Part shown: piece after piece, positions 1 through 47,426 of the stretch
Position numbering within the stretch: position 1 is the first letter of the stretch
Layout: the number at the start of each line of letters is the position of its first letter
Source: a virus
Lineage: Duplodnaviria; Heunggongvirae; Uroviricota; Caudoviricetes
Reading direction: 5' to 3' (one strand)
Length of the DNA stretch: 47,426 nucleotides
IMG/VR virus record: IMGVR_UViG_2778261504_000010
Span: 1-47,426 of that record
Translations under genes and position numbers: made by a program
The notes under the pieces: generated by a model
Databases searched by the model: none
What the model was told of the DNA's origin: nothing
Seen by the model: only the letters and a program-made list of their open reading frames with translations

Positions 1-162
1 TGCTCGCCCTGAGGGCCGGTATCACCTTTAGGACCCTGTTCACCCCGTGGCCCTTGCTCGCCCTGAGGGCCGGTATCACCTTTAGGACCCTGTTCACCCC
101 GTGGCCCTTGCTCGCCCTGAGGACCTGTGTCGCCTTTAGGACCTGTTTCTCCCTGCGGGCCT
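1..162. repeat. 54-bp tandem direct repeat, two identical copies (1-54, 55-108) plus a degenerate third (109-~162), coding for collagen-like triplets
   Basis: Unit tgctcgccctgagggccggtatcacctttaggaccctgttcaccccgtggccct repeats exactly at period 54. Confidence 0.85.
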
Positions 163-782
163 TGCGGTCCTGGTGTTTTTGCAATCTCTTTCGCTTCTTC
201 CAGCGCTGTCAGTGCACCGGACTCGTGCAACTCCGCGTTTTTTGCTGCCTGTTCTGCACGATCTGCATCCAGTGAAACCGAAGACACAATTTGTTCCACG
301 TGCTTTTTATCTTCGGCAACGGATTCTGCATTCTGCTGTACGTTATCCGCCAGCGTCTCGCAGTCGCTCTTAATTTGTTGCGCATCAGCGACATGTTGCC
401 CGGCCTGTCGTTCGCTTTTCGCTGCCGCTTCCGCGCTCTGCTGCGCCTGCGCCACCATTTCCTCAAAGCGTTTCACTACATCCGGCTTTAAATCGCCTTC
501 ATCAAGGGCAGTCAGAAAATCATTCAGTGTGCCGGGCTTTGAGTCGTCGTAAACCGAAATGTCACCCACGCAGCACTTAGGGCCGTTCTTTTGCTTGATG
601 TGTACGGTGTATTTACCTTTTTGTGCTTCAAAGGCATACTGTCCCGCCGCATCGGTTTCAATAACCGCAAATGATTCAGTGACCACTTCACTGGTATTAA
701 CCAGTGCATCTAAATAAATTTTGCATTCCGCCATCGGAACGCCAGCGCCATTAATCAGCGCCCCTGAAATTAATACAGACAT
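1..782 (-). CDS. tail fibre protein, N-terminal 260 codons (gene runs off window start); lambda Stf-like N-terminus then collagen-like Gly-X-Y repeats
   Basis: My translation from ATG at 782-780 (GAGG 5-8 nt upstream): [27 protein letters not shown]...[27 protein letters not shown]...[29 protein letters not shown]. Not in ORF track because truncated. Confidence 0.65.
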
Positions 783-827
783 AGAGCCTCTGAGTGATAA
801 AAAACCGCCTGCTGGCGGCTGTGGAAT

Positions 828-1403
828 TTATTCAAAGTCTGACCAGTCGATATCTGGTGCATTTTCCGGTTGAATACGATTTAACTTTATTCGTAATTTT
901 CTGAGGGCTGTCAGTTGCTCCTGTTCCTCTGGTGTTGCTTCACCAAAATCAACAGCATCCTGTAAGATTGCGATTTGTTCTCCAGTCTGTTTCAGCAGGC
1001 TGGCTTTCTTTTCTGCCGCCTGATTAATCAGCGCATCACGCTTCGCCTCTTCATCCGTCACCCACTGACTGCCATCCCAGCGCTGGTATTCTCCGTCTGG
1101 TGCAATAAATGTGACATTTTCAGGAAGTTCCCCCAGTTCAGATATCGGGACTGCATTTCCGGTTTCTGTTGAATAAACCGTTTCCCCCCGATGGTCTTCA
1201 ACCAGACGCCATGAATTGTCAGCAGTATCAAACATTGCTGTAAAACCTTCGGGGATTTCCGGCGGTACAATATCCGTACAGTTTGCGGGTAATCCGGTAT
1301 GAGGCGGTATATAAGCGTCACCACTGCCGATAAATTCTTTTGTATCTTCAAGAAAATTAAATACACGAATGGTCCGTGCTTTATCGCTCATTTTAAAAGT
1401 CAT
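828..1403 (-). CDS. tail fibre assembly protein (Mu U-like)
   Basis: 191-aa ORF immediately downstream of tail fibre gene, overlapping stop/start; position and size typical of Tfa chaperones. Confidence 0.7.
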   Translation of the reverse strand: MTFKMSDKARTIRVFNFLEDTKEFIGSGDAYIPPHTGLPANCTDIVPPEIPEGFTAMFDTADNSWRLVEDHRGETVYSTETGNAVPISELGELPENVTFIAPDGEYQRWDGSQWVTDEEAKRDALINQAAEKKASLLKQTGEQIAILQDAVDFGEATPEEQEQLTALRKLRIKLNRIQPENAPDIDWSDFE

Positions 1404-2437
1404 TATGCAAGCCTCACAATATAGTTAAATGCGATGTTTTTGACGGTGTTTTCCGTATTGCCCGCAGCGTTAACGGTGATGGTGTGTCCGTGTGGACCAA
1501 TAGCAACGGAGTGTGCATGTGCACCAATTGGAACAGCGTGCGCATGGTTACCTGTAGTGTTTGTGACACCAGACCAGGTTCTGGAAGCGTTAAAGTTTAC
1601 AGGAACACCATAAGTAAAATTAGAACCCGTAAATCCATGGGATGCCGCAGAGCCACCCAGTGTAAATGCTCCACTTGCTGTATAGAAATTACCGCTATCA
1701 CTCCTGAAGTAACCGAGAGTACCGGTAATTTCCATAGTGCCTCGGTTGTGGTTATGGTCACCAGTGGCATTTGAAGACTTAGTACCATAATCAAACGACG
1801 ACGTGGTTTTCGTCCCCAAATCCGTACTGGACGCACTGGCACTGTGGGCGTGTGATTTAATGCCGTCCTGCTCCTGAGACAATACAGCACGACCACTGGC
1901 AGGCTTACCCTTGATTGTCCAGCCCCGCATATCCGGGATAATCCCGGATGGGTAGACAGCTGCAAGTTTAGGGTAAGAGCCTTTATCAAAGCTCTGCCCC
2001 TGCATTAAGGCATAGCCGGGTGGCACTGAATCAGACGGCCACGGTATTGGGGTACCTACCGGTAAAGCCACTCCCTGCAATTCTGTTATTTTTTCCGCCA
2101 GTGATTTTACTGCCTTTGGTGTGGCTGCTTCCGTTTCTGAATCACTGTCTGTTGCGCTACTGAGCTGAACGATGCCCTTCTTCGTTAATGATGCGTCAGG
2201 AACTTTTTTCCCGACATATTGCGATATAGCATCAACCAGTTGATTTTGTTTCTTCGGGTCCGGTGATATATCAGCCGCACGGAGCAAATTAATAAGTTCC
2301 TGTTGCAGGTCACGAATGGCTCCCTGCTGATTATTCATGTGTTCAGCATAAACAATAGTGCCCTCAATGCCCTGAGTGGGGTCACCATCGTGAAACAATT
2401 GATCCGGCGTATTCACCGGAGGCATTAAATTCTGCAT
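1403..2437 (-). CDS. tail fibre protein (Mu S-like) with His-rich HxH C-terminal tip
   Basis: 344 aa; motif [31 protein letters not shown] as in P2 H/Mu S fibres; C-terminus [23 protein letters not shown]. Confidence 0.8.
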
Positions 2438-3009
2438 TACTGCTTATCCTCATACGTGAAATAACAGTCTGTAAAAGCCGGTTTAAGGTCTTTAAACGTG
2501 TTTTCTAAAATGGATTCACCAAAAGCTGTCAGCGGTTCGCCTGTTGCAGATGCGCCCGTTCTGAAACGGTATACCGGCGTTTTTGCACCAATAACATTGA
2601 CCTGCCATACCCAGCGCATTTCAGGGATAAACAGACGGTCACCGCAACGATTTACCCCGGTGTGAAAGGCTCGTGGTTCGGTTATCGTTATGGTGTATCC
2701 CAGGCTTGCGGCCAGATTTTTAAAATAGGGAATGGACAGCCCGCCCGTTGCCGCCATTTTTACCAGGATGTTCTGCCGCCGCTCCTGTTGGGTTGCCCCT
2801 TCACGGGGGACAACACCATACACGCGCTCCCAGTCGGACAGTGTCATTGATGCCTGCAACGGGGTGATTTGTGCCAGAACGCGCGCCGCTGAGGCCTTCA
2901 CGGCCTCCATGACGTTAGCCTCGGCTGTCAGCTCCGCGGAAATATATTTCCCGTTCAGGTCATAACTGACCGGCGGCAGCATGACGCGGAATAAATCGAC
3001 TGTATTCAC
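2437..3009 (-). CDS. tail/baseplate protein (Mu gp48-like)
   Basis: 190-aa ORF in conserved position between baseplate J-like gene and tail fibre; start overlaps upstream stop. Confidence 0.55.
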
Positions 3010-3012
3010 GAA

Positions 3013-4092
3013 TTAACCCTCCCGGGGAAATGGCTGAATATCAATATTTCCGGGGCGCAGCCATTCCCACGTTGACGCATTAATCACGGCTTTTACATTC
3101 CCGTCAGGCGTGATTATTTTTCTGTCACTCACACCGGAAATGAGTGAAATCTGGGTTTCCAGTTGTGAAATAATTAATTCCTGCCCCGGCTCCAGTCGGT
3201 TCATGAAATCCGTGACAACGTCAGTTATCTGCGGTTTTATCTGCTCAACGGTCAGGCCGCTGGTTTTTACCCGGACAACGAAATCAACGGTTTTTTTCGT
3301 CGGAGCCAGTACCATCGTGTCCTTCGCTGTAACCGGGCGGACTTCCTCAATATGTGCCAGCACGGCATTGATCAGTTCCTGCGAGGGGAGGTCATTGGCT
3401 GACGTAATAGCCACATCAACAGTACCTTTCCCTCTGCGCAATGGCTCCACATATGCAGACGTAACGCCATCCACTTCCAGCGCCCAGCGTTTGTAATCAT
3501 ATTTATTACCGCCAGCGGGCGGCCTGCGCAGAATATCCAGATAACGCGCCAGCAGGTCGGCGTCGCTTTCCCTGTCCGTTCCGCCGGTCAGGGATTTAAT
3601 CGTCACCGTGCTGTTGATGCCTTCCGGTGGGCTGACCAGCGTTGCCGTCTGCGTCGTGGATGCATTCGTCTGTGCACCCGTGGCGGTGCTTTTTACCGTC
3701 ACCTCTGCGCTGCCTTCATCACCGATGGTGCACTCTGCGGTGGTGGTCACGCTGACACCTTCACCACGAATTTCCGCACCGGCTGGCAGCGTCTTACCGG
3801 GTGTGCCGGTAATCACTGCCTGACCGGATGAGGCCGTTGCCTTTTTACGAAAAACATTGCGCGTACGACAGTGCAGCTCCAGATATTCAGGGTCTGCCGT
3901 ATCAGGAAACACCTGACGGAGTATCCACCCCTGATGCATATAAAGCCCGTCAGCCACGCCGGATACGGCATTTGCACGAATGCGGTAATCGCTGTCAGCG
4001 CCGGTGTCGATGGTTTCTCCCGGCAGGGCGTTAGCGATATCACGTAGCTGGCGTTCTGTGTTTTCAGCAACGCCCGGAACAGGAAACGGCAT
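3013..4092 (-). CDS. baseplate J-like protein (Mu gp47-like)
   Basis: 359-aa ORF, position and size in baseplate module. Confidence 0.7.
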   Translation of the reverse strand: MPFPVPGVAENTERQLRDIANALPGETIDTGADSDYRIRANAVSGVADGLYMHQGWILRQVFPDTADPEYLELHCRTRNVFRKKATASSGQAVITGTPGKTLPAGAEIRGEGVSVTTTAECTIGDEGSAEVTVKSTATGAQTNASTTQTATLVSPPEGINSTVTIKSLTGGTDRESDADLLARYLDILRRPPAGGNKYDYKRWALEVDGVTSAYVEPLRRGKGTVDVAITSANDLPSQELINAVLAHIEEVRPVTAKDTMVLAPTKKTVDFVVRVKTSGLTVEQIKPQITDVVTDFMNRLEPGQELIISQLETQISLISGVSDRKIITPDGNVKAVINASTWEWLRPGNIDIQPFPREG

Positions 4093-4442
4093 TACATAAT
4101 CCTCACAGGGTGTTCAAACGTCTGCGGTGTGCCCGCGTTATCCGTGACGGTGATTAACAGCAACAGCCAGCCGCGCTGGCCCGCTTTCGTGTCAACGGTA
4201 ATGGATTTTGCCCGCCCGTCATCAAGCAGGGGCTGAAGTGCCTGGCTGGCATACTGCGCCGCAAGCCTGTGAACACGGGAAACGTCTTTTTCCCGCTTCA
4301 GTTCGTGCAGGCGTGACCCCAGCGACGCATCCGCCCAGTAACTGCCAAGCGGTGTCGCCAGTCGCAGATAAACCGCGTTATGGAGTGTGTAAATCCGGCG
4401 GCGTTCGTAGTCGCCGGTTGCAGGTGAAATCGTCTGGTCCAT
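4092..4442 (-). CDS. baseplate protein (Mu gp46-like, small wedge protein)
   Basis: 116-aa ORF in synteny with Mu baseplate module. Confidence 0.6.
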   Translation of the reverse strand: MDQTISPATGDYERRRIYTLHNAVYLRLATPLGSYWADASLGSRLHELKREKDVSRVHRLAAQYASQALQPLLDDGRAKSITVDTKAGQRGWLLLLITVTDNAGTPQTFEHPVRIM

Positions 4443-4495
4443 GCCGCCAGTCTGGCAGCATGGACAGGTCAGAATCAGGTGAGGGTGTTCAGCAC

Positions 4496-5149
4496 TTAAT
4501 TATGCGGCAGGCCGGATATGCCGTGAGGGGTATCGTGTTTGTGTGTTCCGATTTTAACGCCATTAATGGTGACGTCAACGGAGGTAATCACACCACCCAC
4601 ATGGTTGATGTTGCCTTCAAAAGTGGCGGCGTATTCCTTGCCTCCACGGATGGCCATGCCACCGTTGCCGGTGATTTTACCTTCCACCGTCAGCTTATCG
4701 CTGGCCGTCAGTAACGGTGTCGTGAATGCGGCGTTCTCCTCTGCCTCAACCTCATAGCGTTTGCATTTCACCCGGTAAACGTCACATTCTGTTTCAATAA
4801 TCCGCCCGCGCTTCAGCACAATTTTCGCGCCTTCGTCGGTATACAGGGCCACCTCGCCGGGTTTCAGTTCCGTCAGGCGATATGCGCCGTGCTCGGTGGC
4901 CACGACGACGGTATGGGAGGTATTACCGTTCAGCGGAACGGCAATACCCATTGAGCCGGGCGGCGGGGATGTGGTGAGGCCGTAATGCTGAAAATACTCC
5001 GCACCGTCCAGCTGTTCGCCTGCCAGCCCGTTCAGCTGAAGCAACTGCACTTTGGTCGAACTGTCCACCGTACCGGTCACCACCCTGAATGCCTGGCGAA
5101 CGGCGGCCAGTGCCTGCTGTATGCGCTGATTAACCTTGTCCCACATCAT
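4496..5149 (-). CDS. baseplate assembly/spike protein (gpV-type, Mu gp45-like)
   Basis: 217-aa ORF; synteny. Confidence 0.65.
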   Translation of the reverse strand: MMWDKVNQRIQQALAAVRQAFRVVTGTVDSSTKVQLLQLNGLAGEQLDGAEYFQHYGLTTSPPPGSMGIAVPLNGNTSHTVVVATEHGAYRLTELKPGEVALYTDEGAKIVLKRGRIIETECDVYRVKCKRYEVEAEENAAFTTPLLTASDKLTVEGKITGNGGMAIRGGKEYAATFEGNINHVGGVITSVDVTINGVKIGTHKHDTPHGISGLPHN

Positions 5150-6348
5150 TTCTCCCAGACCTTAACAATGGCGACTTCTTTTTTCTTTTTGCCCCTGCGG
5201 TGATGGCGTTTCTTCTCGCGCGGGAAGGCATCAGGTATCCACACACCATCCTCCTTAAAGCGGAGCCGGGTTGTCTGCCCGCTCCGGCCTCCGCTGAACT
5301 CGCGGCCCATCAGAAAAAAGATGGCATCGATGCCGTGGGGTTCGCTGACAATTCGCACACGCTGTCCGGGCTGCCACAGGACACCGTCCGCCGTACGATG
5401 ACCTGCAACCAGTGCGACGATATCCAGCCCCGACAGGCGGGCATCACTCATCATTTTTTTGGCGCGCCAGTTCACCTGCTCCATGTTGCTGGTGTCGCCC
5501 TGGGTGATTATCTGCGGGCGGTAATAATCCACGGTGGGGTCGGTGGCCACGGCTTTCATGTTATGAATGCCTGTCTGACCACTGCCTGTATTATGCCCGG
5601 ATAATGTGCGCACGCTGCCGTCCTCGTTCCAGATATCCAGCGGCACCACGGCCACCTGTTTCTTGCTGTCTGCGCGGCGGGCGTGGCTTTGAGCCAGTAC
5701 CGTCAGCTCGGAGAAACAGCCGTTAATGGACCGGGTATCGTCCAGCTCCATCACGTTGTTCCCGGTGCCGTCCAGCTTCATAATCAGTGTGTCCACTGGC
5801 GTGGTGGTGTAGTCAGGGCCTCCCACAACCAGCGTCCCGTCAGGCTCAAACCACGGCCATAAGCCGCGACCGGCGGCAGCTTTAGCCAGTGCATCCCACG
5901 CACGCATCCCCGGCTCTATAACGACCTTGTCATTACGTGACACACCGGACGCCTGAATACGGATGCGCTGTATCCCCAGCGGTCTGACAATCCTGTCGAT
6001 GACCTCGTCCAGTGTCAGCTGGTTGGCACTGAATACCGGCGCGGCACAGTCTACCAGAATGGCGGCATCATCACGCCCGGACAGGGTCAGCGTGCAGCTC
6101 TGACGGGATACACTGCGGCGCACGCTGTCCACGCGACCACTGAGGACCGTCTCGTCTCCCACCTGCAAACGGACCGGCGCACCCCGGACGATATCCGCCG
6201 GGAACACCTTTTCAGGCAGTCCCAGCTGAAGCTGCCACCCGTCGGCGGCTTTCAGGAAATCGCTGTCAATACGATAACTGCTCCAGTCAGAATGCGACCT
6301 TCCGGCAATGACCAGGCTGATTTTGTCGTCGTTATTTTGCATAGGCAT
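5146..6348 (-). CDS. baseplate hub protein (Mu P-like, gpD-like)
   Basis: 400-aa ORF; synteny with Mu N-P. Confidence 0.7.
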   Translation of the reverse strand: MPMQNNDDKISLVIAGRSHSDWSSYRIDSDFLKAADGWQLQLGLPEKVFPADIVRGAPVRLQVGDETVLSGRVDSVRRSVSRQSCTLTLSGRDDAAILVDCAAPVFSANQLTLDEVIDRIVRPLGIQRIRIQASGVSRNDKVVIEPGMRAWDALAKAAAGRGLWPWFEPDGTLVVGGPDYTTTPVDTLIMKLDGTGNNVMELDDTRSINGCFSELTVLAQSHARRADSKKQVAVVPLDIWNEDGSVRTLSGHNTGSGQTGIHNMKAVATDPTVDYYRPQIITQGDTSNMEQVNWRAKKMMSDARLSGLDIVALVAGHRTADGVLWQPGQRVRIVSEPHGIDAIFFLMGREFSGGRSGQTTRLRFKEDGVWIPDAFPREKKRHHRRGKKKKEVAIVKVWEK

Positions 6349-7681
6349 TAATCACCATCCCGGCGGTTATGTTGTTCGGGTCACGCAGTTGCGGGTTCAG
6401 ACGTTGCAGCTCTGCCGCACGGCTGTAATCGCCGTACCACTGCCACGCCAGCAACAGCAGACAGCTGTCCGCCAGCACCTGTTTCTGCGTCAGCGGTGGG
6501 CGGCGTGAAAGCACCAGCAGGCCGACATCCTGCACGGATGCCGCCACGTTTTTCATGCTCTGAATGATTTCCGGGTACATCAGTCCCAGCGGTGATGCGG
6601 TTTCGGTTATCCGTTCGCGTTCGCCTTCATAGCGTTCACGGAACAGCGTGATAGCTGCCTGTAAGCGGGTGCGCACATCCCCGACCAGTCGCCCGATATC
6701 CGCCGGTATAAGCTGTTCTGACTGGGCTTCATCGGACAGTATCGCTGTCGCCACGCTGGCCAGCTCTGAGGCCGCCAGGACCGCATAAGCCGCTTTCACG
6801 TCCTGTACGTCTTCCACGGACGCATCCGGCGGAAGTGCCACAGACGGCGTTTTATCACCGCTGACCAGTGCGACCGGCAGCGCGACCAGCTCATCCATAT
6901 CTGCCATCACCTCATTCCAGCAGGTCATCACTGTCGCAGAACTGGCGACGCTGTCTTCTCCGGTCAGTCCGGTCGTGGTGGCGGAATCAGTACGCTCCAG
7001 CACCGGCACCGCGTGCCCGACATCTGACGTGTGGATTTCCAGCACCTCTGCCAGCCCGCCGATAAACTTTCCGGGTTCGCTGGCCAGTGACATCATATTG
7101 TCGATGGATGAGAGAAAATCGCTTTTGAACGTCAGCAGGGTATTCACCAGCGTGGCACGTACCGTCTGGATTTTTTTAATCACGCTGTTAATGGTCTTTA
7201 AAGGGGCCGTAACAGCGTCAAATAATTCGCTTAACTGTGCCAGTAACTTATCCAGTTCTTCAAATAACTGCTGTGCAAACAGCTCCGGTAACGGGGTGCT
7301 GAACAACGCGCTGCCGGTGCGGTTCTCCAGAAAGCTCATGTCGATGGTGCAGCTGTCCGGGCTTTCTGCGTCATGGCGAATGCTGTAGCCGGTCACAATC
7401 ACCGACGGAACGGAGCCATAAACCGGGTGAATCAGCTCACCATCGCCGCCTTCGTCCAGGGCGGCGATCAGCTTTTCGAGTTTATATTCGTAATACTCCC
7501 CCCACAGGAACGCCGTCATGCGGAACGGTCGCGCCTTGCGTCCGAGGTCGTGCAAATCCGCCCCGTCAACAAACGGGTATTCATAGACCGCATGGTCGCG
7601 GCTGATTTGTTCATCCGTGTTCAGCACATCAAACTGCACGCCACGAAAGGAGGCGTTTTGCAGGTTTTCAGCCCAGCCCAT
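6332..7681 (-). CDS. DNA circularisation protein N-like
   Basis: 449-aa ORF directly downstream of tape measure, as in Mu. Confidence 0.7.
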   Translation of the reverse strand: MGWAENLQNASFRGVQFDVLNTDEQISRDHAVYEYPFVDGADLHDLGRKARPFRMTAFLWGEYYEYKLEKLIAALDEGGDGELIHPVYGSVPSVIVTGYSIRHDAESPDSCTIDMSFLENRTGSALFSTPLPELFAQQLFEELDKLLAQLSELFDAVTAPLKTINSVIKKIQTVRATLVNTLLTFKSDFLSSIDNMMSLASEPGKFIGGLAEVLEIHTSDVGHAVPVLERTDSATTTGLTGEDSVASSATVMTCWNEVMADMDELVALPVALVSGDKTPSVALPPDASVEDVQDVKAAYAVLAASELASVATAILSDEAQSEQLIPADIGRLVGDVRTRLQAAITLFRERYEGERERITETASPLGLMYPEIIQSMKNVAASVQDVGLLVLSRRPPLTQKQVLADSCLLLLAWQWYGDYSRAAELQRLNPQLRDPNNITAGMVINAYAK

Positions 7682-9918
7682 CAGTAAGTTCCTCCCGTGC
7701 CTCTGTTGCCGTCCTGAAGGTTGTATTTATTCACCGCTTCCGCCACGACCTGACCATCGAGCACCAGTTGTGTGGTGAAATTTATGGGGCTGGCAGGTGG
7801 TCCCCAGTGCGTGAGGTATTCCGGCTGGGTGATGCGTCCGGGTTGCTTTGATGCTGATTCAGGCGTTGTGTTTCCAGCGGCTTTGTTCACCTGCTCCGGT
7901 GATGGCAGAGCATCAGCTGCGGCTTTCAGCTCATTATCCCGTTTAAGCATTCCTTCACGGGTAAAGAACAAGGAGCCATCGTCTGCAAAAAACAAACCAT
8001 GATTATCTGTAAAGTTCTTGATGGTATCGCCAACAACAGCCCCATAAAGTTCTTCTGCGGCCTCATAGCCTGCGTAAATGGTTACAATTTTTCCGGCTGC
8101 GCCCATTATTTTCCCCAGACGTCCCTGATTGCCGGAAGCGACTTCACTGATATCTTTTACTTTGGATGCCGTATCCCCAATATCATCGGGTTTATCTGCT
8201 TCTCCAGACGTTTTATTACCAGTAATAAATTTCAGTCCGGCAAAAGTGACAGCGGCAGCGGTCATCGCTTTAATGGCGGTGGTGGCAGTTACCACGGATG
8301 TGGTCAGTCCTGGAAACTCTTTTCCCGCCCAGGTGATCGCATCAGCTACTGTCCCGGATGCATCAGCCAGTTTTTTCACACCATCCATTTGTGAAAATTC
8401 AATGGTGTTTTTAGCCTGCCCGGTTTTAAAATCATTCGTGTCTGATATGAATTTAAAATCCACATCACCCGCGCGCTGACCTTCCGGCAGGGTGCGCTGC
8501 TGATTAATCGCGTCTTCAACCTTTTTCCGGTATTCCGGGTTGTTACGGTAGGCTAACAACGCCATCAACGCCTGACGGTCTGCAACCAGCTTTCCGACAC
8601 CAAAGCCTTCAAGGAGTGTTGTCATCGAATCATAAACAGCCGTCTGCTCGCCTTTGTCCCGGGCGGATGCCAGTTTCTTTTGCAGCTCCTGATAGCGTTT
8701 ATCGCTGGCAACAATTTTGTCTATCAGGCTGGACAGCGCGTCTATCGGATCCAGTCCATGCTTGCGCGCTTCAGTCAGCGTACCTGAAAAATCAATCCCT
8801 TTACCGTTGTAATCAATGCTCTTTGCCGCAGTTTCAATATCATGGCTGGTCAGTTTGGCCAGCAGGTTAACCACGTTATTTCCGGCTTCATCACTGCTGC
8901 CCGCCGTGATGGCGGCAGCTTCATTCAGCGCCAGAATCTTGACGAAATCATCTTTGCCTTTCATCCCCGCAGCTGACGCAGCGCCCATTTGCTGGGATAA
9001 CCAGCGGGCCATGTCGTTCAGTTCAAAGCTGCCTTCTTTGCCCGCTGCAATCGCCATATTCAGAACGGTGGAAATATCTTCATCCCTGAATCCAAAGGTC
9101 TTTTTGCCCTTAATCATCACCTTAGCCAGGTCTGTCGCTGATGCACCGGAAGCCGTGGCGTATTTCATCAGTTCAGGTAGCCACTTACTGGCTGTTTCAA
9201 ATGAAATGCCGTCTTTCAGCAGGGCATCCAGCGTTTCGGCTGCGTCTTCTTTCGTACCGCCGCCATAGGTCACCGCGTTACGGATGCTGCTTTTCATCTG
9301 CTCAAGACCAGCCCTGCGCCCCTCCAGCCCACCATCACTGAAGGCGGTATTGGCCATCATTGCCAGCTGGCGTTCGTAGCTCATCTGTCTTTTGACTGGC
9401 TGCGCCATAATGGCAGCACCTGCTGCAATACCACCGCCTATTGTCACGGCATTCCCGCCAAATGCAGCCGCACGGGCAAAGCGCCCCCGTTCAGGGATAA
9501 CAGGCGTTTTCGCCATCTTCATCTGAGCCTGAGTAACGCCATCCAGTTCACGCTTGAGTGCCCGGGCTTTTTCCCGGGTGGCCTGCATGGCGCGTTCCTG
9601 CTCCTGCGCAGATTCAAAACCGGCGCGGGCCAGACGGTTATAACTGGCAACCGTCAGATAAATTTCACGCCGGATCTCGCGTTCTGCACGAATACCGAGC
9701 GTTTCCCGGGCACGGGCGGCACGCTGTATCTCTTTTGCGGCCTTTTTCGTGCTGTTAATGCTTTCCTGCTCGGTACGCTTCTGCTCTGCGCCTGCTTTCC
9801 GGGTTGCCTTTGTTACACCTTCGGTGGCTTTGATAACCTGTTTTTGTCCCTTTTCCAGGACCTGCGAGGCTTCGTCCTTCGCAGTCAGGGTCATGCCAAC
9901 TTTGAAATTACCGGCCAT
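7681..9918 (-). CDS. tail tape measure protein
   Basis: 745-aa ORF, alpha-helical Ala/Lys/Glu-rich N-terminal half, Gly-rich central region; position between chaperone and baseplate. Confidence 0.85.
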   Translation of the reverse strand: MAGNFKVGMTLTAKDEASQVLEKGQKQVIKATEGVTKATRKAGAEQKRTEQESINSTKKAAKEIQRAARARETLGIRAEREIRREIYLTVASYNRLARAGFESAQEQERAMQATREKARALKRELDGVTQAQMKMAKTPVIPERGRFARAAAFGGNAVTIGGGIAAGAAIMAQPVKRQMSYERQLAMMANTAFSDGGLEGRRAGLEQMKSSIRNAVTYGGGTKEDAAETLDALLKDGISFETASKWLPELMKYATASGASATDLAKVMIKGKKTFGFRDEDISTVLNMAIAAGKEGSFELNDMARWLSQQMGAASAAGMKGKDDFVKILALNEAAAITAGSSDEAGNNVVNLLAKLTSHDIETAAKSIDYNGKGIDFSGTLTEARKHGLDPIDALSSLIDKIVASDKRYQELQKKLASARDKGEQTAVYDSMTTLLEGFGVGKLVADRQALMALLAYRNNPEYRKKVEDAINQQRTLPEGQRAGDVDFKFISDTNDFKTGQAKNTIEFSQMDGVKKLADASGTVADAITWAGKEFPGLTTSVVTATTAIKAMTAAAVTFAGLKFITGNKTSGEADKPDDIGDTASKVKDISEVASGNQGRLGKIMGAAGKIVTIYAGYEAAEELYGAVVGDTIKNFTDNHGLFFADDGSLFFTREGMLKRDNELKAAADALPSPEQVNKAAGNTTPESASKQPGRITQPEYLTHWGPPASPINFTTQLVLDGQVVAEAVNKYNLQDGNRGTGGTY

Positions 9919-10066
9919 TTTTCTGCTTACCTTTTCTGCGTTTCTTTCTGAGGGATTTAAATGACTGGCGGGTGGTCTGTGATGTGTCCTTTCTTCCTGA
10001 GCTGCCGCCGTTCAGTCTGTCAACGGCGGCAAGCCAGCCGTCCAGCTCGGGACGGCTCATGGTCAT
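9908..10066 (-). CDS. small ORF in -1 frame bridging chaperone and tape measure (possible frameshift extension of tail assembly chaperone)
   Basis: My translation: MTMSRPELDGWLAAVDRLNGGSSGRKDTSQTTRQSFKSLRKKRRKGKQKNGR; the frame is open upstream into the chaperone gene and ends overlapping the tape-measure ATG. Confidence 0.4.
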   Translation of the reverse strand: MTMSRPELDGWLAAVDRLNGGSSGRKDTSQTTRQSFKSLRKKRRKGKQKNGR

Positions 10067-10080
10067 GATTTGCTCTTCGG

Positions 10081-10464
10081 TTATTCCGTAGCGCCCGAGG
10101 ATGAGGACTGCGAGCCGGAGTCCGGCGAGCCGGGATTCCCGCCGTTCCGCTTTACCTTCAGGACGTTGCGTGATGCCAGCAGAATATTAAAATCGTCCGG
10201 CGTCATGTTGTCGTGTAACAGCTCCGCCGTCAGTTCTTCCTGCGGGATATCCCCAAGACGGACCAGCGTTGCCGCCATCACTGCGCAACGGTAGTAATAA
10301 TCTGCCGCGAAGCCGTCCACCGTCTGAAAGCGTTCTTCGGTTTCTTCCAGTGCCTGCCCGTTATCACGCATGACCGGCAGACGCAGCTCAAAGTTTTTAT
10401 GAACGGTGCCGTTAAATACCACGCCATCAGACAGTTCGCCGGTCTGTGTATTAATCAAAGTCAT
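10081..10464 (-). CDS. tail assembly chaperone-like protein
   Basis: 127-aa ORF between tail tube and tape measure; C-terminus Ser/Gly-rich. Confidence 0.5.
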   Translation of the reverse strand: MTLINTQTGELSDGVVFNGTVHKNFELRLPVMRDNGQALEETEERFQTVDGFAADYYYRCAVMAATLVRLGDIPQEELTAELLHDNMTPDDFNILLASRNVLKVKRNGGNPGSPDSGSQSSSSGATE

Positions 10465-10835
10465 CCTGTCACCTTCCTGAGTGCAGCCATTTTGATATCA
10501 ATTTTCGCTTCACTGTCGACGGTGTATTTCTCACCCACTTCAACAGTGAAGCAGTCCAGATAGGAGGTGCGCTTACCGCTGTTGCTGAGCGGATAAATTG
10601 AAATTTTCACACCTTCCAGATTTTCCCAGTCCGGCTCGTTGGTATCAGGGATAACCGCCGAAACTGAAATATCGTAAGTGGCAATGCCACGGGCAAAGCC
10701 TTTAGCCCTGCCGGTTTTGTTCATGGTCTTGACCAGCTTTCGCCCGGTGTTGATCTGAACATCGAAGTCGGTGATCTCGATTTCCTGGCTGTCCACCTCC
10801 AGCACAATCGAGCCGACATATTCTTTAATGGACAT
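10461..10835 (-). CDS. tail tube protein (Mu M-like)
   Basis: 124-aa ORF directly after sheath gene. Confidence 0.7.
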   Translation of the reverse strand: MSIKEYVGSIVLEVDSQEIEITDFDVQINTGRKLVKTMNKTGRAKGFARGIATYDISVSAVIPDTNEPDWENLEGVKISIYPLSNSGKRTSYLDCFTVEVGEKYTVDSEAKIDIKMAALRKVTG

Positions 10836-10847
10836 TTACCGCGCTCC

Positions 10848-12269
10848 TTACAAAATCATGTCGATGCGACCGGCAAACACGTGCAGGCCGTTAACCACAT
10901 CCGCCGGAACCACGCAGTCGAGACGGTTTGCATCTTTCCCGTTTCGCTGAACGCGCAGCTTTGCTTTGTTCGCTTCCACGTTCTCCAGAATTTCCGCTTC
11001 CTCCAGCTTGATCAGCACGTCATACAGTTCGCTTTCCACTTTTGCGATAGTGCGGGTGCTGAGTTTTTCGCGCGGGAAGCGAAGGCTGATGCGTTCGCGG
11101 CACGCCTTGCGGGTGTAGTCCAGCGTTCTGATGGACGTGATATCCAGTAACGAGACGTCAGTCACGCCCTGTGCGTTTACCGTGTACGTACTGACCGCAC
11201 GCACAATCTGCACCGTGTTACCCGGGCCAACCTCAACCGGCGTCAGGCCGTTATGCAGGGCGTTTTCCTGCTCGTTACGGCTTTCACGCTGTGACATTGC
11301 GACCACATCCAGCCCGGACAGCGCCAGCGAGTTCAGCGGACGCGCCGGGTCTTCCTCGCCCGCCATCACAGCGCCGTAGATGGCAGCCAGCACCGCTGGC
11401 AGCTTCACGGAGCCGCGATACCAGGGGACGGACACGCGCCCGCTGTTCACACCGGCGGCCAGGGTGATCCCGTTTCCGAGACTGCCCGTCCAGCCTGCAC
11501 AGCCAATCGCGCCGCGCTGTTCCATCGCGTTCCCGGTTTTCTCCAGATGCTGCTTCATGGCGGCAAGGGCTGGCGTGGTACTGAACGGACAAATCAGAAT
11601 GTTGTGACCGGCGGCAAAGACCGCATCCAGTGCGGGCTGAATATCCGGGTCCATTTCACCGTTCGCCATCGGCGTGGCGCTCACGGTCAGACCACCTGCC
11701 GTGGTGGATGCTGACAGGGTGATGTCATTCCCCCAGGCACCTTTGGTCCGGGTGGTGACCGTCAGCTGAGAGGCTTCCGATTGGTATTCCCCCGTAACCA
11801 GAAGCGAAGGCGTCTGCGTCATTGCTTCCACCAGTGCCGGAATAATTTTCGACGGTCCATCACCGGTTTCCACATCCACCGAAACCTGCTCACCGGCAAC
11901 CCATACCGACAGTGTTCCGCTGCTGATTGCCGTACCGTTGACGGTAACTGCGCCGGTTGCTGCCTTTCCTGCGCCACTGTCTGCAATACCGATAACATCC
12001 AGTTGCAGATAGCTGTTGGCATTAATGGCCGCGCGCGCCATTGCAGCGGCCAGCGAACCGGCCCCGAAATACAAATCCGCTTCGTCTTCGGAATACACGG
12101 AAACGGCATTCAGGGGCGTGGCGGTGCCGCCTGACAGCATCGGGCCAATCACCAGAACACGCTGTTCGTTACCCGGCAGCGTGTTAACGGCCAGCCGGGT
12201 ATTAAACTCAAAATGCACACCGGGCTTACGGATGCCGCCCGAAATGGTGTCAAACTGAATTTCACTCAT
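10848..12269 (-). CDS. contractile tail sheath protein (Mu L-like)
   Basis: 473-aa ORF, size and position typical of sheath. Confidence 0.85.
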   Translation of the reverse strand: MSEIQFDTISGGIRKPGVHFEFNTRLAVNTLPGNEQRVLVIGPMLSGGTATPLNAVSVYSEDEADLYFGAGSLAAAMARAAINANSYLQLDVIGIADSGAGKAATGAVTVNGTAISSGTLSVWVAGEQVSVDVETGDGPSKIIPALVEAMTQTPSLLVTGEYQSEASQLTVTTRTKGAWGNDITLSASTTAGGLTVSATPMANGEMDPDIQPALDAVFAAGHNILICPFSTTPALAAMKQHLEKTGNAMEQRGAIGCAGWTGSLGNGITLAAGVNSGRVSVPWYRGSVKLPAVLAAIYGAVMAGEEDPARPLNSLALSGLDVVAMSQRESRNEQENALHNGLTPVEVGPGNTVQIVRAVSTYTVNAQGVTDVSLLDITSIRTLDYTRKACRERISLRFPREKLSTRTIAKVESELYDVLIKLEEAEILENVEANKAKLRVQRNGKDANRLDCVVPADVVNGLHVFAGRIDMIL

Positions 12270-12504
12270 CGGAATCCACCTGTTTCTCTCTCTTCGCCTT
12301 CGCTTTTACCTGCACGGCGTCCTGTTCAGCCGTCACGGTGGTTTCAGGCTCATCCTTCACCAGAATCAGGTCACCGTCCTGAACGGCGCGCCGGTAATAA
12401 GCGGTGTTCTCAACGGTCACCGCTTCCGTGGTGATGTATTTCCGGGCGTTATCCTCCATCGGGAACTTCATCCCGGGAGCCGCCTTAACCTTCATTTTGT
12501 TCAT
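12262..12504 (-). CDS. small structural-module protein (Mu gp38-like)
   Basis: 80-aa ORF, synteny only. Confidence 0.4.
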   Translation of the reverse strand: MNKMKVKAAPGMKFPMEDNARKYITTEAVTVENTAYYRRAVQDGDLILVKDEPETTVTAEQDAVQVKAKAKREKQVDSDE

Positions 12505-13066
12505 GCTGTTGCTCTCTTAATTCATCCAGACCACAGATATCTGCGCCGTATTGCGTACCAATTCGCAGTAAATCCGGGTCAGGGTCTGACAGCCTGCCGT
12601 GGTAGCGGTTGAAGAGGCGATCCGCTTCTGCGCCACGCTCCGGCCATTTGCCGTTCTCCAGCGCGTGCTCCACCCAGCGGGTATCGAACTCACAGGCAAA
12701 CACGGACATTGCCCGCTCTGCCACGCCGGTGTTAAACAGCGTCCTGACCCGCCCGGGTTCGAAATAATCAATCTCCAGCCCCAAATCCTGACCGGTCAGC
12801 AGACGACGGACGGATTCAACCAGCTGGTTTGTCCCGACCTCATCCCGGACTGTGCCTCCCTGTCTGGCGCTCTGTTCGCTGCGGGTGTTGTAATCACCCA
12901 CCACAACCACAAAGCGTCCGGTGGCAATGTATTTCCGGCGTGACGTGGAATAGCGTTCGGTTTTCACGATGCCGCCGAACGTCACCCAGGCTGCCGGAAG
13001 GCTGCGAACAATCCGGCCCGGGTCTTCATCCAGTTCACCGGCATAGGTGCGGACATCCTGCACCAT
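12485..13066 (-). CDS. Mu gp37-like protein
   Basis: 193-aa ORF, synteny; start uncertain. Confidence 0.45.
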   Translation of the reverse strand: MVQDVRTYAGELDEDPGRIVRSLPAAWVTFGGIVKTERYSTSRRKYIATGRFVVVVGDYNTRSEQSARQGGTVRDEVGTNQLVESVRRLLTGQDLGLEIDYFEPGRVRTLFNTGVAERAMSVFACEFDTRWVEHALENGKWPERGAEADRLFNRYHGRLSDPDPDLLRIGTQYGADICGLDELREQQHEQNEG

Positions 13067-13119
13067 ATGCCCCAGACCACAGCGCAGACGCTCAACCAGC
13101 GCCCGTTCAATGTCAGTAA

Positions 13120-13551
13120 TCAGAATGCACCTCCCCGCGTGGACTCACGCCCGAACTGACGGGAGCCGGAGCGGATACGCACCTGTGACGATGACTGGAT
13201 CACGCTGCCGGACGTATCCCGCCCGAGGTTGATTTGTCCTGCCGCGACTTTCTCCAGAAAGCGGATGGCGTCCCGGTAGCGCATCTGAATTTCTTCTGAG
13301 CAGATACGGTAATCGGTCGCCAGGTGGTAACGGGCGATATCGCAGCAGTAACCCACCAGAATCCCCGGGCTGTCAGGCCACGGGGTCCGGTAACGCCCCA
13401 CCAGATAGCCATCAATCTGGGCACTGGCGCGCGCAAGCGCGGAGGCCAGCTTTTCTTCGTCGATGAATCCCGTCATGTCTTCATCCGTCAGTGTGCGTGC
13501 CTCTCGTTCACTGAACGCCCTGATGAACTGTTCCGGTGTGGCGTAAGACAT
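13120..13551 (-). CDS. Mu gp36-like head-tail joining protein
   Basis: 143-aa ORF, synteny downstream of capsid gene. Confidence 0.55.
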   Translation of the reverse strand: MSYATPEQFIRAFSEREARTLTDEDMTGFIDEEKLASALARASAQIDGYLVGRYRTPWPDSPGILVGYCCDIARYHLATDYRICSEEIQMRYRDAIRFLEKVAAGQINLGRDTSGSVIQSSSQVRIRSGSRQFGRESTRGGAF

Positions 13552-13554
13552 GGG

Positions 13555-13896
13555 TTACTTCTCCTTTTTGTCCGCTTTTTGTGTTTTCTGTGCGGCGTTC
13601 AGCTGTGCGGTCAGTTCACTGACTTTCTGGCGTTCTTCTTCCAGTTGCGCCGTCAGTTCGCTGACTTTCTGGCGTTCGGCATCCAGCTGTGCGACCAGCT
13701 CATCACCCCGGGCCGCGTCGTTCTGGCCGGACGCTTTATCACGCTCCACCACAATCAGCATGGGGTCCGCCTTCAGCACCGCCAGCTGTTCCGGGGTGAA
13801 CGCATCCACAGGCCATTCCTTCGTGGTTGCGCTGTGTGCCACACCGCAGCGGCGAAAACCCTCACGGCGGGCGGTAATTTCAATCACCTTTTCCAT
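13555..13896 (-). CDS. coiled-coil protein with internal 45-bp repeat
   Basis: 113 aa; repeated peptide ELTAQLEEERQKVSELTAQL; Lys-rich C-terminus. Confidence 0.5.
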   Translation of the reverse strand: MEKVIEITARREGFRRCGVAHSATTKEWPVDAFTPEQLAVLKADPMLIVVERDKASGQNDAARGDELVAQLDAERQKVSELTAQLEEERQKVSELTAQLNAAQKTQKADKKEK

Positions 13897-13899
13897 GCA

Positions 13900-14850
13900 T
13901 TACTCCGTCGTACCATCTGAACCAAATGCCATCTGCCAGAAGCCATAACCGCCGTTACAGCGCGCTTCGGCACCAAACCGAAACTTCTTACGCATGAATA
14001 CGTTGTCGCTGTTGTAGTCCGTCTGCTCCACAAAAACCGGTTTCTTACGCTGCTGGAAGATCAGCGGCTTGACCGAGCGGGAGGTGTCGAACAGGAACCA
14101 TGCAGAATCCGACGTCAGCTCCGGCATCACCAGCACTTCAGCGGTGTTGCGGTACGGGTTCGGCGTACCGTCCGGGAACTTCTCGGCGGTCATCAGGTAG
14201 TTCGCGTCATCTTCCAGCGCCGGTGGCACAACCAGCAGATTCGGGCGAATTTTGAGAGATGCGCCTTCGTCATCTTTCAGACTGCGCATGGCCGTACGGG
14301 CGGCACCGTAGGAGGCTTTCGCCTCGGCAAGCGAGCCAACTTTGAGTTTTTTGGTGCCTTTGTTGGACACCGATTTACCGGCGACCAGGTGGTCGGTATC
14401 AAAGAACATCTGGCCGTCGTAACAGGGACTGGTAAAACCGTTATTGATAAGGGACGCCACAATATCTGCCGGGAGTTCTGCCGCTGACTGGCCCGCGTCT
14501 CTGGCCTGAAGGGCATAGCCCATAATCTGGTCGTCCTCGATGTCGTTACGATCGACTTCAACCGTGGCTTCCCAGTCCTTGTTGCGGATGGTGTAGTTGA
14601 AGGCTTCCAGAGATTTAACGTTTTTATCACCGACCCACTCGCGCATTTTCGGGAAACGACTCAACCAGCTGTAGTCGTTCTCCTTGCTGCCTGATGGCAC
14701 TTCCATTGCCACTTTTTGCCAGTCAGTGGGAGTCTGGTCGAAGGCTTTCTGATAGGTGGTCTTCAGATTAATAAAAATCTGGTTGAGGTTTTTAGCGTTG
14801 ACTATCACGTTTCGCTCCTTAACTGAAATGAACCCAGACGCCATCGCCAC
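13900..14850 (-). CDS. major capsid protein (Mu T-like)
   Basis: 316-aa ORF; size and position after protease/scaffold gene. Confidence 0.8.
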   Translation of the reverse strand: MAMASGFISVKERNVIVNAKNLNQIFINLKTTYQKAFDQTPTDWQKVAMEVPSGSKENDYSWLSRFPKMREWVGDKNVKSLEAFNYTIRNKDWEATVEVDRNDIEDDQIMGYALQARDAGQSAAELPADIVASLINNGFTSPCYDGQMFFDTDHLVAGKSVSNKGTKKLKVGSLAEAKASYGAARTAMRSLKDDEGASLKIRPNLLVVPPALEDDANYLMTAEKFPDGTPNPYRNTAEVLVMPELTSDSAWFLFDTSRSVKPLIFQQRKKPVFVEQTDYNSDNVFMRKKFRFGAEARCNGGYGFWQMAFGSDGTTE

Positions 14851-15214
14851 AGATGCCGATCACTTTACCGGCGACAGGACGGGCGCTGCTGTTGTCGGTT
14901 TTTGCCACGGTCACGCTGTCTTCCACGTAACACAGCTTACCGACCTGCGATTGTGTGACCGGGTCTGAGGTGCTGTTCGCCATCAGAAAGGCTTTGCCGC
15001 AACGCACCAGAACGGTGACATCACCATCGCTGCCGGTGCTGTTATCCGCCCAGCCATCAGACACGCCCAGCGTAATCTGTGAGGCCGTGGCACTGGCCGG
15101 AACGGCATAACCGGATGCGTTAACGGCCACCATATGACCGCCAAAAATTTCGGTCGCAGCGGCAACCGGCACCGGGTTCAGTTCGCCGTCACGATAGGGG
15201 GTATTACGATCCAT
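14819..15214 (-). CDS. hypothetical head protein
   Basis: 131-aa ORF between protease/scaffold and capsid genes. Confidence 0.4.
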   Translation of the reverse strand: MDRNTPYRDGELNPVPVAAATEIFGGHMVAVNASGYAVPASATASQITLGVSDGWADNSTGSDGDVTVLVRCGKAFLMANSTSDPVTQSQVGKLCYVEDSVTVAKTDNSSARPVAGKVIGICGDGVWVHFS

Positions 15215-16384
15215 TTATTTGTCTCCTGCGTAACGGGCGACATCCTCTGGATCAACGCCCATCATTGAACAAATGGCGATATCGACATCGACGTCATCGC
15301 CGGTTTTAATCTGCGCCGGGGCCGGTGACGGCGTTTTGGGTGGTTTGCCGCCGGTCTGTGTCTGACTGAGCGCAACAAGTTTCGGTGCGTTATCCAGCCA
15401 GGACTTAAAGCCGTTGATATCGCGGATGGCGTAATCTTTCGCCCAGTCCTCCTGTGCCGGAAGCAGTCGGCCGTCAGACAGCGCCGCCTGAATCAGTGCC
15501 CCGGCTTCGGCTTCACCGGACTGTTGCGCCAGTGCGGCATAACGCCCCTGAAGTTCTTCATATGCCGTCAGAGGGATATGCTTCGTCGGGTCATAGGCAT
15601 TTGCTGACAGGCTGGCGATTTGCTCGTCTTTCTGATTCAGCAGGGCCAGCAGGCTGACGGATGCCGCCGCCGTTCCCTGACCGTTTGAAATCAGGTCAAC
15701 GACTTTTTGCAGCTCGTTTTTGATATCTTCTGCCGTCGAGGTCACCGGAAGGTTAAGCATCCAGCGCAGACTGGACAGCAAATCGTTTAACAGTTCTTCA
15801 TCCACTGTTGTGGTCTCCGTTTCAGTTGACAGACTCGCCAGACGGCTGGCCGCAGCCAGCATGACCGCGTCCATACCGTCGAGCGCCGGGGTATTGGTCA
15901 GCGCAGCATGTAACAGCTCCAGCACTTCGCCGCGCTTGTTGTAGGCAAAAACAGGGGAAATAAACTTGTACTCACCGGCGGCAATCATGGCCGCCGCGTT
16001 ATCCGTCCACTCCACACCGGTGGCATACAGGCCCGCACCTTCTCGCCATTCCACCTGGCTGAACCAGCCCGCCGCCGGGGCGGGCTTGCCGTTGTTTACG
16101 GCGCGCAGCGTCTGATGTTCGTAATCAATGACAAAAGGCGTGGTACGGGCTGCCACCTGTGCGACAAGCTGCGCGGCCAGTCCGGCAGTCAGCACCCATT
16201 TACCGCTTTCGACTTCATCGGTATGTGGGCGACCATCCACCGCGCTGAACTCGCCCGCCGGAAACAGCTGGATTTCGCTGTGGGTTGCTTTAGTAATTTC
16301 GAGGCTTAACGCCGCAATGTTCATCTTCATACGCGGCATGATGACGGAAGGGGAACACGGGGTACTGTGGAGGGTGTTCAGCAC
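15215..16384 (-). CDS. Mu I-like head protease/scaffold protein
   Basis: 389-aa ORF; start may be the internal MKMNIAAL (near 16327). Confidence 0.75.
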   Translation of the reverse strand: MLNTLHSTPCSPSVIMPRMKMNIAALSLEITKATHSEIQLFPAGEFSAVDGRPHTDEVESGKWVLTAGLAAQLVAQVAARTTPFVIDYEHQTLRAVNNGKPAPAAGWFSQVEWREGAGLYATGVEWTDNAAAMIAAGEYKFISPVFAYNKRGEVLELLHAALTNTPALDGMDAVMLAAASRLASLSTETETTTVDEELLNDLLSSLRWMLNLPVTSTAEDIKNELQKVVDLISNGQGTAAASVSLLALLNQKDEQIASLSANAYDPTKHIPLTAYEELQGRYAALAQQSGEAEAGALIQAALSDGRLLPAQEDWAKDYAIRDINGFKSWLDNAPKLVALSQTQTGGKPPKTPSPAPAQIKTGDDVDVDIAICSMMGVDPEDVARYAGDK

Positions 16385-16539
16385 CCTGCCATAACGCGAA
16401 AGGATAAAAGGGGAAATAAAACCGTTTTTAAAACCCTTTTAAAAACGATTCTGACAGCATTTACGGGGTGCAGTGCTGTTACGCCTCATCCGTGAGGCGT
16501 TTATGTTGTCACAGGCGATTACAGCGCGTTTCTGGTCAT
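16385..16539 (-). promoter_or_regulatory. non-coding gap between G-like and I-like genes; probable late promoter
   Basis: 155 bp without ORF; AT-rich palindromic stretch aaaaccgtttttaaaacccttttaaaaacg and hairpin acgcctcatccgtgaggcgt. Confidence 0.35.
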
Positions 16540-17091
16540 TCAGTCAATCACACGCGCAAAATAGCGGTTTGCGGTGTTCTCCAGCTCGTCGATGTCGTCC
16601 TGCACAAGCTGAAGGAAGGGACGCGCGGGCATGTTGACCGTATACGCTCCGACCGTTGCGCTCTGTACAAAATTACTGTTGCGCTTTTTCACAAAGCGGC
16701 TGCTGACGCTGCCGTTTTTGTACTGTTTAAAATACAGGTTCTGCGTCCGTGCCTGATGGCGGATTTCGCCGCCTTCGTTGTGGATACGGGCGTAACGGAC
16801 GTTTGTCCCGACCGTGGCCTCGTTATTGTTAACCGCAGAGCGGATACTGGCAGCCAGTCGCCCGGACTTCTGAAGGATTTGCCCGGGGCCGCGTCGCTTC
16901 GCATAAGCCGGACTCCAGCCCATCCATTTCGGGCGACCCTGTTGTTCAAAGTTAGTCTCAACCGCATCCAGCATGGAACCCGCAAGTGCCGTCATCAGGT
17001 CGCGCCGGTCCTTCACGGAACGAATCAGTTTCCCCAGCGTGGTGTTATACGCGCTTAAATCAATCTTAATATCCAGTTTACCTGTGCTCAT
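16540..17091 (-). CDS. virion morphogenesis protein (Mu G-like)
   Basis: 183-aa ORF after F-like gene. Confidence 0.65.
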   Translation of the reverse strand: MSTGKLDIKIDLSAYNTTLGKLIRSVKDRRDLMTALAGSMLDAVETNFEQQGRPKWMGWSPAYAKRRGPGQILQKSGRLAASIRSAVNNNEATVGTNVRYARIHNEGGEIRHQARTQNLYFKQYKNGSVSSRFVKKRNSNFVQSATVGAYTVNMPARPFLQLVQDDIDELENTANRYFARVID

Positions 17092-18254
17092 GATGCCTCC
17101 GGGGTATCCTGCATAACCCAGTCTGTCAGCGCGTCATCCTCAACCGTCACCACCGACCAGCGGTCGCCAGACTGTAACGCATACCGCCACGCGTTGCCGT
17201 CCTGCGTGACATGCTCCGCCCGTTCGATGGTCTGCTGCATCAGCGCATAGTCGGCGGCAGTCGGGGGCGTGTCTGCTGCACTGAGGCGCTTCATGACGTC
17301 AGCCGTAAGGTTTACCGTCTGCCGTGCAGCGCCCGTGGCGGAGACCTGTTCCGGTGAACGGATGGCCAGCGGATATCGCTGGCGCGCATCCAGTTCGCTG
17401 ACGTTCGCCAGCCCCCGTGCAAAATCCGGCCCGGTCAGGGTGCCGGTAACATACTGGCGGGCGCTGCGGTAATCGTATTTTTCCAGTTCCGGCTGCCATG
17501 CCACCCGACCGGGATTAAATCCGAAGCCCGGGTCGGCGGTATACACGGAACCGTCCGGCATCTTCAACCCCATTGTTCTGATGGTCTGGCCCGGCTGACC
17601 ATATTCCTGCTCAACCTCAACCAGTCGCCCCTCGCTGCTCTGCACCGTCAGGCCGTATTTCTCCACATCAGACGCCGAACGCGCCCGGATACGGCAGCGG
17701 CATCCGTACCCGTCAGGCGCGTAGAAATACGCCCAGACCGGGTCATCCGCCCGGGCGGTAAAGCCGTTCAGGGCGGCGTGTTTCGGGCGGGTGTGAAGGT
17801 CCATCACCGCCACGCGCTCAAAATAAGGCCGGTCGGCCACGTTCGCCATCTGCTGCTGATAACGTCCGGCGTTGTATGACGACTGAATATTGGTATCAAA
17901 TATCGTACGCAACCGGCGCGGCGTCAGCTGTCTGCCGTGCAGTTCGCCGGTGTCCTCGTCCACAATCAGCCGTTTACCCAGCCAGCCTTTTTTCTCCAGT
18001 AACGGCTCCAGTTGTGCAGCAAACTCCCGGAACGTCCCGCCGTCAGCCAGTGCCACCGTCAGGCCATCACGGATATCCTTCAGCACATCCAGTTTCAGCA
18101 CGCCCGCCACCGTGAACGCCCGGGCGTGTGCGATGTCCTTCACATCGTGCCAGCGGAAGCCGATAACGTATCCCTTGCTTTCGAAATACTTAATCGCTTC
18201 TTCCGGTTTCAGGGTGTACGCATAACCCAGGTCAACATCGTCAGCTGTCGGCAT
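17088..18254 (-). CDS. Mu F-like head morphogenesis protein
   Basis: 388-aa ORF directly after portal, overlapping. Confidence 0.8.
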   Translation of the reverse strand: MPTADDVDLGYAYTLKPEEAIKYFESKGYVIGFRWHDVKDIAHARAFTVAGVLKLDVLKDIRDGLTVALADGGTFREFAAQLEPLLEKKGWLGKRLIVDEDTGELHGRQLTPRRLRTIFDTNIQSSYNAGRYQQQMANVADRPYFERVAVMDLHTRPKHAALNGFTARADDPVWAYFYAPDGYGCRCRIRARSASDVEKYGLTVQSSEGRLVEVEQEYGQPGQTIRTMGLKMPDGSVYTADPGFGFNPGRVAWQPELEKYDYRSARQYVTGTLTGPDFARGLANVSELDARQRYPLAIRSPEQVSATGAARQTVNLTADVMKRLSAADTPPTAADYALMQQTIERAEHVTQDGNAWRYALQSGDRWSVVTVEDDALTDWVMQDTPEAS

Positions 18255-19836
18255 TCAGTCGCCCCCAGATATCCGCCACAAAAAATGCCTGTGTCAGCAA
18301 CTGCCGCAGCGTGTCATCCGGCAGTTCCGGCCACGCTTCCGCCAGTACGTTCATGGCCTCGTCCGCATCCCTGCCTTCCTGTATGGCCTGCACCAGTGGT
18401 GCCACCAGTTCGTTCATCCCCTGCGCGATGGCCTCTGTCGGAAGCTCTGCCCGGTCGATGGCGCGCTGTGCCGGGTCGTCCTCCCCGTTGTCCTGCTGAC
18501 TGAGCGCGGCAACATTCAGCCGCTCACGCAGCTGGCTGAGGCCCGCCTGCACAGGGAGACGCTGTGCCACCGGCACCAGTACCTCTTCGCCGTCTTTCGG
18601 GGTGGGGATACCGGTTTTTTTGCGTACCCACGACACAGGGATATCCTTCATCCCCACATTGTTGACCAGCACGTTGACGGCTTCCGCCACGCCCTTAATG
18701 TCGGCTTCCTGCTGCACATCAAACACCAGACGCGGCAGACGGCGTGGCGGGATATCCTGCCAGCCGTTCAGGCTGGCCATCATCTGTATCAGGCTGCTGA
18801 ACATGCCGGACAACTGGCGCGCATCGGCGGCCAGAATGTCGTGCCGGACCTCGTTATGCACATTACCCAGCGCGTTGGTGGAGGTTTTACCGTCAGCCTG
18901 GCTGGTCAGCGTACTGCCCAGAATCACTTTTGAGGTGGTACGCTCCGCCCATTCCACCATCGACATGAACGCCTCCGGCCCGCCGGAGGCGGCCTCCTTG
19001 AATTCAATCTCGTTACCCTGTGGCAGGGCTGCCACCGCTTCATGGCCCAGATTAACCAGGGCTTCGAGAATGTTGTCCCGGTCCTCGTCACTGGTGCCCT
19101 GTGCATAGTAAGCAATGCGCGCCGGAAGGCCGTAAATCTCCAGAAATTCCGCCATATCACGCAGCGCAAAGTTTTTGAACAGATACGGCCAGACCAGTAC
19201 ACGGAACAGGCCGGATGAACCCAGGAACCCCGACCGGGCGTTGTAACGGTGAACCAGCCAGCCGAACGGCCACAGCGCGGAACCGTCTTTACCATCTTCC
19301 CCACGATTGCCGTCATCCAGCCGGAGTTCGTCATTATGTTCCGGCAGGGTAATGAACCAGTTATGCGGGCGCAGCGTCACCGCATCCGGTAACCACGTTT
19401 TATCCACGAACGCCCAGCTGATTTCCTGACAGCTGAAGCCGTAACCGACACTGCTCATCCCGTTGAGGATGATGTCCTCCATGTCCGGGATGCCGTGCAG
19501 CCACTCATCCACGGCGGCGGCCAGCTCCTTTTCTGCCTTCGAGGCATTGCGGGGCGGCTCCACCGACCAGTCCAGCGTCAGCAACGCTTTTTTGCGCTTT
19601 TCCATCTCGGCGAACAGGTGCCCGTCACGTTCTTCCATATCTGCAAACAGCATCGCCTGCGCCGGAAGATAACCGCGTTCGGCAGCTTCCAGAATGCGCG
19701 GCAGTTTTCTGATGTTCAGACCACGGGACGGGTGGTCGGGATAAATGCGCAGCCGTTCCGCCACTCTGACCGACTGCGTGGTTTTGAGAGCCTCACGTTT
19801 CAGCGGGCGTCCGTAAATATCAACAAGCTGTGCCAT
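18241..19836 (-). CDS. portal protein (Mu gp29-like)
   Basis: 531-aa ORF after terminase large subunit. Confidence 0.85.
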   Translation of the reverse strand: MAQLVDIYGRPLKREALKTTQSVRVAERLRIYPDHPSRGLNIRKLPRILEAAERGYLPAQAMLFADMEERDGHLFAEMEKRKKALLTLDWSVEPPRNASKAEKELAAAVDEWLHGIPDMEDIILNGMSSVGYGFSCQEISWAFVDKTWLPDAVTLRPHNWFITLPEHNDELRLDDGNRGEDGKDGSALWPFGWLVHRYNARSGFLGSSGLFRVLVWPYLFKNFALRDMAEFLEIYGLPARIAYYAQGTSDEDRDNILEALVNLGHEAVAALPQGNEIEFKEAASGGPEAFMSMVEWAERTTSKVILGSTLTSQADGKTSTNALGNVHNEVRHDILAADARQLSGMFSSLIQMMASLNGWQDIPPRRLPRLVFDVQQEADIKGVAEAVNVLVNNVGMKDIPVSWVRKKTGIPTPKDGEEVLVPVAQRLPVQAGLSQLRERLNVAALSQQDNGEDDPAQRAIDRAELPTEAIAQGMNELVAPLVQAIQEGRDADEAMNVLAEAWPELPDDTLRQLLTQAFFVADIWGRLNADS

Positions 19837-19839
19837 TAA

Positions 19840-21498
19840 TTACCATCCTCCTGAACCAAAACGCCCGCCACGGTCACGCCCGCTGCTGCGTGGGGTGTGA
19901 ATCTGAAATTTTGCGCTGCGCGATACCGCCAGCGTCCACAGCATGTGCAGACAGTCTGGGCCATCATCGTGGTCGGCTTTGGGGTAGTGGCGCAGCTGGT
20001 CAATCAGCGTCTGATGTGCCGGACTGATACGAATCAGGCCGTTGGCCATATGCGGCTGAAGGGATTCAATACGCAGCGCCTTATCCTCCAGCGGGATGAC
20101 CGGCAGCGCCGGAACCGGTACGCCCAGCGCCGCCGAACGCTCAACCAGCACGGTACGCAGAAACTCCTGAAACTGGACGGACTCAAACGACCAGCACAGA
20201 CAGTGGTATTCCCGCTGATACTTAATCACGTCTTCGATAAGTTTATTCGGCAGACGCCGGCGGATATCGGCTTCAACCACATCCAGAATGCCGGTAAAAC
20301 GGTTAAAGCCCCCCACGAGAATGGCCGACGGGTCGCGGTTTTTGTTTTTCTTCCCGAGACTGGGGTCAACAGCACCATAAAACACCCATTCATCAAGACG
20401 GTTAACCCAGAATTTAATGCAGCCCGCAAACAGCGCGTCTTCACCGCTGACCGGGTCGTTCTGGTACTCAGAATCAAAGGTGTCGTGACCGTCACGGACA
20501 CGGATTTTCATCAGCGCCAGCAGGGGACGCGCCGCCCATGACACCACCGACCCGGCGAGCATATCGGCTTCGTTCTGCTGATAAAGTGCCTCCGCCGCTT
20601 CCGGCTGTTTGTTGCGGATGAGTTCTTCCCACTCGTCCCACAGCTTCATATTGGCAGGCCACTGAATGACGGCCTTAAAACGGGCCGTTTTCCACATCGG
20701 GTTATTCAGCGTGCGCGACAGTACGGAGTCGTAATGCAGGATGGTCCCGATATAAATAATATCGGTTTTACCGCCAGCCTCGCCCAGCGGCATCACGGTT
20801 TTGGTAAGCCAGTCATGTAGCTTGTCGCGCTGCTCCGGGTTACGCACCATCTCGTCGTTCTCGATGTCGTCGAGGATGACCAGGTCAGGACGGTACGGGC
20901 CGTGGCGCAGACCACGCAGTTTTTTACCGCTACCGGCGACGGTCACCTTGATATTGTTGGCCGTGACGATGGTCCCCATACGCCAGACGCGCCCCCGTCC
21001 GCACACTTCCGGGAAATCGTTTTTTAAACGGGGGTTAAATTCCAGTTCAGCCTTGATGGCTTCCAGCATCGGATAAGCCTGGTCGATACTGTCCATAATG
21101 ATGACCGGGTAATGCTTAATGGCCCGGATAATGATCCACAGGGTAAACAGCTGAGTCACCAGCGTGGATTTTGCTTCACCACGGGGCGCGGCGATGGCGT
21201 CGTTCTCCGGGTCCGGGCTTGCCACAACCTGTGGCAGACGGCTGAACAGGTATTTATGCAGCTCACTTTTTGCCGGGTTGCGGACGTAGTGCGGGAAATA
21301 GTTTTCGACAAAATAATCGTAGCCCGTCACCGGGTCACAGACTGCCGCCCGGCGTGCCTGTGTGGCCTGCGGGTTAACATCGAACCCCAGACATTCAGCC
21401 TCGATGGTCTGGCGGAGGTTGGCGATGTACTCCTGTAAGCCTTTCTGAAACTCTTTAATGGAAAGTTTACGTTTTGCCACGTCACACCTGGTATACAA
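19840..21498 (-). CDS. terminase large subunit (Mu gp28-like)
   Basis: 552-aa ORF; position before portal. Confidence 0.85.
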   Translation of the reverse strand: MYTRCDVAKRKLSIKEFQKGLQEYIANLRQTIEAECLGFDVNPQATQARRAAVCDPVTGYDYFVENYFPHYVRNPAKSELHKYLFSRLPQVVASPDPENDAIAAPRGEAKSTLVTQLFTLWIIIRAIKHYPVIIMDSIDQAYPMLEAIKAELEFNPRLKNDFPEVCGRGRVWRMGTIVTANNIKVTVAGSGKKLRGLRHGPYRPDLVILDDIENDEMVRNPEQRDKLHDWLTKTVMPLGEAGGKTDIIYIGTILHYDSVLSRTLNNPMWKTARFKAVIQWPANMKLWDEWEELIRNKQPEAAEALYQQNEADMLAGSVVSWAARPLLALMKIRVRDGHDTFDSEYQNDPVSGEDALFAGCIKFWVNRLDEWVFYGAVDPSLGKKNKNRDPSAILVGGFNRFTGILDVVEADIRRRLPNKLIEDVIKYQREYHCLCWSFESVQFQEFLRTVLVERSAALGVPVPALPVIPLEDKALRIESLQPHMANGLIRISPAHQTLIDQLRHYPKADHDDGPDCLHMLWTLAVSRSAKFQIHTPRSSGRDRGGRFGSGGW

Positions 21499-21532
21499 AT
21501 ATCAGACGGCCCGGAAGACCGGGCCGCTGTGG

Positions 21533-22036
21533 TTAACTGAAATTATCCTCAAGCTCTTTAGCGAAGCCTTCGAGCACCTCAAGAAACGGGGCATACTGTG
21601 CCGGGTGACGCTCCTTGATGAACGCGCCGAGCCGCTGCACCACTTCCAGTGCCGTGGCGAGCCGGTCGGTTTCCGGCAGGATTTTTTTACTGCTGGCCAC
21701 CGCCTTACTGAGACTGTCAGACAGACTCGCCAGCAGTTCGACGGACTCCTGCGGCGGGATGTCCGGGTTCTGGTTCAGCCGTTCAAGCGTCGTCTGACAC
21801 TTCACCACCAGACTGATAAGCACGGTGCGGGCGACACTTTCCAGCCCGTCACCGGCGAGCGCGTGCGCGGCCCGCAGCTTGTCCCAGTCGTCGCCGTTCT
21901 TCATCGCCTGCGTTTTCCAGCGCCGTGCGGTGTCGTGCGGCACGGCGTACTTCATTGCGACGATATCCAGCGGAAGCTGGTCAAAGATGTACCCGTTACG
22001 GACTTTGTCCCTGATATCCTGTGACCACGCCATCAA
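21533..22036 (-). CDS. terminase small subunit-like protein (Mu gp27-like)
   Basis: 167-aa ORF immediately upstream of large terminase. Confidence 0.6.
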   Translation of the reverse strand: MMAWSQDIRDKVRNGYIFDQLPLDIVAMKYAVPHDTARRWKTQAMKNGDDWDKLRAAHALAGDGLESVARTVLISLVVKCQTTLERLNQNPDIPPQESVELLASLSDSLSKAVASSKKILPETDRLATALEVVQRLGAFIKERHPAQYAPFLEVLEGFAKELEDNFS

Positions 22037-22353
22037 ACGCCCTTCCGGGTATCTGAAACCGTTGCGCCATCAGGTAGTTCGGTGACTGCAAATACAGGCA
22101 TTCCGGGATGGCGGATATCCTCAATCATTTCCAGCATGGACTCGCCAAACCATTTCAGCTGTGCTGCCTTGCGGGCGTCCTGGTAATAAATCAGATAACG
22201 GTTTTCACCATCTGCATACTGGGTACGGGCTTTAATTTCCCCGCATTCTCCGCTGACGTGCAAAGCCACAACCTGCGTCAGTCCGAACTTAAAGGGACGC
22301 CCGGGAACAGCGGCTTCCGTCAGTGCAATCGCGGTGTTTTCTTTTTGTTTCAT
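22033..22353 (-). CDS. hypothetical protein
   Basis: 106-aa ORF between lysis cassette and terminase. Confidence 0.4.
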   Translation of the reverse strand: MKQKENTAIALTEAAVPGRPFKFGLTQVVALHVSGECGEIKARTQYADGENRYLIYYQDARKAAQLKWFGESMLEMIEDIRHPGMPVFAVTELPDGATVSDTRKGV

Positions 22354-22374
22354 TTGTGCAAAACCTTAAAAAAA

Positions 22375-22557
22375 TCAGTTCTGTGAGCACTGCCGGATGC
22401 CGTCAATAATCCGGCAGACCTGCGCCGCCGCGTCAAACAGCTGTCCCGTTCTGTTAATGTCTGTGCATCCCACCGGAAGCAACATCATCAGAAACAGGGC
22501 CAGAACACAGCGCGCGGCTTTACGTGGCGTTCTGTGGGTCCAGTAACTTCTGTTCAT
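22375..22557 (-). CDS. small lipoprotein, candidate spanin
   Basis: 60 aa, hydrophobic N-terminus with LPVGC lipobox-like motif, directly downstream of endolysin. Confidence 0.4.
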   Translation of the reverse strand: MNRSYWTHRTPRKAARCVLALFLMMLLPVGCTDINRTGQLFDAAAQVCRIIDGIRQCSQN

Positions 22558-22570
22558 AACCCGTCCCGCA

Positions 22571-22951
22571 TCAGCGTTTTAACTGGAAATGAGGCCCGTC
22601 TTTCAGCGTTTTCCAGTCTCCGCCCCATTCGATGGCGACACTCAGCTCTGCGGCAGCCTGTTTAAAGGCTCGGGCGATTTTTTCGTATAACGGCCAGTCC
22701 CATGAAATGGAGCTACCAACGTAAGCCACGACATCAACGGCATCGCCAGTAAGGTGACGGCTGTTCATGGTCTGGCTCTTACCTTCAGCGACAAGTTGTT
22801 TCTGACGTTCTTTCGTGCGTAAACCTTCGGTAATACCAAAATCGACGTCCGACAACGCCAGCGCACGGCGTACAACCGCCACCAGTTGTGGCTTTACGCC
22901 AGCCAGATTTTTCTCGCTACGTTGACTGAAACGGAATTTTCCCGACATATT
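22571..22951 (-). CDS. endolysin, peptidase M15-type
   Basis: Start taken at internal MSGKFRF whose ATG overlaps the upstream stop; motifs SRHLTGDAVD and WGGDW recalled as typical of M15 peptidases. Confidence 0.65.
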   Translation of the reverse strand, partial: NMSGKFRFSQRSEKNLAGVKPQLVAVVRRALALSDVDFGITEGLRTKERQKQLVAEGKSQTMNSRHLTGDAVDVVAYVGSSISWDWPLYEKIARAFKQAAAELSVAIEWGGDWKTLKDGPHFQLKR

Positions 22952-23235
22952 CACCTCCGCAGTAACGAAAGGATTTTTGACAAATTCCCGTGCGCCCACA
23001 CGATAAGCGCACAGAAAACCAGATTCAGCGCCACAACCAGCCAGCTGGAGTGCGTGTATGTACCGGACAGCCAGCGAAACGGGATGATGATGTAGCCGAG
23101 CATCAGCCAGTACGCCAGCCAGGTAATCATCGGTTTATGCGCCGCACCGTGGCGGCGATACACAAACAACCCCAGCACAATGGCGAGACACAGCCAGACG
23201 TTCACGATACCGGCAAGGCTACTTTCCATTTCCAC
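22951..23235 (-). CDS. small membrane protein (holin/antiholin candidate)
   Basis: 94 aa, two to three hydrophobic helices, upstream of endolysin. Confidence 0.5.
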   Translation of the reverse strand: MEMESSLAGIVNVWLCLAIVLGLFVYRRHGAAHKPMITWLAYWLMLGYIIIPFRWLSGTYTHSSWLVVALNLVFCALIVWAHGNLSKILSLLRR

Positions 23236-23611
23236 CCCCTCCGCCGCGCAGTCTGGAAAACAGGCCGAACAGCGATGAAATTTCCTGTTGATAAAGAAAG
23301 GTCAGTATCTTGATGGATAACGCCGAGACACCGACCGCACACAATGCATCGAGCGGTTTGTCGTTGTAGTGGGTCAGCCACTGCATCAGTGACGCAGCCA
23401 CTCCAGCCCCCAGAACACCAACCACAAACGCGACGAGCAGGTGAATAGCCATTCGCCAGACCGGTATTTCTTTCTGCTGCGTGACAACAAAAAGCGCCCC
23501 GGCAAACGCGCCCACCACGACCCCAAAATCGGTATTGGTGAGAAGACCAAACACACTGGCACCACCGATGGTGACTGCCACAGCTCCGCCGCCTGATAAG
23601 GGTTCAGACAT
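23219..23611 (-). CDS. membrane protein (holin candidate)
   Basis: Start at MSEPLSGGG with AGGAG RBS; three hydrophobic segments; Gly-rich C-terminus. Confidence 0.5.
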   Translation of the reverse strand: MSEPLSGGGAVAVTIGGASVFGLLTNTDFGVVVGAFAGALFVVTQQKEIPVWRMAIHLLVAFVVGVLGAGVAASLMQWLTHYNDKPLDALCAVGVSALSIKILTFLYQQEISSLFGLFSRLRGGGGGNGK

Positions 23612-23793
23612 GAGTTTCTCCTGTAAATCTGAGCCACTGACGGCCCGTAAATAACACCCTGTCAAAGGCACAGAAGCCTTTTGCAGGGCGCTATCCCTTA
23701 AGGTGCCTTGTGGTCTGAGTGGACAGGGTAAACGGTCTGGTGTGGTGGGTACTGCTGGGGGAGTTCAGCACCCCGCGGCGGCGGGGTGATAAA

Positions 23794-24072
23794 TCAGAAG
23801 CGGGAAATAGAATCCGGCGTAATAAGAGGTTTATTACAAAGCGGAGCAGAGGCGTTCGCCTTTTCCATCGCTGCGCGCATCTCGTTTTCGCTGGCGATGA
23901 TGTCAGCAATGGCACACTGTAACGCTTCTTCCTGAACAACCATATCCGGTTGTTCGGCCATTCGGTTTAGTTGGTTGGCCAGATTTTTCATATAAGCGAA
24001 GCGGCGTCCGGCAGCATCCCGTGCCTGCTCTGAGTAGGCCGTATACTCGCCAAGTGCCGTATAGTTGGTCAT
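23794..24072 (-). CDS. hypothetical protein
   Basis: Start at MTNYTALGEY preceded by AAGGAG; no recognised motif. Confidence 0.4.
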   Translation of the reverse strand: MTNYTALGEYTAYSEQARDAAGRRFAYMKNLANQLNRMAEQPDMVVQEEALQCAIADIIASENEMRAAMEKANASAPLCNKPLITPDSISRF

Positions 24073-24097
24073 AAGTGTCTCCTTTTTCTGAGGCCCA

Positions 24098-24565
24098 TTA
24101 ATCAAAAAGCCCCACCTGGGTGGGGCTTGTCAGCGAAGTCTGTTTTTGTCGTCGGTGTATCAACTGCCATGCGTACCGGTCTGAAATGCCGTAACGGGGA
24201 CAGAGCAGTGCCAGCGCCTGCCGGTGTGAGCATCCGTCTTTTACATGCTGCTGTAAATCAGCCATAAAACGGGTGTTACGCAGGGCACGTAATGCATGAT
24301 CGCAACGGGGAATGTAAAACGGAGCACCGCCAAGAAAGCGGATCAGTTTGTTGATTTCGTCTTCGGTCAGCACATCATGTAACAGGGCATGGACGCCGCC
24401 GGTGCGTTCAGCGTGTGCGCCGGTTTTACCGCTTAACGTCACGCCACCAAAAGAACGGATTAACCGGGTCAGGGCGGGGAAGCCAATCACGCTAATCAGT
24501 TGTTGCACGGAGTCGGGCAGCAGTGCCTGCGCATCGCGAAGATCTGTTTCACTGAAGGTCTGCAT
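24098..24565 (-). CDS. Mor/C-family transcriptional activator
   Basis: 155 aa with C-terminal helix-turn-helix-like segment GISDRYAWQLI; located just upstream of lysis and late genes. Confidence 0.6.
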   Translation of the reverse strand: MQTFSETDLRDAQALLPDSVQQLISVIGFPALTRLIRSFGGVTLSGKTGAHAERTGGVHALLHDVLTEDEINKLIRFLGGAPFYIPRCDHALRALRNTRFMADLQQHVKDGCSHRQALALLCPRYGISDRYAWQLIHRRQKQTSLTSPTQVGLFD

Positions 24566-24620
24566 GATGGCGTCTCCGGTAGTAACTTACTGTTATTATA
24601 GCCATACATGATCGCCTGTA

Positions 24621-24660
24621 CAGACCACAAAAAAGCCCCTGCAAGGCAGGGGCTAAACTA
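24621..24660 (-). terminator. rho-independent terminator after the secreted-protein gene
   Basis: Stem gcccctgc/gcaggggc (24635-24653) followed on minus strand by TTTTTTG. Confidence 0.55.
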
Positions 24661-24664
24661 AGTC

Positions 24665-25141
24665 TTATTTAGTCAGGTCTAGAATAACCAGGCCTTTTCT
24701 TGATTCTATTTGCTCTTTACCAAAAACAAACGAATCAAAACAATCCATACGATATTCTTTAAACTGATTTCTTGAACGTTCCAGAAACTGCCTGTCATCC
24801 CTGATAACGTTAGACCAGTAATCCTGTAGCTGGTTTTTCATTTTTATGCAGGAACCATACACAGGATCAAGCGGGTCGTCCCCCAGTTTACTGGCCTGTT
24901 CATCCAATTGTTTTAGTCCTTTTTTGATATTCTTCCACTCTTCAATATTTCCCTGCTGATACTGCGATGCAGCTTCTGGCATAGCGTAATAAAGTTTTCC
25001 ACTTTCCCGAAGCATCTGTTCAGCCAATGGCTTCATATCCTGATAACGTTTCAGTTCCTTTTGCGCCTGTTCCTCTGTCTGTGCCAGCACAGAACAAGAG
25101 AAAATAACCCCTACTAAACAAAACAACCATTTTTTCATCAT
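24665..25141 (-). CDS. secreted protein of unknown function (AT-rich cargo gene)
   Basis: 158 aa; N-terminal signal peptide MMKKWLFCLVGVIFSCSVLA; visibly AT-rich compared with neighbours. Confidence 0.6.
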   Translation of the reverse strand: MMKKWLFCLVGVIFSCSVLAQTEEQAQKELKRYQDMKPLAEQMLRESGKLYYAMPEAASQYQQGNIEEWKNIKKGLKQLDEQASKLGDDPLDPVYGSCIKMKNQLQDYWSNVIRDDRQFLERSRNQFKEYRMDCFDSFVFGKEQIESRKGLVILDLTK

Positions 25142-25536
25142 TGATTTCTCCTTCTTGAATCTTTAACCAGCGCCACCATCACCCCAAAAAGCTGTTCATC
25201 CGTCAGCCATTCGATCACATGTTGCTTATACATGTGAGATGCCAGTCCTTCTGCATACGCCCAGGAACGACCTGCATCAGCCAGCAACGCTTCAATTTTG
25301 GATAATACTGATTTTCTGCTCATTGCAACATGAGGGCGGCGACCTTTACCAGCGGGTGCCTTGCGCGGGAATCCCTGTTCGTGCATGTATTCCCGGATGA
25401 TGCGCAGTTCATCGAGATTGCAGCGTGTGGTGCTGGTTTTACCGGTCAGGCGGGCCAGCGTCTGGCGATAAAGGGCATCATCCCACCCCAGATACGCCTG
25501 ACCAGCTTTAATGGCCCCGATCATCTTTTTCAGCAT
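25138..25536 (-). CDS. GemA-like protein (Mu gp16 family)
   Basis: Start taken at internal MLKKMIGAIKAGQAYLGWDD; resembles GemA family as recalled. Confidence 0.55.
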   Translation of the reverse strand: MLKKMIGAIKAGQAYLGWDDALYRQTLARLTGKTSTTRCNLDELRIIREYMHEQGFPRKAPAGKGRRPHVAMSRKSVLSKIEALLADAGRSWAYAEGLASHMYKQHVIEWLTDEQLFGVMVALVKDSRRRNQ

Positions 25537-25786
25537 GTTTGTTATCCTCAAAACGCACGGTAAAACGTGAAACGCCAATCCCTGACAAGAACGCAGCGGC
25601 ACGGTCAAGAGACAACCACGTCTTGTAATCGCCACGGCGTTCCTGTAGAAAATAGGACACACCGGCGCGGCGATTCACAGCGAAGAGGTGATACACACCA
25701 CCGAACCGCTGCACGACGAACTCATCCACGCCACCGCTTTCAGCCTGTTGCCGAAAGGCTGCCATTCCGATTTGTTCAATCTTCAT
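25508..25786 (-). CDS. hypothetical protein
   Basis: ORF-track start at 25795 is a TTG; first ATG at 25786. Confidence 0.35.
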   Translation of the reverse strand: MKIEQIGMAAFRQQAESGGVDEFVVQRFGGVYHLFAVNRRAGVSYFLQERRGDYKTWLSLDRAAAFLSGIGVSRFTVRFEDNKHAEKDDRGH

Positions 25787-25940
25787 AATGACCAAAACAC
25801 TACTTTTGGCAGACCAAAAAACATGTTTTGGTCTGCATTTGATTACTGTTTAAACAACCCGCGAAATCAGGAACGTCGAGTTACGGTGATGGCTTTCATC
25901 GTGTTGTTGCTCCGTGATTCAGAAAATTTCATGCCGGGCC

Positions 25941-26351
25941 TCAGTATGTGAAATAGACAGTTGCCACGCCGTTATAGTGATCAAACGACACGGCGTTTAC
26001 CTCATAACTGGCCGGGAGCTTCGAGCCAAGAACGTATCCGGGCCACGTTTTCCATGGAATTTCTCTGCTCTCACTGTCGCCATATACCGTACATCCCAGT
26101 GAGCCTACAGCTTCATAAGAACGCTTACCGCACGTTATGAACCCCAGATGTTGCTTACTGCCCTTAACAGAAATCGGGAGAGCACTGGCTGATGCGTTAG
26201 CAGCATCCCGCTCCTGTTGGCTTGCGATATTCGCAGAGTTCGCAGCAGCTGCGGCAGCAGTGGTTGCAGCGGTAGATGCCACAATAACTGCTGAAGCCTG
26301 CGCCTGCTGGGTAATGGTCAGCAATGCCGCCACAAAAATCATTTTCTTCAC
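25941..26351 (-). CDS. secreted protein of unknown function
   Basis: 136 aa; signal peptide MKKMIFVAALLTITQQAQA then Ala/Thr-rich low-complexity linker and Cys-containing C-terminal domain. Confidence 0.6.
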   Translation of the reverse strand: MKKMIFVAALLTITQQAQASAVIVASTAATTAAAAAANSANIASQQERDAANASASALPISVKGSKQHLGFITCGKRSYEAVGSLGCTVYGDSESREIPWKTWPGYVLGSKLPASYEVNAVSFDHYNGVATVYFTY

Positions 26352-26546
26352 CTGGTACCTCCTTTACATACTGTCATCGTACTGCGTACCCTTTCTTCCG
26401 CCTGTTCTGTGACGCGGTAGGCTTACGATTTACGGTAAAAGCCACCTGACCAAATGGATGGAGCACCGCTGTCTTATGGTTGCTGATAACCAGCGACACC
26501 ATACACACAGGTCGCTGTAAAAGAAGTCGTATTGCTTTACGGTTTT

Positions 26547-26861
26547 TCATCTGATTATTCCCCCTGAAACCAGCCCTGAACGGATTACTGTTTTTGCAAT
26601 ATGTGCCCGTAATTGCTGTGTTCCGTGATATTTGATTGCCACATCGCGTAACTTATTAACCAGTTCCCTGACCTGATGCTCCTTTGCTCCCGGTGTCACC
26701 GGAACGCCCCCTGTTTTCCGATACTCCTGAAGCTCCAGCAGAGACTGCCGTAAGAGCGTCCACCATTCGCTGTCTGCAACCGGCCCCATATCAAGCGCTC
26801 TGTCAGCATCGGCAATCAGTCTGGTCAGGCTCTTATCGCTTATTCTGGTTTGCTGGTTCAC
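26547..26861 (-). CDS. hypothetical protein
   Basis: 104-aa ORF in early region. Confidence 0.4.
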   Translation of the reverse strand: MNQQTRISDKSLTRLIADADRALDMGPVADSEWWTLLRQSLLELQEYRKTGGVPVTPGAKEHQVRELVNKLRDVAIKYHGTQQLRAHIAKTVIRSGLVSGGIIR

Positions 26862-27148
26862 TGCGCCGCCTCCTGCTCATTTTTTTCACTCCGGTATACC
26901 AAAATCACGACATCTCCCCGGGTAATTACGCGTGCCGGGTCGCCCTGTTGCATACGGTCAATATCAAAAGCGTCATTAAACGCATTTAGTGCCTTCACGC
27001 GCTTGTCTTTGCGGCGACGTTTTTCACATTGCTTAAAGAACGAAGAAATCAACCACCTGAATGACATAAAAGTGATATAGCCATAACCAATAAGCGCCAG
27101 ACCTGTATTCATGGCTACATCTATCGTTATCGTTTTATCAATGACCAT
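26858..27148 (-). CDS. small membrane protein
   Basis: 96 aa with one hydrophobic helix (LALIGYGYITFMSFRWLISSFF). Confidence 0.4.
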   Translation of the reverse strand: MVIDKTITIDVAMNTGLALIGYGYITFMSFRWLISSFFKQCEKRRRKDKRVKALNAFNDAFDIDRMQQGDPARVITRGDVVILVYRSEKNEQEAAQ

Positions 27149-27368
27149 TGCCAGCCTCCTGTTTTGCCACTTTAAACGCCCGTAACATCGGGACAGTCTT
27201 GCCGGTGATAACAGTTCTCATTAAAAGACCGCCACCGCTCTCATGGTGCACTTCAGGGGCTACAAACAACGCCGCATCCACAACCCGGTTATAGCGGCGA
27301 AACTCCCAGAGCCAGCAGGTAACAATGATTTTTGCTTTAGTCCCATAGTTATAAAATTCAATATTCAT
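27138..27368 (-). CDS. hypothetical protein
   Basis: 76-aa ORF, overlapping start/stop with neighbours. Confidence 0.35.
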   Translation of the reverse strand: MNIEFYNYGTKAKIIVTCWLWEFRRYNRVVDAALFVAPEVHHESGGGLLMRTVITGKTVPMLRAFKVAKQEAGNGH

Positions 27369-27592
27369 TTGCAGTTAAACCTCCTTTTGTGACGTTCTAC
27401 AGCGGCTTTCATGGCGTTGTGTACGGTTCTTTTAATAATCCGGTGTCCCGCACTGTCATAGAACCGCCACCGGGAAGCCCCCGGATATTTAGGGAACTCA
27501 ACCGCCGCGCTACCGTCATTCATCCTGTATTCGTGGCGTTCTCCGGGAGGCTGGTATATTGCTTCGGTAACACTGAGAAGTTTAAAAGCCAT
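27365..27592 (-). CDS. hypothetical protein
   Basis: 75-aa ORF. Confidence 0.35.
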   Translation of the reverse strand: MAFKLLSVTEAIYQPPGERHEYRMNDGSAAVEFPKYPGASRWRFYDSAGHRIIKRTVHNAMKAAVERHKRRFNCK

Positions 27593-27594
27593 CG

Positions 27595-28305
27595 TTATCC
27601 CCTCCCCAGTGCCAGCGGTCTGTTGCTCTGACCATTAACCCCCTGATGCAGCCTGGCGTTCTTCCCGGCGATAAAACCGGCAGTAGCGGCAAACTCTGCA
27701 CCCCGACACGCTTTAGCTGTGCGCATATCCCCGTCGCGCAGTCCCTTAGTGCTGTGCAGGTTCTTTCTGTAAAGCTCAAGGCGGCTTTTTTCTTCCGGGG
27801 AGACGTCATACACCGCAATGACATCACGGGCACCAAAGACCCAGCCTTCGCAGAACTGGTCGCCACGGGCCACCCGCGTGGACGGACCGCAACGTTTGCA
27901 GTGTTTATCCTGATATTTTTTACGTTCAGCCATCATCTGACGGGAAAGCACATCAAACGCGTATGCCGCAATTTCCGGGCGGCTGTCAGGACCATAAAAA
28001 CGAACGTAACGTTTGAGTGAACCAGAAGCCCGGTATTCACCTGAGATGTAACACTCGACGCCGAAGGCTTTACATACCAGGTCACACAGGATGTGCATAT
28101 AACGCGGCGGCGTACTGGCATCACTCGGCGCACCCGCGCTGGCAGCTTCCTGAATGTCGAACAATTCCGCGTCGTTTTCGCTGATGCCATGCTGGCGCAT
28201 ATAAGCCTGGGCTTTTGCAATAGCGTTAGCGGCTTCTTCCGGGCTTGATGTTCCTCTGGCAAGGCGTAACAGTTTTTTGATTTTGGCAATGTATTTATCT
28301 TTCAT
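27595..28305 (-). CDS. DUF2786-like phage protein
   Basis: 236 aa; N-terminus KIKKLLRLARGTSSPEEAANAIAKAQ resembles the motif of that family as recalled; Cys-rich centre. Confidence 0.45.
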   Translation of the reverse strand: MKDKYIAKIKKLLRLARGTSSPEEAANAIAKAQAYMRQHGISENDAELFDIQEAASAGAPSDASTPPRYMHILCDLVCKAFGVECYISGEYRASGSLKRYVRFYGPDSRPEIAAYAFDVLSRQMMAERKKYQDKHCKRCGPSTRVARGDQFCEGWVFGARDVIAVYDVSPEEKSRLELYRKNLHSTKGLRDGDMRTAKACRGAEFAATAGFIAGKNARLHQGVNGQSNRPLALGRG

Positions 28306-28392
28306 GGTTGTAACTCATTGTTTTTGATCAACTTATAACCACAAAACACTTGTCATAATCGCTGCCCCAACATACCAATCAGGAGTTAAAAA

Positions 28393-28611
28393 ATGATTGA
28401 TGATGAAATTGCGGCAGCAATTACTGCTAACAAAGCTGCGTGGAGCTTTCTGGTTAAACAGCTTTCAGAAAATGGCTGTCTGAACCTCAGCGCCCTGGAT
28501 TCTGAATTACGCAACTTCCAGCACGGCCTTCAGGAACGTGGGGAGTTCGTTCTGGCTGCGGCGCTGGATGAACATCTGCTGTCGATTGAGAACTGGTCGC
28601 AAGACGATTAA
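28393..28611 (+). CDS. small acidic protein encoded antisense to the early operon
   Basis: 72 aa; RBS AGGAG 7 nt upstream of ATG; followed by a terminator hairpin. Confidence 0.5.
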   Translation: MIDDEIAAAITANKAAWSFLVKQLSENGCLNLSALDSELRNFQHGLQERGEFVLAAALDEHLLSIENWSQDD

Positions 28612-28688
28612 AACAAACGATTGTCAGATTAATTTCGCGGGCGAACTTTTTTTGCTTAGCGATATTCATAAATAAACTCTCTCTGATT

Positions 28689-28730
28689 CAGGCGTAAGCC
28701 AGCCCCGGCGGGTTTACGCCTGTTTTAAAT
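28689..28730 (+). terminator. rho-independent terminator
   Basis: Stem caggcgtaa/ttacgcctg (28689-28722) followed by TTTTAAAT. Confidence 0.55.
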
Positions 28731-28751
28731 AACAATTGAAAACAAATTAAA

Positions 28752-28943
28752 TTAATGCGGTGCTTTCAGTGTTTCGATTTTAACGAAATAAGGCTCGACA
28801 TTAATTTCAACCACACAACCACATTTAAAATCTCTGGCGGGTGCAACAGTTTTTACCACCCGACCACCACGCACCGCCCGGTGTGCAATGTGCATGAAAC
28901 GAGTACCTGGCGGATATAGCTGATTAAAGCGTTTCGCGTTCAT
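28752..28943 (-). CDS. hypothetical protein
   Basis: 63-aa ORF. Confidence 0.3.
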   Translation of the reverse strand: MNAKRFNQLYPPGTRFMHIAHRAVRGGRVVKTVAPARDFKCGCVVEINVEPYFVKIETLKAPH

Positions 28944-29157
28944 GAGGCGGCTTCCATCCTTTCAGGTGAGCATTAGCACAGAACTCTGCCCGGTGTTCTG
29001 CCCAGATACGACGCAGGGTGCTACACGGGCTTTGCGCTGCCTTACGCCACAGTTTTTCTGCCTCGTCATAATCGCCACGTTGTTCTGCTCTGGATGCACC
29101 CAGCGAATACGCCGCGCAACTATTTCCGGCTCTGTACTCTTTGATATCCTGATGCAT
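28924..29157 (-). CDS. hypothetical protein
   Basis: Start taken at MHQDIKEY just after the upstream stop; the longer ORF-track version overlaps the upstream gene by 110 nt. Confidence 0.35.
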   Translation of the reverse strand: MHQDIKEYRAGNSCAAYSLGASRAEQRGDYDEAEKLWRKAAQSPCSTLRRIWAEHRAEFCANAHLKGWKPPHERETL

Positions 29158-29158
29158 G

Positions 29159-29803
29159 TTAAACCCCTGCAATATCAAGCGGGATTGAGCGGTATTCAGC
29201 AGAATCACCGACGCGCTCATACACGCGGATATAGCTTCTGCTGCCAACCACCTGGACGGCTTCACCAATCAGTTTCATGGCGTTATCCCAGCGTTCCTCC
29301 GTAATATCGAGACGACGCAGAGCCAGAACGCGCCCGGTGTTAATGTTGCCTTCCTTGTCCGTGCTGAATGCCTCGCTGATGATGGCTTTAATTTCAGGGC
29401 GTGCTCCTTCCGTCCAGTCAGCCAGACAGTCATCAATCAGTGCCTTCGCGGTCTGAATGCGTTCATCAAGCGCGATACGGTCCTGCATGGCGCGCTGAAT
29501 CTTGTAACGTCCGTCAAAGCTGTAAAGCGTGATATTCCCTTTTTTACCGCCTTTCACAGCGCCGTATTTCTCCGCCGACAGGTCAATAAACGCCTGAATA
29601 TCACCAAACGCACGCAGTTTCAGTTCACGCAGTGAGGCGGAGGCAGCAATCACCATCTCCACAAGCTCACCGACCAGCTGCTCGCGGTCACGGTCAATAT
29701 CTTTGATAAGGCTTTCAGGTGTCATTACGCCACGGGCATCCACCCAGTAACCTTCAGGCGCTTGAGTTTTCGTGTATTGCTTAACTTTATTTTCAGTCGT
29801 CAT
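29159..29803 (-). CDS. DUF3164-like phage protein
   Basis: 214-aa ORF; family assignment from memory only. Confidence 0.45.
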   Translation of the reverse strand: MTTENKVKQYTKTQAPEGYWVDARGVMTPESLIKDIDRDREQLVGELVEMVIAASASLRELKLRAFGDIQAFIDLSAEKYGAVKGGKKGNITLYSFDGRYKIQRAMQDRIALDERIQTAKALIDDCLADWTEGARPEIKAIISEAFSTDKEGNINTGRVLALRRLDITEERWDNAMKLIGEAVQVVGSRSYIRVYERVGDSAEYRSIPLDIAGV

Positions 29804-29832
29804 AATTAAATTACCTCAGTGATATTTACAGA

Positions 29833-30048
29833 TTAATGTGTGTTATGCGCGCAGGGTTCCACGCCAACAGAAAATAAATCAACGACGTTAAATTCTTTAT
29901 TAAGAGTTTGATTCATTACCTCCCATAACCGTTGTCTTACACCGACCTCTTCATCCGTAAATCCTTTTTTATCAATAGCCCCCATACTCCTGACACGAAG
30001 CGTGCCGTTTTCATCGGTATAGATAATTACTTCTAACTTAACCGCCAT
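29833..30048 (-). CDS. hypothetical protein
   Basis: Start taken at MAVKLEV. Confidence 0.35.
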   Translation of the reverse strand: MAVKLEVIIYTDENGTLRVRSMGAIDKKGFTDEEVGVRQRLWEVMNQTLNKEFNVVDLFSVGVEPCAHNTH

Positions 30049-30229
30049 GTTTTTCTCCTTTGAAATCAAACGATTTAAAAATAATTTCGTTCATAAAACA
30101 GTGAGTTTTTATGATAATGTCGGAAACCTGCTCTCCCGTGACATCAGGCGGCAACTGATACGTCGCGACGGTTTTCTCCGGTTTACCTGGCCTGTCCAGG
30201 CTGAAAGTTAATTCAAGCTCCAGTGACAT
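30038..30229 (-). CDS. hypothetical protein
   Basis: 63-aa ORF. Confidence 0.3.
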   Translation of the reverse strand: MSLELELTFSLDRPGKPEKTVATYQLPPDVTGEQVSDIIIKTHCFMNEIIFKSFDFKGEKHGG

Positions 30230-30239
30230 TTTTCACCTC

Positions 30240-30491
30240 TCAATGCATTTGTGTCTCTTGAGGAATATACGGACATCCCTGTGCCAGTTGTTTCACGTAG
30301 TCATGGTAGATTTGCAGATCAAGCCGTTCATTTCCGTGTTTCTCCTTCAGAACCGTACAAATAGCACCGACAGTCCCCAGAGTTCTTGCTGCTTCTTCGA
30401 GTGTGGCATTGTCGCCATTTTCCACCCGAATAAGGTTATGGCACTGGTTATTACCCAGGTCGGTAAATACTATTGTTAATTTCACGCTCAC
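30240..30491 (-). CDS. hypothetical protein
   Basis: 83-aa ORF. Confidence 0.35.
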   Translation of the reverse strand: MSVKLTIVFTDLGNNQCHNLIRVENGDNATLEEAARTLGTVGAICTVLKEKHGNERLDLQIYHDYVKQLAQGCPYIPQETQMH

Positions 30492-30506
30492 TTTTAATTC
30501 CTCGTT

Positions 30507-30746
30507 TTATTGCCATACGACGGTGCAGCCGTCGATACAGGACGTTTTAACCACACGACGCAGGCCGCTGAATGTCTGGATGATTTCCGTTACCGGCCAT
30601 ACAGGACCCCCCACGGGCGGGCAGGCATAAACCACAGGTAAACGGTGATGCTGTCCCGTTACACGGCCACCGGTGGTGTGGATGGCCACACGGGCACGGG
30701 AACGGACGGCGTTAATGGTCTGCTTGTCCATCGTCTTGTTCTCCAT
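30507..30746 (-). CDS. hypothetical protein
   Basis: 79-aa ORF; start overlaps stop of MuB-like gene. Confidence 0.35.
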   Translation of the reverse strand: MENKTMDKQTINAVRSRARVAIHTTGGRVTGQHHRLPVVYACPPVGGPVWPVTEIIQTFSGLRRVVKTSCIDGCTVVWQ

Positions 30747-31639
30747 CAGTGAATTAACATTTCTGCGAAATCATCAATAGCCTGCACACTGACCGGCGCA
30801 TCGCTGATATCACAAATCCGGTAGACCCCACGCACAAGTTTAAACAGGCGTCGGGCATTGCCCCGTGAGCGTGTGTAAAGTGCTTCACAGATTTCAGGCG
30901 CTGCTGCTTCCGGCATCAGTTCGGCGGCTATCTGGATGAAATCCTTCTGCGCCAGCGTATCGCCGAGGTCCAGCGAAAGAGCCACCCGACTGTATAGCTG
31001 CGCGAACTCCCCACGATTGCCTTTAAGATTAATCAACAGGCGCGGCATACCAGCCAGGGCAACACCGACGCCCGCCTTGTCATGCAGACGACGCAGAACT
31101 TCCAGCGCACGATAGGGGAGCAGTTCGGCTTCATCCACCATCAGCAGGCGACCGGAGTCACGCAATTCGTGTACGCAGGCATTAATCAGTTCGTGAATAT
31201 TGCCGCGAACCTTTACCCCCAACTGGCGGCACAGTTCCTCCAGCAGTGTCCTGGCTGTATAGCCCGGGTCAGCCTCAATCAGTATTGCGTCCCGGTTTCT
31301 GGCGGCGTATTCGCGCAAAATCATTGTTTTGCCAAGACCTGCCGCGCCATACAACACGCTAATTTCACACTCCAGATGAGCATAGGCCAGCGCCTCCAGC
31401 CCTTTGGCGGCCATACCTGTAGTCACAAAACTTGCTTTTACACGCCGGTTGTTTTCTTTTTCCCGTTCACGGCTGACAAAGGCAGAAATTCGCTCTTCGA
31501 TATCAGTGATATCGCCCTGATATTTACCCTGCAAATACTGGTTGATAACGGCGCTGCTACGACCAATAGCACGGGCAACGTGGGTCTGCGTATAGCCGCG
31601 ACGGGCCATTACGTCATTTAATTGCGTAATTAAACTCAT
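30746..31639 (-). CDS. MuB-like transposition ATPase
   Basis: 297 aa; N-terminal HTH-like segment then Walker A GAAGLGKT; immediately downstream of transposase. Confidence 0.8.
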   Translation of the reverse strand: MSLITQLNDVMARRGYTQTHVARAIGRSSAVINQYLQGKYQGDITDIEERISAFVSREREKENNRRVKASFVTTGMAAKGLEALAYAHLECEISVLYGAAGLGKTMILREYAARNRDAILIEADPGYTARTLLEELCRQLGVKVRGNIHELINACVHELRDSGRLLMVDEAELLPYRALEVLRRLHDKAGVGVALAGMPRLLINLKGNRGEFAQLYSRVALSLDLGDTLAQKDFIQIAAELMPEAAAPEICEALYTRSRGNARRLFKLVRGVYRICDISDAPVSVQAIDDFAEMLIH

Positions 31640-31656
31640 ATTAAATACCTTTTAAA

Positions 31657-33702
31657 TTAACGGTTGTTTGTGCCGTCTTTCTTTAAATTGCGGTCACGCT
31701 CGGATGCAAAGAAATAAAGTTCTTCTTTTTTCTTTTCCTCCTTACGCTCCAGACCAAATCCAAAATTAAAGTCAGGTCTCTGCGTAATAGCCGGGGTAAG
31801 CTCGCGTTTAGCCTCTTCGATTTTCTGCGTGGCCCGTGCAATGCGGCCTCTGGCGCGTTTCTCCTGCTGCTGTTCGATAACAGCTTTCGGGAACGCATCA
31901 ACCTTATTACCGTTCCAGATGGCATCGCAGATATAAGAACCGTCCATCCGCCTGACAATCACGCTGTTTGCGTCGTGAATGTCGTAACAAACCCTGACTT
32001 CATTTCCGTGCTCTGCTGCCAGTTCTGTGGAGAAATAGATGTTTCTGAATAACACCACTTCACCGCGTCGCACCGTGCAGATGCTTTCCGGTCGGAACAT
32101 TTCATGCAGTTCTTCCGGCGACAGCATGTCGATTTCAGCCTTTTGCTCTTTTATCAGTTTCCGGCGATACGCTGCCGGGCTGTAATGTTCGCCATCCTCT
32201 TTGCGGGGAAGGCTGCTGTGTGGCCGGTTGTTATACCGTTTCACCTCCAGCTCTATTGCGGCCATCAGTTGCTCAAAAGTGGGGACTTCTCCCATCGCTT
32301 TAACCTGCCGCTTTGTCAGCTCTTTCCCTTTGTGGGTGGCCTTAATGGCTGACTGTGTGATGCGTTGCTGCATCATCACCGTTTCCTTGTCTGCATTTTT
32401 TGAGCAGTACGTCTGGAAACTCAGGGCCACATCTTTGGGTATTCCTTTGTTTGCCCGTTCTATTACCCCGCGCCCCTGCGGGTTACCAGGTGTCCCCGTG
32501 TGATGCTCCACACCCAGCCGGGGCAGAATCCCGGTAATATCGGCATCAAGCACCCGGTTTTTTTCACCGCCCCCGTTATCGGAGTAATAAATCAGCGGTA
32601 TTCCGTGTTGTGACATGCCATGACGCAATGCATCAGCAACGGCTATCACGTTCTCCGACAGGGACAGCGACCAGCCCACAATAAAGCGTTGCCCCGCATC
32701 CATAACCAGCGTCACTTCTGGCCGGAATGTATTCCCGGTGGCAGGGTTGAATGCCATCAGTTTCATACAGTGACCATCCCCGACCCATACCGCATTAACC
32801 GGTAATGTGCTCCAGTCGCGCCGCACAAAGGGATTGAGCGAACGCCAGGCTGAACCGGTGGAGCGGAAACGCTCTTTAACAATCACCGGGACGCTGCTTA
32901 ACACCCGTCTTACTGCGTGAACTGAAGGCAGTGCCGCCAGCATTCCCGCATCGTTCGCGTGTTTTTCATGCCACCAGGCTGAAAACTCGCGATACGCATA
33001 TTCAACGGTCGGGCGCTTCCATGAGCGATAGAACATAAAGAAATCGCTCAACCACCAGACCTGCTCCCACGGTGTTCCCTTATGATGACCGGGAGCCAGT
33101 AACGCCAGTAACTGATTGGCATCACCGCGCGCCATCAGCCAGGCGGAATACCATTCCTGTAAACTCCCTGTACTGACGCCAGTTCGCTTACCCTGTCGGG
33201 CATTGGCGGTATTACCGGCCACAATAACGCGCTCGGGCAAAGCCCCCTGGCGGATACCATCAACGATGTGTTTTATCGCTGCTGTCCTGGACATTCCTGC
33301 GTATTCACGCAGTTTATGCACTTCGGTAGCCAGCAATATCCGCGCATCAGCGATGGCCTTTTGCTTGTCGGTCAGTGCCTGGACTTCGCGTAATGCCAGT
33401 TCCGGGCATTTGACCATCACTTCCAGTTCATCACGAACGGTGACGTTCTTAACTGCCTTCTGCTCAACCACAACGGGCAGTTGTGTATCTTCCAGAATTT
33501 GCTGGGCTAGACGTTGGTGTAAAGCTTTCTGCACCTCCTCTGGAAAACTATCAATATGGTATTCAAAAGTAACACCTTTCACGCCAGCTCGTTGGCGGCT
33601 AACCCACCGTTGACGCTTTGCCATTCTAATCAGTGAGCTATTGTGTTTGGGGATACCAGCAATGCCCTGAAGTTCATTGAATGAATACCATTGGGATATC
33701 AT
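31657..33702 (-). CDS. MuA-like DDE transposase
   Basis: About 680 aa; N-terminus resembles the Mu winged-helix DNA-binding domain; start taken at MISQWYSF whose ATG overlaps the ner stop. Confidence 0.85.
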   Translation of the reverse strand: MISQWYSFNELQGIAGIPKHNSSLIRMAKRQRWVSRQRAGVKGVTFEYHIDSFPEEVQKALHQRLAQQILEDTQLPVVVEQKAVKNVTVRDELEVMVKCPELALREVQALTDKQKAIADARILLATEVHKLREYAGMSRTAAIKHIVDGIRQGALPERVIVAGNTANARQGKRTGVSTGSLQEWYSAWLMARGDANQLLALLAPGHHKGTPWEQVWWLSDFFMFYRSWKRPTVEYAYREFSAWWHEKHANDAGMLAALPSVHAVRRVLSSVPVIVKERFRSTGSAWRSLNPFVRRDWSTLPVNAVWVGDGHCMKLMAFNPATGNTFRPEVTLVMDAGQRFIVGWSLSLSENVIAVADALRHGMSQHGIPLIYYSDNGGGEKNRVLDADITGILPRLGVEHHTGTPGNPQGRGVIERANKGIPKDVALSFQTYCSKNADKETVMMQQRITQSAIKATHKGKELTKRQVKAMGEVPTFEQLMAAIELEVKRYNNRPHSSLPRKEDGEHYSPAAYRRKLIKEQKAEIDMLSPEELHEMFRPESICTVRRGEVVLFRNIYFSTELAAEHGNEVRVCYDIHDANSVIVRRMDGSYICDAIWNGNKVDAFPKAVIEQQQEKRARGRIARATQKIEEAKRELTPAITQRPDFNFGFGLERKEEKKKEELYFFASERDRNLKKDGTNNR

Positions 33703-33914
33703 AAGTATCTCTCCGGCCATATAGTTTCTGGCGACTCGCCAAGAGCTTCAGCGATAATTTTTTCTCCACGCGGATACGGCTTATCAAGAGCATTTTTCAA
33801 AGTGTACGGGGATAACGAGTTAAGCCTCCCTAAACCTGAAAGTGATAACCCTTTTTTTCGTAATTCAGCAATGACATCAGCTCGATGCCATCCGGTTCTT
33901 TTCTTGTGCTGCAT
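33699..33914 (-). CDS. Ner-like DNA-binding regulator
   Basis: 71 aa; WHRADVIAELRKKGLSLSGLGR...LKNALDKPYPRGEKIIAEALG closely resembles Mu Ner/Nlp. Confidence 0.8.
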   Translation of the reverse strand: MQHKKRTGWHRADVIAELRKKGLSLSGLGRLNSLSPYTLKNALDKPYPRGEKIIAEALGESPETIWPERYL

Positions 33915-34120
33915 TTCATGCCATCCTTATGAGTTAACTAGATAGCTACCTACACAAGTAGCTATAAGGCTACTTCGCAACAATAATGTGATTGCGTTGT
34001 GATTGCAAGCAAAAGCAACCACAAAAAATAGAATTTTTCTGCGCACTCTTGTTGCTTATTGATATTTAAGGTTTTTTGTGATTGCCGAAATATTGAGTCT
34101 GGCAATCATAAGGAGAGGAT
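33915..34120. promoter_or_regulatory. divergent promoter/operator region between ner and the c-like repressor
   Basis: 206 bp AT-rich; GTGATTGC at 33988, 33999, 34078; 7-bp inverted repeat gattgcc(34080-86)/ggcaatc(34101-07); palindrome tagctac...gtagcta (33942-33965). Confidence 0.55.
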
Positions 34121-34525
34121 ATGATTGCCAACAAAGAGTGGTTTACTGCACAAGAATTAGCCAACTTAGGACTACCTGGCTTCCCTAAAGATAAAAGTGG
34201 GATAAATCGTCGCGCCAACAAAGAAGGGTGGTTACGAAGGCAAAAAGCAAATGTTCGAGGGATCGCTTATGAATTTCATATTTCAGCCTTACCAATGGAA
34301 GCCCAACAAGTACTGGGGAACACTTCAGGTGTAGTTGGTGCTTCTATTGACATGGAGCTTTTAGAAAAGCTCATTGAATCAGTTGAGATTCTTTTAACTA
34401 AAAAACGAAAAAAAATGGAGCCACGAGAAAAAGCCAAGCTCATATCCATGTTGTACAAAGCATGTAAAAAATCAGACTCTATTGATGATGAAATTATCAG
34501 TAATATCATAGAATTAGTTGCATGA
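34121..34525 (+). CDS. c-like repressor (Mu-type winged-helix DNA-binding domain)
   Basis: 134 aa; WFTAQELANLGLPGFPKDKSGINRRANKEGWLRRQKANVRGIAYEFHISALPMEAQQVL parallels the N-terminus of the adjacent transposase; divergent from ner. Confidence 0.55.
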   Translation: MIANKEWFTAQELANLGLPGFPKDKSGINRRANKEGWLRRQKANVRGIAYEFHISALPMEAQQVLGNTSGVVGASIDMELLEKLIESVEILLTKKRKKMEPREKAKLISMLYKACKKSDSIDDEIISNIIELVA

Positions 34526-34540
34526 CAGAGAGGAACATTC

Positions 34541-35170
34541 ATGTCAAATGATAATGTGAGCAAATTCCCTACCACAAAAGGAAAAAAACTGATTGATGAG
34601 ATTATGGCCCAAATAGATCAGGAACCAGATATTGCAGTTCCTAGCAATATCAACAACCTGAGTATTTCAGGTACTGGAAACATTATAGGAAACAATAACA
34701 TACTACACATACAACAACCCGTCCCGCCCAAAAAGAAAGTTATTGTAAAGACAGGTGATGGTGTAATTAACGCTACTCAAAAGGCTCATTTGCAAGAACT
34801 TGTTAGGACGTTAGTTGAAATTCATACACAAGTAAAAAAGAGCAAACTGTCTTGGGGAGGCGCATGGAAAAAGATCTTAATCCCTTTAAAAATAAGTAGT
34901 TATCATGAAATCCCTAGCGTTCTCTATGAAAAAGCAGTCAAAATTCTGCAAAAAGAAATTGCTATCATAAAAAATATGAATTCTGCACCAAAGAAAGTTA
35001 GCAATTGGCGCTCATTGCAAATTAAAGCCATTCAAGCTCGTTGTAATGAACGAGGTTTACAAACTTGGCGTAAGGACTACATGCAAACTCATTTCGGTAA
35101 AGACTCGATGACTAAACTTACGGATAAAGAGCTACAAGCCTTGTACCGTGCTGTCATGGGAAAACGCTGA
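34541..35170 (+). CDS. hypothetical protein (AT-rich cargo gene downstream of repressor)
   Basis: 209-aa ORF, no hydrophobic segment, Lys/Asn/Ile-rich; no family recognised. Confidence 0.5.
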   Translation: MSNDNVSKFPTTKGKKLIDEIMAQIDQEPDIAVPSNINNLSISGTGNIIGNNNILHIQQPVPPKKKVIVKTGDGVINATQKAHLQELVRTLVEIHTQVKKSKLSWGGAWKKILIPLKISSYHEIPSVLYEKAVKILQKEIAIIKNMNSAPKKVSNWRSLQIKAIQARCNERGLQTWRKDYMQTHFGKDSMTKLTDKELQALYRAVMGKR

Positions 35171-35459
35171 TGGTTTTATAGGCCAAGAACCCTTGGCCTT
35201 ATCTAATTGATACAATCAACCCGATCTAAATCATCATAATCATCTTAAAGCCTGCTTGGTTAAATGTATTAAAAACAACCTAAGTTTGCTGCATAATCTG
35301 AGCAAATTCACCCAGAAAAAAACGTAAAAAAAAGCATTTTTGCGCATTTTCTTCAAAACGATCCAGAATCGGTGAAATCTCCCACATCCCGCACCAATCA
35401 AGGCCTACAGGCTTATATTGACTGCTCGGACTCAGCCCAGAATTGATCACCACCCCACA
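35171..35459. mobile_element. Mu-like prophage terminal region (transposase-binding end) and junction with host
   Basis: Non-coding; AAAACG/CGTTTT-type motifs at 35321-35370; element ends ...ccaca at 35459, where the ynfF reading frame breaks. Confidence 0.5.
35181..35205 (+). terminator. terminator-like hairpin after the 209-aa gene
   Basis: Stem ggccaag/cttggcc (35181-35198) followed by T-rich ttatctaatt. Confidence 0.4.
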
Positions 35460-36586
35460 CAACCCTGACAAATATAAGCAGGTTTTGCTGAACCGATCTC
35501 TCGTGCCAACTGGATAATTTTTTCTGCCGGGATGCTGGTGATTTTTGCTGCCCATTCCGGCGTTTTAGCTATGCCGTCAGGCCCTTCGCCCAGAATATAG
35601 GCTTTATAATGCGCGTTACGTGGTGCGTTGGCGGGCAGCGTTTTTTCATCGTAACCAACACAATATTTGTCGAGAAATGGCTGATCGACCATGTTTTCAG
35701 TAATCAGTACCCAGGCAATCGCACAGGCCAGTGCGCCATCGGTGCCAGGGCGAATGGGCAGCCATTCATCTTCACGCCCGGCAGCAGTGTCGTTATAACG
35801 TGGATCGATGACGATCATGCGTGCGTTTGAACGTTCGCGGGCTTGCTCGACGTAGTAAGTGACACCACCGCCGCTCATCCGCGTTTCTGCCGGGTTATTT
35901 CCGAACATAACGACCAGTTTCGTATTGGCGATATCATCCGGGCTGTTGCCATCATTGGCACCGAACATATAACTCATTGCGGCACTGATCTGTGCGGTAC
36001 TGTAGCTGCCATAGCGACTGAGAAAACCACCGCAAGAGTTCATCAGACGGTACGGGACGTTTGAGTTGGTGATGTTTCCGCCATCTACGCCTGTTCCGTA
36101 CAGGACATGTACAGCCTCATTGCCGTAATCTTTCAGGATCCGCCGAAGATTATCACTGATGGTATCCAGGGCTTCGTCCCAACTTATCCGTTCAAATTTA
36201 CCTTCACCGCGCTTGCCGACGCGCTTCATGGGATATTTCAACCTATCAGGATGATTCATCCGTCGGCGGATAGAGCGCCCGCGTAAACACGCTCGAACCT
36301 GATGGTTACCGTAGACGTCGTCACCTGTCGTATCAGACTCCACCCAGTACACGGTGTCATCTTTCACATGCAAACGTAACAGACAGCGGCTCCCGCAGTT
36401 AACGGTGCAGGAACTCCAGACCGCTTTCTCTTCTACCGGAGCCTCTGCCGCCCGGACCATTTGGGAAAATGGCAGAGTGAAAGCACTGCTTGCCAGCGCA
36501 AGACTGCCAAGTGCGGAGGTTTTCATCAGACTTCTACGGCTGATTTCAGCCTTCATGAGCGCCTCTGTGGTATGGATTTTCATCAT
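35450..36586 (-). pseudogene. ynfF: ynfF', 5' fragment of DMSO-reductase-family catalytic subunit truncated by the prophage
   Basis: 378 aa with Tat motif SRRSLMK; paralogous to the full-length downstream gene up to ...AKPAYICQG, then CVGW-stop where the paralogue continues WGPQRQ. Confidence 0.75.
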
Positions 36587-36643
36587 TACTCACTTATTGC
36601 TTTTCAAACAAAATGTCATGCCAGAATTTATGGTTGTCGTGGG

Positions 36644-39070
36644 TTATATTTTTTCGATCTCGACCAGATTAGTGTGCTGCGGGTTTCCCTTCGCCAGTGG
36701 TGAAGGGCGCAGAGTGGTTAGCGTATTCACACAGCCGCCATGGTCGATTTTATCGCCAGACATATTGGCCTCGTGCCAGGCTCCCTGGCCCATAGCGCTA
36801 ACTCCAGGGAGAATACGTGGTGTTACTTTGGCTGGTAGCCGAACTTCGCCACGATGGTTAAACACCCGCACCATATCGCCGTTGGCAATCCCACGTTTCT
36901 GCGCATCTATAGGGTTGATCCACACCTCCTGACGGCAGGCAGCCTTCAGGAGATCAATATTGCCGTAGGTCGAGTGAGTACGGGATTTGTAATGGAAACC
37001 AAACAGTTGCAGTGGGAAGGTTCTACGTTCAGGGGAGTTCCAGCCTTCAAAGGTTGAGGCATAAACTGGCAATGGGCTTATCACTTCATCTTTTTCCAGT
37101 TCCCAGGTACGGGCAATTTCCGCCAGCCTGCTGGAATAAATTTCAATCTTACCGGAAGGCGTTTTAAGTGGATTTGCCTCGGGGTCGTCACGAAATGCTT
37201 TGTAGGCGACAAAATGGCCATTGGGATCTTTACGCTTATAGATACCCATTTTTTTCAGTTCGTCGTAAGACGGTAACGCCGGATCTTTGGCAAGCATTTT
37301 GGCGTACAGATGTTGTAACCATTGTTCCTGCGTGCGACCTTCTGTGAACTTTTGATAGACGTCAGGTCCAAGACGTTTCGCGACTTCACTCAGGATCCAG
37401 TAAATCGGTTTGCGTTCGAATTTTTCGCTGGTGACAGGCTGGAGGAAAATGAGATATCCCATGTTACCGGCGTAGTCGTTAGGAATAATATCTTCCTGCT
37501 CAACGGTCATCAGGTCTGGCAGCAGAATGTCGGCATATTTTGCCGATGAGGTCATAAAGTTTTCGATGATCACAATCATTTCGCATTTCGATTCGTCCTG
37601 CAGAATTTCATGCGTTTTGTTGATGTCAGAATGCTGATTAACGAGGGTATTTCCCGCGTAGTTCCAGATGAACTTAATGGGCACATCCAGTTTATCTTTG
37701 CCGCGGACGCCGTCGCGGATTGCCGTCATTTGCGGACCATGATCGATAGCATCTGTCCAGCTGAAGCAGGAGATTGACGTTTTGACCGGATTATCCAGCA
37801 CCGGCAGGCGTTCTATGGTAATGGTATAGGTCGATTCACGCGCGCCACTATTTCCGCCGCTGATGCCGACATTGCCCGTCAAAATAGGTAACATAGCAAT
37901 AGCGCGTGCAGTCAGTTCGCCGTTTGCCTGGCGTTGCGGCCCCCAGCCCTGGCAGATATAAGCGGGTTTTGCTGTGCCAATTTCACGCGCCAGTTTGATG
38001 ATACGGTCTACCGGGATACCGGTAATTTGCGAAGCCCACTGCGGCGTTTTCGCTGTGTTATCATCACCTTCACCAAGAATATAGGCTTTATAGTGACCAT
38101 TTTTGGGTGCATCTGCGGGTAAGGTTTTTTCGTCATAGCCGACGCAGTATTTATCGAGAAAAGGTTGATCAACGAGATTTTCGTTAATCAATACCCAGGC
38201 AATACCCGCAACCAGCGCGGCATCGGTGCCCGGGCGAATAGGGAGCCATTCATCTTCACGACCAGCAGCCGTATCGGTATATCGCGGATCGATAACAATC
38301 ATTTTGGCGTTCGATTTCTCGCGCGCTTTTTCAAGAAGATAAGTGATGCCAACGCCGCTCATGCGGGTTTCTGCCGGGTTGTTACCAAACATCACGACCA
38401 GCTTGCTGTTTTCAATATCCGTGGTGCTGTTGCCATCATTACTGCCGTAGGTGTAGGGCATGGCACAGGAAATTTGCGCGGTGCTGTAGGAGCCATACTG
38501 ATTGAGTGAACCGCCGTAGCAGTTCATCAGGCGTTTGACCGCCGAGGCTGATGGCGAAGAGCGGGTCATATTGCCGCCAACAATCCCCGAAGAGTACTGA
38601 ATATATACAGCCTCATTGCCATATTGTTCGACGGTTTTTTTCAGGCTACTGGCGATAGTATCCAGGGCTTCATCCCAGCTAATCCGTTCGAATTTGCCTT
38701 CACCGCGTGTACCCACGCGTTTCATTGGGTAATTCAAGCGATCGGGATGATTAATACGCCGGCGGATGGAGCGACCGCGCAAACAGGCGCGTACCTGATG
38801 GTTGCCGTACTCATCGCTGCCGGTATTGTCAGTTTCCACCCAGGTCACTTCATTATCTTTAACATGTAGACGAAGTGCACAGCGGCTACCACAGTTGACG
38901 GAACAGGCACCCCAGATCACTTTTTCGCTGGCCTGTTGTACCGTTGCCGCTGCACTGCGCAGGGTGAACGGTAAAGAAAAACCGCCTGCAGCCAGCGCCA
39001 GAGAACCTATCGCGGTTGATTTAACGAGTGTTCTGCGGCTGATGCCCACCATTCGGTCATTTTTGGACAT
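36644..39070 (-). CDS. ynfE: DMSO/selenate reductase-family molybdoenzyme catalytic subunit
   Basis: 808 aa; Tat signal SRRTLVK; Cys cluster CSVNCGSRC; promoter-proximal of the ynfEF pair. Confidence 0.85.
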   Translation of the reverse strand: MSKNDRMVGISRRTLVKSTAIGSLALAAGGFSLPFTLRSAAATVQQASEKVIWGACSVNCGSRCALRLHVKDNEVTWVETDNTGSDEYGNHQVRACLRGRSIRRRINHPDRLNYPMKRVGTRGEGKFERISWDEALDTIASSLKKTVEQYGNEAVYIQYSSGIVGGNMTRSSPSASAVKRLMNCYGGSLNQYGSYSTAQISCAMPYTYGSNDGNSTTDIENSKLVVMFGNNPAETRMSGVGITYLLEKAREKSNAKMIVIDPRYTDTAAGREDEWLPIRPGTDAALVAGIAWVLINENLVDQPFLDKYCVGYDEKTLPADAPKNGHYKAYILGEGDDNTAKTPQWASQITGIPVDRIIKLAREIGTAKPAYICQGWGPQRQANGELTARAIAMLPILTGNVGISGGNSGARESTYTITIERLPVLDNPVKTSISCFSWTDAIDHGPQMTAIRDGVRGKDKLDVPIKFIWNYAGNTLVNQHSDINKTHEILQDESKCEMIVIIENFMTSSAKYADILLPDLMTVEQEDIIPNDYAGNMGYLIFLQPVTSEKFERKPIYWILSEVAKRLGPDVYQKFTEGRTQEQWLQHLYAKMLAKDPALPSYDELKKMGIYKRKDPNGHFVAYKAFRDDPEANPLKTPSGKIEIYSSRLAEIARTWELEKDEVISPLPVYASTFEGWNSPERRTFPLQLFGFHYKSRTHSTYGNIDLLKAACRQEVWINPIDAQKRGIANGDMVRVFNHRGEVRLPAKVTPRILPGVSAMGQGAWHEANMSGDKIDHGGCVNTLTTLRPSPLAKGNPQHTNLVEIEKI

Positions 39071-39268
39071 AACTCACTCCCTGTTCTTTATCGTTATATA
39101 AATGTTTATATATTGAATATTTAGCGCGCTAACAATAGAGGGAGTCTACCCATTTTGGGTTAAGAATTATTAATCCATATCAATAGAAGGGTATGAGTAA
39201 TAAGGTGGGATTATGTTGTATGTTCAAATCGCCGGATGTGTCGTATCCGGCGTTCAGTCGATAATGTA

Positions 39269-39574
39269 TTACTGCGGTTCGGCAGGCGCGCCATCCTGGG
39301 TAGACTGCGCGGGAGCAGAGACGTTACCGCTGGTGGTGCGGGTATAGAGAATTTTATGCGTATCATTAGCGCAATGGCCGACGACCTGGGAATCAGGCTG
39401 ATCAACCTGGTCATTGGGTACAATACTTAACGTGAAGCTGCTTTCGGGTACGCCATTATTGATAATGCGCTGTGATATATCGCTCTGTATGCGCTCACAG
39501 GATCCCGGCGCGGCGAGTACCACGGGTGAGGCGAGGGCGAGCAGAAGCGCGGCACAGCAGGTTGAGAGTTTCAT
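39269..39574 (-). CDS. ynfD: YnfD, small secreted protein
   Basis: Start taken at MKLSTCCAALLLALASPVVLA (101 aa). Confidence 0.7.
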   Translation of the reverse strand: MKLSTCCAALLLALASPVVLAAPGSCERIQSDISQRIINNGVPESSFTLSIVPNDQVDQPDSQVVGHCANDTHKILYTRTTSGNVSAPAQSTQDGAPAEPQ

Positions 39575-39681
39575 CATAAGCTCCTTACGCGAAGATAACT
39601 TCTTTAAGCATAGCATTTAACGTGTAAAGTACTGTATTTGCTACTATGATTGAGAATCATCTCTACTCTCTGGTGACTGTT

Positions 39682-40392
39682 GTGAAATACAAATTACTAC
39701 CATGCTTACTCGCGATATTCCTCACAGGATGTGACCGCACAGAGGTAACACTTTCATTTACCCCTGAGATGGCCAGTTTCTCTAATGAATTCGATTTTGA
39801 TCCGCTGCGTGGTCCGGTAAAAGATTTCACTCAGACATTAATGGATGAGCAAGGTGAAGTGACGAAACGTGTTTCTGGGACTTTGTCGGAAGAAGGCTGT
39901 TTTGATTCACTCGAATTACTGGATCTGGAAAATAATACCGTGGTCGCTCTGGTACTGGACGCCAATTATTACCGTGATGCCGAGACGCTGGAGAAGAGAG
40001 TACGTTTACAGGGAAAATGCCAGCTAGCAGAATTACCTTCTGCCGGGGTGAGTTGGGAAACCGATGATAATGGCTTCGTGATTAAAGCCAGCAGCAAACA
40101 AATGCAGATGGAATATCGCTATGATGATCAGGGTTATCCGCTGGGTAAAACCACGAAAAGTAACGACAAAACATTATCTGTCAGCGCCACGCCATCAACG
40201 GATCCGATCAAAAAATTAGATTACACAGCGGTTACTTTACTGAATAATCAACGGGTTGGTAATGTAAAACAGAGCTGTGAATATGACAGTCACGCTAATC
40301 CGGTGGACTGTCAGCTAATCATTGTTGATGAAGGAGTAAAACCCGCCGTCGAACGGGTTTACACCATCAAAAATACGATCGATTATTATTAA
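39682..40392 (+). CDS. ynfC: YnfC lipoprotein
   Basis: GTG start giving MKYKLLPCLLAILLTGC lipoprotein signal. Confidence 0.7.
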   Translation: MKYKLLPCLLAIFLTGCDRTEVTLSFTPEMASFSNEFDFDPLRGPVKDFTQTLMDEQGEVTKRVSGTLSEEGCFDSLELLDLENNTVVALVLDANYYRDAETLEKRVRLQGKCQLAELPSAGVSWETDDNGFVIKASSKQMQMEYRYDDQGYPLGKTTKSNDKTLSVSATPSTDPIKKLDYTAVTLLNNQRVGNVKQSCEYDSHANPVDCQLIIVDEGVKPAVERVYTIKNTIDYY

Positions 40393-40394
40393 TG

Positions 40395-40955
40395 CTATTG
40401 TGCGGTCGGCTTCAGGAGAGTCTGACCCGGTGTTTTGTGCTCTGCCAGATACTGATGCTGGAATATACACATGCGAATGGCATTACGATATTGACCATTA
40501 ATAAAGAACTCGTGCATCAATTCACCTTCAACCGAAAAGCCAAGCTTGCGGTAAATGTGAATCGCTTTTTCATTCTCTTTATCAACGATCAGATACAGCT
40601 TATAGAGATTGAGAACGGTAAAGCCATAGTCCATTGCTAATTTGGCGGCACGGGTTGCCAGACCTTTCCCCTGATACTCCGGGGAGATAATTATCTGAAA
40701 TTCTGCGCGGCGATGAACATGGTTAATTTCCACCAGCTCCACCAGACCGGCTTTTTCGCCGTCACATTCCACCACAAAGCGCCGTTCGCTCTGATCGTGA
40801 ATATGCTTATCATACAGATCAGAGAGTTCAACAAAGGCTTCGTAGGGTTCCTCAAACCAGTAACGCATCACACTGGCGTTGTTGTCGAGTTGATGTACAT
40901 AGCGTAAATCTTCACGCTCCAGCGGGCGTAGCTTAACACTGTGGGCGCTTGGCAT
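40395..40955 (-). CDS. speG: spermidine N1-acetyltransferase
   Basis: 186 aa, matches E. coli SpeG as recalled ([41 protein letters not shown]...). Confidence 0.9.
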
Positions 40956-40989
40956 AACGTGTCCTTACATTCCTTAAATCAATAACAGG

Positions 40990-41331
40990 TTAGGGGGTAA
41001 TAACGCGGCCAGTTCGACGGTCCAGGCAGCGCAAAGTATTGGGCTCCCAGTAGGCATTGATGTTGGCGCTTTGCTCACATTTATCGCGGTTATCAAAAGC
41101 GGCGTCGGCTTTATCCCACTCTTTTTCAGTGCGTTTATTCACTTTCTGGCGCAGATTGCGCGTGTCATTCCATTGCTCTTTTTCCATAGCGGCGTGCTGG
41201 CGGCTTTGTGCACTGTCGCCAGACTCAATCACCAGTTTGTTAGTTTCGGCATGAACAGTTGTGCTCAATGCCAGTGCGCAAGGCAGCAGAATAGCGAGCA
41301 GGCCGATTCGTTTGCTGAGAGTGATTTTCAT
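40990..41331 (-). CDS. ynfB: YnfB, secreted protein
   Basis: 113 aa with signal peptide; synteny speG-ynfB-ynfA. Confidence 0.75.
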
Positions 41332-41465
41332 AATTCATTCCCTGTATGAATGATTAAAGGTGATTCTACACCATCCACTGCGGACGCAAAACGTACCAGG
41401 AGGGTGTTTATATTGATGATATTATGTCGCCCTATAACTATACATGATGTCAATAAGAGACAAAG

Positions 41466-41792
41466 ATGATTAAAACAACGTTACTATTTTTTGCTACTGC
41501 GCTGTGTGAAATTATTGGATGCTTTCTGCCCTGGTTGTGGTTAAAACGAAACGCCAGTATCTGGCTGTTGCTTCCGGCGGGGATTTCACTGGCGCTGTTT
41601 GTCTGGTTGTTAACGTTGCATCCAGCGGCGAGTGGGCGTGTTTACGCGGCTTATGGTGGCGTTTATGTCTGCACGGCGTTGATGTGGCTGCGCGTTGTGG
41701 ATGGCGTGAAACTGACTCTTTATGACTGGACGGGGGCGTTGATTGCGCTTTGCGGCATGTTGATCATTGTTGCGGGCTGGGGGCGCACGTAG
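41466..41792 (+). CDS. ynfA: YnfA, small inner-membrane protein
   Basis: 108 aa, four hydrophobic helices. Confidence 0.75.
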
Positions 41793-41997
41793 GAACATAA
41801 ATCCATTTTATCAATAAGATAAGAGGAAGTGTCAGCTGACAAAAGGTATTCTATTTCATCTTTTGTCAACCATTCACAGCGCAAATATACGCCTTTTTTT
41901 GTGATCACTCCGGCTTTTTTCGATCTTTATACTTGTATGGTAGTAGCTCAGTTGCGTAGATTTCATGCATCACGACAAGCGATGCAAGGAATCGAAC

Positions 41998-43212
41998 ATG
42001 AAGATCGTAAAGGCTGAAGTTTTTGTTACCTGTCCGGGGCGTAATTTCGTCACATTAAAAATCACCACTGAGGACGGTATTACGGGCCTTGGGGATGCCA
42101 CCCTCAATGGACGTGAGCTTTCCGTGGCCTCTTATTTGCAGGATCACCTTTGTCCGCAGCTTATTGGTCGCGATGCGCACCGTATCGAAGATATCTGGCA
42201 GTTTTTCTATAAAGGTGCTTACTGGCGTCGCGGTCCGGTTACGATGTCGGCCATTTCAGCGGTTGATATGGCGCTGTGGGATATTAAAGCCAAAGCTGCC
42301 AACATGCCGCTTTACCAGTTACTCGGCGGCGCGTCTCGTGAAGGGGTGATGGTTTATTGCCATACCACCGGTCACAGTATTGATGAAGCTCTGGATGATT
42401 ATGCCCGTCATCAGGAGCTGGGATTCAAAGCCATCCGCGTGCAGTGCGGAATCCCTGGTATGAAAACCACCTACGGCATGTCGAAAGGTAAAGGTCTGGC
42501 TTATGAACCCGCAACCAAAGGACAGTGGCCGGAAGAGCAGCTGTGGTCGACGGAGAAATACCTCGATTTCATGCCGAAATTGTTTGACGCGGTACGTAAC
42601 AAGTTTGGTTTTAATGAACATTTGCTGCATGACATGCACCATCGCTTAACGCCTATTGAAGCGGCGCGCTTTGGTAAAAGCATTGAAGATTATCGCATGT
42701 TCTGGATGGAAGACCCGACGCCTGCGGAAAACCAGGAATGCTTCCGTCTCATTCGCCAACATACCGTCACACCCATCGCAGTGGGTGAAGTCTTCAACAG
42801 CATCTGGGACTGCAAACAACTGATTGAAGAGCAACTCATCGATTATATCCGCACCACGCTGACCCATGCAGGCGGAATTACCGGTATGCGCCGGATTGCC
42901 GATTTTGCTTCGCTGTATCAGGTACGTACTGGCTCACACGGTCCTTCCGATTTGTCACCAGTCTGCATGGCTGCGGCGCTGCACTTTGATCTGTGGGTCC
43001 CCAATTTCGGTGTCCAGGAGTACATGGGTTATTCCGAACAAATGCTCGAAGTCTTCCCGCACAACTGGACTTTCGATAACGGCTATATGCATCCGGGAGA
43101 CAAACCGGGTCTTGGCATCGAATTCGATGAAAAGCTGGCGGCGAAATATCCCTATGAACCTGCTTATCTGCCAGTCGCACGTCTGGAAGATGGCACGCTG
43201 TGGAACTGGTAA
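41998..43212 (+). CDS. rspA: starvation-sensing protein RspA (enolase-superfamily dehydratase)
   Basis: Start at [27 protein letters not shown] with AAGGA RBS. Confidence 0.85.
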
Positions 43213-43223
43213 GGAGTAAGGTA

Positions 43224-44243
43224 ATGAAAAGCATTTTAATTGAAAAACCGAATCAACTGTCGATTATCGAACGTGAAATACCCACCCCGTCAGCGGGTGA
43301 AGTACGAGTAAAAGTGAAACTTGCCGGAATTTGTGGTTCAGATAGCCATATTTACCGTGGGCATAATCCTTTTGCGAAATATCCGCGCGTCATTGGTCAT
43401 GAATTCTTTGGCGTCATTGATGCGGTGGGTGAAGGTGTGGAAAGCGCCAGAGTCGGTGAACGCGTTGCTGTCGATCCGGTGGTCAGCTGTGGGCATTGCT
43501 ATCCGTGCTCTATAGGTAAGCCGAACGTTTGTACGACACTTGCTGTATTAGGTGTGCACGCTGACGGTGGTTTCAGTGAATATGCCGTGGTTCCGGCAAA
43601 AAATGCGTGGAAAATTCCTGAAGCAGTGGCCGATCAATATGCGGTGATGATCGAACCTTTTACCATTGCGGCTAACGTTACCGGTCATGGTCAACCGACT
43701 GAAAATGATACCGTTCTGGTTTATGGTGCCGGTCCAATCGGCCTGACGATCGTTCAGGTATTAAAAGGCGTCTATAACGTTAAAAATGTGATTGTTGCCG
43801 ATCGCATTGATGAACGACTGGAAAAAGCGAAAGAGAGCGGGGCAGACTGGGCGATTAATAACAGCCAGACACCGCTTGGCGAGATTTTCGCTGAAAAAGG
43901 CATCAAGCCGACATTAATTATCGATGCGGCTTGTCATCCTTCTATCCTGAAAGAGGCCGTAACGCTGGCTTCTCCAGCGGCACGTATTGTATTGATGGGC
44001 TTCTCCAGTGAACCGTCTGAAGTGATTCAGCAAGGAATTACCGGAAAAGAACTCTCTATTTTCTCTTCACGCTTAAATGCAAATAAATTTCCGGTTGTTA
44101 TCGACTGGTTAAGTAAAGGGTTAATTAAACCAGAAAAATTAATTACCCATACGTTTGATTTCCAGCATGTTGCTGATGCCATTAGTTTATTTGAACAGGA
44201 TCAAAAACATTGCTGCAAAGTCTTGCTCACTTTTTCTGAATAA
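43224..44243 (+). CDS. rspB: starvation-sensing protein RspB (Zn-dependent dehydrogenase)
   Basis: Start at MKSILIEK; GHEFFG and Cys-rich zinc motifs. Confidence 0.85.
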   Translation: MKSILIEKPNQLSIIEREIPTPSAGEVRVKVKLAGICGSDSHIYRGHNPFAKYPRVIGHEFFGVIDAVGEGVESARVGERVAVDPVVSCGHCYPCSIGKPNVCTTLAVLGVHADGGFSEYAVVPAKNAWKIPEAVADQYAVMIEPFTIAANVTGHGQPTENDTVLVYGAGPIGLTIVQVLKGVYNVKNVIVADRIDERLEKAKESGADWAINNSQTPLGEIFAEKGIKPTLIIDAACHPSILKEAVTLASPAARIVLMGFSSEPSEVIQQGITGKELSIFSSRLNANKFPVVIDWLSKGLIKPEKLITHTFDFQHVADAISLFEQDQKHCCKVLLTFSE

Positions 44244-44300
44244 TACCAATAACGGCGAGTAAGTAGTACGCATCTTACCTCTTTTTTAGAGATAACCATT

Positions 44301-44411
44301 ATGACAATAGAAAAACATGAAAGAAGCACTAAGGATTTGGTGAAAGCAGCAGTATCGGGATGGCTGGGCACTGCGCTTGAATTTATGGATTTCAAGAGTC
44401 ATGCGTGTTAA
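44301..44411 (+). pseudogene. N-terminal fragment of an MFS metabolite:H+ symporter-type transporter, truncated at prophage junction (possibly ydfJ)
   Basis: 36 codons MTIEKHERSTKDLVKAAVSGWLGTALEFMDFKSHAC; the G-x-A-L/M-E-x-x-D-F motif is typical of ProP/KgtP-type transporter N-termini. Confidence 0.4.
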
Positions 44412-44430
44412 CTATTTGATAAATATTAAA

Positions 44431-45726
44431 TTAATTTTTCATTGATTCGTTATGGGGCATGGTTGGGGCAAACTCGCTTAACTGTGTATTTAACAAAGCT
44501 ACCTGTGCATTATTGTTTTCAGACATCCATTTTCCGTATACCTGAAATACCATTTGCGCATCTGCATGGCCCATCTGGTTTGCTATAAATGCCGGGTTAG
44601 CACCAGCTGTCAGCGACCAGCAGGCATAAGTATGTCTCGACTGATATGATTTGCGGTGGCGGAGGCCAGCGCGCTTTATCGCTGCGTCCCACATCTGCCT
44701 TATTGAGTCAACGGTAAAATGGTCACCATAATTTTTTACTCTCACTGACACTTCAGGTTGAAAAACAAAGGTGCATTTTTGTTTTTCTGTTCTGCCGAAC
44801 TCTCTGAGGTGAACGTCAATAATATGTTCTTTGCTCAGCCTCGTTAGTGTCATCTGACTCCTGAGAGCGTCGATTGCAGGCTTGATAAGGTGAATTACCC
44901 GATTGGTACCAGCCTGTGTTTTCGGTACCGTAAAACGATCTTTTGCTAAATTTCTCCTGATCATCATTGTTCCATTTTTCAGATCTATGTCCTCCCACCC
45001 AAGCGCACACAGTTCACCAGGGCGAATGCCTGTATAAACAGAAACACACCATAAATTTTTGGCCTGCTGATTTCTGCAGGCATCGATAAGACGGATAAAT
45101 TCCTCCCGTGAAAGAGGATCAGGAATGGTTCTTGATTCCTTTAATGGCGAGATCCCCTTAAACGGATTATCTGCCAGGTAACCGTTATCAACACCAAACT
45201 GGAACACGGCGTAAAGATTTGTCATGTAATTATTTACGGTGACAGCCGATCTCCCCGGTTGTGTAACAATATAATTACTTTTTGGGATCTGGTATCCAGT
45301 AAGTAACTCTTTACGTACCGCCAGCAATTTTTCTTTATTAATCGACGATGCAAGATTTTTTTCACCGATTATGCTCAGAATATTTTTGATGACGGCACGG
45401 TACGTGTTGAGTGACGTTTTTGCGACTTCCGTTTCTTTCAGTGCCAGAAATTTTTCAGCCAGTTCCTTTATGGTTAAATCTTGTCGGGCCTCACCAAATT
45501 TTTCCAGATTGTGTGAGGAGGGAAACTGTTTTGCATAGTCGAAAACGCCGGTTTTTATTGCATAACAAACAGAGGCGCGCAGCTCACCTGCAATGCGCCT
45601 GTTTTTTGTCGTGTCAGGAACCCCCAGATTTTCCCTGACTCTTACACCTTTATAAACAAACCAGATACGTAATTTCCCTCCATGGTTTTCCACGCCTGTC
45701 GGATATTTCATTTTAGCTTCTCTCAT
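44431..45726 (-). CDS. tyrosine-type phage integrase
   Basis: C-terminal catalytic region with HTYACW and GHADAQMVFQVYGKW; true start may be the internal MKYPTG. Confidence 0.8.
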   Translation of the reverse strand: MREAKMKYPTGVENHGGKLRIWFVYKGVRVRENLGVPDTTKNRRIAGELRASVCYAIKTGVFDYAKQFPSSHNLEKFGEARQDLTIKELAEKFLALKETEVAKTSLNTYRAVIKNILSIIGEKNLASSINKEKLLAVRKELLTGYQIPKSNYIVTQPGRSAVTVNNYMTNLYAVFQFGVDNGYLADNPFKGISPLKESRTIPDPLSREEFIRLIDACRNQQAKNLWCVSVYTGIRPGELCALGWEDIDLKNGTMMIRRNLAKDRFTVPKTQAGTNRVIHLIKPAIDALRSQMTLTRLSKEHIIDVHLREFGRTEKQKCTFVFQPEVSVRVKNYGDHFTVDSIRQMWDAAIKRAGLRHRKSYQSRHTYACWSLTAGANPAFIANQMGHADAQMVFQVYGKWMSENNNAQVALLNTQLSEFAPTMPHNESMKN

Positions 45727-45745
45727 TGGTTAGTATTGTTTTTAG

Positions 45746-45997
45746 TCAAGTAAGATGACGTCTTGGTCTTGCTGATGCCTGACGTTCAATCCAGCGATCA
45801 ATTTCTTCCAGGTTGTAAAAGCATGGGCTGTTATCCCATGGCATACCGTCATGGGCTACATGCTTATATTCCCTTCCTTCCATAAACGATTTTTCCCTGG
45901 CTTTTTTTAGCGTTCCTTTTTTTATTCCTTTCAGCGCAATTAGCTGTTCTTCGGATACCCATTTACCGGGAGAGACAATCATGATTACTTCGCTCAT
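45746..45997 (-). CDS. excisionase-like small protein
   Basis: 83-aa basic ORF immediately upstream of integrase; assignment by position. Confidence 0.45.
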   Translation of the reverse strand: MSEVIMIVSPGKWVSEEQLIALKGIKKGTLKKAREKSFMEGREYKHVAHDGMPWDNSPCFYNLEEIDRWIERQASARPRRHLT

Positions 45998-46066
45998 CGC
46001 TTTTATCTCTTACTTCAGATGAGCGCCGGTTGCAGAATACCAGTCACAACCGGCGATGGTTGAACA

Positions 46067-47155
46067 TTAAAAATCAGCCTGACTCGGGATCAGTTTTTGT
46101 ATCGTAGCTGTAACGTATTTTGCCTGGTGACGGGCATCATCCAGCGCATTGTGGCGCACGCCTTCAAATGGAATAACTGTTCTGGCATCAAAGTCGATTG
46201 TTTTTCCCAGCTCAACGATTGTGCGTACATCGCGATCGTTGTAGTAGCGCCACGGGCAGGGGATGTCCAGACGTTCGTATGAGGTGCGCAAAATTGCGTT
46301 ATCGAAAGTTGCACCATTACCCCATACCTGAACGAATTTTTCATCTGAGTATTCGTTGATGAACTCCCGAAACCGCGAAAGGGCATCCTTCAGTTTTACC
46401 TGGTCTGTTAAAATGGCAGCTCTGGCTTCACTGGACTGCTTCAGCCACCATTCGATGGTTCCACCGTTAGGAACAGCCCCTGTATTCATTGCGTCAGTCA
46501 GACTGATAGCGATATAAAATACTGGCCCGATTTCCCCTGTTTGTGGGTCGAAGAAAACCGCACCAATAACCACGATGGGCGCATTGGTGTTGGTTCCCAT
46601 TGTTTCAAGGTCGATCATCAGGTGATACCACACTCTGCTGGTGGATGTGATAACGTGATGACCGTTCACCGCAATTAAGGGATCTGCCGTCTCGCCAGTT
46701 TCATTATCGCTGGCGTGGTCCTGAGCGCTGCCAGCATTCTCCTTGTGTGGATGTTCAGCGTCTTCCATTTCCTCCGGATCATTTTCCTGAACTTCAACCT
46801 GATTCTCTTCATCGAATGTTTCCTGGTATGTTGCGTCGCCCATCACCGCGCCACAATCAGGGCAGTTGCCGCCACCGCTCTGACCGCAGGCGGTGCAGAC
46901 TTTTTCCGGCTCCTGTTGCGCTACTGGTTCAACCTGTTTCGTTTCTGGCTCGTTTTGTTGCGCATTTGGGCTGTTTTGTTCCGTTTTCTGGTCGTTCTGT
47001 TCCGATTCTTGCTGGTTCTGGTTTGCAGAGTCGCGGGTTTCAATCCCCTTCACCCATTGCGGATCATTCGGGTCGCTAATCCCTGCAACAAATTCTCCGC
47101 GAGAGGCAGCAAGCAACTTATCGGCGTCAGGCTGGCTGATATTGGCTGCCTGCAT
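46067..47155 (-). CDS. exonuclease-domain protein with acidic Gln/Glu-rich N-terminal region and Cys4 motif
   Basis: 362 aa; [16 protein letters not shown]; C-terminal MIDLETMG...[12 protein letters not shown]...HNALDDA resembles DEDD-type 3'-5' exonucleases as recalled. Confidence 0.5.
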
Positions 47156-47426
47156 AATTTTGTTTACTTCTTCAGCGGTAACTTTTACCGGCTCTGGTTG
47201 TGCGGTCGTGTCAGATGCACCAGTATTTTGTTGTGAACCTGAGTATGTACCGTTTTTGCGGGCAAAATATTCTTCTTTCGTGATTTCAGTAGCCCCTGCA
47301 GTCAGCGCCTTATTCAGACCAGAAAGTTTGTTTGCGCGACCGTATTTTTGTAATGTTCCGGTGACCTCATCTTCACAGAAATTTTCACGCCATTAGCATT
47401 CCGGTATTCGTATAACTTCCTTCTGT

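Follow-up and report, generated by a model that had tools for sequence, protein, structure and literature searches.

What does the gene at the start of this prophage sequence encode, and does it form part of an invertible tail fiber segment such as that of phage Mu? The first 782 nucleotides of the window (the whole stretch of 47,426 nucleotides analyzed here) hold, on the minus strand, the 5′ part of a second tail fiber gene, which runs into tandem 54-nt repeats at the very edge of the sequence. This raises the questions of whether the gene specifies a functional fiber, whether its repeats are real and variable in number, and whether an inversion system lies just outside the window. As we argue below, the gene probably encodes an accessory second fiber made of four modules, which forms a terminal add-on before the right end of the prophage.

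The prophage in the window, a Mu-like transposable myovirus, has integrated into E. coli ynfF; the sequence opens midway through its last large gene and extends past its left end, and host DNA (ynfF/ynfE, 100% identical to many E. coli) resumes at about position 35460. Pfam searches detected genes resembling MuA and MuB, a protein bearing the Mu DNA-binding domain at the place of the repressor, a Mor-family activator, a Mu portal, a gpT-type head protein, Mu gp37- and gp36-like neck proteins, and a tail sheath. A baseplate-J (gp47-like) gene (3013-4092, minus strand) and a Mu gp48-like gene (2437-3009, minus strand) mark a Mu-type baseplate module. The MuA/MuB pair, the Mu-type head, neck, and baseplate genes, the varied insertion sites, and the TG...CA ends together identify the chassis as Mu-like. 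The phage is only distantly related to Mu itself, with its gp48-like protein being 29% identical to Mu gp48. The first fiber (1403..2437, minus strand; 344 aa; Pfam Phage_fiber_2 and Collar) shares 42% identity with Mu S over 95 aa, solely across the Phage_fiber_2 motif, and the tail fiber assembly protein that serves it (828..1403, minus strand; Caudo_TAP, Pfam E 2.8e-33) gave no significant BLASTP match to Mu U, so that the terms “S-like” and “U-like” denote position and family rather than close homology. By its position after gp48, the first fiber is presumably the baseplate fiber. In its distal half, it is similar to the lambdoid Stf tip, with ~80% nucleotide identity to lambdoid stf/tfa. 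A protein identical to the 191-aa assembly protein is encoded in 288 blocks of the assembly collection, with the same gene order in all of those inspected.

Downstream of this pair, the second fiber gene (1..782, minus strand) starts with an ATG at 782-780 and stays open to base 1, yielding 260 codons that are cut by the window edge and that include neither a stop codon nor a C-terminal domain; full-length alleles in relatives comprise 474 to 852 aa. A ribosome-binding site, GAGG (787..790, minus strand), lies 4 nt 5′ of the ATG. The sequence-only reading had proposed an additional, co-oriented fiber gene with its own start after the S-like and U-like genes, and this is what the translation and the upstream signals bear out. 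The 45-nt gap between the stop of the assembly protein (828) and the fiber ATG contains a terminator-like hairpin at 803-820 followed by a U run (797..820 in all, minus strand; 7-bp stem, AGCA loop, U6 run), as seen in a terminator scan and by folding. Its folding energy is unexceptional (z = -1.25) and is weak evidence by itself; the hairpin recurs in every Mu-like relative, its stem persisting in a shorter-loop variant, and it is only from this position and conservation that a function may be argued. A promoter scan near the second fiber gene yielded nothing above chance level, and the gene would owe its expression to late tail transcription that in part continues past the upstream hairpin. 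On the P2-like and pPE4-like chassis that carry a related gene (see below), the gene starts 23 to 24 nt past the preceding gene and the hairpin is absent.

To characterize the encoded protein, we combined profile, sequence, and structure searches. Pfam phage_tail_N (PF08400, PfN) matches aa 1-134 over its full profile length (E 6.6e-50). Within this region, the anchor or collar domain (aa 1-93; 504..782, minus strand) is predicted by phmmer against the PDB, AlphaFold2, and Foldseek to be a transthyretin/CarboxypepD_reg-like beta-sandwich. The Ur-lambda Stf collar domain (PDB 9e7m/9mgh; phmmer, E 7.9e-17) aligns with the anchor over residues 1-93 in both proteins; the neck-binding domain of gp40, the collar spike of the Vibrio myophage XM1 (PDB 7kjk; E 4.4e-5), aligns more weakly. 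In tblastn, identity to lambda orf-401 is 42.7% over aa 1-110, and the anchor is ~41-45% identical to lambda and lambdoid Stf anchors overall. The AlphaFold2 model of residues 1-203 (26-sequence alignment; mean pLDDT, 81) features the beta-sandwich followed by one uninterrupted helix from residue 100 to 202 (helix pLDDT, ~90). Its best Foldseek match is again 9e7m (E 1.1e-8; TMt, 0.87), with 7kjk second (E 4.9e-7; TMt, 0.63), followed by the neck fiber of cyanophage A-1(L) (8keg) and a podophage tail protein. The likeness of the N-terminus to lambda Stf, noticed from the sequence, is hence one of homology, seen both by phmmer and by Foldseek.

The helix (aa 100-203; 174..485, minus strand), which matches the PCoil region of the EPcl architecture discussed below, is presumably a trimeric coiled coil. 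It leads into a collagen-like (Gly-X-Y)n tract from aa 205 to 260 and onward (1..170, minus strand), with a Gly-X-Y run at 205-258; Pfam Collagen (PF01391) matches aa 204-260 of this truncated tract with an E value of 1.5e-9 and the full-length allele of strain TUM9812 with one of 6.6e-85. In relatives with the collagen allele, the array runs on into a ~150-residue C-terminal domain ending ...TANGTTLFQRIR, which had no Pfam match (including PF06820) and no sequence match in the PDB. This is the putative receptor-binding domain, which in the present strain would lie beyond the window. In PHROGs, both the collagen fiber and the DUF4376 protein encoded next to it in relatives belong to tail fiber families. 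A protein composed of these modules would be expected to form trimers and a collagen triple helix, is probably built into virions, and could thereby influence adsorption or host range.

In the window, the array consists of three tandem 54-nt (18-codon) units (1..162; unit labels A-B-B). Units 1-54 and 55-108 are 100% identical and unit 109-162 is 80% identical; TRF reports a 54-nt period over 1-147 with 2.7 copies, 94% matches, and a score of 259. The feature described at first is thus real and well outside what chance would produce. The description of the repeats as encoding G-P-x triplets needs a minor correction: the 18-residue unit is a series of Gly-X-Y triplets in which only alternate triplets are G-P-x. 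Since the array is cut at the edge, the copy number here is at least three. The closest database proteins are all labeled partial (P0001, 245 aa, with 102 member sequences; P0002, 300 aa), the contig encoding P0002 stops inside the array, and nearly all proteins returned by a homologue search with aa 1-203 were partial and ended at contig ends, which is why array lengths were taken from complete genomes. It is very likely that the window itself starts at base 1 because a draft assembly was broken by the repeats. In addition, PGAP calls several intact short alleles pseudogenes with a “missing C-terminus”; these flags are artifacts of comparing alleles of different lengths.

To see what lies beyond the edge, we turned to 13 Mu-like prophage copies, with 96-99% identity in the part they share with the window: five from four complete E. 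coli genomes (STEC316, Z1323CEC0011, Z1323CEC0014, and TUM9812, the last with two copies) and eight from contigs encoding the identical assembly protein. All 13 show the order gp48, fiber, assembly protein, hairpin, phage_tail_N fiber, DUF4376. In 12 of them, a conserved terminal motif, ...CGCGAAGTTACA (longer form, ...CCCAGAAAAAAACGCGAAGTTACA), follows ~70-85 nt past the DUF4376 stop, and the host DNA beyond it is different in each, indicating many insertion sites. The prophage ends read TGTCAGGG... and ...GTTACA and are thus of the TG...CA type. An end 70-85 nt past DUF4376 leaves no room for gin, an inverted fiber pair, or mom; indeed, gin and an inverted S′/U′ pair were found in none of the 13 copies, inverted repeats like those of ~34 bp at the borders of the G segment did not flank the fiber genes in the window, with just weak inverted repeats in 1-3000, and a crude motif scan of the window revealed no Gin/Hin-like ORF. 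That no invertible segment is present, as the first look at the sequence had suggested, is accordingly upheld by these relatives. By analogy with them, the present strain should also carry the C-terminal domain, the DUF4376 gene, and the prophage end just outside the window. The DUF4376 protein is presumably a folding chaperone of the receptor-binding domain. A precedent is found in Alteromonas phage V22, where the chaperone gp27 is essential for fiber function and its sole BLASTp relatives all have a C-terminal DUF4376 (PMC7289586).

Next, we asked how far the array varies in length. Among 11 complete alleles that share a common C-terminal domain, the Gly-X-Y run ranges from 120 to 498 aa, or ~6.7 to 27.7 units, with lengths of 120, 138, 141, 195, 318, 354, 372, and 498 aa in one allele each and of 444 aa in three. 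In nine of them, subtracting 12 residues from the run leaves an exact multiple of the 18-aa unit; the two Z1323 alleles (141 and 195 aa) have 15 extra residues owing to a different array end. None of the 11 ORFs is disrupted, and every difference in length preserves the reading frame, as a unit of 18 codons can be gained or lost without a frameshift. A collagen triple helix rises ~0.29 nm per residue, from which we computed stalks of roughly 34-142 nm across alleles, with ~5 nm per unit. The array is thus a dial of stalk length rather than an on/off switch.

The clearest case of such a change is the pair Z1323CEC0014 and Z1323CEC0011, in which the prophage occupies one and the same site, adjacent to rarD, with upstream flanks that are 99.95% identical. 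Their unit strings, [0,1,2,1,3,4,1,3,4,5] and [0,1,2,1,3,4,5], differ by a single tandem three-unit (162-nt) block. The suggestion that the copy number can change and so alter fiber length is therefore borne out both across alleles and between near-identical lysogens, and no relative examined showed the combination of an invariant repeat number with gin or an inverted pair that the sequence-only reading had named as speaking against it. The two copies in TUM9812 (27.7 and 7.7 units) were also considered as a change within one genome after transposition, a possibility that we rejected; being only 99.4% identical upstream and 95.7% downstream, they point to separate lysogenizations. Errors in long-read assembly may account for some of the differences in copy number.

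The comparison of relatives further revealed that the distal part of the fiber is exchanged. Members of the Mu-like group share an anchor that hardly varies, while at least five distal types alternate behind it, namely, collagen and four non-collagen types ending LFVRAT, LFVRIE, LFVRVA, and LFMRIA. An invariant anchor with a switching distal part is what would be expected for an anchored receptor-binding fiber. Moreover, the same cassette of coiled coil, collagen, receptor-binding domain, and DUF4376 occurs on three contractile-tail chassis: Mu-like, P2-like (E9, E423, E41, PSS-15, and VTB97432v, with the cassette directly after gpD), and pPE4-like (TUM1881). The first ~70 residues are particular to each chassis, and the junction lies at a conserved segment beginning VGDI(S/A). 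This pattern is the hallmark of receptor-binding modules that are exchanged freely and become fused to an anchor specific for each chassis. A literature search gave no earlier account of PF08400 fibers for Mu-like or P2-like phages, which, with an incomplete library, is weak evidence of novelty.

The protein family itself has been known since 2012: the second fiber fits the EPcl-type collagen-like prophage tail fibers and, judging by its full-length relatives, the D type among them. The EPcl proteins of E. coli prophages consist of PfN, a coiled coil, collagen, and a C-terminal globular domain (Ghosh 2012, PMC3368898). EPclA and EPclB were the types shown to trimerize; their collagen helix is thermally stable and their shape in the electron microscope is that of a dumbbell. 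The collagen length differs between EPcl copies from 27 to 322 residues, the latter being “by far the longest” (PMC3368898). Types A and B end in PfC (PF06820), while the C-terminal domains of types C and D are unrelated to PF06820 (PMC3368898). The second fiber shares with EPcl, and especially with EPclD, the succession of PfN, coiled coil, and (Gly-X-Y)n with, in its full-length relatives, a globular end that is not PF06820, the prophage fiber context, and a collagen length that varies by multiples of three residues. It differs in that the EPcl genes tabulated so far come mainly from lambdoid/Stx prophages of EHEC, whereas this one resides in a Mu-like myovirus, with the cassette also on P2-like phages, and in having a regular array of 54-nt units, alleles with up to 498 collagen residues, and a downstream DUF4376 partner.

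The anchor likewise links the second fiber to lambda Stf, a non-essential accessory fiber that speeds adsorption and to which we liken it. In Ur-lambda, twelve Stf collar domains sit at the gpV/gpM junction and are connected by flexible linkers to four trimeric fibers, so that the anchor domain binds the exposed tube-tip junction of a siphovirus (PMC12617516). The collar domains are homologous, and the helix predicted here has its counterpart in a trimeric helical bundle in Stf. However, Stf has no collagen and ends in a Tfa-assembled, T4 gp37-like, OmpC-binding tip. In the present prophage, it is the neighboring fiber (1403-2437) that has the Stf-like tip and is served by Tfa (828-1403), and not the second one, whose relatives end in another domain followed by DUF4376, not Caudo_TAP, rather than in a gp37-like tip with Tfa. 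Furthermore, the tail of lambda is non-contractile and exposes the gpV/gpM junction to which Stf docks. In this prophage there are genes for a tail sheath and for a baseplate of the Mu type, and a tail of this sheathed kind offers no lambda-type tube/tip docking site.

Among contractile-tail phages, XM1 gp40 offers a close parallel in layout: an Ig/transthyretin-like N-terminus of ~100 residues, a coiled coil of ~100 residues, and a distal receptor-binding part. At the XM1 neck, six gp40 trimers are attached through this N-terminal domain to the head-completion and tail-terminator proteins, and a 100-residue coiled coil comes next (PMC10457771), and the XM1 gp1 connector has the fold of Mu gp36. 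Against this stand an identity of only ~23%, a distal part that is a tailspike in XM1 instead of collagen, and a neck attachment that has been demonstrated for XM1 only. The Mu G segment, in turn, resembles the locus in its place at the right end after gp47/gp48, in providing a second receptor specificity, and in a hairpin after U (in Mu, between U and U′). It differs in that the second fiber gene points the same way as the first and brings a start and an anchor of its own, with no inversion, gin, shared constant S region, or mom.

If the gene encodes an accessory fiber, the preferred reading, its parts would work together as follows. The chassis-specific beta-sandwich of ~93 residues would fix the fiber to the virion, and the ~100-residue helix after it, presumably a trimeric coiled coil, would lead to a collagen triple-helix stalk assembled from 18-residue units that are encoded by near-identical 54-nt repeats. 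A receptor-binding domain of ~150 residues, beyond the window, would fold with the help of the adjacent DUF4376 protein, and this module of fiber and chaperone would be the last before the right end, where Mu has the inverted S′/U′ pair, gin, and mom. With two co-oriented fiber genes and no inversion switch, both fibers could be made together rather than alternately. Unequal recombination or slippage would add or remove whole units in frame, such that the stalk changes by ~5 nm per unit and the gene stays active. What counts against this explanation is the terminator-like hairpin directly upstream, the lack of a promoter above chance, the absence of a lambda-type docking site from a sheathed tail, and the reach of the window, which covers just the first 260 codons and leaves the remainder to be read from relatives.

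The same hairpin would fit a scenario in which the gene is a dead passenger, that is, a lambdoid stf fragment captured at the prophage end that either goes unexpressed behind the terminator or cannot dock on a contractile tail. That its anchor domain is known to bind the siphovirus tube-tip junction and that several alleles are flagged by PGAP as pseudogenes could be taken in the same sense. Yet every allele inspected is an intact ORF with in-frame length changes, and the flags are artifactual. The anchor, ~43-45% identical to lambdoid anchors, is near-invariant in the Mu-like group and different on P2-like and pPE4-like phages, which speaks for selection to fit each chassis. The cognate DUF4376 gene always comes next, and the module was seen in every Mu-like relative inspected, across many insertion sites. 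The combination of a chassis-specific anchor and an exchanged cassette argues strongly against a dead passenger, which we consider quite improbable. Even less probable, to the point of being hard to credit, is that the gene encodes a lysogenic-conversion (moron) product, a collagen-like adhesin for animal tissue similar to streptococcal Scl that would not be part of the virion. Bacterial collagen-like proteins often act as adhesins, and the extreme prophage end behind a terminator is a typical place for a moron. However, the protein has neither a signal peptide nor a cell-surface anchor, its N-terminus being a phage fiber anchor domain; the promoter scan did not find a separate promoter; the gene is paired with one of the fiber-chaperone type; on P2-like and pPE4-like chassis it starts 23-24 nt after tail genes with no hairpin; and PHROGs places both proteins in tail fiber families.

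Two further alternatives concern the window edge. Mu, SfMu, and D108 all carry a G segment and gin at the end where the window is cut, so that a gin-type invertase and an inverted fiber set might be imagined just beyond it, with the gene lying in a switchable segment. But 12 relatives end 70-85 nt past DUF4376 with a conserved TG...CA-type terminus, no inverted repeats flank the first or the second fiber gene, the crude scan of the window found no Gin/Hin-like ORF, and the kinship with Mu is distant (gp48, 29% identical), which together make this scenario extremely improbable. The chances are about even, on the other hand, that short reads collapsed the array at the contig end, so that the identical units and the copy number in the window would be uninformative. 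Consistent with this view, the closest proteins P0001 and P0002 are partial, the P0002 contig ends in the array, and the ORF in the window has no stop. Nevertheless, the same array with adjacent identical units is found in complete, mostly long-read genomes, where adjacent pairs of identical 54-nt units number one each in TUM9812, E9, and GCA_027276865, six in TUM1881, and fifteen in E423; the perfect repeat in the window is thus plausible biology. In any case, such an artifact would concern the copy number only and not the identity of the gene, and the repeat itself is real.

Given that an accessory fiber on a sheathed tail must dock elsewhere than lambda Stf does, a location at the neck is conceivable, as suggested by the precedent of XM1, the structural match to the A-1(L) neck fiber, and the gp36-like connector fold. 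It is tempting to speculate that the anchor-plus-collagen fibers of Mu-, P2-, and pPE4-like phages are all neck (collar) fibers docked like XM1 gp40, in which the number of units would decide between a whisker and a fiber that reaches the cell surface, a variation that would stand in for G inversion. We regard this generalization, which is drawn from analogy, as unlikely. Were it true, short alleles would form a whisker of ~35-55 nm, while long ones of ~90-140 nm plus the coiled coil would reach the cell surface alongside the baseplate, and the array would serve a portable receptor-binding cassette as a rapidly evolving means of adjusting fiber length in frame.

Irrespective of where the fiber docks, an accessory fiber at this locus would give a Mu-like lineage that is widespread in E. 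coli a second receptor specificity by way of an add-on cassette, without DNA inversion. The cassette moves among unrelated contractile-tail chassis by recombination just after the chassis-specific anchor. Since the array breaks short-read assemblies and prompts pseudogene flags in PGAP, host-range predictions from draft genomes will miss or misjudge this fiber. The complete alleles, in turn, amount to a natural series of fibers of ~34 to 142 nm that would be useful for testing how fiber length relates to adsorption.

Collagen length varied within a single genome. Escherichia coli TUM9812 carries two Mu-like prophage copies, at 3.92 Mb (L003) and 2.75 Mb (L006), whose fibre genes hold 27.7 and 7.7 of the 54-nt units, respectively. 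Divergence between these copies is 0.6% upstream and 4.3% downstream, which rules out recent transposition from one to the other; the two are therefore independent acquisitions. The 17.7 units in the array of the P2-like prophage of E. coli E423 (L018, 2102-4120) are copies of only two different 54-nt sequences, and 15 pairs of neighbouring units are identical; this array has either expanded very recently or is an artefact of assembly. An identical collagen length of 444 aa (24.7 units) was found in three alleles (L009, L017, and L020), each on a different chassis (Mu-like, pPE4-like, and P2-like). Taken together, the lengths of the 11 complete alleles look bimodal, with groups at ~7 to 11 and ~18 to 28 units, a sample too small to infer a preferred length.

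Intact short-array alleles of 495, 492, and 474 aa (L002, 9233-9782; L006, 6071-6620; L007, 6071-6620) are called pseudogenes “missing C-terminus” by the RefSeq pipeline (PGAP). These flags apparently stem from comparison with longer alleles; it is the repeats that give rise to this artefact of annotation.

The distal half of the S-like fibre, together with its assembly protein (828-2066, minus strand), is ~80% identical at the nucleotide level to the sequences for the Stf tip and Tfa in lambdoid phages (mEp460, PhiR42_1, and lambda). A lambda-Stf tip is therefore carried on the presumed baseplate fibre and a lambda-Stf anchor on the second, collagen-bearing fibre. Among isolated phages, the closest match to this anchor domain (73% identity) is “Actinobacillus phage vB_Apl-pPE4” (PP818812.1, L005), for which Actinobacillus pleuropneumoniae is the recorded host. 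In its fibre region this phage is very similar to E. coli prophages such as that of strain TUM1881, and the host assignment looks odd.

At the other end of the prophage, the left end, which reads TGTCAGGG... inward, meets host DNA at ~35459/35460 and splits ynfF, a selenate/tellurate reductase subunit gene whose 379-aa 5' fragment occupies 35447-36586 (minus strand). The motif GCCCAGAATTG is present at this left end and, in inverted orientation, near the right ends of related prophages; these repeats are probably bound by the transposase. Farther along the window lie an rspA-like gene (41965-43212; Pfam MR_MLE enolase superfamily) and an rspB-like gene (43200-44243), the latter named from its position only, followed at 44431-47155 (minus strand) by two genes, one for a tyrosine integrase with Arm-DNA-bind_2 and Phage_integrase domains, the other for a Rv2179c-like 3'-5' exonuclease-domain protein. 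This last segment looks like the beginning of a second, integrase-type prophage, probably sited at the Qin site.

Follow-up and report, generated by a model that had tools for sequence, protein, structure and literature searches.

T4 Spackle (Sp, gp61.3), annotated as 'spackle periplasmic' in the T4 record, is a helical protein made early in the lytic cycle, and its target is the gp5 tail lysozyme. T5 Llp and the Cor proteins of phi80 and N15 are phage envelope proteins, made early or from the prophage, which protect the cell from superinfection. Phage morons encoding envelope proteins are also known, and the definition of a moron by Hendrix and colleagues is quoted in PMC4378225. For Mu, PMC3820752, together with its reference 71, describes the gem operon (gemA-gemB/mor) as constitutively expressed in lysogens and as affecting host phenotype. 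Low-level Pe/Pe* transcription of the semi-essential region has also been reported in Mu lysogens. The gene considered here, which we call X, is read as encoding a soluble periplasmic binding or blocking protein that would guard the phage-harbouring cell against superinfection or other envelope attack, a reading to which a probability of roughly 0.4 is attached.

X lies in a stretch of 47,426 nucleotides (the window) which is a Mu-like prophage: Mu transposase, a B-like ATPase, DUF3164, DUF2786, a holin-endolysin module, DUF1804 and TerL are present, together with a Mu-type portal and head, a contractile tail, Baseplate_J, gp48 and a tail fibre. In relatives, a DNA methyltransferase gene is found beside TerL. 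The repressor end of the prophage adjoins a truncated molybdopterin oxidoreductase gene (35447..36586, minus strand), and the copy in EPEC E2348/69 is inserted in eutC instead (L024, 15508..15945); the different insertion sites fit random Mu-type transposition and not site-specific integration.

X occupies 24665..25141 on the minus strand (158 codons), with gemA upstream and a Mor-family gene downstream. The former (25138..25536, minus strand; Pfam GemA, 2.6e-18; phrog_286) is the final backbone gene of the early operon; its longest ORF reaches 25662 from a GTG, and its RefSeq relatives, labelled 'gp16 family protein', begin at a Met equivalent to 25536. The latter (24098..24565, minus strand; Pfam Mor, 1.2e-6; phrog_836, 2.8e-42) encodes a Mor/C-family late transcription activator and is the single Mor of the window, a tblastn search across which found no second Mor-family copy. 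A Xenorhabdus Mu-like prophage (L019, 4535..6019) carries GemA, HI_1489_N, Mor, X, a second Mor-like gene and a lysozyme in that order, and the 54% identity of the window Mor to that second, C-like copy suggests that the window Mor is the late (C-equivalent) activator. An earlier reading of the DNA letters, referred to below as the original prediction, had placed an AT-rich 158-aa ORF between GemA-like and Mor/C-like genes. Both points are borne out, the position by the coordinates and the Pfam and PHROGs matches, and the composition by a GC content of 0.398 for X against 0.514 for GemA, 0.545 for Mor and 0.533 for the whole prophage.

The same prediction gave X a signal peptide, and this also holds. 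The N-terminus (MMKK / WLFCLVGVIFSCSVLA / QTEE) has a basic n-region, a 16-residue hydrophobic h-region with a mean Kyte-Doolittle value of 2.4 and a V-L-A cleavage motif, and so shows the basic n-region, the h-region of 7–16 residues and the small residues at -3 and -1 that define a Sec signal. Residues 1–20 (MMKKWLFCLVGVIFSCSVLA; 25082..25141, minus strand) form the predicted signal peptide, with signal peptidase I expected to cleave after V-L-A and before Q. An equivalent n/h/c layout is found in 17 of 17 aligned family members, with A-x-A as the cleavage motif in most and V-I-S or V-L-S in two; taken from these sequence features and their conservation, the assignment of X as a gene for a predicted Sec-type exported protein is supported. 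The conserved cleavage motif points to a released soluble protein and not to a membrane-anchored i-spanin. A lipoprotein was considered and rejected, as no lipobox with an invariant +1 Cys is present: the sole N-terminal Cys of X, Cys16 (in FSCS), is not conserved, being Phe in the relatives P0003 and P0005 and absent in remote members. Elsewhere in the early region, a 136-aa ORF (25941..26351, minus strand; phrog_8805) begins like a signal peptide (MKKMIFVAALLTITQQAQA/SA), with a hairpin downstream (palindrome 25809..25836), and the E2348/69 relative holds different genes there, so that this ORF may be another exported cargo gene.

The limits of the variable segment carrying X were placed by junction comparisons of the window with L002, L025, L026 and L027, and with L046. 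Homology to prophages in which the position is empty stops after ...GGTGGCGCTG (25168) and restarts at GTCTGTACAGG (about 24624), the breakpoints lying about ten codons ahead of the gemA stop and at the -35 element of the Mor promoter. The cassette between them (24624..25167, minus strand) consists of the gemA C-terminal tail with a ribosome-binding site, the cargo ORF and a terminator. The AAGGAG ribosome-binding site of X (25148..25153, minus strand) stands 6 nt before the ATG, within the last gemA codons, and the two genes overlap in an ATGA made up of the X start (25141..25139) and the gemA stop (25140..25138), a junction type that is also found in a second allele of X (allele B) and in a 167-aa chimera described below. 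From this arrangement we infer that X is probably translationally coupled to gemA.

No promoter was found upstream of X by consensus scans at the standard threshold; the only matches, at 8 of 12 positions, lie inside backbone genes. Only about 27 nt upstream of the X ATG differ from the empty-slot backbone, leaving no room for a promoter. The cassette thus appears to have no promoter of its own, although the scans are consensus-based and a weak or unusual one is possible. Lacking its own promoter, coupled to gemA and with its ribosome-binding site inside gemA, X is therefore not a self-contained moron; from its operon position, it is predicted to be co-expressed with gemA, after induction or infection.

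Downstream of X, a hairpin with a T-run had been described in the original prediction, and an intrinsic terminator is present there (AGCCCCTGCCTTGCAGGGGCT and T-run; 24628..24654, minus strand). Its 9-bp stem (24654..24634), of which seven pairs are G-C, begins ten nt past the X stop codon and is followed by a run of six T's, the closing stem T included (TTTTTTG); the RNA fold has an energy of -22.6 kcal/mol (z = -4.4 against shuffles). The further claim that X has a terminator of its own is not supported: in an empty slot the same hairpin, and then the same promoter, come directly after GemA, and the terminator therefore appears to belong to the early operon, and so to the slot rather than the cargo. 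A second terminator variant (AACCTCCGCAAACGCGGAGG and a six-T run) goes with allele B and with a 112-aa cargo; neither of the two terminator sequences tracks the cargo strictly, and that of the empty slot is the one seen in the window. This corrects the reading of the locus, in that the terminator appears to be the operon's and the cargo would ride on gemA transcription and translation. The predicted sigma-70-like promoter in front of the Mor gene (TGTACA-16-TATAAT; 24595..24622, minus strand; 10 of 12 positions matching) is identical in all slot variants and marks the downstream slot boundary. This near-consensus element stands directly before the sole late activator, and would have to be kept silent in the lysogen.

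The use of the slot was surveyed in 5,426 complete E. coli genomes, 58 of which carry GemA and Mor at 96% identity or more; slot classes were assigned by GemA-Mor span length, and one representative of each non-X class was read directly. X occupies 23 of these backbones, as allele A in 12 (the window type, also in L001 from E2348/69) and as allele B in 11 (L002). Another 16 have one of two unrelated exported proteins, namely a 112-aa protein (MKKLLLLILTLCFTGISHA/SD..., phrog_5882; 11 genomes, L025) or a 174-aa protein (VKSKIINSIIIGSLLLSTPVFA/DW..., phrog_19473; five genomes, L026), and the remaining 19 are empty (L027). Among 18 IMG/VR loci, seven are empty, three have allele A, two allele B, five the 112-aa protein and one a new 167-aa protein. 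This last is a chimera that matches X exactly over the first 13 residues, in protein and in DNA, and has a mature part with 35% identity to the 174-aa family, so that recombination must have occurred within the signal peptide. In the Salmonella-type backbone, the slot is filled by a member of the X family or by a 93-aa protein in which two hydrophobic stretches are taken as transmembrane helices. The occupants thus fall into four unrelated families, all AT-rich (GC 0.35–0.43), and every occupant seen is, as judged from its sequence, envelope-targeted. A Klebsiella relative has an empty slot, with GemA directly adjoining Mor, and the Pseudomonas D3112 group likewise has GemA next to Mor (PMC4378225). 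A homologue of the 112-aa protein follows GemA in a Mannheimia phage, which makes the post-gemA position a cargo site across Mu-like phage families.

These comparisons show that X is a dispensable cargo in a recombination-prone slot of an enterobacterial Mu-like transposable prophage, a slot bounded by the gemA stop and the early-operon terminator. It is dispensable for the phage cycle because sister prophages have empty slots. The original prediction had taken X for cargo and proposed presence or absence across related Mu-like prophages as a check; X proved variable, being missing from the empty slots of E. coli (19/58), IMG/VR (7/18) and Klebsiella and from 50,697 deposited phage genomes, and so is not a conserved core component.

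The position of the slot at the early/late junction invites the proposal that X is a lysis accessory, acting as a periplasmic antiholin, an endolysin regulator or a spanin-like part which tunes lysis timing. X always lies one or two genes upstream of holin and endolysin, in remote relatives it is directly ahead of one or the other, and a periplasmic, helical protein with two cysteines superficially resembles Rz i-spanins and the T4 RI antiholin; in addition, a 60-aa lipoprotein after the endolysin has no obvious i-spanin adjoining it. Such a role is nevertheless improbable, as X alleles differ (30–68% identity) where the lysis genes are unchanged, and the lysis genes differ (M15, GH108 or GH24 endolysin) where X is unchanged. 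The empty slots of the sister prophages, the terminator that stands between X and the late genes and the conserved cleavage motif, mostly A-x-A, argue in the same direction. An identity as an Rz-like i-spanin is likewise not supported, the cleavage motif being kept, the gene being in the early operon upstream of the terminator and a third of the sisters lacking it.

The 60-aa ORF itself (22375..22557, minus strand; phrog_7528) lies directly after the M15 endolysin gene, has a lipobox (LLPVGC) and may encode a lipoprotein of the o-spanin or u-spanin-like kind. Endolysin modules have been exchanged among otherwise near-identical prophages (window 22571..22999, minus strand, versus L001 3783..4328 and L013 8206..8751): an M15 peptidase is encoded in the window and in STEC strain 08-00022, and a GH108 enzyme with a PG_binding_3 domain in E2348/69 and a Yersinia relative.

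Within the X-bearing class, divergence is concentrated in X. A comparison of the window with L002 gives 98% identity for GemA and Mor and 67–68% for the X proteins, alleles A and B. In a pair of Salmonella prophages the figures are 97% for GemA, 99% for Mor and 30% for X, the DNA ceasing to be homologous exactly where X lies. The dN/dS of X is 0.10–0.15 (Nei-Gojobori), indicating purifying selection, and its dS (1.06–1.29) is far above that of the flanks (0.13–0.37), indicating that the alleles are much older than their host backbones and have been moved by recombination. Such a pattern marks a polymorphic locus for specificity or protection and not decay in place. The tail fibre of the window has a counterpart at 99.3% identity only in an empty-slot prophage, and the endolysin/holin type varies independently of the X allele. 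As X does not covary with tail fibre, endolysin or holin, its partner is unlikely to be phage-encoded; receptor-matched self-exclusion of the Llp/Cor type was rejected because tail fibre and X assort independently. In the sister prophage of STEC 08-00022, which carries allele B, an IS66-family element lies in the tape-measure gene (L028, 5157..7772); this copy is probably defective, with its X gene still intact.

The original prediction had offered a lysogenic-conversion or envelope-modifying factor as a possibility. The allele pattern would also suit a lysogenic-conversion factor serving the host, in which X, present at a low level in the lysogen, neutralises a periplasm-acting toxin (a T6SS effector, a colicin or a lysozyme-like enzyme) or alters envelope physiology or virulence. 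Small, exported, AT-rich, highly polymorphic and swapped among near-identical elements, the X alleles are like orphan immunity genes and classical morons, and the exact window protein is present on at least 993 E. coli contigs, E2348/69 included, annotated only as 'hypothetical'. Some expression of X in lysogens is possible through its coupling to gemA, though only by analogy with the low-level transcription reported for Mu lysogens and with reports on the Mu gem operon (PMC3820752 and its reference 71); however, the GemA encoded here is only a distant relative of Mu GemA, and the cassette has no promoter. Further points against this proposal are the confinement of the family to Mu-like phages, never beside toxin genes or in non-phage contexts, and the absence of matches of X to known immunity or lysozyme-inhibitor families. 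A conversion role is therefore considered rather unlikely, and protection of the phage-harbouring cell is kept as the preferred reading.

The X family is restricted to phages. A word-indexed search of 5.8 billion proteins returned 10 clusters, and 11, all with a signal peptide, came from exhaustive profile searching with HMMER over 1.84 billion cluster representatives. The named hosts (Escherichia, Salmonella, Yersinia, Edwardsiella and Xenorhabdus) are all Enterobacterales, and every member is called 'hypothetical'. All eight members with usable context sit in Mu-like prophages, none of them beside toxin genes or outside a phage (a Yersinia cluster, P0019, has no context); the order is GemA-X-Mor, or GemA-Mor-X ahead of the lysis genes, and X is the last early cistron each time. 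Megablast and tblastn searches of the deposited phage genomes found no X homologue, Mu itself included, and no X locus was found in GTDB representative genomes. Literature searches on the X protein accessions and on a gemA-mor hotspot found nothing specific.

Searches against Pfam, PHROGs, NCBIfam, PADLOC and PDB sequences gave no match to X and no homologue with a known role, and scans of the first four with X, its remote members and the alternative cargos yielded nothing informative; with the PADLOC defence HMMs, for which X, the alternative cargos and three of the remote members were scanned, no match was returned at E up to 1. None of the 17 family members matched the Pfam or NCBIfam models for lysozyme inhibitors (Ivy, MliC/PliC, PliG, LprI/DUF1311) or Spy/CpxP at E up to 5, and a single 'C-type lysozyme inhibitor' line (E = 0.12) spans the signal peptide only. 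The 17-sequence alignment extends down to 23% identity, with lengths of 147–172 aa and a signal peptide throughout, and only Gly64, Cys98, Trp109 and Cys134 are invariant.

AlphaFold2 predicts mature X (residues 21–158; 24668..25081, minus strand) to be a four-helix bundle (H23–62, H67–86, H96–114 and H117–148), with a pLDDT of 79 from the single sequence and a pLDDT of 86 and pTM of 0.75 with the 17-sequence alignment. The mature protein has exactly two invariant cysteines, Cys98 and Cys134, each 17–18 residues from the H3-H4 turn, so that in the model they would face each other at the same height on adjacent antiparallel helices. They likely form a stapling disulfide suited to the oxidising periplasm, as placed from helix positions. 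X is a real gene, as the retention of its length, signal peptide and two cysteines down to 23–30% identity, the low dN/dS and the confidence of the model indicate.

Fold class and compartment are common to X and the periplasmic four-helix-bundle sensor domains of the Tar/PcaY/QseE type, and X could on that account be a free-standing copy of such a domain, one that acts as a decoy for, or modulates, a signalling or chaperone system of the host periplasm. This is very improbable: identity is 2–13%, de novo designed bundles and talin score equally well, and the likeness is what any long up-down four-helix bundle would yield. Foldseek with the X model gave no match at E ≤ 0.001 (best 0.27 in the PDB and 0.033 in the viral set), a PDB profile search with the family returned only designed helical bundles, and no Pfam 4HB_MCP or sensor family matched. 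In contrast to the sensors, X has no sequence signal of this kind, no transmembrane helices and no cytoplasmic signalling domain, and would be a free soluble protein.

For the preferred reading, in which X is a periplasmic binding or blocking protein, a course of events can be proposed. As the anatomy of the locus suggests, X would share the gemA transcript, being the final cistron of the early operon, and its translation would be coupled to gemA through the ATGA overlap and the strong AAGGAG. The product would be exported through Sec and cleaved after Ala20, and the mature protein would fold in the periplasm as a soluble four-helix bundle stapled by the Cys98-Cys134 disulfide. It would then bind or block a variable partner that the phage does not encode, possibly a component of incoming competitor phages or another envelope-acting agent, and might thereby serve as a superinfection-exclusion or envelope-protection factor by a logic analogous to that of T4 Spackle and Imm, P1 Sim and T5 Llp. 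The early-operon position fits exclusion during lytic growth; protection of the lysogen would need expression under repression.

A phage-restricted exported family, a slot used only for the envelope and the exchange of old alleles together narrow the role of X to the cell envelope, with partners outside the phage. As a tentative and rather doubtful generalisation, Mu-like phages of Enterobacterales and Pasteurellaceae may have, at the far end of their early operon past gemA, a dedicated exchange site for unrelated envelope-targeted proteins, carried as promoterless cassettes of ribosome-binding site, ORF and terminator which sometimes recombine in a shared signal peptide; X would then be the founding member of a novel family of soluble superinfection-exclusion proteins of the periplasm, whose alleles would be old and balanced. 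What is new is the uncharacterised, phage-restricted family itself and its place in a reusable promoterless cassette slot at the end of a Mu-type early operon, a slot that appears to take only exported or membrane proteins and to recombine even within the signal peptide. Much unannotated function resides in the accessory genes of prophages from pathogenic E. coli, Salmonella and Yersinia, and X is a tractable candidate for a mechanism of periplasmic exclusion or protection that would be new.

In comparing X to the described systems, T4 Spackle offers a parallel in superinfection exclusion: both are phage-encoded, small, dispensable and provided with a Sec signal peptide. Mature X is, however, about twice the length of Spackle, and homology was rejected, as hhalign of the family profile aligns only residues 2–34, the signal peptide, at a probability of 28%, with no PDB hits. 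Llp and Cor differ from X in being lipoproteins matched to the receptor of their own phage, whereas X has no lipobox and does not covary with the tail fibre. The parallel with the Mu gem operon is that X would be a gemA-coupled cistron at the far end of the early region; unlike this prophage, Mu has no gene between gemA and mor and no X homologue. The Mannheimia phage vB_MhM_3927AP2 provides a comparable case in gp15 (phrog_5882), which lies immediately downstream of GemA in a Mu-like phage, bracketed by terminators, and is 38% identical to the 112-aa protein that replaces X in sister prophages. It is unrelated to X in sequence and sits after the early terminator, whereas the X slot is before it.

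The lambdoid morons (bor, lom and HK97 gp15) share with X their presence or absence between adjacent conserved genes, a deviant AT-rich composition, a downstream terminator and an envelope-located product, so that X shows the variable occurrence and the composition of a moron. It departs from them in having no promoter of its own, in its apparent coupling to an upstream core gene and in a terminator that seems to be the backbone's; unlike theirs, its slot is reused by several unrelated exported proteins, with recombination inside the signal peptide.

What the first reader, a model, noticed from the sequence alone, without database searches (positions are those of the whole stretch)
25941..26546. 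Second secreted-protein gene with Ala/Thr-rich linker, followed upstream by a 195-bp non-coding region
The 136-aa ORF has a signal peptide, a low-complexity linker and a Cys-containing C-terminal domain. The 195 bp upstream (26352-26546) has no ORF and could hold its own promoter or a small RNA. Two exported proteins in a Mu-like early region is unusual.
Basis: partly seen in the sequence, partly recalled or inferred. Interest (0 to 1): 0.55.

Follow-up and report, generated by a model that had tools for sequence, protein, structure and literature searches.

The report
Exported phage protein plus missed small gene
The 136-aa gene is a real, already catalogued phage accessory gene for a small exported protein of unknown function, and the "non-coding" DNA upstream of it is a conserved 58-aa phage gene, so the locus is ordinary tightly packed early-operon DNA of a Mu-like prophage.

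Summary
The ORF at 25941-26351 (minus strand, GTG start, strong Shine-Dalgarno) is real. It encodes an exported protein with a signal peptide, an Ala/Ser/Thr-rich linker and a 70-aa C-terminal domain with two invariant Cys. It matches PHROG 8805 (unknown function) over its full length and is 97% identical to annotated E. coli hypothetical proteins.

The "195-bp non-coding region" is not ORF-free. A 58-aa gene fills 26374-26550, and its ATG overlaps the stop of the upstream gene (ATGA). It belongs to PHROG 1380, is annotated as a CDS in phages TL-2011b and RCS47, stays intact in about 70 viral contigs, and is under purifying selection (pN/pS 0.3-0.5).

Exported proteins are normal in this prophage lineage. 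All Mu-like relatives examined carry the 136-aa gene, and most homologues lie in lambdoid, P1-like or rV5-like accessory arrays.

Function is unknown: Pfam, NCBIfam, PADLOC, PDB sequence and fold searches gave nothing. My best inference, at about 0.3, is an early-expressed periplasmic protein that blocks superinfection or protects the envelope. Low interest.

The parts
25941..26351 (-). Gene p136: 136-aa exported phage accessory protein (PHROG 8805), stop codon included
   Evidence: ORF. PHROG 8805 matched 1-136/136, E 2.7e-82. 97% identical to annotated E. coli hypothetical proteins. No Pfam, NCBIfam or PADLOC family.
26295..26351 (-). Codons 1-19: predicted Sec signal peptide MKKMIFVAALLTITQQAQA, with predicted cleavage after AQA
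   Evidence: Read from the sequence. Basic N-end plus hydrophobic core kept in 96 of 96 homologues. Cleavage itself is inferred, not shown.
26154..26294 (-). Codons 20-66: Ala/Ser/Thr-rich low-complexity linker, variable in length across the family
   Evidence: Linker length 31-69 aa across homologues by a crude estimate, with indels among close alleles. pN/pS 0.38. AF2 predicts a helix at low confidence, pLDDT 50-64.
25944..26153 (-). Codons 67-136: conserved globular C-terminal domain with invariant Cys74 and Cys87 (TCGK...LGC)
   Evidence: Invariant columns in alignment A4. pLDDT about 90, with 6 strands and 1 helix. pN/pS 0.12. No fold match in PDB or BFVD except a homologue.
26352..26373 (-). 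22-nt spacer between p58 and p136, carrying the Shine-Dalgarno AAGGAGG (26358-26364)
   Evidence: Sequence. The junction TAAAGGAGGTxCCAGGTG is conserved in the Mu-like relatives.
26374..26550 (-). Gene p58: 58-aa very basic protein MKNRKA...QNRRKKGYAVR (PHROG 1380).
   Evidence: ORF. PHROG 1380 E 3.4e-20. Annotated CDS in TL-2011b, RCS47 and RefSeq. 68 viral loci with ORFs nearly always intact. pN/pS 0.29-0.49 with an excess of third-position changes.
26547..26861 (-). Upstream 104-aa gene whose TGA overlaps the p58 ATG (ATGA), which suggests translational coupling
   Evidence: Mosaic PHROG matches: N-half phrog_14672, C-half Ea22-like families.
25787..25940 (-). The true non-coding gap, downstream of p136. 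It holds a vestige of a truncated neighbour gene (25916-25932), then a conserved hairpin (25809-25836) and GTTTTGGTC repeats before the 92-aa gene (ATG at 25786).
   Evidence: Alignment with lambdoid, P1-like and Av-05 contexts. Hairpin and conservation.

Best explanation
Shown (confidence about 0.9): the interval holds two co-oriented, tightly packed protein-coding accessory genes in the early (transposase-side) operon of a Mu-like prophage, not a gene plus a regulatory gap. p58 (26374-26550) starts on the stop codon of the gene before it. p136 (25941-26351) follows 22 nt later behind a strong ribosome-binding site. Both are therefore most likely read from the long early transcript that also covers A, B, GemA and Mor. 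Both belong to a pool of small genes that E. coli phages exchange. p136 and its first few downstream bases also occur in lambdoid, P1-like and rV5-like phages, and p58 is the only stretch of this prophage shared at more than 90% DNA identity with deposited phages.

Inferred (confidence about 0.3): p136 is exported by the Sec pathway and its signal peptide is removed after AQA. The 70-aa C-terminal domain is stabilised by a Cys74-Cys87 disulfide and held on a flexible Ala-rich spacer. It acts in the periplasm early in lytic growth by binding an envelope or incoming-phage component. The effect would be to block superinfection or re-adsorption, or to protect the envelope until lysis, in the manner of T4 Spackle or T5 Llp. 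p58 is a small nucleic-acid-binding-type basic protein of unknown role.
For: Gene structure and coding:
- ORFs and the ATGA overlap.
- PHROG 8805 and 1380 matches, and CDS annotation in relatives.
- Purifying selection on p58 and p136.
- No promoter-like site on either strand in 25400-27200, against 2.0 expected by chance.

Mu-like early context:
- GemA and Mor Pfam hits.
- Transposase and AAA ATPase upstream in the 96.5%-identical UMNF18 prophage.

Export features:
- N-terminal features and two Cys conserved in the 96 homologues.
- A homologue annotated with a signal peptide.

Gene mobility:
- Only about 9 of 59 viral loci with a p136 homologue are Mu-like. The rest carry Ea22-like and DUF4752 neighbours.
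- Homologues also sit on P1-like plasmids, in Av-05 and in 45-kb phages.
- Homology continues about 35 nt past the p136 stop into the start of the neighbour gene.
- p58 is the sole megablast match of window 14000-34000 in 50,697 phage records.

Early-lytic timing is inferred from position: the early operon in Mu-like phages, arrays with Ea22-like neighbours in lambdoid prophages, and small-gene clusters in a virulent phage. The analogy rests on T4 Spackle, an early periplasmic protein that inhibits the gp5 lysozyme (PMC7677548), and T5 Llp (PMC9586334).
Against: No homology or fold similarity to any characterised exclusion protein, lysozyme inhibitor or other known family.

Export, signal-peptide cleavage, the disulfide and the timing of expression are all inferred from sequence and position. 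A weak or non-sigma-70 internal promoter cannot be excluded by a consensus scan.

In three other phage groups p136 is followed by a phrog_6026/368 gene that is lost here. p136 may normally work with that partner.
Confidence: 0.35

Rival explanations
1. One reading: 26352-26546 is non-coding DNA that carries a dedicated promoter or a small RNA for or next to the exported-protein gene.
For: A single pairwise comparison, window against TL-2011b or RCS47, shows near-neutral substitutions: 10 non-synonymous against 2 synonymous codons, and 9 against 5. On its own this would fit non-coding DNA.
Against: A 58-codon ORF fills the stretch and belongs to PHROG 1380. Five divergent allele types all keep the frame and share protein motifs. 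In the larger sample pN/pS is 0.29-0.49. There is no promoter-like site, no Rfam match, and folding z-scores are -1.5 and -0.6.
Confidence: 0.03
2. p136 is a lysogenic-conversion or host-fitness factor. It would be expressed from the prophage and act on the host envelope or on the animal host, as the lambda Bor and Lom morons do, rather than during lytic growth.
For: It is a small exported protein carried mainly by prophages and phage-plasmids of enteric bacteria. A hairpin lies downstream.
Against: No own promoter was found, and the gene is packed into the repressed early operon. Homologues exist in a virulent rV5-like phage, Av-05, which has no lysogenic state. On the coding strand the hairpin is not followed by a U-run, and it belongs to the upstream region of the next gene.
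Confidence: 0.2
3. p136 normally works as a pair with the phrog_6026/368 protein encoded just downstream in lambdoid, P1-like and rV5-like phages. In this Mu-like lineage, where that partner is truncated to a vestige, p136 is a leftover with reduced or no function.
For: The p136 + phrog_6026/368 adjacency appears in three unrelated phage groups. Only the first roughly 17 nt of the partner survive here.
Against: All Mu-like relatives examined keep an intact p136. The C-terminal domain has pN/pS 0.12 across alleles that include the Mu-like ones.
Confidence: 0.1
4. p136 is a lysis-timing or lysis-accessory protein, for example an antiholin-like periplasmic sensor or a spanin-like element, or a virion or morphogenetic component.
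For: It has an N-terminal hydrophobic segment plus a periplasmic domain. In 45-kb phages the homologue lies a few small genes upstream of the large terminase gene.
Against: In this window it lies upstream of gemA and mor, about 2 kb from the holin and endolysin genes and outside the late operons. Its neighbours in the 45-kb phages have no lysis annotation. PHROG assigns no structural or lysis category. The window protein has no lipobox and no C-terminal membrane segment.
Confidence: 0.07

Closest known systems
PHROG 8805 (phage protein family, unknown function), e.g. RefSeq WP_000738915.1 and UniRef 'Prophage exported protein'
   Same: Full-length match, 1-136 of 136 profile positions, E 2.7e-82. 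97% identity to annotated E. coli proteins.
   Different: Nothing of note. The window protein is an ordinary member. The family has no assigned function, no Pfam or NCBIfam model and no solved structure.
PHROG 1380 (small basic MKNRK proteins of lambdoid, P1-like and phiV10-like phages), e.g. AEW24572.1 of TL-2011b and CDN90842.1 of RCS47
   Same: Same length and same N- and C-terminal motifs, with 91-93% DNA identity over exactly the ORF.
   Different: The window has one copy, whereas 70 of 76 loci carry a tandem pair. The closest relative, UMNF18, has two.
T4 Spackle (periplasmic inhibitor of the gp5 tail lysozyme) and T5 Llp (lipoprotein that blocks FhuA): early-expressed exported superinfection-exclusion proteins (PMC7677548, PMC9586334)
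   Same: Small size, a signal peptide, an early-gene position and a periplasmic location are shared or inferred. This is a 'works like' analogy only.
   Different: There is no sequence or fold similarity; neither protein appears among the PDB matches. p136 has no lipobox, unlike Llp. No exclusion phenotype has been tested.
Lambda-type morons (Bor, Lom): accessory genes with their own promoter and terminator, inserted between essential phage genes
   Same: An accessory, horizontally exchanged gene for an exported protein, sitting in a variable slot.
   Different: No own promoter was detected and the gene is translationally packed into an operon. It lies in the early operon, not the late region. 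Homologues also occur in a virulent phage.
Semi-essential early region of phage Mu (between B and gemA/mor), a block of small non-essential genes (from my own knowledge of Mu genetics)
   Same: Same position relative to the transposase, B-like ATPase, GemA and Mor genes, and same strand.
   Different: At the DNA level this prophage type has no close relative among 50,697 deposited phages. I did not compare its gene content with Mu gene by gene.

Membership tests
PHROG 8805 | Significant full-length match to the family profile | tested here: met
   E 2.7e-82, residues 1-136 on profile 1-136/136. A distant homologue from Klebsiella phage KLB16 also matches, E 1.6e-24.
PHROG 1380 (MKNRK small basic proteins) | Significant match to the family profile, with an ORF maintained under selection | tested here: met
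   E 3.4e-20, residues 1-58 on profile 1-60/62. All allele types hit the same PHROG. pN/pS 0.29-0.49.
Sec (signal peptidase I) exported proteins | Basic n-region, hydrophobic h-region of about 10-15 residues, small residues at -3 and -1 (AxA) | tested here: met
   MKK / MIFVAALLTIT / QQAQA|SA, read from the sequence. The features are kept in 96 of 96 homologues by a rule-based scan. No SignalP-type tool was available.
Sec (signal peptidase I) exported proteins | Demonstrated export and cleavage | not testable with these tools
   Needs PhoA or BlaM fusions, or N-terminal sequencing or mass spectrometry of the mature protein.
Bacterial lipoproteins (signal peptidase II) | Lipobox [LVI][ASTVI][GAS]C at the end of the signal peptide | tested here: not met
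   There is no Cys before residue 74 in the window protein. A lipobox-like LSAC exists only in the 134-aa phage-plasmid subfamily.
Morons (autonomous accessory transcription units) | Own promoter upstream and terminator downstream | tested here: not met
   No sigma-70-like site in 25400-27200. The gene lies 22 nt behind p58. The downstream hairpin lacks a U-run on the coding strand and is conserved together with the next gene.
Known superinfection-exclusion proteins and lysozyme inhibitors (Spackle, Imm, Llp, Cor, Ivy or Pli types) | Sequence or structural homology to a characterised member | tested here: not met
Known superinfection-exclusion proteins and lysozyme inhibitors (Spackle, Imm, Llp, Cor, Ivy or Pli types) | Exclusion phenotype when expressed alone | not testable with these tools
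   Needs plating, adsorption and DNA-entry assays.
Rfam small RNAs or cis-regulatory RNAs in 26352-26546 | Covariance-model match or an unusually stable, conserved structure | tested here: not met
   No match in the stretch at E <= 1. Fold z-scores are -1.53 and -0.57.
Mu-like early (semi-essential) region genes | Location between the transposition genes and gemA/mor, on the same strand | tested here: met
   GemA and Mor Pfam hits at 25138-25662 and 24098-24565. Transposase and AAA ATPase are annotated upstream in the 96.5%-identical UMNF18 prophage.

The most novel reading that the evidence does not exclude
The 70-aa disulfide-bonded C-terminal domain of p136 could be a previously unrecognised fold. 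It would define a new family of early-expressed periplasmic anti-superinfection or envelope-targeting factors that four very different coliphage types (Mu-like, lambdoid, P1-like phage-plasmids, virulent rV5-like) exchange as a cassette. In that reading the adjacent MKNRK mini-genes, with conserved ends and variable middles, mark the recombination joints of that cassette pool.
Probability: 0.2. Interest if true: 0.45.

Novelty: already known. Interest (0 to 1): 0.15.

Why it matters
The main result is a correction. The apparent regulatory gap is a missed small gene, and the "unusual" exported protein is a routine, already annotated accessory gene, so this locus should not be pursued as a new regulatory element.

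There is modest residual value. p136 is a compact exported protein with a well-conserved domain (pN/pS 0.12) and no recognisable relatives, and it is carried by temperate and virulent coliphages alike. That makes it a reasonable candidate for a plating screen for superinfection exclusion.

The MKNRK mini-gene is also a striking example of a 177-bp unit shared at more than 90% identity among otherwise unrelated phages.

Tried and rejected
- Pfam, NCBIfam and PADLOC scans of p136, p58 and their neighbours found nothing for the two genes.
- AF2 with a shallow alignment of close homologues gave a poor model, pLDDT 51. A more diverse alignment gave pLDDT about 90 for the C-terminal domain.
- A PDB sequence-profile search found nothing.
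- The all-against-representatives search gave 11 genuine small relatives. Its four long hits (P0078, P0082, P0083, P0084) are repetitive proteins 409-1052 aa long with 4-6 partial matches, and I discarded them as spurious.
- A weak 'Alanine_zipper' Pfam hint appeared in one member at E 0.29. I rejected it because distant members lack the Ala-rich stretch.
- I considered p58 to be non-coding or neutral after the first pairwise comparison, then rejected that with the larger sample.
- I considered a toxin-antitoxin reading of the tandem MKNRK pairs and rejected it, because the two copies are paralogues of one family.
- Literature searches by accession or PHROG number and for Mu-like early exported proteins found nothing relevant.
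- The scan of species-representative genomes gave a single, probably mis-binned, contig.

Full report
**What is in the interval**

On the minus strand the ORF list shows a 136-codon ORF at 25941..26351. It also shows a 58-codon ORF at 26374..26550 and a 104-codon ORF at 26547..26861.

The sequence shows three junction features:
- The 58-codon ORF starts with an ATG that overlaps the TGA of the 104-codon ORF (ATGA at 26550-26547), behind GGGGGA 8 nt upstream.
- Its own TGA ends at 26374.
- The 136-codon ORF starts with GTG at 26351, 6 nt after AAGGAGG (26358-26364).

**The 58-aa ORF is a real gene**
- It matches PHROG 1380 (E 3.4e-20).
- Megablast against 50,697 phage records finds exactly this ORF, and nothing else of the 1.2-kb query, at 91-93% identity in lambdoid phages TL-2011b and TL-2011c, in Stx2c phages and in P1-like phages. 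It is an annotated CDS there.
- In other Mu-like prophages the 136-aa gene is preceded by divergent alleles. These keep the same start (MKNRKA), a central [IV]SN[RH] motif and the same end (QNR[RW]K), but differ in between. All alleles hit PHROG 1380.
- A scan of viral contigs gave 68 loci. The ORFs are intact in nearly all, and 70 of 76 loci carry a tandem pair joined by an ATGA overlap.
- One pairwise comparison looked neutral. Across 16, 15, 7 and 3 distinct sequences of four allele types, however, pN/pS is 0.29, 0.29, 0.49 and 0.33, with an excess of third-position polymorphism in three of the four.
- In the same stretch there is no sigma-70-like promoter (0 found, 2.0 expected), no Rfam match and no unusual RNA stability (z -1.53 and -0.57).

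**The 136-aa gene (p136)**

It matches PHROG 8805 over its whole length (E 2.7e-82). It is 97% identical to E. coli hypothetical proteins, including WP_000738915.1 in the UMNF18 Mu-like prophage, which is 96.5% identical to the window over most of the 1.2-kb query.

A search of 1.84 billion representative proteins with the C-terminal part found only 11 genuine relatives. All are 109-134 aa with the same layout. Four further hits were long repetitive proteins, which I discarded. The alignment shows invariant G70, T73, C74, G75, C87, P104, Y116, V118, D124, T131, Y133, F134 and Y136, and a linker of variable length that lacks the Ala-rich run in the most distant members.

Among 96 distinct family members, all have a basic N-terminus and a hydrophobic core. 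Ninety-five have exactly two Cys in the C-terminal domain, and the linker spans 31-69 residues by a crude estimate. pN/pS is 0.50 for the signal peptide, 0.38 for the linker and 0.12 for the domain.

AlphaFold2 with the diverse alignment gives pLDDT about 90 for residues 68-136, with six strands and one helix, and a low-confidence helix for the linker.

**Context**

The window is a Mu-like prophage read on the minus strand:
- GemA (25138-25662) and Mor (24098-24565) have Pfam hits.
- The UMNF18 relative has a Mu transposase and an AAA ATPase upstream, and holins, an endolysin and a terminase downstream.
- p136 sits in the same slot in all four RefSeq relatives inspected and in about nine IMG/VR contigs.
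- The gemA-mor slot holds another exported protein: 158 aa here, or a 113-aa alternative with a signal peptide in strain GPEC349.

Exported proteins are therefore the rule in this lineage, not an oddity.

**p136 is mostly found outside Mu-like phages**

About 50 of the 59 viral loci lack the Mu-like neighbours; many carry Ea22-like and DUF4752 genes instead. Homologues also lie on 85-96 kb non-mobilizable P1-like plasmids, in the virulent phage Av-05 of the Vequintavirinae, and in 45-kb phages KW1E_UTAR and KLB16.

In the lambdoid, P1-like and Av-05 contexts p136 is followed by a phrog_6026/368 gene. In the window the homology runs about 35 nt past the p136 stop into the first roughly 17 nt of that gene and then breaks. 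This suggests p136 moved between these phage types as a cassette, and the junction here falls just inside the neighbour.

A scan of one genome per species found only one contig, probably mis-binned. The family is narrow and phage-borne.

**How it most likely works**

Shown: there are two packed coding genes with no detectable promoter of their own, lying in the early operon.

Inferred:
- Transcription from the early promoter, and translation of p58 coupled to the upstream gene.
- Sec export of p136 with cleavage after AQA, and a disulfide between the two invariant Cys.
- A periplasmic binding role for the strongly constrained C-terminal domain, held on a flexible spacer.

All contexts point to early lytic expression: the Mu-like early operon, arrays with Ea22-like neighbours, and a small-gene cluster in a virulent phage. 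The best-known jobs of small exported early phage proteins are superinfection exclusion and receptor masking, as in T4 Spackle (PMC7677548) and T5 Llp (PMC9586334). I therefore rate that kind of role as the most likely, at roughly 0.3. Rivals are a lysogen-expressed fitness factor, a partner-dependent leftover, or a lysis or structural role.

**Verdict**

Both genes are already catalogued and annotated as hypothetical, and nothing indicates a new kind of system. Interest is low.

Noticed in passing
window 26374-26550; L001:6233-6409; L002:3002-3366: The MKNRK mini-gene (PHROG 1380) is the only part of window 14000-34000 with a megablast match in 50,697 phage records. It usually occurs as a tandem pair of paralogues joined by an ATGA overlap (70 of 76 loci). 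Alleles share conserved ends and differ in the middle, and some have chimeric tails. The first copy in UMNF18 is unannotated in RefSeq.
   Followed up: partly
window 25787-25940: The real intergenic gap lies downstream of p136. It holds a vestige of the start of a phrog_6026/368 gene (ATGAAATTTTC..., 25916-25932). It also holds an 11-bp-stem hairpin (25809-25836) and GTTTTGGTC repeats just before the ATG of the 92-aa gene at 25786. The hairpin and repeats are conserved even in strain B1172, where the DNA further upstream differs. They could be an operator or a translational control element.
   Followed up: partly
window 24665-25141; L004:6234-6572: The slot between gemA and mor carries alternative exported-protein genes in different relatives: 158 aa here and in UMNF18, a 113-aa protein with a signal peptide in GPEC349 and B1172-type prophages, and nothing in strain 54214. 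The 158-aa protein has no family hit.
   Followed up: partly
window 26547-26861: The 104-aa gene upstream of p58 is a mosaic. Residues 1-50 match phrog_14672, and residues 59-95 match the C-terminal motif of several Ea22-like PHROGs. UMNF18 has only a 62-aa version.
   Followed up: no
P0071, P0085-P0107 (134-aa homologues, contigs of about 80-95 kb): A p136 subfamily on P1-like phage-plasmids, at about 48% identity, has a lipobox-like LSAC in its signal peptide. It may be lipid-anchored, unlike the window protein.
   Followed up: no
window 14000-34000: Apart from the 177-bp p58 gene, this Mu-like prophage has no megablast-level relative among 50,697 deposited phage genomes. Related prophages are nonetheless present in E. 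coli genomes: 226 of 5,426 genomes match some part of the 1.2-kb query.
   Followed up: no
L138 (JAFAFN010000164.1): The only hit among species-representative genomes is a 3.2-kb contig binned as an 'Actinomycetes' MAG that encodes an 88%-identical p136. It is most likely a mis-binned enterobacterial phage fragment.
   Followed up: no

Follow-up and report, generated by a model that had tools for sequence, protein, structure and literature searches.

The five genes between positions 26,547 and 28,305 of the window (the whole 47,426-nucleotide stretch of DNA analyzed here) belong to the semi-essential early region of a Mu-like transposable E. coli prophage. Judging by sequence comparison, ORF1 and ORF2 are a conserved pair under strong purifying selection, while ORF3 to ORF6 are exchangeable accessory genes. 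The account as a whole, in which both layers share one semi-essential early operon, is the one we favor, with moderate confidence. Annotated prophages that are nearly identical to the present one include E2348/69, RSHH22, 160-11H1, and OkiPb01701.

Table 1. Coordinates and assignments of the block ORFs and of surrounding early-region features in the window
Feature	Position	Strand	Product	Assignment or remark
repressor	34121-34525	+		
ner	33699-33914	-		
MuA	31657-33720	-		Pfam Mu-transpos_C, HTH_Tnp_Mu_1
B-like AAA ATPase	30746-31639	-		Pfam AAA_22
DUF3164	29159-29803	-		Pfam
ORF1	27595-28305	-	236 aa, pI 9.4	DUF2786 + DUF7168, phrog_421
ORF2	27365-27592	-	75 aa, pI 10.2	phrog_9400, E 2e-40
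ORF3	27138-27368	-	76 aa, pI 9.6	phrog_1001, E 5e-35
ORF4	26858-27148	-	96 aa	DUF4752, phrog_667
ORF5	26547-26861	-	104 aa, GTG start	mosaic; phrog_14672 over residues 1-50
ORF6	26374-26550	-	58 aa, pI 12	phrog_1380; outside 26547-28305, same coupled run
ORF7	25941-26351			22 nt past ORF6; own AGGAGG
GemA	25138-25662	-		Pfam
Mor	24098-24565	-		Pfam

ORF1 to ORF5 fill the interval exactly, all on the minus strand, and Pfam searches of the window ORFs place ORF1 to ORF6 between MuA/MuB and GemA/Mor on that same strand. The proposal of the initial annotation that this is the early region of a transposable phage was thus borne out, with MuA, a B-like ATPase, DUF3164, GemA, and Mor all assigned by Pfam. 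It had also described a block of five genes with overlapping starts and stops. Five real ORFs do occupy the interval, but the coupled run comprises at least six cistrons, since ORF6 overlaps ORF5 in an ATGA. Within the five-ORF interval, overlaps compatible with translational coupling were found at three of the four junctions (ORF2/ORF3, ATGA; ORF3/ORF4, 11 nt; ORF4/ORF5, GTGA), whereas ORF1 and ORF2 are separated by a 2-nt spacer and do not overlap (TAA-CG-ATG). A GGAG/AGGAGG Shine-Dalgarno-like motif lies shortly 5' of the start of each of ORF2 to ORF7, and the Shine-Dalgarno sequence at the ORF1 start is weak. Because of this stop-to-start packing and the ribosome-binding sites of the individual cistrons, the ORFs are probably translated as a coupled series. 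The block is probably cotranscribed. A consensus scan of positions 25800 to 29300 detected nothing resembling a promoter, nor did it reveal a convincing terminator on the minus strand; the block region contained no Rfam family match and no notable repeat except one hairpin (28689-28722). Early transcription would start between the repressor and ner genes and run along the minus strand through A and B into the block and on to gemA and mor. On the opposite strand, a plus-strand ORF of 72 aa (28393-28669) lies 5' of ORF1; the substitution pattern there appears to favor an overlapping minus-strand ORF of 60 aa over an antisense moron reading.

All five ORFs matched PHROG families, with E values of 3e-19 or better, down to 1e-70. 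Pooled pN/pS ratios, calculated from comparisons with at most ten related prophages (a smaller set when a gene was missing or a sequence repeated), were 0.05 for ORF1, 0.12 for ORF2, 0.30 for ORF3, 0.31 for ORF4, and 0.33 for ORF5, with 0.08 for GemA as a comparison. By these measures the five ORFs are real protein-coding genes. The omission of ORF2 from the RefSeq annotation of four related prophages, and the absence of the exact ORF6 sequence from a collection of 15 billion proteins, could be taken to mean that some of the small ORFs are chance open frames in transcribed spacer and not genes. That reading is highly improbable: it is contradicted by the PHROG matches of every ORF, by the Shine-Dalgarno motifs, by pN/pS ratios well under 1, and by ORF2 itself, which has a confident AF2 fold and was called on 324 contigs elsewhere.

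The initial annotation had recognized nothing in the block beyond a DUF2786-like motif at one N terminus. The motif is real; ORF1 matched Pfam DUF2786 (PF10979) at 49.1 bits (E, 5.3e-13; gathering cutoff, 23.9 bits), with residues 4 to 43 covering model positions 1 to 40 of 40. The remainder of the claim did not hold, as ORF1 also matched DUF7168 (PF23771) at 102.2 bits (E, 2.5e-29; cutoff, 25.5 bits; residues 60 to 187, model positions 11 to 132 of 140), ORF4 matched DUF4752 (PF15944) at 138.7 bits (E, 6.4e-41; cutoff, 27 bits; residues 7 to 90, model positions 1 to 84 of 84), and every ORF has a PHROG family. The genes are nonetheless uncharacterized, as had been stated: the block ORFs gave no match to any functionally characterized protein, solved structure, or defense-system model, and PDB sequence searches with ORF1 to ORF5 gave nothing at E below 0.2. 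In the literature searched, DUF2786 occurs in passing in four papers, never in a title or abstract; no mention of DUF4752, DUF7168, or the Pfam/InterPro accessions was found, and nothing functional emerged on the early regions of Mu-like phages or on ea genes. DUF3164 is mentioned in four papers.

ORF1 is a full-length member of PHROG 421, with the same DUF2786 plus DUF7168 architecture and the typical length of these proteins (about 220 to 245 aa). Its AF2 model (pLDDT, 87.1) shows the DUF2786 part as a helical hairpin (H2-18 and H22-38) and the DUF7168 part (residues 60 to 187) as an alpha/beta plus helical domain; an alignment of 52 homologues additionally revealed a conserved C-terminal tail motif, AG(Y/F)xAGKNAxLHxGVxG. 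Both domains are present in all but 2 of the 120 homologues listed, and the family comprises 12,425 representatives (clusters at 50% identity). A consensus-style DUF2786 probe for domain partners matched fragments of 38 to 80 aa alone. The ORF1 fold is also found in uncharacterized proteins of phages phiM12, PhiW-14, MTx, Hawkeye, and SP-15, and the family occurs in the B3-like PM105 and the D3112-like LPB1, in one lambdoid-type prophage, and in the virulent phages PaMx74 and DoCa5, where the gene precedes those for DNA polymerase and helicase by about 2 kb. Mu itself and D3112 are without ORF1, which therefore cannot be essential to transposable phages generally.

The position of ORF1 is constant across distant transposable phages. 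Among 80 IMG/VR loci retrieved with ORF1, GemA was present in 46, MuB in 43, and ORF2 in 36 (abutting ORF1 in 20), and each of ORF3 to ORF6 was found in just 2 to 9. ORF2 thus co-occurs with ORF1 in related transposable phages; it is predicted to fold into four strands and a C-terminal basic helix (AF2 pLDDT, 84.6), and it is intact, with 93 to 99% amino acid identity, in L001-L004 of the related loci. Two further associations of ORF1 were considered and rejected. Vertical coevolution with the transposition genes was not supported, identity being weakly correlated with that of MuA (rho, 0.43) and uncorrelated with that of MuB or GemA, so that ORF1 has also been exchanged between phages. A tie to DUF3164 as a Gam alternative, suggested by D3112 versus LPB1, failed since the upstream slot holds Gam in 10 loci and DUF3164 in about 55 to 60.

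The other layer looks different, and the uniform set that the block had been taken for does not exist: ORF1 and ORF2 are conserved, and the presence/absence and mosaic pattern is limited to ORF3 to ORF6. Among prophages whose ORF1 genes are at least 95% identical in nucleotide sequence, the distance from the end of ORF3 to the feature labeled o95 ranges from 831 to 2525 bp, with DUF4752 present or absent, and accessory regions of Stx, P22-like, and P1-like phages contain relatives of ORF3, ORF4, and ORF6 and of the C-terminal module of ORF5. ORF3 shows 72 to 99% amino acid identity among prophages with 99% identical ORF1, and tblastn recovered relatives at 31 to 48% identity in 101 phage records, including Stx and Klebsiella temperate phages. 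ORF4 is missing in the close relatives L005, L008, and L010; in POCJ13 the DUF4752 gene immediately precedes an ead/Ea22-like gene, and in ST64T it heads the nin region.

ORF5 is itself composite. Residues 1 to 50 form a module that exists as a standalone protein of 54 to 68 aa in other relatives, and residues 59 to 95 are covered by several other PHROGs. Within the latter, a module of 35 aa (residues about 60 to 93) is common to P22-like EaA and other phage proteins; in tblastn searches against phages, residues 60 to 92 shared 67% identity with the EaA proteins of phages L and Emek and 60 to 74% identity with Klebsiella podophage and RB49-like phage proteins. An assignment of ORF5 as Ea22-like was rejected, with no PDB match to lambda Ea22, no NCBIfam match, and no resemblance by BLASTP to ead/Ea22-like proteins from related prophages or from POCJ13. 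From its sequence matches, ORF6 is a single-ORF cassette common to lambdoid and P1-like phages: 91 to 93% nucleotide identity to TL-2011b/c, RCS47, and P1 extends over exactly positions 26374 to 26551. Its relative in RCS47 sits among ead/Ea22-like, DUF551, and eaa genes.

The initial annotation had also listed a single-helix membrane protein. ORF4 does have a hydrophobic N-terminal helix (about residues 13 to 37), followed by a KRRRKDKR cluster and a small C-terminal domain, but its highest 19-residue Kyte-Doolittle mean is 1.24 (residues 16 to 34, a stretch that includes an Arg), under the usual transmembrane threshold; the corresponding maxima of the relatives in POCJ13 and ST64T are 1.55 and 1.78. 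ORF4 is probably a single-pass membrane-anchored protein. The hydrophobic segment and basic cluster, the presence or absence of this nonessential accessory gene among relatives, and the occurrence of its family in early operons of lambdoid and P22-like phages would all suit a membrane-acting host-killing, division-blocking, or superinfection-exclusion factor, possibly acting with its neighbors in the role of small membrane or Kil-type phage proteins. We nevertheless rate such a role as very doubtful, because hydropathy of the window copy falls short of that threshold, no homologue among Kil, SieB, Imm, and similar proteins turned up in the libraries searched, and a separate, weak Kil-like ORF lies directly after the B gene.

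A broader possibility, in keeping with the initial annotation, is that every one of the five (or six) proteins serves host takeover or anti-defense, each by inhibiting a host protein or an immune system soon after induction or infection. This is somewhat unlikely, given the strong purifying selection on ORF1 and ORF2, their fixed position across distant transposable phages, and the additional occurrence of the ORF1 family in replication clusters of virulent phages. Nor was any PADLOC model or, by sequence, any solved anti-defense protein matched; the sole PADLOC hit was a weak one of ORF2 to 'E2', at 15.5 bits (E, 0.0028). Fast-turnover anti-defense genes usually lack such conservation, yet conserved genes can be anti-defense. 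ORF1 is probably not a fast-turnover anti-defense gene, because of its low pN/pS, its fixed position, and its virulent-phage relatives beside replication genes. The anti-defense or host-takeover idea appears to fit the variable ORF3 to ORF6 better than ORF1 and ORF2.

ORF1 showed a weak, recurrent KH-like fold signal. It could be imagined as a KH-like single-stranded nucleic acid binder, partnered by ORF2 as a second subunit, whose targets would be early transcripts or the intermediates of replication or transposition. A KH domain is marked by a GXXG loop between its first two helices or by a match to a KH sequence model, and ORF1 has neither. No GXXG occurs in residues 56 to 67 (ASAGAPSDASTP; family consensus, SKGAPSxA), the sole conserved GxxG (GVNG, residues 222 to 225) lies in the disordered tail, and no KH Pfam match was obtained at E up to 0.1. 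We regard this assignment as quite unlikely.

Under the two-layer account, ORF1, which is basic and apparently nonenzymatic, would bind early, in the DNA replication phase, either to a nucleic acid or to a protein of the host or phage, possibly acting jointly with ORF2. ORF3 to ORF6 would be drawn from the nonessential early gene pool (ea and nin regions) of lambdoid, P22-like, and P1-like enterobacterial phages and would most likely have the host as their target, in takeover, exclusion, or counter-defense, with one small protein per function. Gene structure, genomic context, family membership, conservation pattern, and mosaicism are established by the data; all functional statements on the block, like cotranscription and translational coupling, are inferred. 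A more specific proposal, to which we would likewise give only a small chance, is that the ORF1/ORF2 pair (ORF1 alone in many other phages) constitutes an unrecognized conserved early function of transposable phages, in which a nonenzymatic protein, through binding of its KH-like core to nucleic acid or to a host protein, would make replication or replicative transposition efficient. If this were true, a DUF family of 12,000 clusters would be a general phage replication-phase accessory factor and not a set of orphan proteins.

These results indicate that the block does not form a single uniform set of anti-defense candidates, and their practical value lies in sorting the genes. With its confidently predicted structure, its presence in both temperate and virulent phages, and its membership in one of the larger phage protein families still without an assigned function, ORF1 is a reasonable experimental target. 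ORF3 to ORF6 show that Mu-like, lambdoid, P22-like, and P1-like enterobacterial phages share one pool of small early accessory genes, sometimes swapped as single-ORF cassettes, and this shared pool is the best aim for screens of host interaction and counter-defense.

The gene run is an ordinary one for Mu-like phages, and the current understanding of transposable phages is unchanged by it. The semi-essential region of Mu (kil, gam, and gp6 to gp15), which also lies between the B ATPase and GemA/Mor, agrees with the block in strand, packing, and operon logic and likewise consists of small, mostly uncharacterized, nonstructural genes. The comparison with Mu kil/gam that had been suggested revealed no homology to any block ORF: no Mu early protein matched inside positions 26374 to 28305 when all were searched against the window by tblastn. 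ORF1 as a remote homologue of Mu gp11 or gp12 was also rejected (hhalign probabilities, 0.2% and 1.4%). In Mu, Gam occupies the slot where the present prophage has DUF3164. The early accessory genes of lambdoid, P22-like, and P1-like phages (ead/Ea22-like, EaA, DUF551, and DUF4752) provide the second comparison. Experiments on the lambda exo-xis region (e.g., ea22; PMC7093339) concern other proteins and are not transferable to the block ORFs. ORF3, ORF4, ORF6, and the C-terminal module of ORF5 all have relatives among these early accessory genes; those relatives lie in exo-xis/ea and nin regions, whereas the block ORFs lie in a transposable-phage operon.

The block at 26547-28305 is nothing unusual for a Mu-like prophage and is made up of members of catalogued but uncharacterized families. 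Pfam searches of the window's own ORFs showed that the window carries a Mu-like transposable prophage with its early operon on the minus strand, and placed the block between the B gene and gemA, the interval that in Mu forms the semi-essential early region. Near-identical annotated prophages are present in E. coli E2348/69 (in eutC), RSHH22 (in ycgB), 160-11H1, and OkiPb01701, and the differing insertion sites are as expected of a transposable phage. The N terminus of the repressor shows likeness to that of MuA. A consensus scan of 25800-29300 found no promoter-like sites (0 versus 3.3 expected) and no convincing minus-strand terminators, which would fit transcription reading through from the early promoter.

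Coordinates of the early-operon features and of the ORFs of the block and its continuation
Feature	Coordinates	Strand	Remarks
ORF1	27595-28305	-	236 aa
ORF2	27365-27592	-	75 aa
ORF3	27138-27368	-	76 aa
ORF4	26858-27148	-	96 aa
ORF5	26547-26861	-	104 aa, GTG start
ORF6	26374-26550	-	58 aa
ORF7	25941-26351	-	136 aa, phrog_8805
Mor	24098-24565	-	Pfam
GemA	25138-25662	-	Pfam
DUF3164	29159-29803	-	Pfam
B-like AAA ATPase	30746-31639	-	Pfam
Mu-type transposase	31657-33720	-	Pfam (Mu-transpos_C + HTH_Tnp_Mu_1)
Ner-like ORF	33699-33914	-	faces repressor ORF
Repressor ORF, Mu c-type	34121-34525	+	faces Ner-like ORF

Directly after the B gene, a 79-aa ORF (30507-30746, minus strand) occupies the kil position of Mu and weakly resembles Mu Kil (34% over 44 aa; E, 0.007). 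Between GemA and Mor, a 158-aa ORF (24665-25141, minus strand) with a lipoprotein-like N terminus (…VIFSCS…) shares a 4-nt overlap with the GemA stop; it is 100% identical in E2348/69, 68% identical in OkiPb01701, and was undetected in the other relatives. The segment at 34001-35450 has a GC content of 36% and includes the Mu c-type repressor and an unknown 209-aa ORF (34541-35170, plus strand). Just past this segment, a 379-aa ORF (35447-36586, minus strand) with a twin-arginine signal resembles the N-terminal portion of a molybdoenzyme and may have been cut off by the prophage insertion.

The initial annotation had described five early genes in the block, and these were borne out exactly by coordinates, PHROG and Pfam matches, and pN/pS. 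A PHROG family was matched by every ORF (E, 1e-19 to 1e-70), and Pfam gathering thresholds were passed by ORF1 and ORF4. Pooled pN/pS, from pairwise and therefore not phylogenetically independent comparisons of the window with up to ten related prophages, was 0.05 for ORF1, 0.12 for ORF2, 0.30 for ORF3, 0.31 for ORF4, and 0.33 for the N-terminal half of ORF5, with GemA, for comparison, at 0.08. The overlapping starts and stops proposed for these genes were found at the ORF2/ORF3 (ATGA), ORF3/ORF4 (11 nt), and ORF4/ORF5 (GTGA) junctions and not at ORF1/ORF2, where the sequence shows a 2-nt spacer. Furthermore, the gene run passes 26547, with an ATGA overlap between ORF5 and ORF6 and with ORF7 22 nt further on. 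GGAG or AGGAGG lies closely upstream of each start from ORF2 to ORF7. ORF7, a further member of this gene run that only some relatives share, is Ala-rich over one stretch and has, at its N terminus, a signal-peptide-like segment (cleavage-like AQA-S).

Upstream of the block, a plus-strand 72-aa acidic ORF (28393-28611) is preceded, when the sequence is read by eye, by a strong AGGAG and the extended -10-like TGTCATAAT, and is antisense to a 60-aa minus-strand ORF (28487-28669). A hairpin with 16-nt arms (28689-28722) has a T-run behind it on the plus strand only, and relatives show an indel of ~170 nt at 28393-28722. On small counts, pN/pS favors the minus-strand ORF (0.29 versus 1.17); gene calls, on 598 contigs and in E2348/69, instead pick the plus-strand ORF.

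The distribution of the block proteins was analyzed by scanning IMG/VR with an ORF1 alignment, which yielded 80 loci, and placing the window proteins in them by tblastn. GemA was found in 46, Mor in 45, MuB in 43, and DUF3164 in 53 of these loci, in a constant gene order that places ORF1 after the DUF3164 slot and before GemA. ORF2 was present in 36 of the 80 loci, immediately following ORF1 in 20 and shifted by 73 to 1752 nt in the other 16; ORF3, ORF4, ORF5, and ORF6 were found in only 9, 8, 6, and 2 loci, respectively. A minus-strand ANR-family homologue (28924-29268; NF033650, 57.3 bits versus a cut-off of 32), related to small anti-activator regulators, is a conserved early-region gene of the phage clade (37 of 80 loci). 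A second group of loci also belongs to transposable phages, as checked on one member, L031, which encodes an AAA_22 B-like ATPase, DUF3164, GemA, Mor, and a 595-aa putative transposase. This last ORF, at 645-2432 of L031, precedes the B-like ATPase gene, where the transposase would be expected, and has no Pfam match.

Mu-type Gam replaces DUF3164 ~1 kb upstream of ORF1 in ten loci, and since ORF1 occurs with either gene upstream, it is independent of the occupant of that slot. Gam and DUF3164 are almost mutually exclusive in their shared slot (DUF3164 in about 53 to 60 loci, Gam in 10), one locus having DUF3164 and a weak Gam-like match elsewhere, and the same swap is seen between D3112 (Gam) and LPB1 (DUF3164). 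This pattern suggests that DUF3164 may stand in for Gam functionally; in the literature, DUF3164 is mentioned in four papers only, in none of them in the title or abstract.

Homologues of ORF1 were also found in the Pseudomonas phages PM105 (B3-like) and LPB1 (D3112-like), in Ralstonia prophage records, and in a lambdoid-type prophage with S24 repressor, CII, and integrase (L078), and not in D3112 or Mu. In the virulent phages PaMx74 and DoCa5, the homologue lies in an early cluster, ~2 kb upstream of DNA polymerase/helicase genes. Median identity across loci was similar for ORF1 (48%), MuA (46%), MuB (55%), and GemA (54%), and the weak rank correlations of ORF1 with MuA, MuB, and GemA identity indicate that ORF1 is also swapped among phages. 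ORF2 carries no annotation in four RefSeq relatives with a near-identical prophage, yet it is intact there, with 93-99% amino-acid identity and purifying selection, and its exact sequence is called on 324 contigs elsewhere.

ORF1 contains DUF2786 (residues 4-43) and DUF7168 (residues 60-187) according to Pfam, and both domains and a similar length are found in all but 2 of 120 listed homologues. At E ≤1e-3, a profile searched against 1.84 billion cluster representatives returned 12,425 family members, and at E ≤1e-30 it returned 939; almost all matches listed were 220-245 aa long. AF2 models the protein with confidence (pLDDT 87.1; pTM 0.76), predicting an N-terminal helical hairpin (2-18, 22-38) and linker, a three-stranded sheet with one helix (51-55, 68-81, 84-91, 97-106), and four long helices followed by a disordered tail. 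In the alignment, the tail portion directly past the last helix carries the conserved motif AG(Y/F)xAGKNAxLHxGVxG. Foldseek against BFVD found the fold in uncharacterized proteins from temperate as well as virulent phages: phiM12 (Sinorhizobium), PhiW-14 (Delftia), MTx (Serratia), pT24 (Tenacibaculum), Ghobes (Gordonia), Hawkeye (Mycobacterium), and SP-15 (Bacillus). The alignment contains no conserved catalytic-looking constellation; Cys152 is nearly invariant, yet substituted in some members. ORF1, perhaps with ORF2, is most likely a non-enzymatic binding protein of the early replication phase: ORF1 is basic and has a weakly KH-like core, and in virulent phages members of its family neighbor replication genes. 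That the pair constitutes an unrecognized conserved replication-phase factor is improbable.

Among prophages with ORF1 of at least 95% nucleotide identity, the distance from the ORF3 end to the conserved block of o95, a flanking window ORF, and GemA ranges from 831 to 2525 bp, and the stretch that separates ORF1 from o63, the ORF flanking the other side, spans 96 to 1354 bp. Three of these relatives lack DUF4752, and others carry inserted ead/Ea22-like, XF1762-family, or other genes. Relatives of ORF3 (31-48% identity) occur in Stx-converting and Klebsiella temperate phages, and those of ORF4 (DUF4752) in 95 phage records, among them Shigella phage POCJ13, where an ead/Ea22-like gene lies directly downstream, and the P22-like ST64T, where the homologue is the first gene past the helicase gene. 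The hydrophobic segment of ORF4, followed by a basic cluster, is borderline in the window copy and clearer in relatives. The predicted site of action of this DUF4752 protein would be the inner membrane. ORF5 has a mosaic structure. In E2348/69, RSHH22, and other relatives, the module formed by residues 1-50 is a free-standing protein of 54-68 aa, and residues 60-93 are a 35-aa module (KEHQVRELVNKLRDVAIKYHGTQQLR…) that tblastn detected, with 60-74% identity, at the ends of P22-like EaA, the Klebsiella podophage 'Eaa', and proteins of the T4-like RB49 and JSE and of other phages. The proteins hosting this module, which lies within 26550-26702 (ORF5 residues 55-104), are otherwise unrelated, and the module has the look of a C-terminal mini-domain that has been widely shuffled. 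A relationship of ORF5 to lambda Ea22 was rejected, as no similarity was found. ORF6 is a single-ORF cassette, with exactly 26374-26551 matching TL-2011b/c (Stx) and RCS47 (P1-like) at 91-93% nucleotide identity; in RCS47, ead/Ea22-like, DUF551, and eaa genes surround it.

NCBIfam matched no block ORF, PADLOC gave a single marginal match, a PDB sequence search returned no relatives of the block proteins, and databases name every one of them 'hypothetical' or 'DUF'; no functional account of these families was found in the literature. The initial annotation, whose observation of the block was correct, had proposed anti-defence or host-takeover functions, and this idea fits the variable layer far better than ORF1/ORF2. 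Lambdoid accessory early genes are thought to act on host targets; by analogy, and from the patterns described here, ORF3-ORF6 would most likely do so singly. Collectively, what is new here is that the block has two layers, a conserved pair (ORF1/ORF2) and exchangeable accessory genes (ORF3-ORF6), with a sixth, probably coupled ORF; that ORF2 is a real though unannotated gene; and that the accessory layer is linked with the pool of ea/nin genes carried by other enterobacterial phages.

What the first reader, a model, noticed from the sequence alone, without database searches (positions are those of the whole stretch)
28306..28738. Antisense 72-aa acidic protein gene inside the early operon, with its own RBS and terminator
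This is the only plus-strand gene within the minus-strand early region. It has a strong RBS, a -10-like CATAAT upstream, and a clear hairpin plus T-run terminator convergent with the early operon. The arrangement resembles a stand-alone module; a small acidic protein could be an inhibitor or mimic, which is speculation.
Basis: partly seen in the sequence, partly recalled or inferred. Interest (0 to 1): 0.6.

Follow-up and report, generated by a model that had tools for sequence, protein, structure and literature searches.

The report
Backward-facing small gene in Mu-like prophage
The 72-codon reading frame is a real gene of unknown function, found in one fixed slot of Mu-like prophages of enteric bacteria and pointing against the phage's early genes; it is an ordinary optional phage accessory gene, and the hairpin taken for its terminator belongs to the early operon.

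Summary
ORF 28393-28611 (+) has AGGAG 7 nt upstream of its ATG and TGtCATAAT 33 nt upstream. A strong hairpin (28689-28722) followed by TTTT lies downstream. It is a real gene, identical to RefSeq WP_000564495.1 ("hypothetical protein"). It has 72-77 aa acidic homologues at 29-64% identity in Salmonella, Serratia, Trabulsiella and metagenomes. dN/dS in those lineages is 0.08-0.16, and AlphaFold gives a confident helical bundle (pLDDT 89). In 11 distinct Mu-like loci it sits in the same slot, divergent from the DUF2786/DUF7168 gene. Other Mu-like phages have that slot empty or filled with same-strand genes. No Pfam, PHROG, PADLOC, NCBIfam, PDB or fold match gives a function.

- The hairpin is a junction element of the minus-strand operon. 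It is present in relatives without this gene, and its T-run is not conserved.
- The gene's 3' UTR is, on the other strand, a conserved Shine-Dalgarno (SD) site, ATG and 17-codon mini-ORF.
- In E. coli the gene is usually dead: 35 of 58 genomes carry a 168-bp deletion of promoter, RBS and codons 1-27.

Best reading: an inserted, self-transcribed accessory ("moron"-type) gene, probably expressed in lysogens. Its target is unknown. Interest is modest.

The parts
28324..28331 (.). TTGATCAA palindrome containing a Dam GATC site and an IHF-like ATCAA core. It lies in the 87-nt divergent intergenic region between the + gene and the DUF2786 gene.
   Evidence: GATCA(A/T) is kept at this position in 7 of the 10 aligned sequences. 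It is not kept in L031, L033 or L034. Its role was not tested.
28351..28359 (+). Putative sigma-70 extended -10 promoter (TGtCATAAT) of the + gene. There is no -35 match.
   Evidence: Read directly from the sequence. A -10-like hexamer of the type nAnAAT sits 31-37 nt before the ATG in 9 of the 10 aligned sequences: CATAAT, TAGAAT, GATAAT or AATAAT; L034 has AACAAT. The generic scan did not call it. No transcript data are available.
28381..28385 (+). Shine-Dalgarno site AGGAG, 7 nt before the ATG.
   Evidence: A GGAG-type site is conserved in homologous loci.
28393..28611 (+). Gene for a 72-aa acidic all-helical protein, identical to RefSeq WP_000564495.1. It belongs to an unnamed 72-77 aa family.
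   Evidence: Homologues at 29-64% identity. dN/dS 0.08-0.16 in other lineages. AlphaFold2 with the 16-sequence alignment gives pLDDT 89 and pTM 0.72, with helices at 2-12, 14-26, 32-48 and 52-71. The synteny is conserved.
28308..28475 (.). Segment missing from most E. coli relatives: a 168-bp deletion between two ATGG microhomologies (28304-28307 and 28472-28475). It removes the promoter, the RBS and codons 1-27.
   Evidence: The junction is identical in 9 sequenced relatives. 35 of 58 E. coli genomes match only from query position 167 or 173 onward. Salmonella and Serratia outgroups carry the full gene, so the short form is derived.
28487..28669 (-). Minus-strand ORF of 60 aa. It has a conserved SD-like run (28677-28684), an ATG (28669) and about 17 conserved N-terminal codons that coincide with the + gene's 3' UTR. 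The remainder is the antisense frame of the + gene.
   Evidence: The peptide M-N/K-x-R-S-D/N-x-x-[IVLM]-x-R-E-[IV]-x-x-T-I is kept in 10 lineages through synonymous changes (Arg as CGY or AGA, Thr with all four codons). In E. coli alleles, all 5 changes between 28612 and 28669 are synonymous third-position changes in this frame. The overlapping part shows pN > pS, and its length is what chance gives. PGAP annotates this ORF in the deletion variants.
28689..28722 (.). Conserved G+C-rich hairpin, a junction element of the minus-strand early operon located just after the 63-aa gene. In this window it is followed on the + strand by TTTT (28723-28726), so it may also stop the + transcript.
   Evidence: -25.2 kcal/mol, z = -4.7. 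It is present in Mu-like prophages without the + gene. Copies flank extra cassettes in L002. Variants carry compensatory changes in the inner stem. There is no Rfam match.
27595..28305 (-). DUF2786/DUF7168 gene (236 aa, basic, net charge +12), the conserved divergent neighbour of the + gene.
   Evidence: Pfam hits at 5e-13 and 2.5e-29. It is the neighbour in every Mu-like locus that carries the + gene.
28752..28943 (-). 63-aa early gene (p63), the conserved neighbour on the other side. The hairpin follows its stop codon.

Best explanation
The ORF is a real, independently expressed accessory gene of the kind phage biologists call a moron. In one Enterobacterales clade of Mu-like transposable phages it occupies a fixed slot in the semi-essential part of the early region. 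That slot lies between the 63-aa gene with its junction hairpin and the DUF2786/DUF7168 gene, and the gene is oriented against the early operon.

It encodes a small, acidic, cytoplasmic helical-bundle protein.

Inferred mechanism:
1. The gene is transcribed from its own -35-less extended -10 promoter whenever the early promoter Pe is repressed, that is, in the lysogen.
2. It is shut down by head-on Pe transcription during lytic growth.
3. Its transcript ends at or near the shared hairpin.
4. The protein acts by binding another protein of a competing phage, of the host or of the prophage, rather than DNA.

The gene is dispensable for the prophage and is being lost in E. coli.

Shown: it codes for a protein, the protein is under selection, its position and signals are conserved, it is an insertion relative to other Mu-like phages, and it is frequently lost. 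Inferred: promoter activity, expression in the lysogen and action by protein binding. Unknown: the target.
For: Coding and selection:
- Full-length homologues of 72-77 aa at 29-64% identity.
- dN/dS of 0.12, 0.15, 0.08, 0.16 and 0.13 in five pairs of relatives.
- A confident fold with only 16 sequences in the alignment.

Fixed slot and orientation:
- E. coli, Salmonella, Serratia fonticola, Trabulsiella and six metagenomic or read-archive lineages all place it divergent from DUF2786/DUF7168.

Inserted cassette:
- Pseudomonas phage B3 and Shewanella phage MuM16-2 run from DUF3164 to DUF2786 on one strand with nothing reversed.
- A Citrobacter prophage has hairpin, SD and DUF2786 directly adjacent. 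Trabulsiella, Buttiauxella and Intestinirhabdus prophages have a same-strand zinc-ribbon gene there instead.

Own expression signals:
- The -10 hexamer and SD are conserved at fixed distances while the surrounding intergenic DNA has diverged.

Protein rather than DNA binder:
- The whole family is acidic, and no helix-turn-helix or other family is detected.

Some value apart from the phage:
- Intact copies under purifying selection survive in IS-rich islands with no Mu-like genes in the DNA fetched around them (Serratia odorifera; L032-L034).

Dispensable:
- The 168-bp deletion is present in 35 of 58 E. coli genomes while the flanking genes stay intact.
Against: - There is no transcript, transcription-start or protein evidence of any kind.
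- The promoter lacks a -35 element, and the generic scan did not call it.
- There is no dedicated terminator.
- G+C content (49%) equals that of the early region (50%), so there is no compositional sign of recent import.
- Strict conservation of position next to DUF2786 across 29-64% protein divergence would also fit an integral regulatory role in the phage.
- Within E. coli the two intact alleles differ by 5 non-synonymous and 0 synonymous changes. In this lineage the gene may already be under relaxed selection.
- No homology or fold match supports any particular activity.
Confidence: 0.5

Rival explanations
1. The module is a cis-acting antisense or convergent-transcription checkpoint inside the early operon. 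The + transcript, from about 28366 to the hairpin, is complementary to the early mRNA across the SD, the ATG and the conserved first 17 codons of the minus-strand mini-ORF. Pairing, or head-on polymerase collision, would block translation of that mini-ORF. This would expose about 450 nt of untranslated early RNA to Rho and cut off the distal early genes (DUF2786 through gemA and mor). Leaky Pe transcripts in a lysogen would then never reach the activator of the middle and late genes.
For: - The minus-strand SD, ATG and 17-residue peptide are conserved in 10 lineages and lie exactly within the + gene's 3' UTR.
- That UTR is more conserved than silent sites of the + gene: 6 differences in 49 nt against pS = 0.33 for L019 versus L024.
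- The minus-strand RNA here is somewhat C-rich: C/G reaches 1.4-1.5 against an early-region median of 0.82 and a 95th percentile of 1.29.
- GemA and Mor lie downstream on the same operon.
- Known precedents, from general knowledge: P22 sar RNA, lambda oop RNA and the convergent promoters of phage 186.
Against: - The + product is clearly selected as a protein, which a pure antisense RNA would not need.
- Prophages with the 168-bp deletion, and Mu-like phages that never had the gene, keep the same downstream genes intact. The checkpoint is therefore not required.
- The C-richness is marginal.
- The extent of transcription was not measured.
Confidence: 0.17
2. The acidic protein is a dedicated partner, antagonist or antidote of the basic DUF2786/DUF7168 protein encoded divergently next to it. 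The 87-92 nt region between them would be a shared control region.
For: - DUF2786/DUF7168 is the invariant neighbour in all 11 Mu-like loci.
- The charges are opposite: -9 against +12.
- The intergenic region has a conserved length and a conserved GATCA(A/T) motif in most lineages.
Against: - DUF2786/DUF7168 occurs widely without the + gene: 163 phage records, including B3 and MuM16-2, and prophages L035, L036, L038 and L039.
- E. coli prophages lose the + gene yet keep a full-length DUF2786 gene.
- The + gene persists without DUF2786 in IS-rich islands.
- In L022 and L023 a zinc-ribbon gene lies between the two.
Confidence: 0.13
3. The + ORF is an artefact. The real gene here would be the minus-strand 60-aa ORF (28669..28487), which PGAP annotates in the deletion variants.
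For: - The minus ORF has the same hairpin, SD and ATG start as genuine minus-strand cassettes.
- In E. coli alleles it shows 11 synonymous against 10 non-synonymous changes, whereas the + frame shows 7 against 15.
Against: - In other lineages, differences in the overlap fall on minus codon position 2, which is plus position 3 (12 of 18 and 14 of 25). There pN exceeds pS for the minus frame, while the + frame has dN/dS of 0.12-0.15.
- The minus ORF has no homologue below 91% identity apart from one frameshifted assembly.
- Its length is what synonymous reshuffling of the + gene produces: P = 0.22-0.87 in 9 of 10 lineages.
- The most conserved part of the + protein, residues 8-24, lies outside the overlap.
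Confidence: 0.03

Closest known systems
Morons of temperate phages: independently transcribed accessory genes inserted between core genes, as described for the lambdoid phages HK97 and HK022 (from general knowledge).
   Same: - A small gene with its own promoter-like signals and RBS.
- Present in some relatives and absent from the same slot in others.
- Dispensable, and probably expressed from the repressed prophage.
   Different: - G+C content is the same as its surroundings.
- It has no terminator of its own.
- Its position and orientation are conserved across genera down to 29-64% protein identity, which is more stable than a typical recently acquired moron.
The olg1 (sie1) / gene 10 antisense pair in the Mu-like Pseudomonas phage Fc02 (PMC9936078).
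   Same: - A transposable phage with a forward-strand gene expressed in the lysogen.
- That gene overlaps, in antisense, a reverse-strand gene of the early lytic operon.
- Both products are small proteins, and both cause superinfection exclusion.
   Different: - The Fc02 pair lies beside the repressor and ner switch and is co-transcribed with the repressor. Here the gene sits about 5 kb into the early operon with its own promoter.
- There is no sequence relation.
- Here only about 17 codons of the minus-strand partner are conserved.
- No exclusion activity has been tested.
Semi-essential early genes of phage Mu: kil, gam, gemA and other small genes between B and mor (from general knowledge).
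   Same: The same region of the genome. They are small, mostly dispensable proteins that act on host or phage proteins.
   Different: - Mu's genes all read with the early operon.
- The + protein matches none of the Pfam families Kil_protein, Phage_Mu_Gam or GemA, which do detect its neighbours in related loci.
Small acidic phage inhibitors and DNA mimics: T7 Ocr, ArdA, lambda Gam and many anti-CRISPR proteins (from general knowledge).
   Same: Small size, strong negative charge and an all-helical fold. It is encoded in an early or accessory region.
   Different: - There is no adjacent HTH (aca-like) regulator gene.
- Negative charge falls to -2 or -3 in some family members.

Membership tests
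Moron (autonomously expressed prophage accessory gene) | Present in some closely related phages and absent from the same junction in others | tested here: met
   The slot is empty or holds other same-strand cassettes in L035-L040, B3 and MuM16-2. The gene is deleted in 35 of 58 E. coli genomes.
Moron (autonomously expressed prophage accessory gene) | Own promoter | tested here: inconclusive
   TGtCATAAT lies 33 nt upstream. A -10-like hexamer is conserved at that position in 9 of the 10 aligned sequences. There is no -35 element, the generic scan was negative, and there are no transcript data.
Moron (autonomously expressed prophage accessory gene) | Own factor-independent terminator | tested here: not met
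   The only strong hairpin is a shared operon junction element that is also present where the gene is absent. Its U-tract is not conserved. The T7 run has no stem.
Moron (autonomously expressed prophage accessory gene) | Base composition different from neighbouring phage genes | tested here: not met
   The gene has 49.3% G+C and the early region 50.1%.
Moron (autonomously expressed prophage accessory gene) | Expressed from the repressed prophage | not testable with these tools
   This needs RNA-seq or a reporter fusion in a lysogen.
Toxin-antitoxin-like pair with DUF2786/DUF7168 | The two genes occur together obligatorily | tested here: not met
   Each gene occurs without the other.
DNA-mimic or anti-restriction proteins (Ocr, ArdA) | Sequence or fold similarity to a known mimic | tested here: not met
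   No Pfam, PHROG, PADLOC or NCBIfam hit. No significant PDB or BFVD match.
DNA-mimic or anti-restriction proteins (Ocr, ArdA) | Strongly acidic surface that imitates the DNA backbone | tested here: inconclusive
   Net charge ranges from -9 to -2 across the family. The geometry of the charges was not analysed.
Anti-defence locus of the acr-aca type | Small gene followed by a co-oriented HTH regulator gene | tested here: not met
   No co-oriented gene lies downstream. The next features are the hairpin and minus-strand genes.
Cis-antisense regulatory RNA (P22 sar or lambda oop type) | Transcript complementary to the translation start of a gene on the other strand | tested here: inconclusive
   If the + transcript reaches the hairpin, it covers the SD, the ATG and 17 codons of the conserved minus-strand mini-ORF. 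The extent of the transcript is not known.
Cis-antisense regulatory RNA (P22 sar or lambda oop type) | The RNA is non-coding | tested here: not met
   The RNA encodes a protein under purifying selection.
Named Mu early proteins (Kil, Gam, GemA, Mor) | Match to the corresponding Pfam family | tested here: not met
   None of the 16 family members matches any of these families.

The most novel reading that the evidence does not exclude
The + gene, its conserved promoter, the conserved minus-strand 17-codon mini-ORF hidden in its 3' UTR, and the junction hairpin together form a second lysis-lysogeny checkpoint inside the early operon of these Mu-like phages. Plus-strand transcription in the lysogen would silence, by antisense pairing or polymerase collision, the translation that the early mRNA needs to escape Rho. 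This would uncouple the proximal genes (transposase A, B) from the distal regulators (gemA, mor). The protein would be a second output of the same transcript.
Probability: 0.12. Interest if true: 0.7.

Novelty: new member of a known kind. Interest (0 to 1): 0.36.

Why it matters
It gives a firm annotation to a protein now labelled "hypothetical". The protein belongs to a small, unnamed family, absent from every family library searched here, that is specific to Mu-like prophages of enteric bacteria, including the prototype EPEC strain E2348/69. Genes that point against a lytic operon and carry their own promoter are the usual hiding place of lysogen-expressed functions such as superinfection exclusion, anti-defence or host modulation. 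This makes it a cheap candidate to test. The locus also supplies natural controls: alleles with a clean deletion of promoter and N-terminus, and related prophages with an empty slot. The side findings bear on how early operons of transposable phages are assembled and read. These are a hairpin that marks cassette junctions and a peptide-constrained mini-ORF antisense to the 3' UTR. Otherwise the finding is ordinary.

Tried and rejected
Searches for function, all without an informative result:
- Pfam, PHROGs, PADLOC and NCBIfam with the single protein gave nothing. Pfam on all 16 family members gave only scattered hits at E >= 0.01.
- A profile search of PDB sequences found only designed helical proteins.
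- tblastn against 50,697 phage genomes and 72,556 plasmids found no homologue. No isolated phage carries the gene.
- A scan of GTDB species-representative genomes with the family profile found nothing.
- Literature searches for the protein accessions found nothing, and a search for DUF2786 found nothing useful.
- Rfam has no match for the hairpin or the region.

Ideas considered and dropped:
- That the short E. coli form is ancestral and the window carries an insertion. Rejected, because Salmonella, Serratia and Trabulsiella carry the full gene in the same slot.
- That P0004 shows the 5' half of the gene to be a mobile piece. Rejected: it comes from a 643-nt chimeric metagenome contig.
- That P0009 is a distant homologue of the minus ORF. 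Rejected: it is a frameshifted copy in an error-rich assembly.
- That the minus ORF is kept open by selection. Rejected by synonymous reshuffling of the + gene.
- That the minus mini-ORF is a relic DUF2786 N-terminus. It gave no Pfam hit.
- That the T7 run at 28647-28653 is the terminator. It has no stem and is not conserved.
- That there is a Rho-loading (rut) signal on the minus-strand RNA. The C-richness is only marginal.
- The non-Mu contexts (L020, L033, L034) gave no informative neighbours, only IS elements, HTH transposase-type proteins and one large protein with a BNR repeat.
Full report
**What the window is.** The window holds a complete Mu-like (transposable) prophage on the minus strand. 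The transposase A gene is at 33720..31657 and B at 31639..30746. A run of small early genes follows, then GemA, Mor, lysis and morphogenesis genes. The stretch compared (27500-29900) matches the Mu-like prophage of E. coli O127:H6 E2348/69 at 96.5% identity. The finding lies in the 446-nt gap between the DUF2786/DUF7168 gene (28305..27595, minus) and a 63-aa gene called p63 here (28943..28752, minus).

**Check of the observation.**
- The ORF runs from ATG 28393 to TAA 28609-28611 and encodes 72 aa.
- AGGAG lies at 28381-28385, 7 nt from the ATG.
- CATAAT lies at 28354-28359 with TG at 28351-28352, an extended -10. There is no -35 match.
- A hairpin at 28689-28722 is followed by TTTT. It folds at -25.2 kcal/mol, z = -4.7, better than all 200 shuffles.

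The generic consensus scan reported no promoter or terminator here, so the sequence alone does not prove function. In E2348/69 this is the only reversed CDS between the ner-like gene and the lysis genes. There it is annotated as hypothetical protein WP_000564495.1, and its coding DNA is identical to the window's.

**Is it a gene?** Yes.
- A word-indexed search of 5.8 billion protein clusters found only E. coli copies.
- An exhaustive HMMER search of 1.84 billion representatives, followed by a profile search, recovered about 15 clusters of 72-77 aa proteins at 29-64% identity. They come from Salmonella enterica, Serratia fonticola, S. odorifera, Trabulsiella odontotermitis and metagenomes, and they align end to end.
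- Residues 8-24 (AAAIxANKxAWxxLxxxL) are the most conserved part.
- Nei-Gojobori dN/dS between related pairs is 0.12 (L019/L024), 0.15 (L023/L030), 0.08 (L031/L033), 0.16 (L033/L034) and 0.13 (L031/L034).
- AlphaFold2 went from pLDDT 72 with a single sequence to pLDDT 89 and pTM 0.72 with the 16-sequence alignment. The model is a compact bundle with helices at 2-12, 14-26, 32-48 and 52-71.
- Every family member is acidic, with pI 4.2-5.9.

**Where it sits.** In 11 distinct Mu-like loci the gene lies on the strand opposite the early operon. It is divergent from a DUF2786/DUF7168 gene across an intergenic region of about 87-92 nt, and a p63-type gene with DUF3164 or Gam lies on the other side. 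These loci are:
- E. coli;
- two Salmonella loci;
- S. fonticola;
- Trabulsiella;
- six lineages from read archives or metagenomes.

In L022 and L023 a 59-aa zinc-ribbon gene lies between the + gene and DUF2786. An alignment of ten sequences of the intergenic region keeps three things while the rest diverges:
- a GATCA(A/T) motif in seven of the ten sequences (TTGATCAA at 28324-28331 in the window);
- a -10-like hexamer (CATAAT, TAGAAT, GATAAT or AATAAT) 31-37 nt before the ATG in nine of the ten sequences;
- a GGAG-type ribosome-binding site.

This is the best available evidence for a private promoter.

**It is an insertion into that slot.** More distant Mu-like phages run from DUF3164 to DUF2786 on one strand with nothing reversed: Pseudomonas B3 and Shewanella MuM16-2. 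Searching species-representative genomes for the hairpin found six further Mu-like prophages without the + gene.
- In Citrobacter the hairpin is followed directly by an SD and DUF2786.
- In Trabulsiella, Buttiauxella and Intestinirhabdus a same-strand zinc-ribbon gene fills the gap.
- In Kluyvera and Pectobacterium other same-strand genes do.

The G+C content of the + gene (49%) equals that of the early region (50%), so the insertion is not recent.

**The hairpin is not this gene's terminator.**
- It always sits just after the p63 stop codon, whether or not the + gene is present.
- In E. coli relatives that carry one or two extra minus-strand cassettes, each cassette starts with its own copy of the hairpin followed by GATTC, an SD and an ATG.
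- The recombination junctions between alternative cassettes fall at the end of the hairpin, after TTTACGCC.
- The TTTT that follows it in the window is replaced by ATATAC, ATTATTT, ATAGTT or AATATTT elsewhere.
- Variants carry compensatory changes in the inner stem, such as GCC/GGC against GTC/GAC and CGCC/GGCG. The structure itself is therefore selected.
- Rfam has nothing like it.

It may still stop plus-strand transcription in this window, but it is primarily a junction element of the minus-strand operon. The other candidate, the T7 run at 28647-28653, has no usable stem and is not conserved.

**What lies on the other strand.** Directly downstream of the hairpin on the minus strand there is an SD-like run (28677-28684) and an ATG at 28669. 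This opens a 60-aa ORF that ends at 28487. Its first 16-19 codons coincide exactly with the + gene's 3' UTR, and they are conserved as a peptide in ten lineages: M-N/K-x-R-S-D/N-x-x-[IVLM]-x-R-E-[IV]-x-x-T-I. Arg is encoded by CGY in some lineages and AGA in others, Thr uses all four codons, and Ile and Ser codons vary at the third position. Among E. coli alleles, all five changes between 28612 and 28669 are synonymous third-position changes in this frame.

Beyond that point the ORF is only the antisense frame of the + gene.
- Differences fall on its second codon position, which is the + gene's third (12 of 18 and 14 of 25), and pN exceeds pS.
- Synonymous reshuffling of the + gene leaves the minus frame open as long as observed in 9 of 10 lineages, with P = 0.22-0.87.
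- It has no true homologues below 91% identity.

So there is a translated, peptide-constrained start that runs on into unconstrained sequence. PGAP annotates it as a gene in the deletion variants. Its purpose is unexplained. It may be a relic 5' end of a displaced cassette that is kept for ribosome loading, or it may be the target of antisense control by the + mRNA.

**State of the gene in E. coli.** Of 5,426 complete E. coli genomes, 58 match the region.
- Eight have the whole gene. Four of these are re-sequencings of E2348/69.
- Thirty-five match only from position 167 or 173 of the query.
- Fifteen match only the hairpin.

The nine short forms that were sequenced share one junction. It is a 168-bp deletion between ATGG at 28304-28307 and ATGG at 28472-28475. 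It removes the promoter, the RBS and codons 1-27, and it brings the minus mini-ORF stop to 13 nt from the DUF2786 start. The outgroups show that this form is derived. The two intact E. coli alleles (the window and L006) differ by five non-synonymous and no synonymous changes. In this lineage the gene appears to be under relaxed selection or in decay.

By contrast, intact copies under purifying selection persist in IS-rich chromosomal islands with no Mu-like genes in the DNA fetched around them. These are in S. odorifera and in L032-L034, one of which keeps a six-codon relic of the DUF2786 start.

From anatomy alone I favour an accessory gene expressed in the lysogen.
- It reads in the same direction as the repressor.
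- It has its own conserved -10 and SD.
- It would be silenced by head-on transcription from Pe during lytic growth.
- It is dispensable.
- It sometimes outlives the prophage.

An acidic helical bundle without a DNA-binding motif most likely works by binding a protein. Three rivals remain:
- an antisense or convergent-transcription checkpoint that acts on the distal early genes through the mini-ORF;
- a dedicated partner of the basic DUF2786/DUF7168 protein, which is weakened because each gene occurs without the other;
- the reading that the + ORF is spurious, which is rejected.

The closest described parallel is the olg1 / gene 10 antisense pair of the Mu-like Pseudomonas phage Fc02. One strand is read in lysogeny and the other in lytic growth, and both products exclude superinfecting phages (PMC9936078). 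That pair lies at a different locus and is unrelated in sequence.

**Verdict.** This is a real, conserved, uncharacterised small gene of the accessory (moron) kind, so a new member of a known kind. The "own terminator" is a misreading of an operon junction hairpin. The inhibitor or mimic idea remains untested. Interest is modest, at 0.36. It would rise only if the gene, mini-ORF and hairpin together prove to be a regulatory checkpoint.

Noticed in passing
window 28487-28669 (minus strand), SD-like run 28677-28684: A minus-strand mini-ORF starts right after the junction hairpin. Its first ~17 codons are conserved as a peptide in 10 lineages (Arg encoded by CGY or AGA, Thr by all four codons). 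The rest is the unconstrained antisense frame of the + gene. PGAP annotates it as a gene in relatives that have lost the + gene's 5' half.
   Followed up: yes
window 28689-28722; L002 2309-2345 and 2760-2800; L035-L040: A conserved G+C-rich hairpin (GGCGTAAGCCAGCCCCGGCGGGTTTACGCC and variants with compensatory changes) marks cassette junctions in the early operon of enterobacterial Mu-like prophages. It is followed on the minus strand by an SD and the ATG of the next gene. Mosaic breakpoints fall at its edge. Its function is unknown, and Rfam has no match.
   Followed up: partly
window 28308-28475, compared with L003-L005 and L009-L014: 35 of 58 matching complete E. coli genomes carry an identical 168-bp deletion between two ATGG microhomologies. 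It places the mini-ORF stop 13 nt upstream of the DUF2786 start codon, next to a better SD (GAGG).
   Followed up: yes
window about 35460 onward (35447-36586 and 36644-39070, minus strand): The host flank starts at about 35460 and matches ynfF and ynfE (selenate/tellurate reductase subunits) at 100% identity. This prophage copy therefore appears to interrupt ynfF. The E2348/69 copy sits in eutC, as expected for a randomly transposing Mu-like phage.
   Followed up: partly
window 28924-29157 (minus strand): A 77-aa early gene is annotated in relatives as an ANR-family transcriptional regulator (small anti-activators of AraC-type virulence regulators). Its 3' end overlaps the start of the 63-aa gene by 20 nt. 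This is potentially relevant in an EPEC-type prophage. It was not examined further.
   Followed up: no
window 28324-28331: A perfect palindrome, TTGATCAA, with a Dam GATC site and an IHF-like ATCAA core. It lies about 20 nt upstream of the DUF2786 start and about 22 nt upstream of the + gene's -10. GATCA(A/T) is conserved in 7 of the 10 aligned sequences.
   Followed up: partly
L022 1325-2183 (a Mu-like relative from a read archive): This related prophage carries T6SS Hcp and Tlde1-domain genes between the GemA region and the lysis genes. This looks like effector-type cargo in a Mu-like prophage.
   Followed up: no
L020/L021 (Serratia odorifera chromosome) and L032-L034: Intact family members under purifying selection sit in IS-rich islands with no Mu-like genes in the DNA fetched around them. 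L033 keeps only the first six codons (MENKDK) of the neighbouring DUF2786 gene. The gene seems able to outlive its prophage.
   Followed up: partly

What the first reader, a model, noticed from the sequence alone, without database searches (positions are those of the whole stretch)
33915..34525. Immunity switch: c-like repressor sharing a winged-helix domain with the transposase, plus operator repeats
The 134-aa plus-strand protein has an N-terminus parallel to that of the adjacent transposase (W-x-[ST]-x-QEL ... LPG ... GW ... R ... GV.G ... EY ... LP.E.Q). The 206-bp divergent region carries GTGATTGC three times and a 7-bp inverted repeat around the repressor start. The repressor is shorter than Mu c (196 aa as I recall), so its C-terminal regulatory part may differ.
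Basis: partly seen in the sequence, partly recalled or inferred. Interest (0 to 1): 0.45.

Follow-up and report, generated by a model that had tools for sequence, protein, structure and literature searches.

The report
Mu/D108-type phage repressor-operator switch
This is the lysogeny control region of a Mu-like transposable prophage in E. coli: a short Mu c-type repressor, a Ner protein and their binding-site repeats, built like the classic phage D108 switch with different operator sequences and a shorter repressor tail, so it is largely ordinary.

Summary
The 134-aa protein (34121-34525) carries the Mu DNA-binding domain PF02316. It is 38% identical over 60 residues to the N-terminus of the adjacent transposase and matches the solved MuA I-alpha and Mu c domains. 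It is 33% identical to D108 c over residues 5-111.

The 206-bp divergent region holds six TRTGRTTGC sites, not three. All six keep their positions in eight orthologous loci, down to 50% protein identity. Two of them form a perfect 11-bp inverted repeat, not 7 bp, around the ribosome-binding site and ATG.

A Ner gene (63% identical to D108 Ner) sits beside an AGCTAC-N8-GTAGCT operator with the same core, spacing and near-identical offset as in D108. A conserved early promoter has its -35 and spacer covered by sites S1 and S2.

Two things differ from Mu and D108. The repressor lacks the last ~65 residues of c and ends in an invariant LVA, an ssrA-like tail. A conserved 209-aa ORF6C-like gene follows it in the same orientation.

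Verdict: an uncharacterised heteroimmune variant of the Mu/D108 immunity module. Binding, promoters and proteolysis are inferred, not shown.

The parts
34121..34525 (+). Repressor gene (134 aa). It has a Mu-type winged-helix DNA-binding domain (about residues 5-66, nt 34133-34318), a helical C-terminal region and the C-terminal tripeptide LVA.
   Evidence: PF02316 E 3.3e-18. PDB 1tns E 4.8e-9 and 1g4d E 7.2e-6. D108 c 33% identity over residues 5-111. L132, V133 and A134 are invariant in 9 sequences.
33987..33995 (+). Operator site S1 (TGTGATTGC), inside the spacer of the early promoter.
   Evidence: Positionally conserved in 8 orthologous regions.
33998..34006 (+). Operator site S2 (TGTGATTGC), 11 bp after S1. 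Its TTGC is part of the -35 hexamer TTGCAA.
34015..34023 (-). Operator site S3 (TGTGGTTGC on the - strand), inverted relative to S2.
34077..34085 (+). Operator site S4 (TGTGATTGC). It starts the second cluster, 53 bp after S3.
   Evidence: (I4).
34102..34110 (-). Operator site S5 (TATGATTGC on the - strand), just upstream of the Shine-Dalgarno sequence of the repressor gene. It is the left arm of the 11-bp perfect inverted repeat 34100-34110 / 34120-34130.
   Evidence: (I2).
34120..34128 (+). Operator site S6 (TATGATTGC), which contains the repressor ATG and codons 2-3. It is the right arm of the inverted repeat.
   Evidence: Absent in the L018 relative.
33980..34008 (-). Predicted early promoter (Pe-like) for ner-A-B: -35 TTGCAA (34008..34003), 17-bp spacer, -10 TATTGT (33985..33980).
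   Evidence: Among the top two - strand candidates in all 9 relatives (best in 7, second to the S5/S6 artefact in the window and L002), score 9.0-11.2. Only 3.3% of random 280-bp window segments reach 9.0. Same geometry as the top D108 candidate TTGATT-17-TACATT. Not mapped experimentally.
33942..33965 (.). Ner operator: ATAGCTAC-N8-GTAGCTAT. A third GCTAC copy lies at 33970-33974 (within the arm 33969-33975 of repeat I9).
   Evidence: I8, I9. The core AGCTAC-N8-GTAGCT matches D108 CCGTGAGCTAC-N8-GTAGCTCACGG at a near-identical offset from the ner ATG (30 against 33) and is present in all 8 orthologs.
33699..33914 (-). ner gene (71 aa, HTH_35).
   Evidence: PF13693 E 3.3e-25. 63% identity to D108 Ner, E 2e-33.
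31657..33702 (-). Mu-type transposase (681 aa from the ATG that overlaps the ner stop; 687 aa from the ATG at 33720). Its N-terminal ~65 residues (about nt 33511-33693, residues 4-64 of the 681-aa form) are the domain shared with the repressor.
   Evidence: PF02316 and Mu-transpos_C. Residues 4-64 match 1tns, E 7.3e-9. 38% identity to the repressor.
30746..31639 (-). MuB-like AAA+ transposition ATPase.
   Evidence: AAA_22 E 7.5e-22 and TniB.
34541..35170 (+). Conserved 209-aa gene in the same orientation, 15 bp after the repressor gene. ORF6C-like, function unknown.
   Evidence: Present after the repressor in every relative, and after unrelated HTH repressors in RS138, L017 and L020. ORF6C hit in 7 of 10 members.
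35181..35198 (+). GC-rich hairpin GGCCAAG-aacc-CTTGGCC, 10 nt after the stop codon of the 209-aa gene. Possibly the terminator of the repressor operon.
   Evidence: Read from the sequence. Not called by the terminator scan because there is no T run.
35454..35460 (.). Prophage left end (...CCCCACA). E. coli ynfF resumes after it.
   Evidence: Seven independent insertions share the sequence up to this point and then diverge. ynfF matches at 100% from 35460 onward.

Best explanation
The region is the immunity (lysis-lysogeny) switch of a Mu/D108-type transposable prophage inserted in E. coli ynfF.

**Repression (inferred).** In the lysogen, the 134-aa repressor binds through its Mu-type winged-helix domain to six TRTGRTTGC sites arranged in two clusters. 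Cluster A (S1-S3, 33987-34023) lies on the -35 hexamer and spacer of the early promoter (-35 TTGCAA, -10 TATTGT, reading towards ner). Occupancy there would shut off ner, the transposase and the B ATPase. Cluster B (S4-S6, 34077-34128) brackets the ribosome-binding site and start codon of the repressor gene. It would give autoregulation and, through the helical C-terminal oligomerisation region, cooperative bridging to cluster A across the 53-bp AT-rich spacer.

**Enhancer role (by analogy).** The transposase carries a homologous N-terminal domain. The same sites probably double as the transpositional enhancer, as O1-O2 do in Mu.

**Ner (inferred).** Once the early promoter fires, Ner binds the AGCTAC-N8-GTAGCT palindrome. 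This lies just downstream of the predicted start point and over the likely -35 of the repressor promoter. Ner would damp both transcripts, as in D108.

**Induction (the most speculative step).** Induction probably runs through proteolysis. The repressor lacks the Mu/D108 C-terminal regulatory domain and instead ends in an invariant ssrA-like LVA that could be read by ClpXP.

**Shown:** the homologies, the site clustering, the conservation and the promoter-like geometry. **Inferred:** binding, promoter activity, looping, enhancer use and proteolysis.
For: **Domain homology.**
- PF02316 hits both the repressor and the transposase.
- Repressor and transposase N-termini are 38% identical, E 2e-14.
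- The repressor matches 1tns and 1g4d. The transposase N-terminus matches 1tns.
- The repressor aligns with D108 c at 33% over residues 5-111.

**Gene order.** attL, 209-aa gene, repressor, then divergent ner-A-B, as in Mu and D108.

**Operator sites.**
- Six TRTGRTTGC sites lie in 142 bp, against 2.03 expected in the whole 47 kb.
- All six are positionally conserved while the sequence between them diverges, in orthologs down to 50% protein identity.
- D108's own control region is enriched in the related RTGATT(T) core, with 5 copies in 185 bp.

**Promoter.** TTGCAA-17-TATTGT, or its equivalent, is among the top two candidates on the ner strand in all 9 relatives (best in 7). It has the same geometry as the top D108 candidate.

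**Ner.** The protein is 63% identical to D108 Ner. Its operator core, spacing and offset match D108.

**C-terminus.** LVA is invariant in 9 sequences and in L018. Wider short-form relatives end in ELVS, ELAS, DLAS, ALAA or SIA.

**Literature.** ClpXP degradation of Mu repressor through a C-terminal determinant is reported in PMC10584840. ClpX C-terminal signals fall into ssrA-like and MuA-like classes (PMC8138137).
Against: - No binding, transcription or proteolysis data exist for this protein or its relatives.
- The simple sigma-70 scan found no promoter in the spacer. Pe rests on my own weight-matrix scan.
- No convincing promoter for the repressor gene was found. The best candidate, TAGCTA-17-AATAAT, scores only 5.2.
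- No clear IHF site lies between the two clusters, unlike Mu.
- S6 is missing in the L018 relative.
- The structure model of the repressor is poor (pLDDT 60), so oligomerisation through the C-terminal helices is a guess.
- The conserved LVA could simply be the hydrophobic end of a packed helix.
- The repressor is no more similar to its own transposase than to MuA, so shared site recognition is argued by analogy only.
Confidence: 0.8

Rival explanations
1. The 11-bp inverted repeat around the repressor start acts as an mRNA hairpin rather than, or as well as, a pair of operator sites. The hairpin would hold the AUG in its stem and the Shine-Dalgarno sequence in its loop, and so throttle repressor translation.
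For: - The 51-nt segment folds to -14.5 kcal/mol, z = -3.4, and 0 of 200 shuffles fold as well.
- Across 9 orthologs, 84% of cells pair, against 24-57% when the partner is slid.
- The outer G-C pair becomes C-G in the distant group.
Against: - The hairpin is lost or insignificant in L011 (z +0.5), L018 (z +0.3) and L007 (z -1.0), while the GCAAT/TTGC cores stay.
- The same 9-mer occurs at four other places that are not in hairpins.
- The compensatory change equals the family-wide change of the site flank from TTGCC to TTGCG, so it does not discriminate between the two readings.
- No Rfam family matches.
Confidence: 0.2
2. The TRTGRTTGC repeats are mainly a transpositional enhancer read by the transposase N-terminal domain. 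The 134-aa protein would then be a competitive regulator of transposition rather than the transcriptional immunity repressor.
For: - The transposase carries the same domain.
- In Mu the operator and the enhancer are the same DNA (O/E in PMC3820752).
- The sites lie about 1.3-1.5 kb from the left end.
Against: - S1 and S2 lie exactly on the conserved early promoter, which predicts transcriptional repression.
- In Mu the two roles coexist, so this is a complement rather than a true alternative.
Confidence: 0.1
3. The 134-aa ORF is a decayed or truncated c gene. Immunity would be provided elsewhere, for example by the 209-aa protein.
For: - It is 40-62 residues shorter than the D108 and Mu c proteins.
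- Some database entries name relatives of the 209-aa protein 'DNA-binding protein'.
Against: - The length of 132-134 aa and the C-terminus are conserved in 10 orthologs from independent insertions.
- A wider family of 139-145-aa proteins aligns end to end.
- The 209-aa protein has no DNA-binding domain hit and no similarity to c.
- It also follows unrelated repressors in other phages.
Confidence: 0.05

Closest known systems
Phage D108 control region (c repressor, ner, Pe, ner operator)
   Same: - Same gene order and orientation.
- The repressor is homologous over residues 5-111.
- Ner is 63% identical.
- The Ner operator has the same AGCTAC-N8-GTAGCT core at a near-identical offset (30 against 33).
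- The early-promoter geometry is the same.
- The operator region is enriched in an RTGATT core.
- The N-termini of repressor and transposase are related, the classic finding of Mizuuchi et al. 1986, cited in PMC3820752.
   Different: - The operator word is RTGATTGC instead of RTGATTT, so heteroimmunity is expected.
- The repressor is 134 aa rather than 174 aa. It lacks the last ~65 residues and ends in ELVA instead of KKTV.
- An extra 209-aa gene lies between the repressor and attL.
- There is no DNA-level similarity to any deposited phage.
Phage Mu c (Rep), operators O1-O3 / enhancer (IAS), and the MuA I-alpha domain
   Same: - Winged-helix DNA-binding domain: 1g4d E 7.2e-6 and 1tns E 4.8e-9.
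- Multiple operator repeats in two clusters separated by an AT-rich spacer.
- The transposase carries the same domain.
- Mu repressor is inactivated through a C-terminal ClpX determinant (PMC10584840).
   Different: - No Mu-type C-terminal domain.
- No recognisable IHF site between the clusters.
- Different operator sequence.
- The transposase core is only weakly similar to MuA and is at most 48% identical to any phage transposase in the collection.
ssrA-type (LAA-like) C-terminal ClpX degrons
   Same: The protein ends in L-V-A, invariant across the family. Relatives end in LAA, LVS or LAS. C-terminal ClpX signals are ssrA-like or MuA-like (PMC8138137).
   Different: Nothing shows that this tail is accessible or degraded. 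In the low-confidence model it is the end of a helix.
Lambda cI-rexA-rexB type arrangement (an accessory gene co-transcribed with the repressor in lysogens)
   Same: A conserved gene lies directly downstream of the repressor, in the same orientation and presumably on the same lysogenic transcript. It is portable between phages whose repressors are unrelated. The lambda arrangement itself is recalled from memory.
   Different: - No sequence or fold relation to RexA or RexB.
- No hit in the defence-system library.
- The fold resembles the Red-beta C-terminal domain, NinB and Sak helical modules instead.

Membership tests
Mu/D108 c-type repressor (PF02316 class) | N-terminal Mu-type winged-helix DNA-binding domain | tested here: met
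   PF02316 E 3.3e-18, above the gathering score. 1tns E 4.8e-9 and 1g4d E 7.2e-6.
Mu/D108 c-type repressor (PF02316 class) | The DNA-binding domain is homologous to the N-terminus of the cognate transposase | tested here: met
   23/60 identities, E 2e-14. The transposase N-terminus matches 1tns, E 7.3e-9.
Mu/D108 c-type repressor (PF02316 class) | The gene lies between attL and a divergent ner-A-B operon and is transcribed towards attL | tested here: met
   D108 has the same layout.
Mu/D108 c-type repressor (PF02316 class) | The C-terminal domain of Mu/D108 c (multimerisation region plus a regulatory tail ending KKAV or KKTV) | tested here: not met
   The alignment with D108 c ends at residue 111 of 134 and residue 106 of 174. 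There is no counterpart for D108 residues 107-174, and the tail is ELVA.
Mu/D108 c-type repressor (PF02316 class) | Binds several operator repeats that overlap the early promoter | not testable with these tools
   The sites and the promoter overlap are present and conserved. Binding needs EMSA or footprinting.
Ner / D108-type ner operator | HTH_35 protein encoded as the first gene of the early operon | tested here: met
   PF13693 E 3.3e-25. 63% identity to D108 Ner.
Ner / D108-type ner operator | Inverted repeat with an 8-bp spacer between the early promoter and ner | tested here: met
   ATAGCTAC-N8-GTAGCTAT at 33942-33965. The core is identical to D108 and conserved in 8 orthologs.
Mu transpositional enhancer (IAS) | Operator DNA bound by the transposase I-alpha domain and needed for transpososome assembly | not testable with these tools
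   Only the domain homology is shown.
ssrA-like ClpX C-terminal degron | C-terminal L-A/V-A with a free carboxylate | tested here: met
   LVA is invariant in 9 sequences and in L018.
ssrA-like ClpX C-terminal degron | ClpXP-dependent degradation | not testable with these tools
   Needs half-life measurements in clpX or clpP backgrounds, or in vitro degradation.
ORF6C-domain proteins (the 209-aa neighbour) | Pfam PF10552 match above the gathering score | tested here: inconclusive
   7 of 10 family members hit at E <= 0.05, the best at 24 bits against a cut-off of 22. The window protein itself does not hit. The best viral fold match is an ORF6C protein.

The most novel reading that the evidence does not exclude
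Short-form Mu-type repressors (about 132-145 aa) form a distinct regulatory design. The Mu/D108 C-terminal sensor domain is replaced by a compact helical module ending in an ssrA-like LVA/LAA tail. Repressor level, and hence induction, would then be set directly by ClpXP. The conserved ORF6C-like gene in the same operon is found next to unrelated repressors in several transposable phages. It would act as a lysogeny-expressed modulator, for example by shielding or exposing the tail or by engaging host SSB or recombination proteins, rather than being a passive passenger.
Probability: 0.2. Interest if true: 0.55.

Novelty: new variant of a known kind. Interest (0 to 1): 0.3.

Why it matters
The logic of the switch has been textbook knowledge for Mu and D108 since 1985-86: a repressor and a transposase that share a DNA-binding domain, an operator that doubles as an enhancer, and Ner feedback. 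The main claim therefore adds a new immunity type, not a new principle.

The region does give a well-defined set of testable parts:
- a new operator word;
- a six-site map that is phylogenetically footprinted;
- a predicted early promoter;
- a natural experiment on what the Mu repressor C-terminal domain is for, since this family does without it and carries an ssrA-like end instead.

The conserved, uncharacterised gene that travels with different repressors at the left end of transposable phages is the most open question here.

Tried and rejected
- **DNA searches.** Searches with 33600-35300 against deposited phages (distant mode) and complete E. coli genomes found nothing. The element is known only from draft assemblies and read sets.
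- **Simple sigma-70 scan.** It found no promoter in the spacer, so I used a weight-matrix scan instead.
- **High-scoring promoter calls at S5/S6.** TTGGCA-15-TATGAT on the - strand and TTGACG-17-TATGGT on the + strand in distant relatives were rejected. The -10 covers the repressor ATG, and the hexamers are by-products of the operator word (TTGCC resembles a -35, TATGAT a -10).
- **IHF site.** A search with WATCAANNNNTTR found no convincing site between the clusters.
- **Split-gene idea.** The idea that the 209-aa protein is the detached C-terminal half of c was rejected, with no similarity to D108 c.
- **Structure of the repressor.** AlphaFold2 prediction from 9 sequences gave pLDDT 60, too poor for a fold search.
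- **Libraries.** Defence-system, NCBIfam and Rfam searches gave nothing useful.
- **Classic papers.** The D108 paper (PMC339817) and the PMC id I guessed for the Harshey Mu review are not held. What I say of the footprinted D108/Mu operators, of Mu c being 196 aa, and of LVA-tagged proteins being unstable is from memory or from the sequences themselves.

Full report
**Setting.** The window is E. coli chromosome carrying a Mu-like transposable prophage.
- Host ynfF is interrupted. Its DNA matches E. coli at 100% from window 35460 onward.
- Seven independent insertions of the same element, in caiC, mipA, flhB, tisB and other neighbourhoods, share sequence up to ...CCCCACA at 35460 and then diverge. 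This defines the left end and indicates transposition into unrelated sites.
- Reading inward from that end, the genes are:

| Coordinates | Strand | Gene |
|---|---|---|
| 34541-35170 | + | 209-aa ORF |
| 34121-34525 | + | 134-aa ORF (the finding) |
| 33915-34120 | | 206-bp spacer |
| 33699-33914 | - | Ner-like gene |
| 31657-33702 | - | Mu-type transposase |
| 30746-31639 | - | MuB-like AAA+ ATPase |

. This is the order found in Mu and D108.

**Checking the observation.**
- Both the 134-aa protein and the transposase contain Pfam PF02316, the Mu DNA-binding domain, with E 3.3e-18 and 5.3e-15.
- The two proteins align directly at 23/60 identities, E 2e-14.
- The repressor matches the solved MuA I-alpha domain (1tns, E 4.8e-9) and the Mu c DNA-binding domain (1g4d, E 7.2e-6). 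The transposase N-terminus matches 1tns at E 7.3e-9.
- GTGATTGC occurs three times in the spacer, against 2.57 expected in the whole 47 kb.
- The inverted repeat at the repressor start is a perfect 11-mer, not 7 bp.
The homology behind it is solid.

**The operator array is larger than reported.** The repeat unit is TRTGRTTGC.
- It occurs seven times in the window, against 2.03 expected, and 0 of 100 shuffles reach seven. Six of the seven lie within 33987-34128. By my arithmetic about 0.006 would be expected in that interval.
- S1 and S2 are direct repeats 11 bp apart. S3 is inverted relative to S2.
- After a 53-bp AT-rich gap comes S4. S5 is inverted relative to S4. S6 contains the repressor ATG.
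- I fetched the orthologous regions of relatives from E. coli, Salmonella and metagenomes, whose repressors are 98%, 87-88%, 69% and about 50% identical. In all eight the TNTNNTTGC cores sit at the same six positions, while the sequence between them has diverged freely.
- A tenth relative, L018, keeps five of the six sites but not S6.
- D108's own control region carries five RTGATT(T) words in 185 bp. The two phages therefore share the RTGATT core and differ in the next bases, which is what heteroimmune relatives would show.

**The Ner half of the switch.**
- The 71-aa protein is HTH_35 (E 3.3e-25) and 63% identical to D108 Ner.
- Next to its start lies ATAGCTAC-N8-GTAGCTAT at 33942-33965.
- D108 has CCGTGAGCTAC-N8-GTAGCTCACGG at a near-identical offset from its ner ATG (33 against 30).
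- The core AGCTAC-N8-GTAGCT is present in all eight orthologs.

**Promoters.**
- The consensus scan found nothing in the spacer.
- A weight-matrix scan gave one candidate that recurs in every relative, among the top two on the ner strand in all nine and the best in seven: -35 TTGCAA (34008..34003), 17 bp, -10 TATTGT (33985..33980). It scores 9.0-11.2, and only 3.3% of random 280-bp window segments reach 9.0.
- The top D108 candidate, TTGATT-17-TACATT, has the same position relative to the Ner palindrome.
- S2 overlaps the -35 and S1 fills the spacer, so repressor occupancy should exclude RNA polymerase. The Ner palindrome would lie at about +8 to +31.
- I could not assign the repressor's own promoter with confidence. 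The best positionally recurring candidate, TAGCTA-17-AATAAT at 33959-33987, is weak (score 5.2).

**How the repressor differs from c.**
- D108 c (174 aa) aligns with residues 5-111 at 33% identity, E 6e-19. The alignment then stops, and the last ~65 residues of c have no counterpart.
- The family alignment shows an invariant C-terminal L-V-A in an otherwise variable tail. L018 also ends in ELVA.
- An exhaustive profile-free search found 571 representatives. Among them is a set of 139-145-aa proteins that align end to end and finish in ELVS, ELAS, DLAS, ALAA or SIA. D108-like long forms end in KKTV or KKAV.
- Mu repressor is known to be degraded by ClpXP through a conformationally masked C-terminal determinant (PMC10584840). 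ClpX C-terminal signals are ssrA-like or MuA-like (PMC8138137).
- I therefore propose, as inference only, that this short form uses an ssrA-like rather than a MuA-like tail. The repressor model was too poor to say more (pLDDT 60).

**Rival for the inverted repeat.**
- As RNA, 34090-34140 folds into an 11-bp hairpin with the Shine-Dalgarno sequence in the loop and the AUG in the stem (-14.5 kcal/mol, z -3.4). Across orthologs, 84% of cells pair.
- The hairpin disappears in L011 and L018 and is insignificant in L007, while the TTGC cores persist.
- The one compensatory change equals the family-wide change in the site flank.
- I rate a translational role as possible but secondary.

**The neighbour gene.**
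- The 209-aa ORF follows the repressor in every relative.
- Homologues also follow unrelated Cro/CI-type HTH repressors opposite Ner-like genes in Ralstonia phage RS138, in L017 and in a Burkholderia element.
- The family has 57 clusters. Seven of ten members touch Pfam ORF6C.
- Residues 70-209 model well (pLDDT above 90).
- There is no defence-library hit and no similarity to c. Function is unknown.

**Verdict.** This is a Mu/D108-type immunity switch, a system described in 1985-86 (Harshey et al.; Mizuuchi et al., cited in PMC3820752).

What is new:
- an uncharacterised immunity type with its own operator word;
- a short repressor lacking the c C-terminal domain and ending in an ssrA-like tail;
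- a conserved accessory gene.

No DNA-level relative exists among deposited phages or complete E. coli genomes. The transposase is at most 48% identical to any phage transposase in the collection. Interest is modest.

Noticed in passing
[not shown]
   Followed up: partly
window 35454-35460 and 35447-36586: The prophage left end (...CCCCACA) lies inside E. coli ynfF, which is truncated to 379 codons. Six other assemblies carry the same element at six different chromosomal sites, which suggests recent, active transposition.
   Followed up: yes
window 35181-35198: A GC-rich hairpin, GGCCAAG-aacc-CTTGGCC, lies 10 nt after the stop of the 209-aa gene. It may terminate the repressor operon, but it has no T run.
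   Followed up: no
window 1-130: Tandem collagen-like Gly-X-Y repeats (reverse strand) lie in what looks like a tail-fibre gene running off the window start. The prophage therefore extends beyond the window.
   Followed up: no
L015 (D108) 865-1049: The D108 control region contains five RTGATT(T) words in 185 bp. It shares the RTGATT core with the TRTGRTTGC sites here, which suggests that operator specificity diverged from a common word.
   Followed up: partly
window 34100-34131: The operator word resembles both promoter hexamers (TTGCCA like a -35, TATGAT like a -10). The S5/S6 palindrome therefore scores as a strong promoter on either strand. I treated this as an artefact, but RNA polymerase trapping there is not excluded.
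   Followed up: partly
window 33699-33720: The transposase has two candidate starts. The ATG at 33702 overlaps the ner stop (ATGA) and is the one called in relatives (681 aa). The ATG at 33720 would give 687 aa.
   Followed up: no
window 26475-26483: This is the only TRTGRTTGC match outside the control region (TATGGTTGC, + strand). One such match is consistent with chance, given about 2 expected per window.
   Followed up: no
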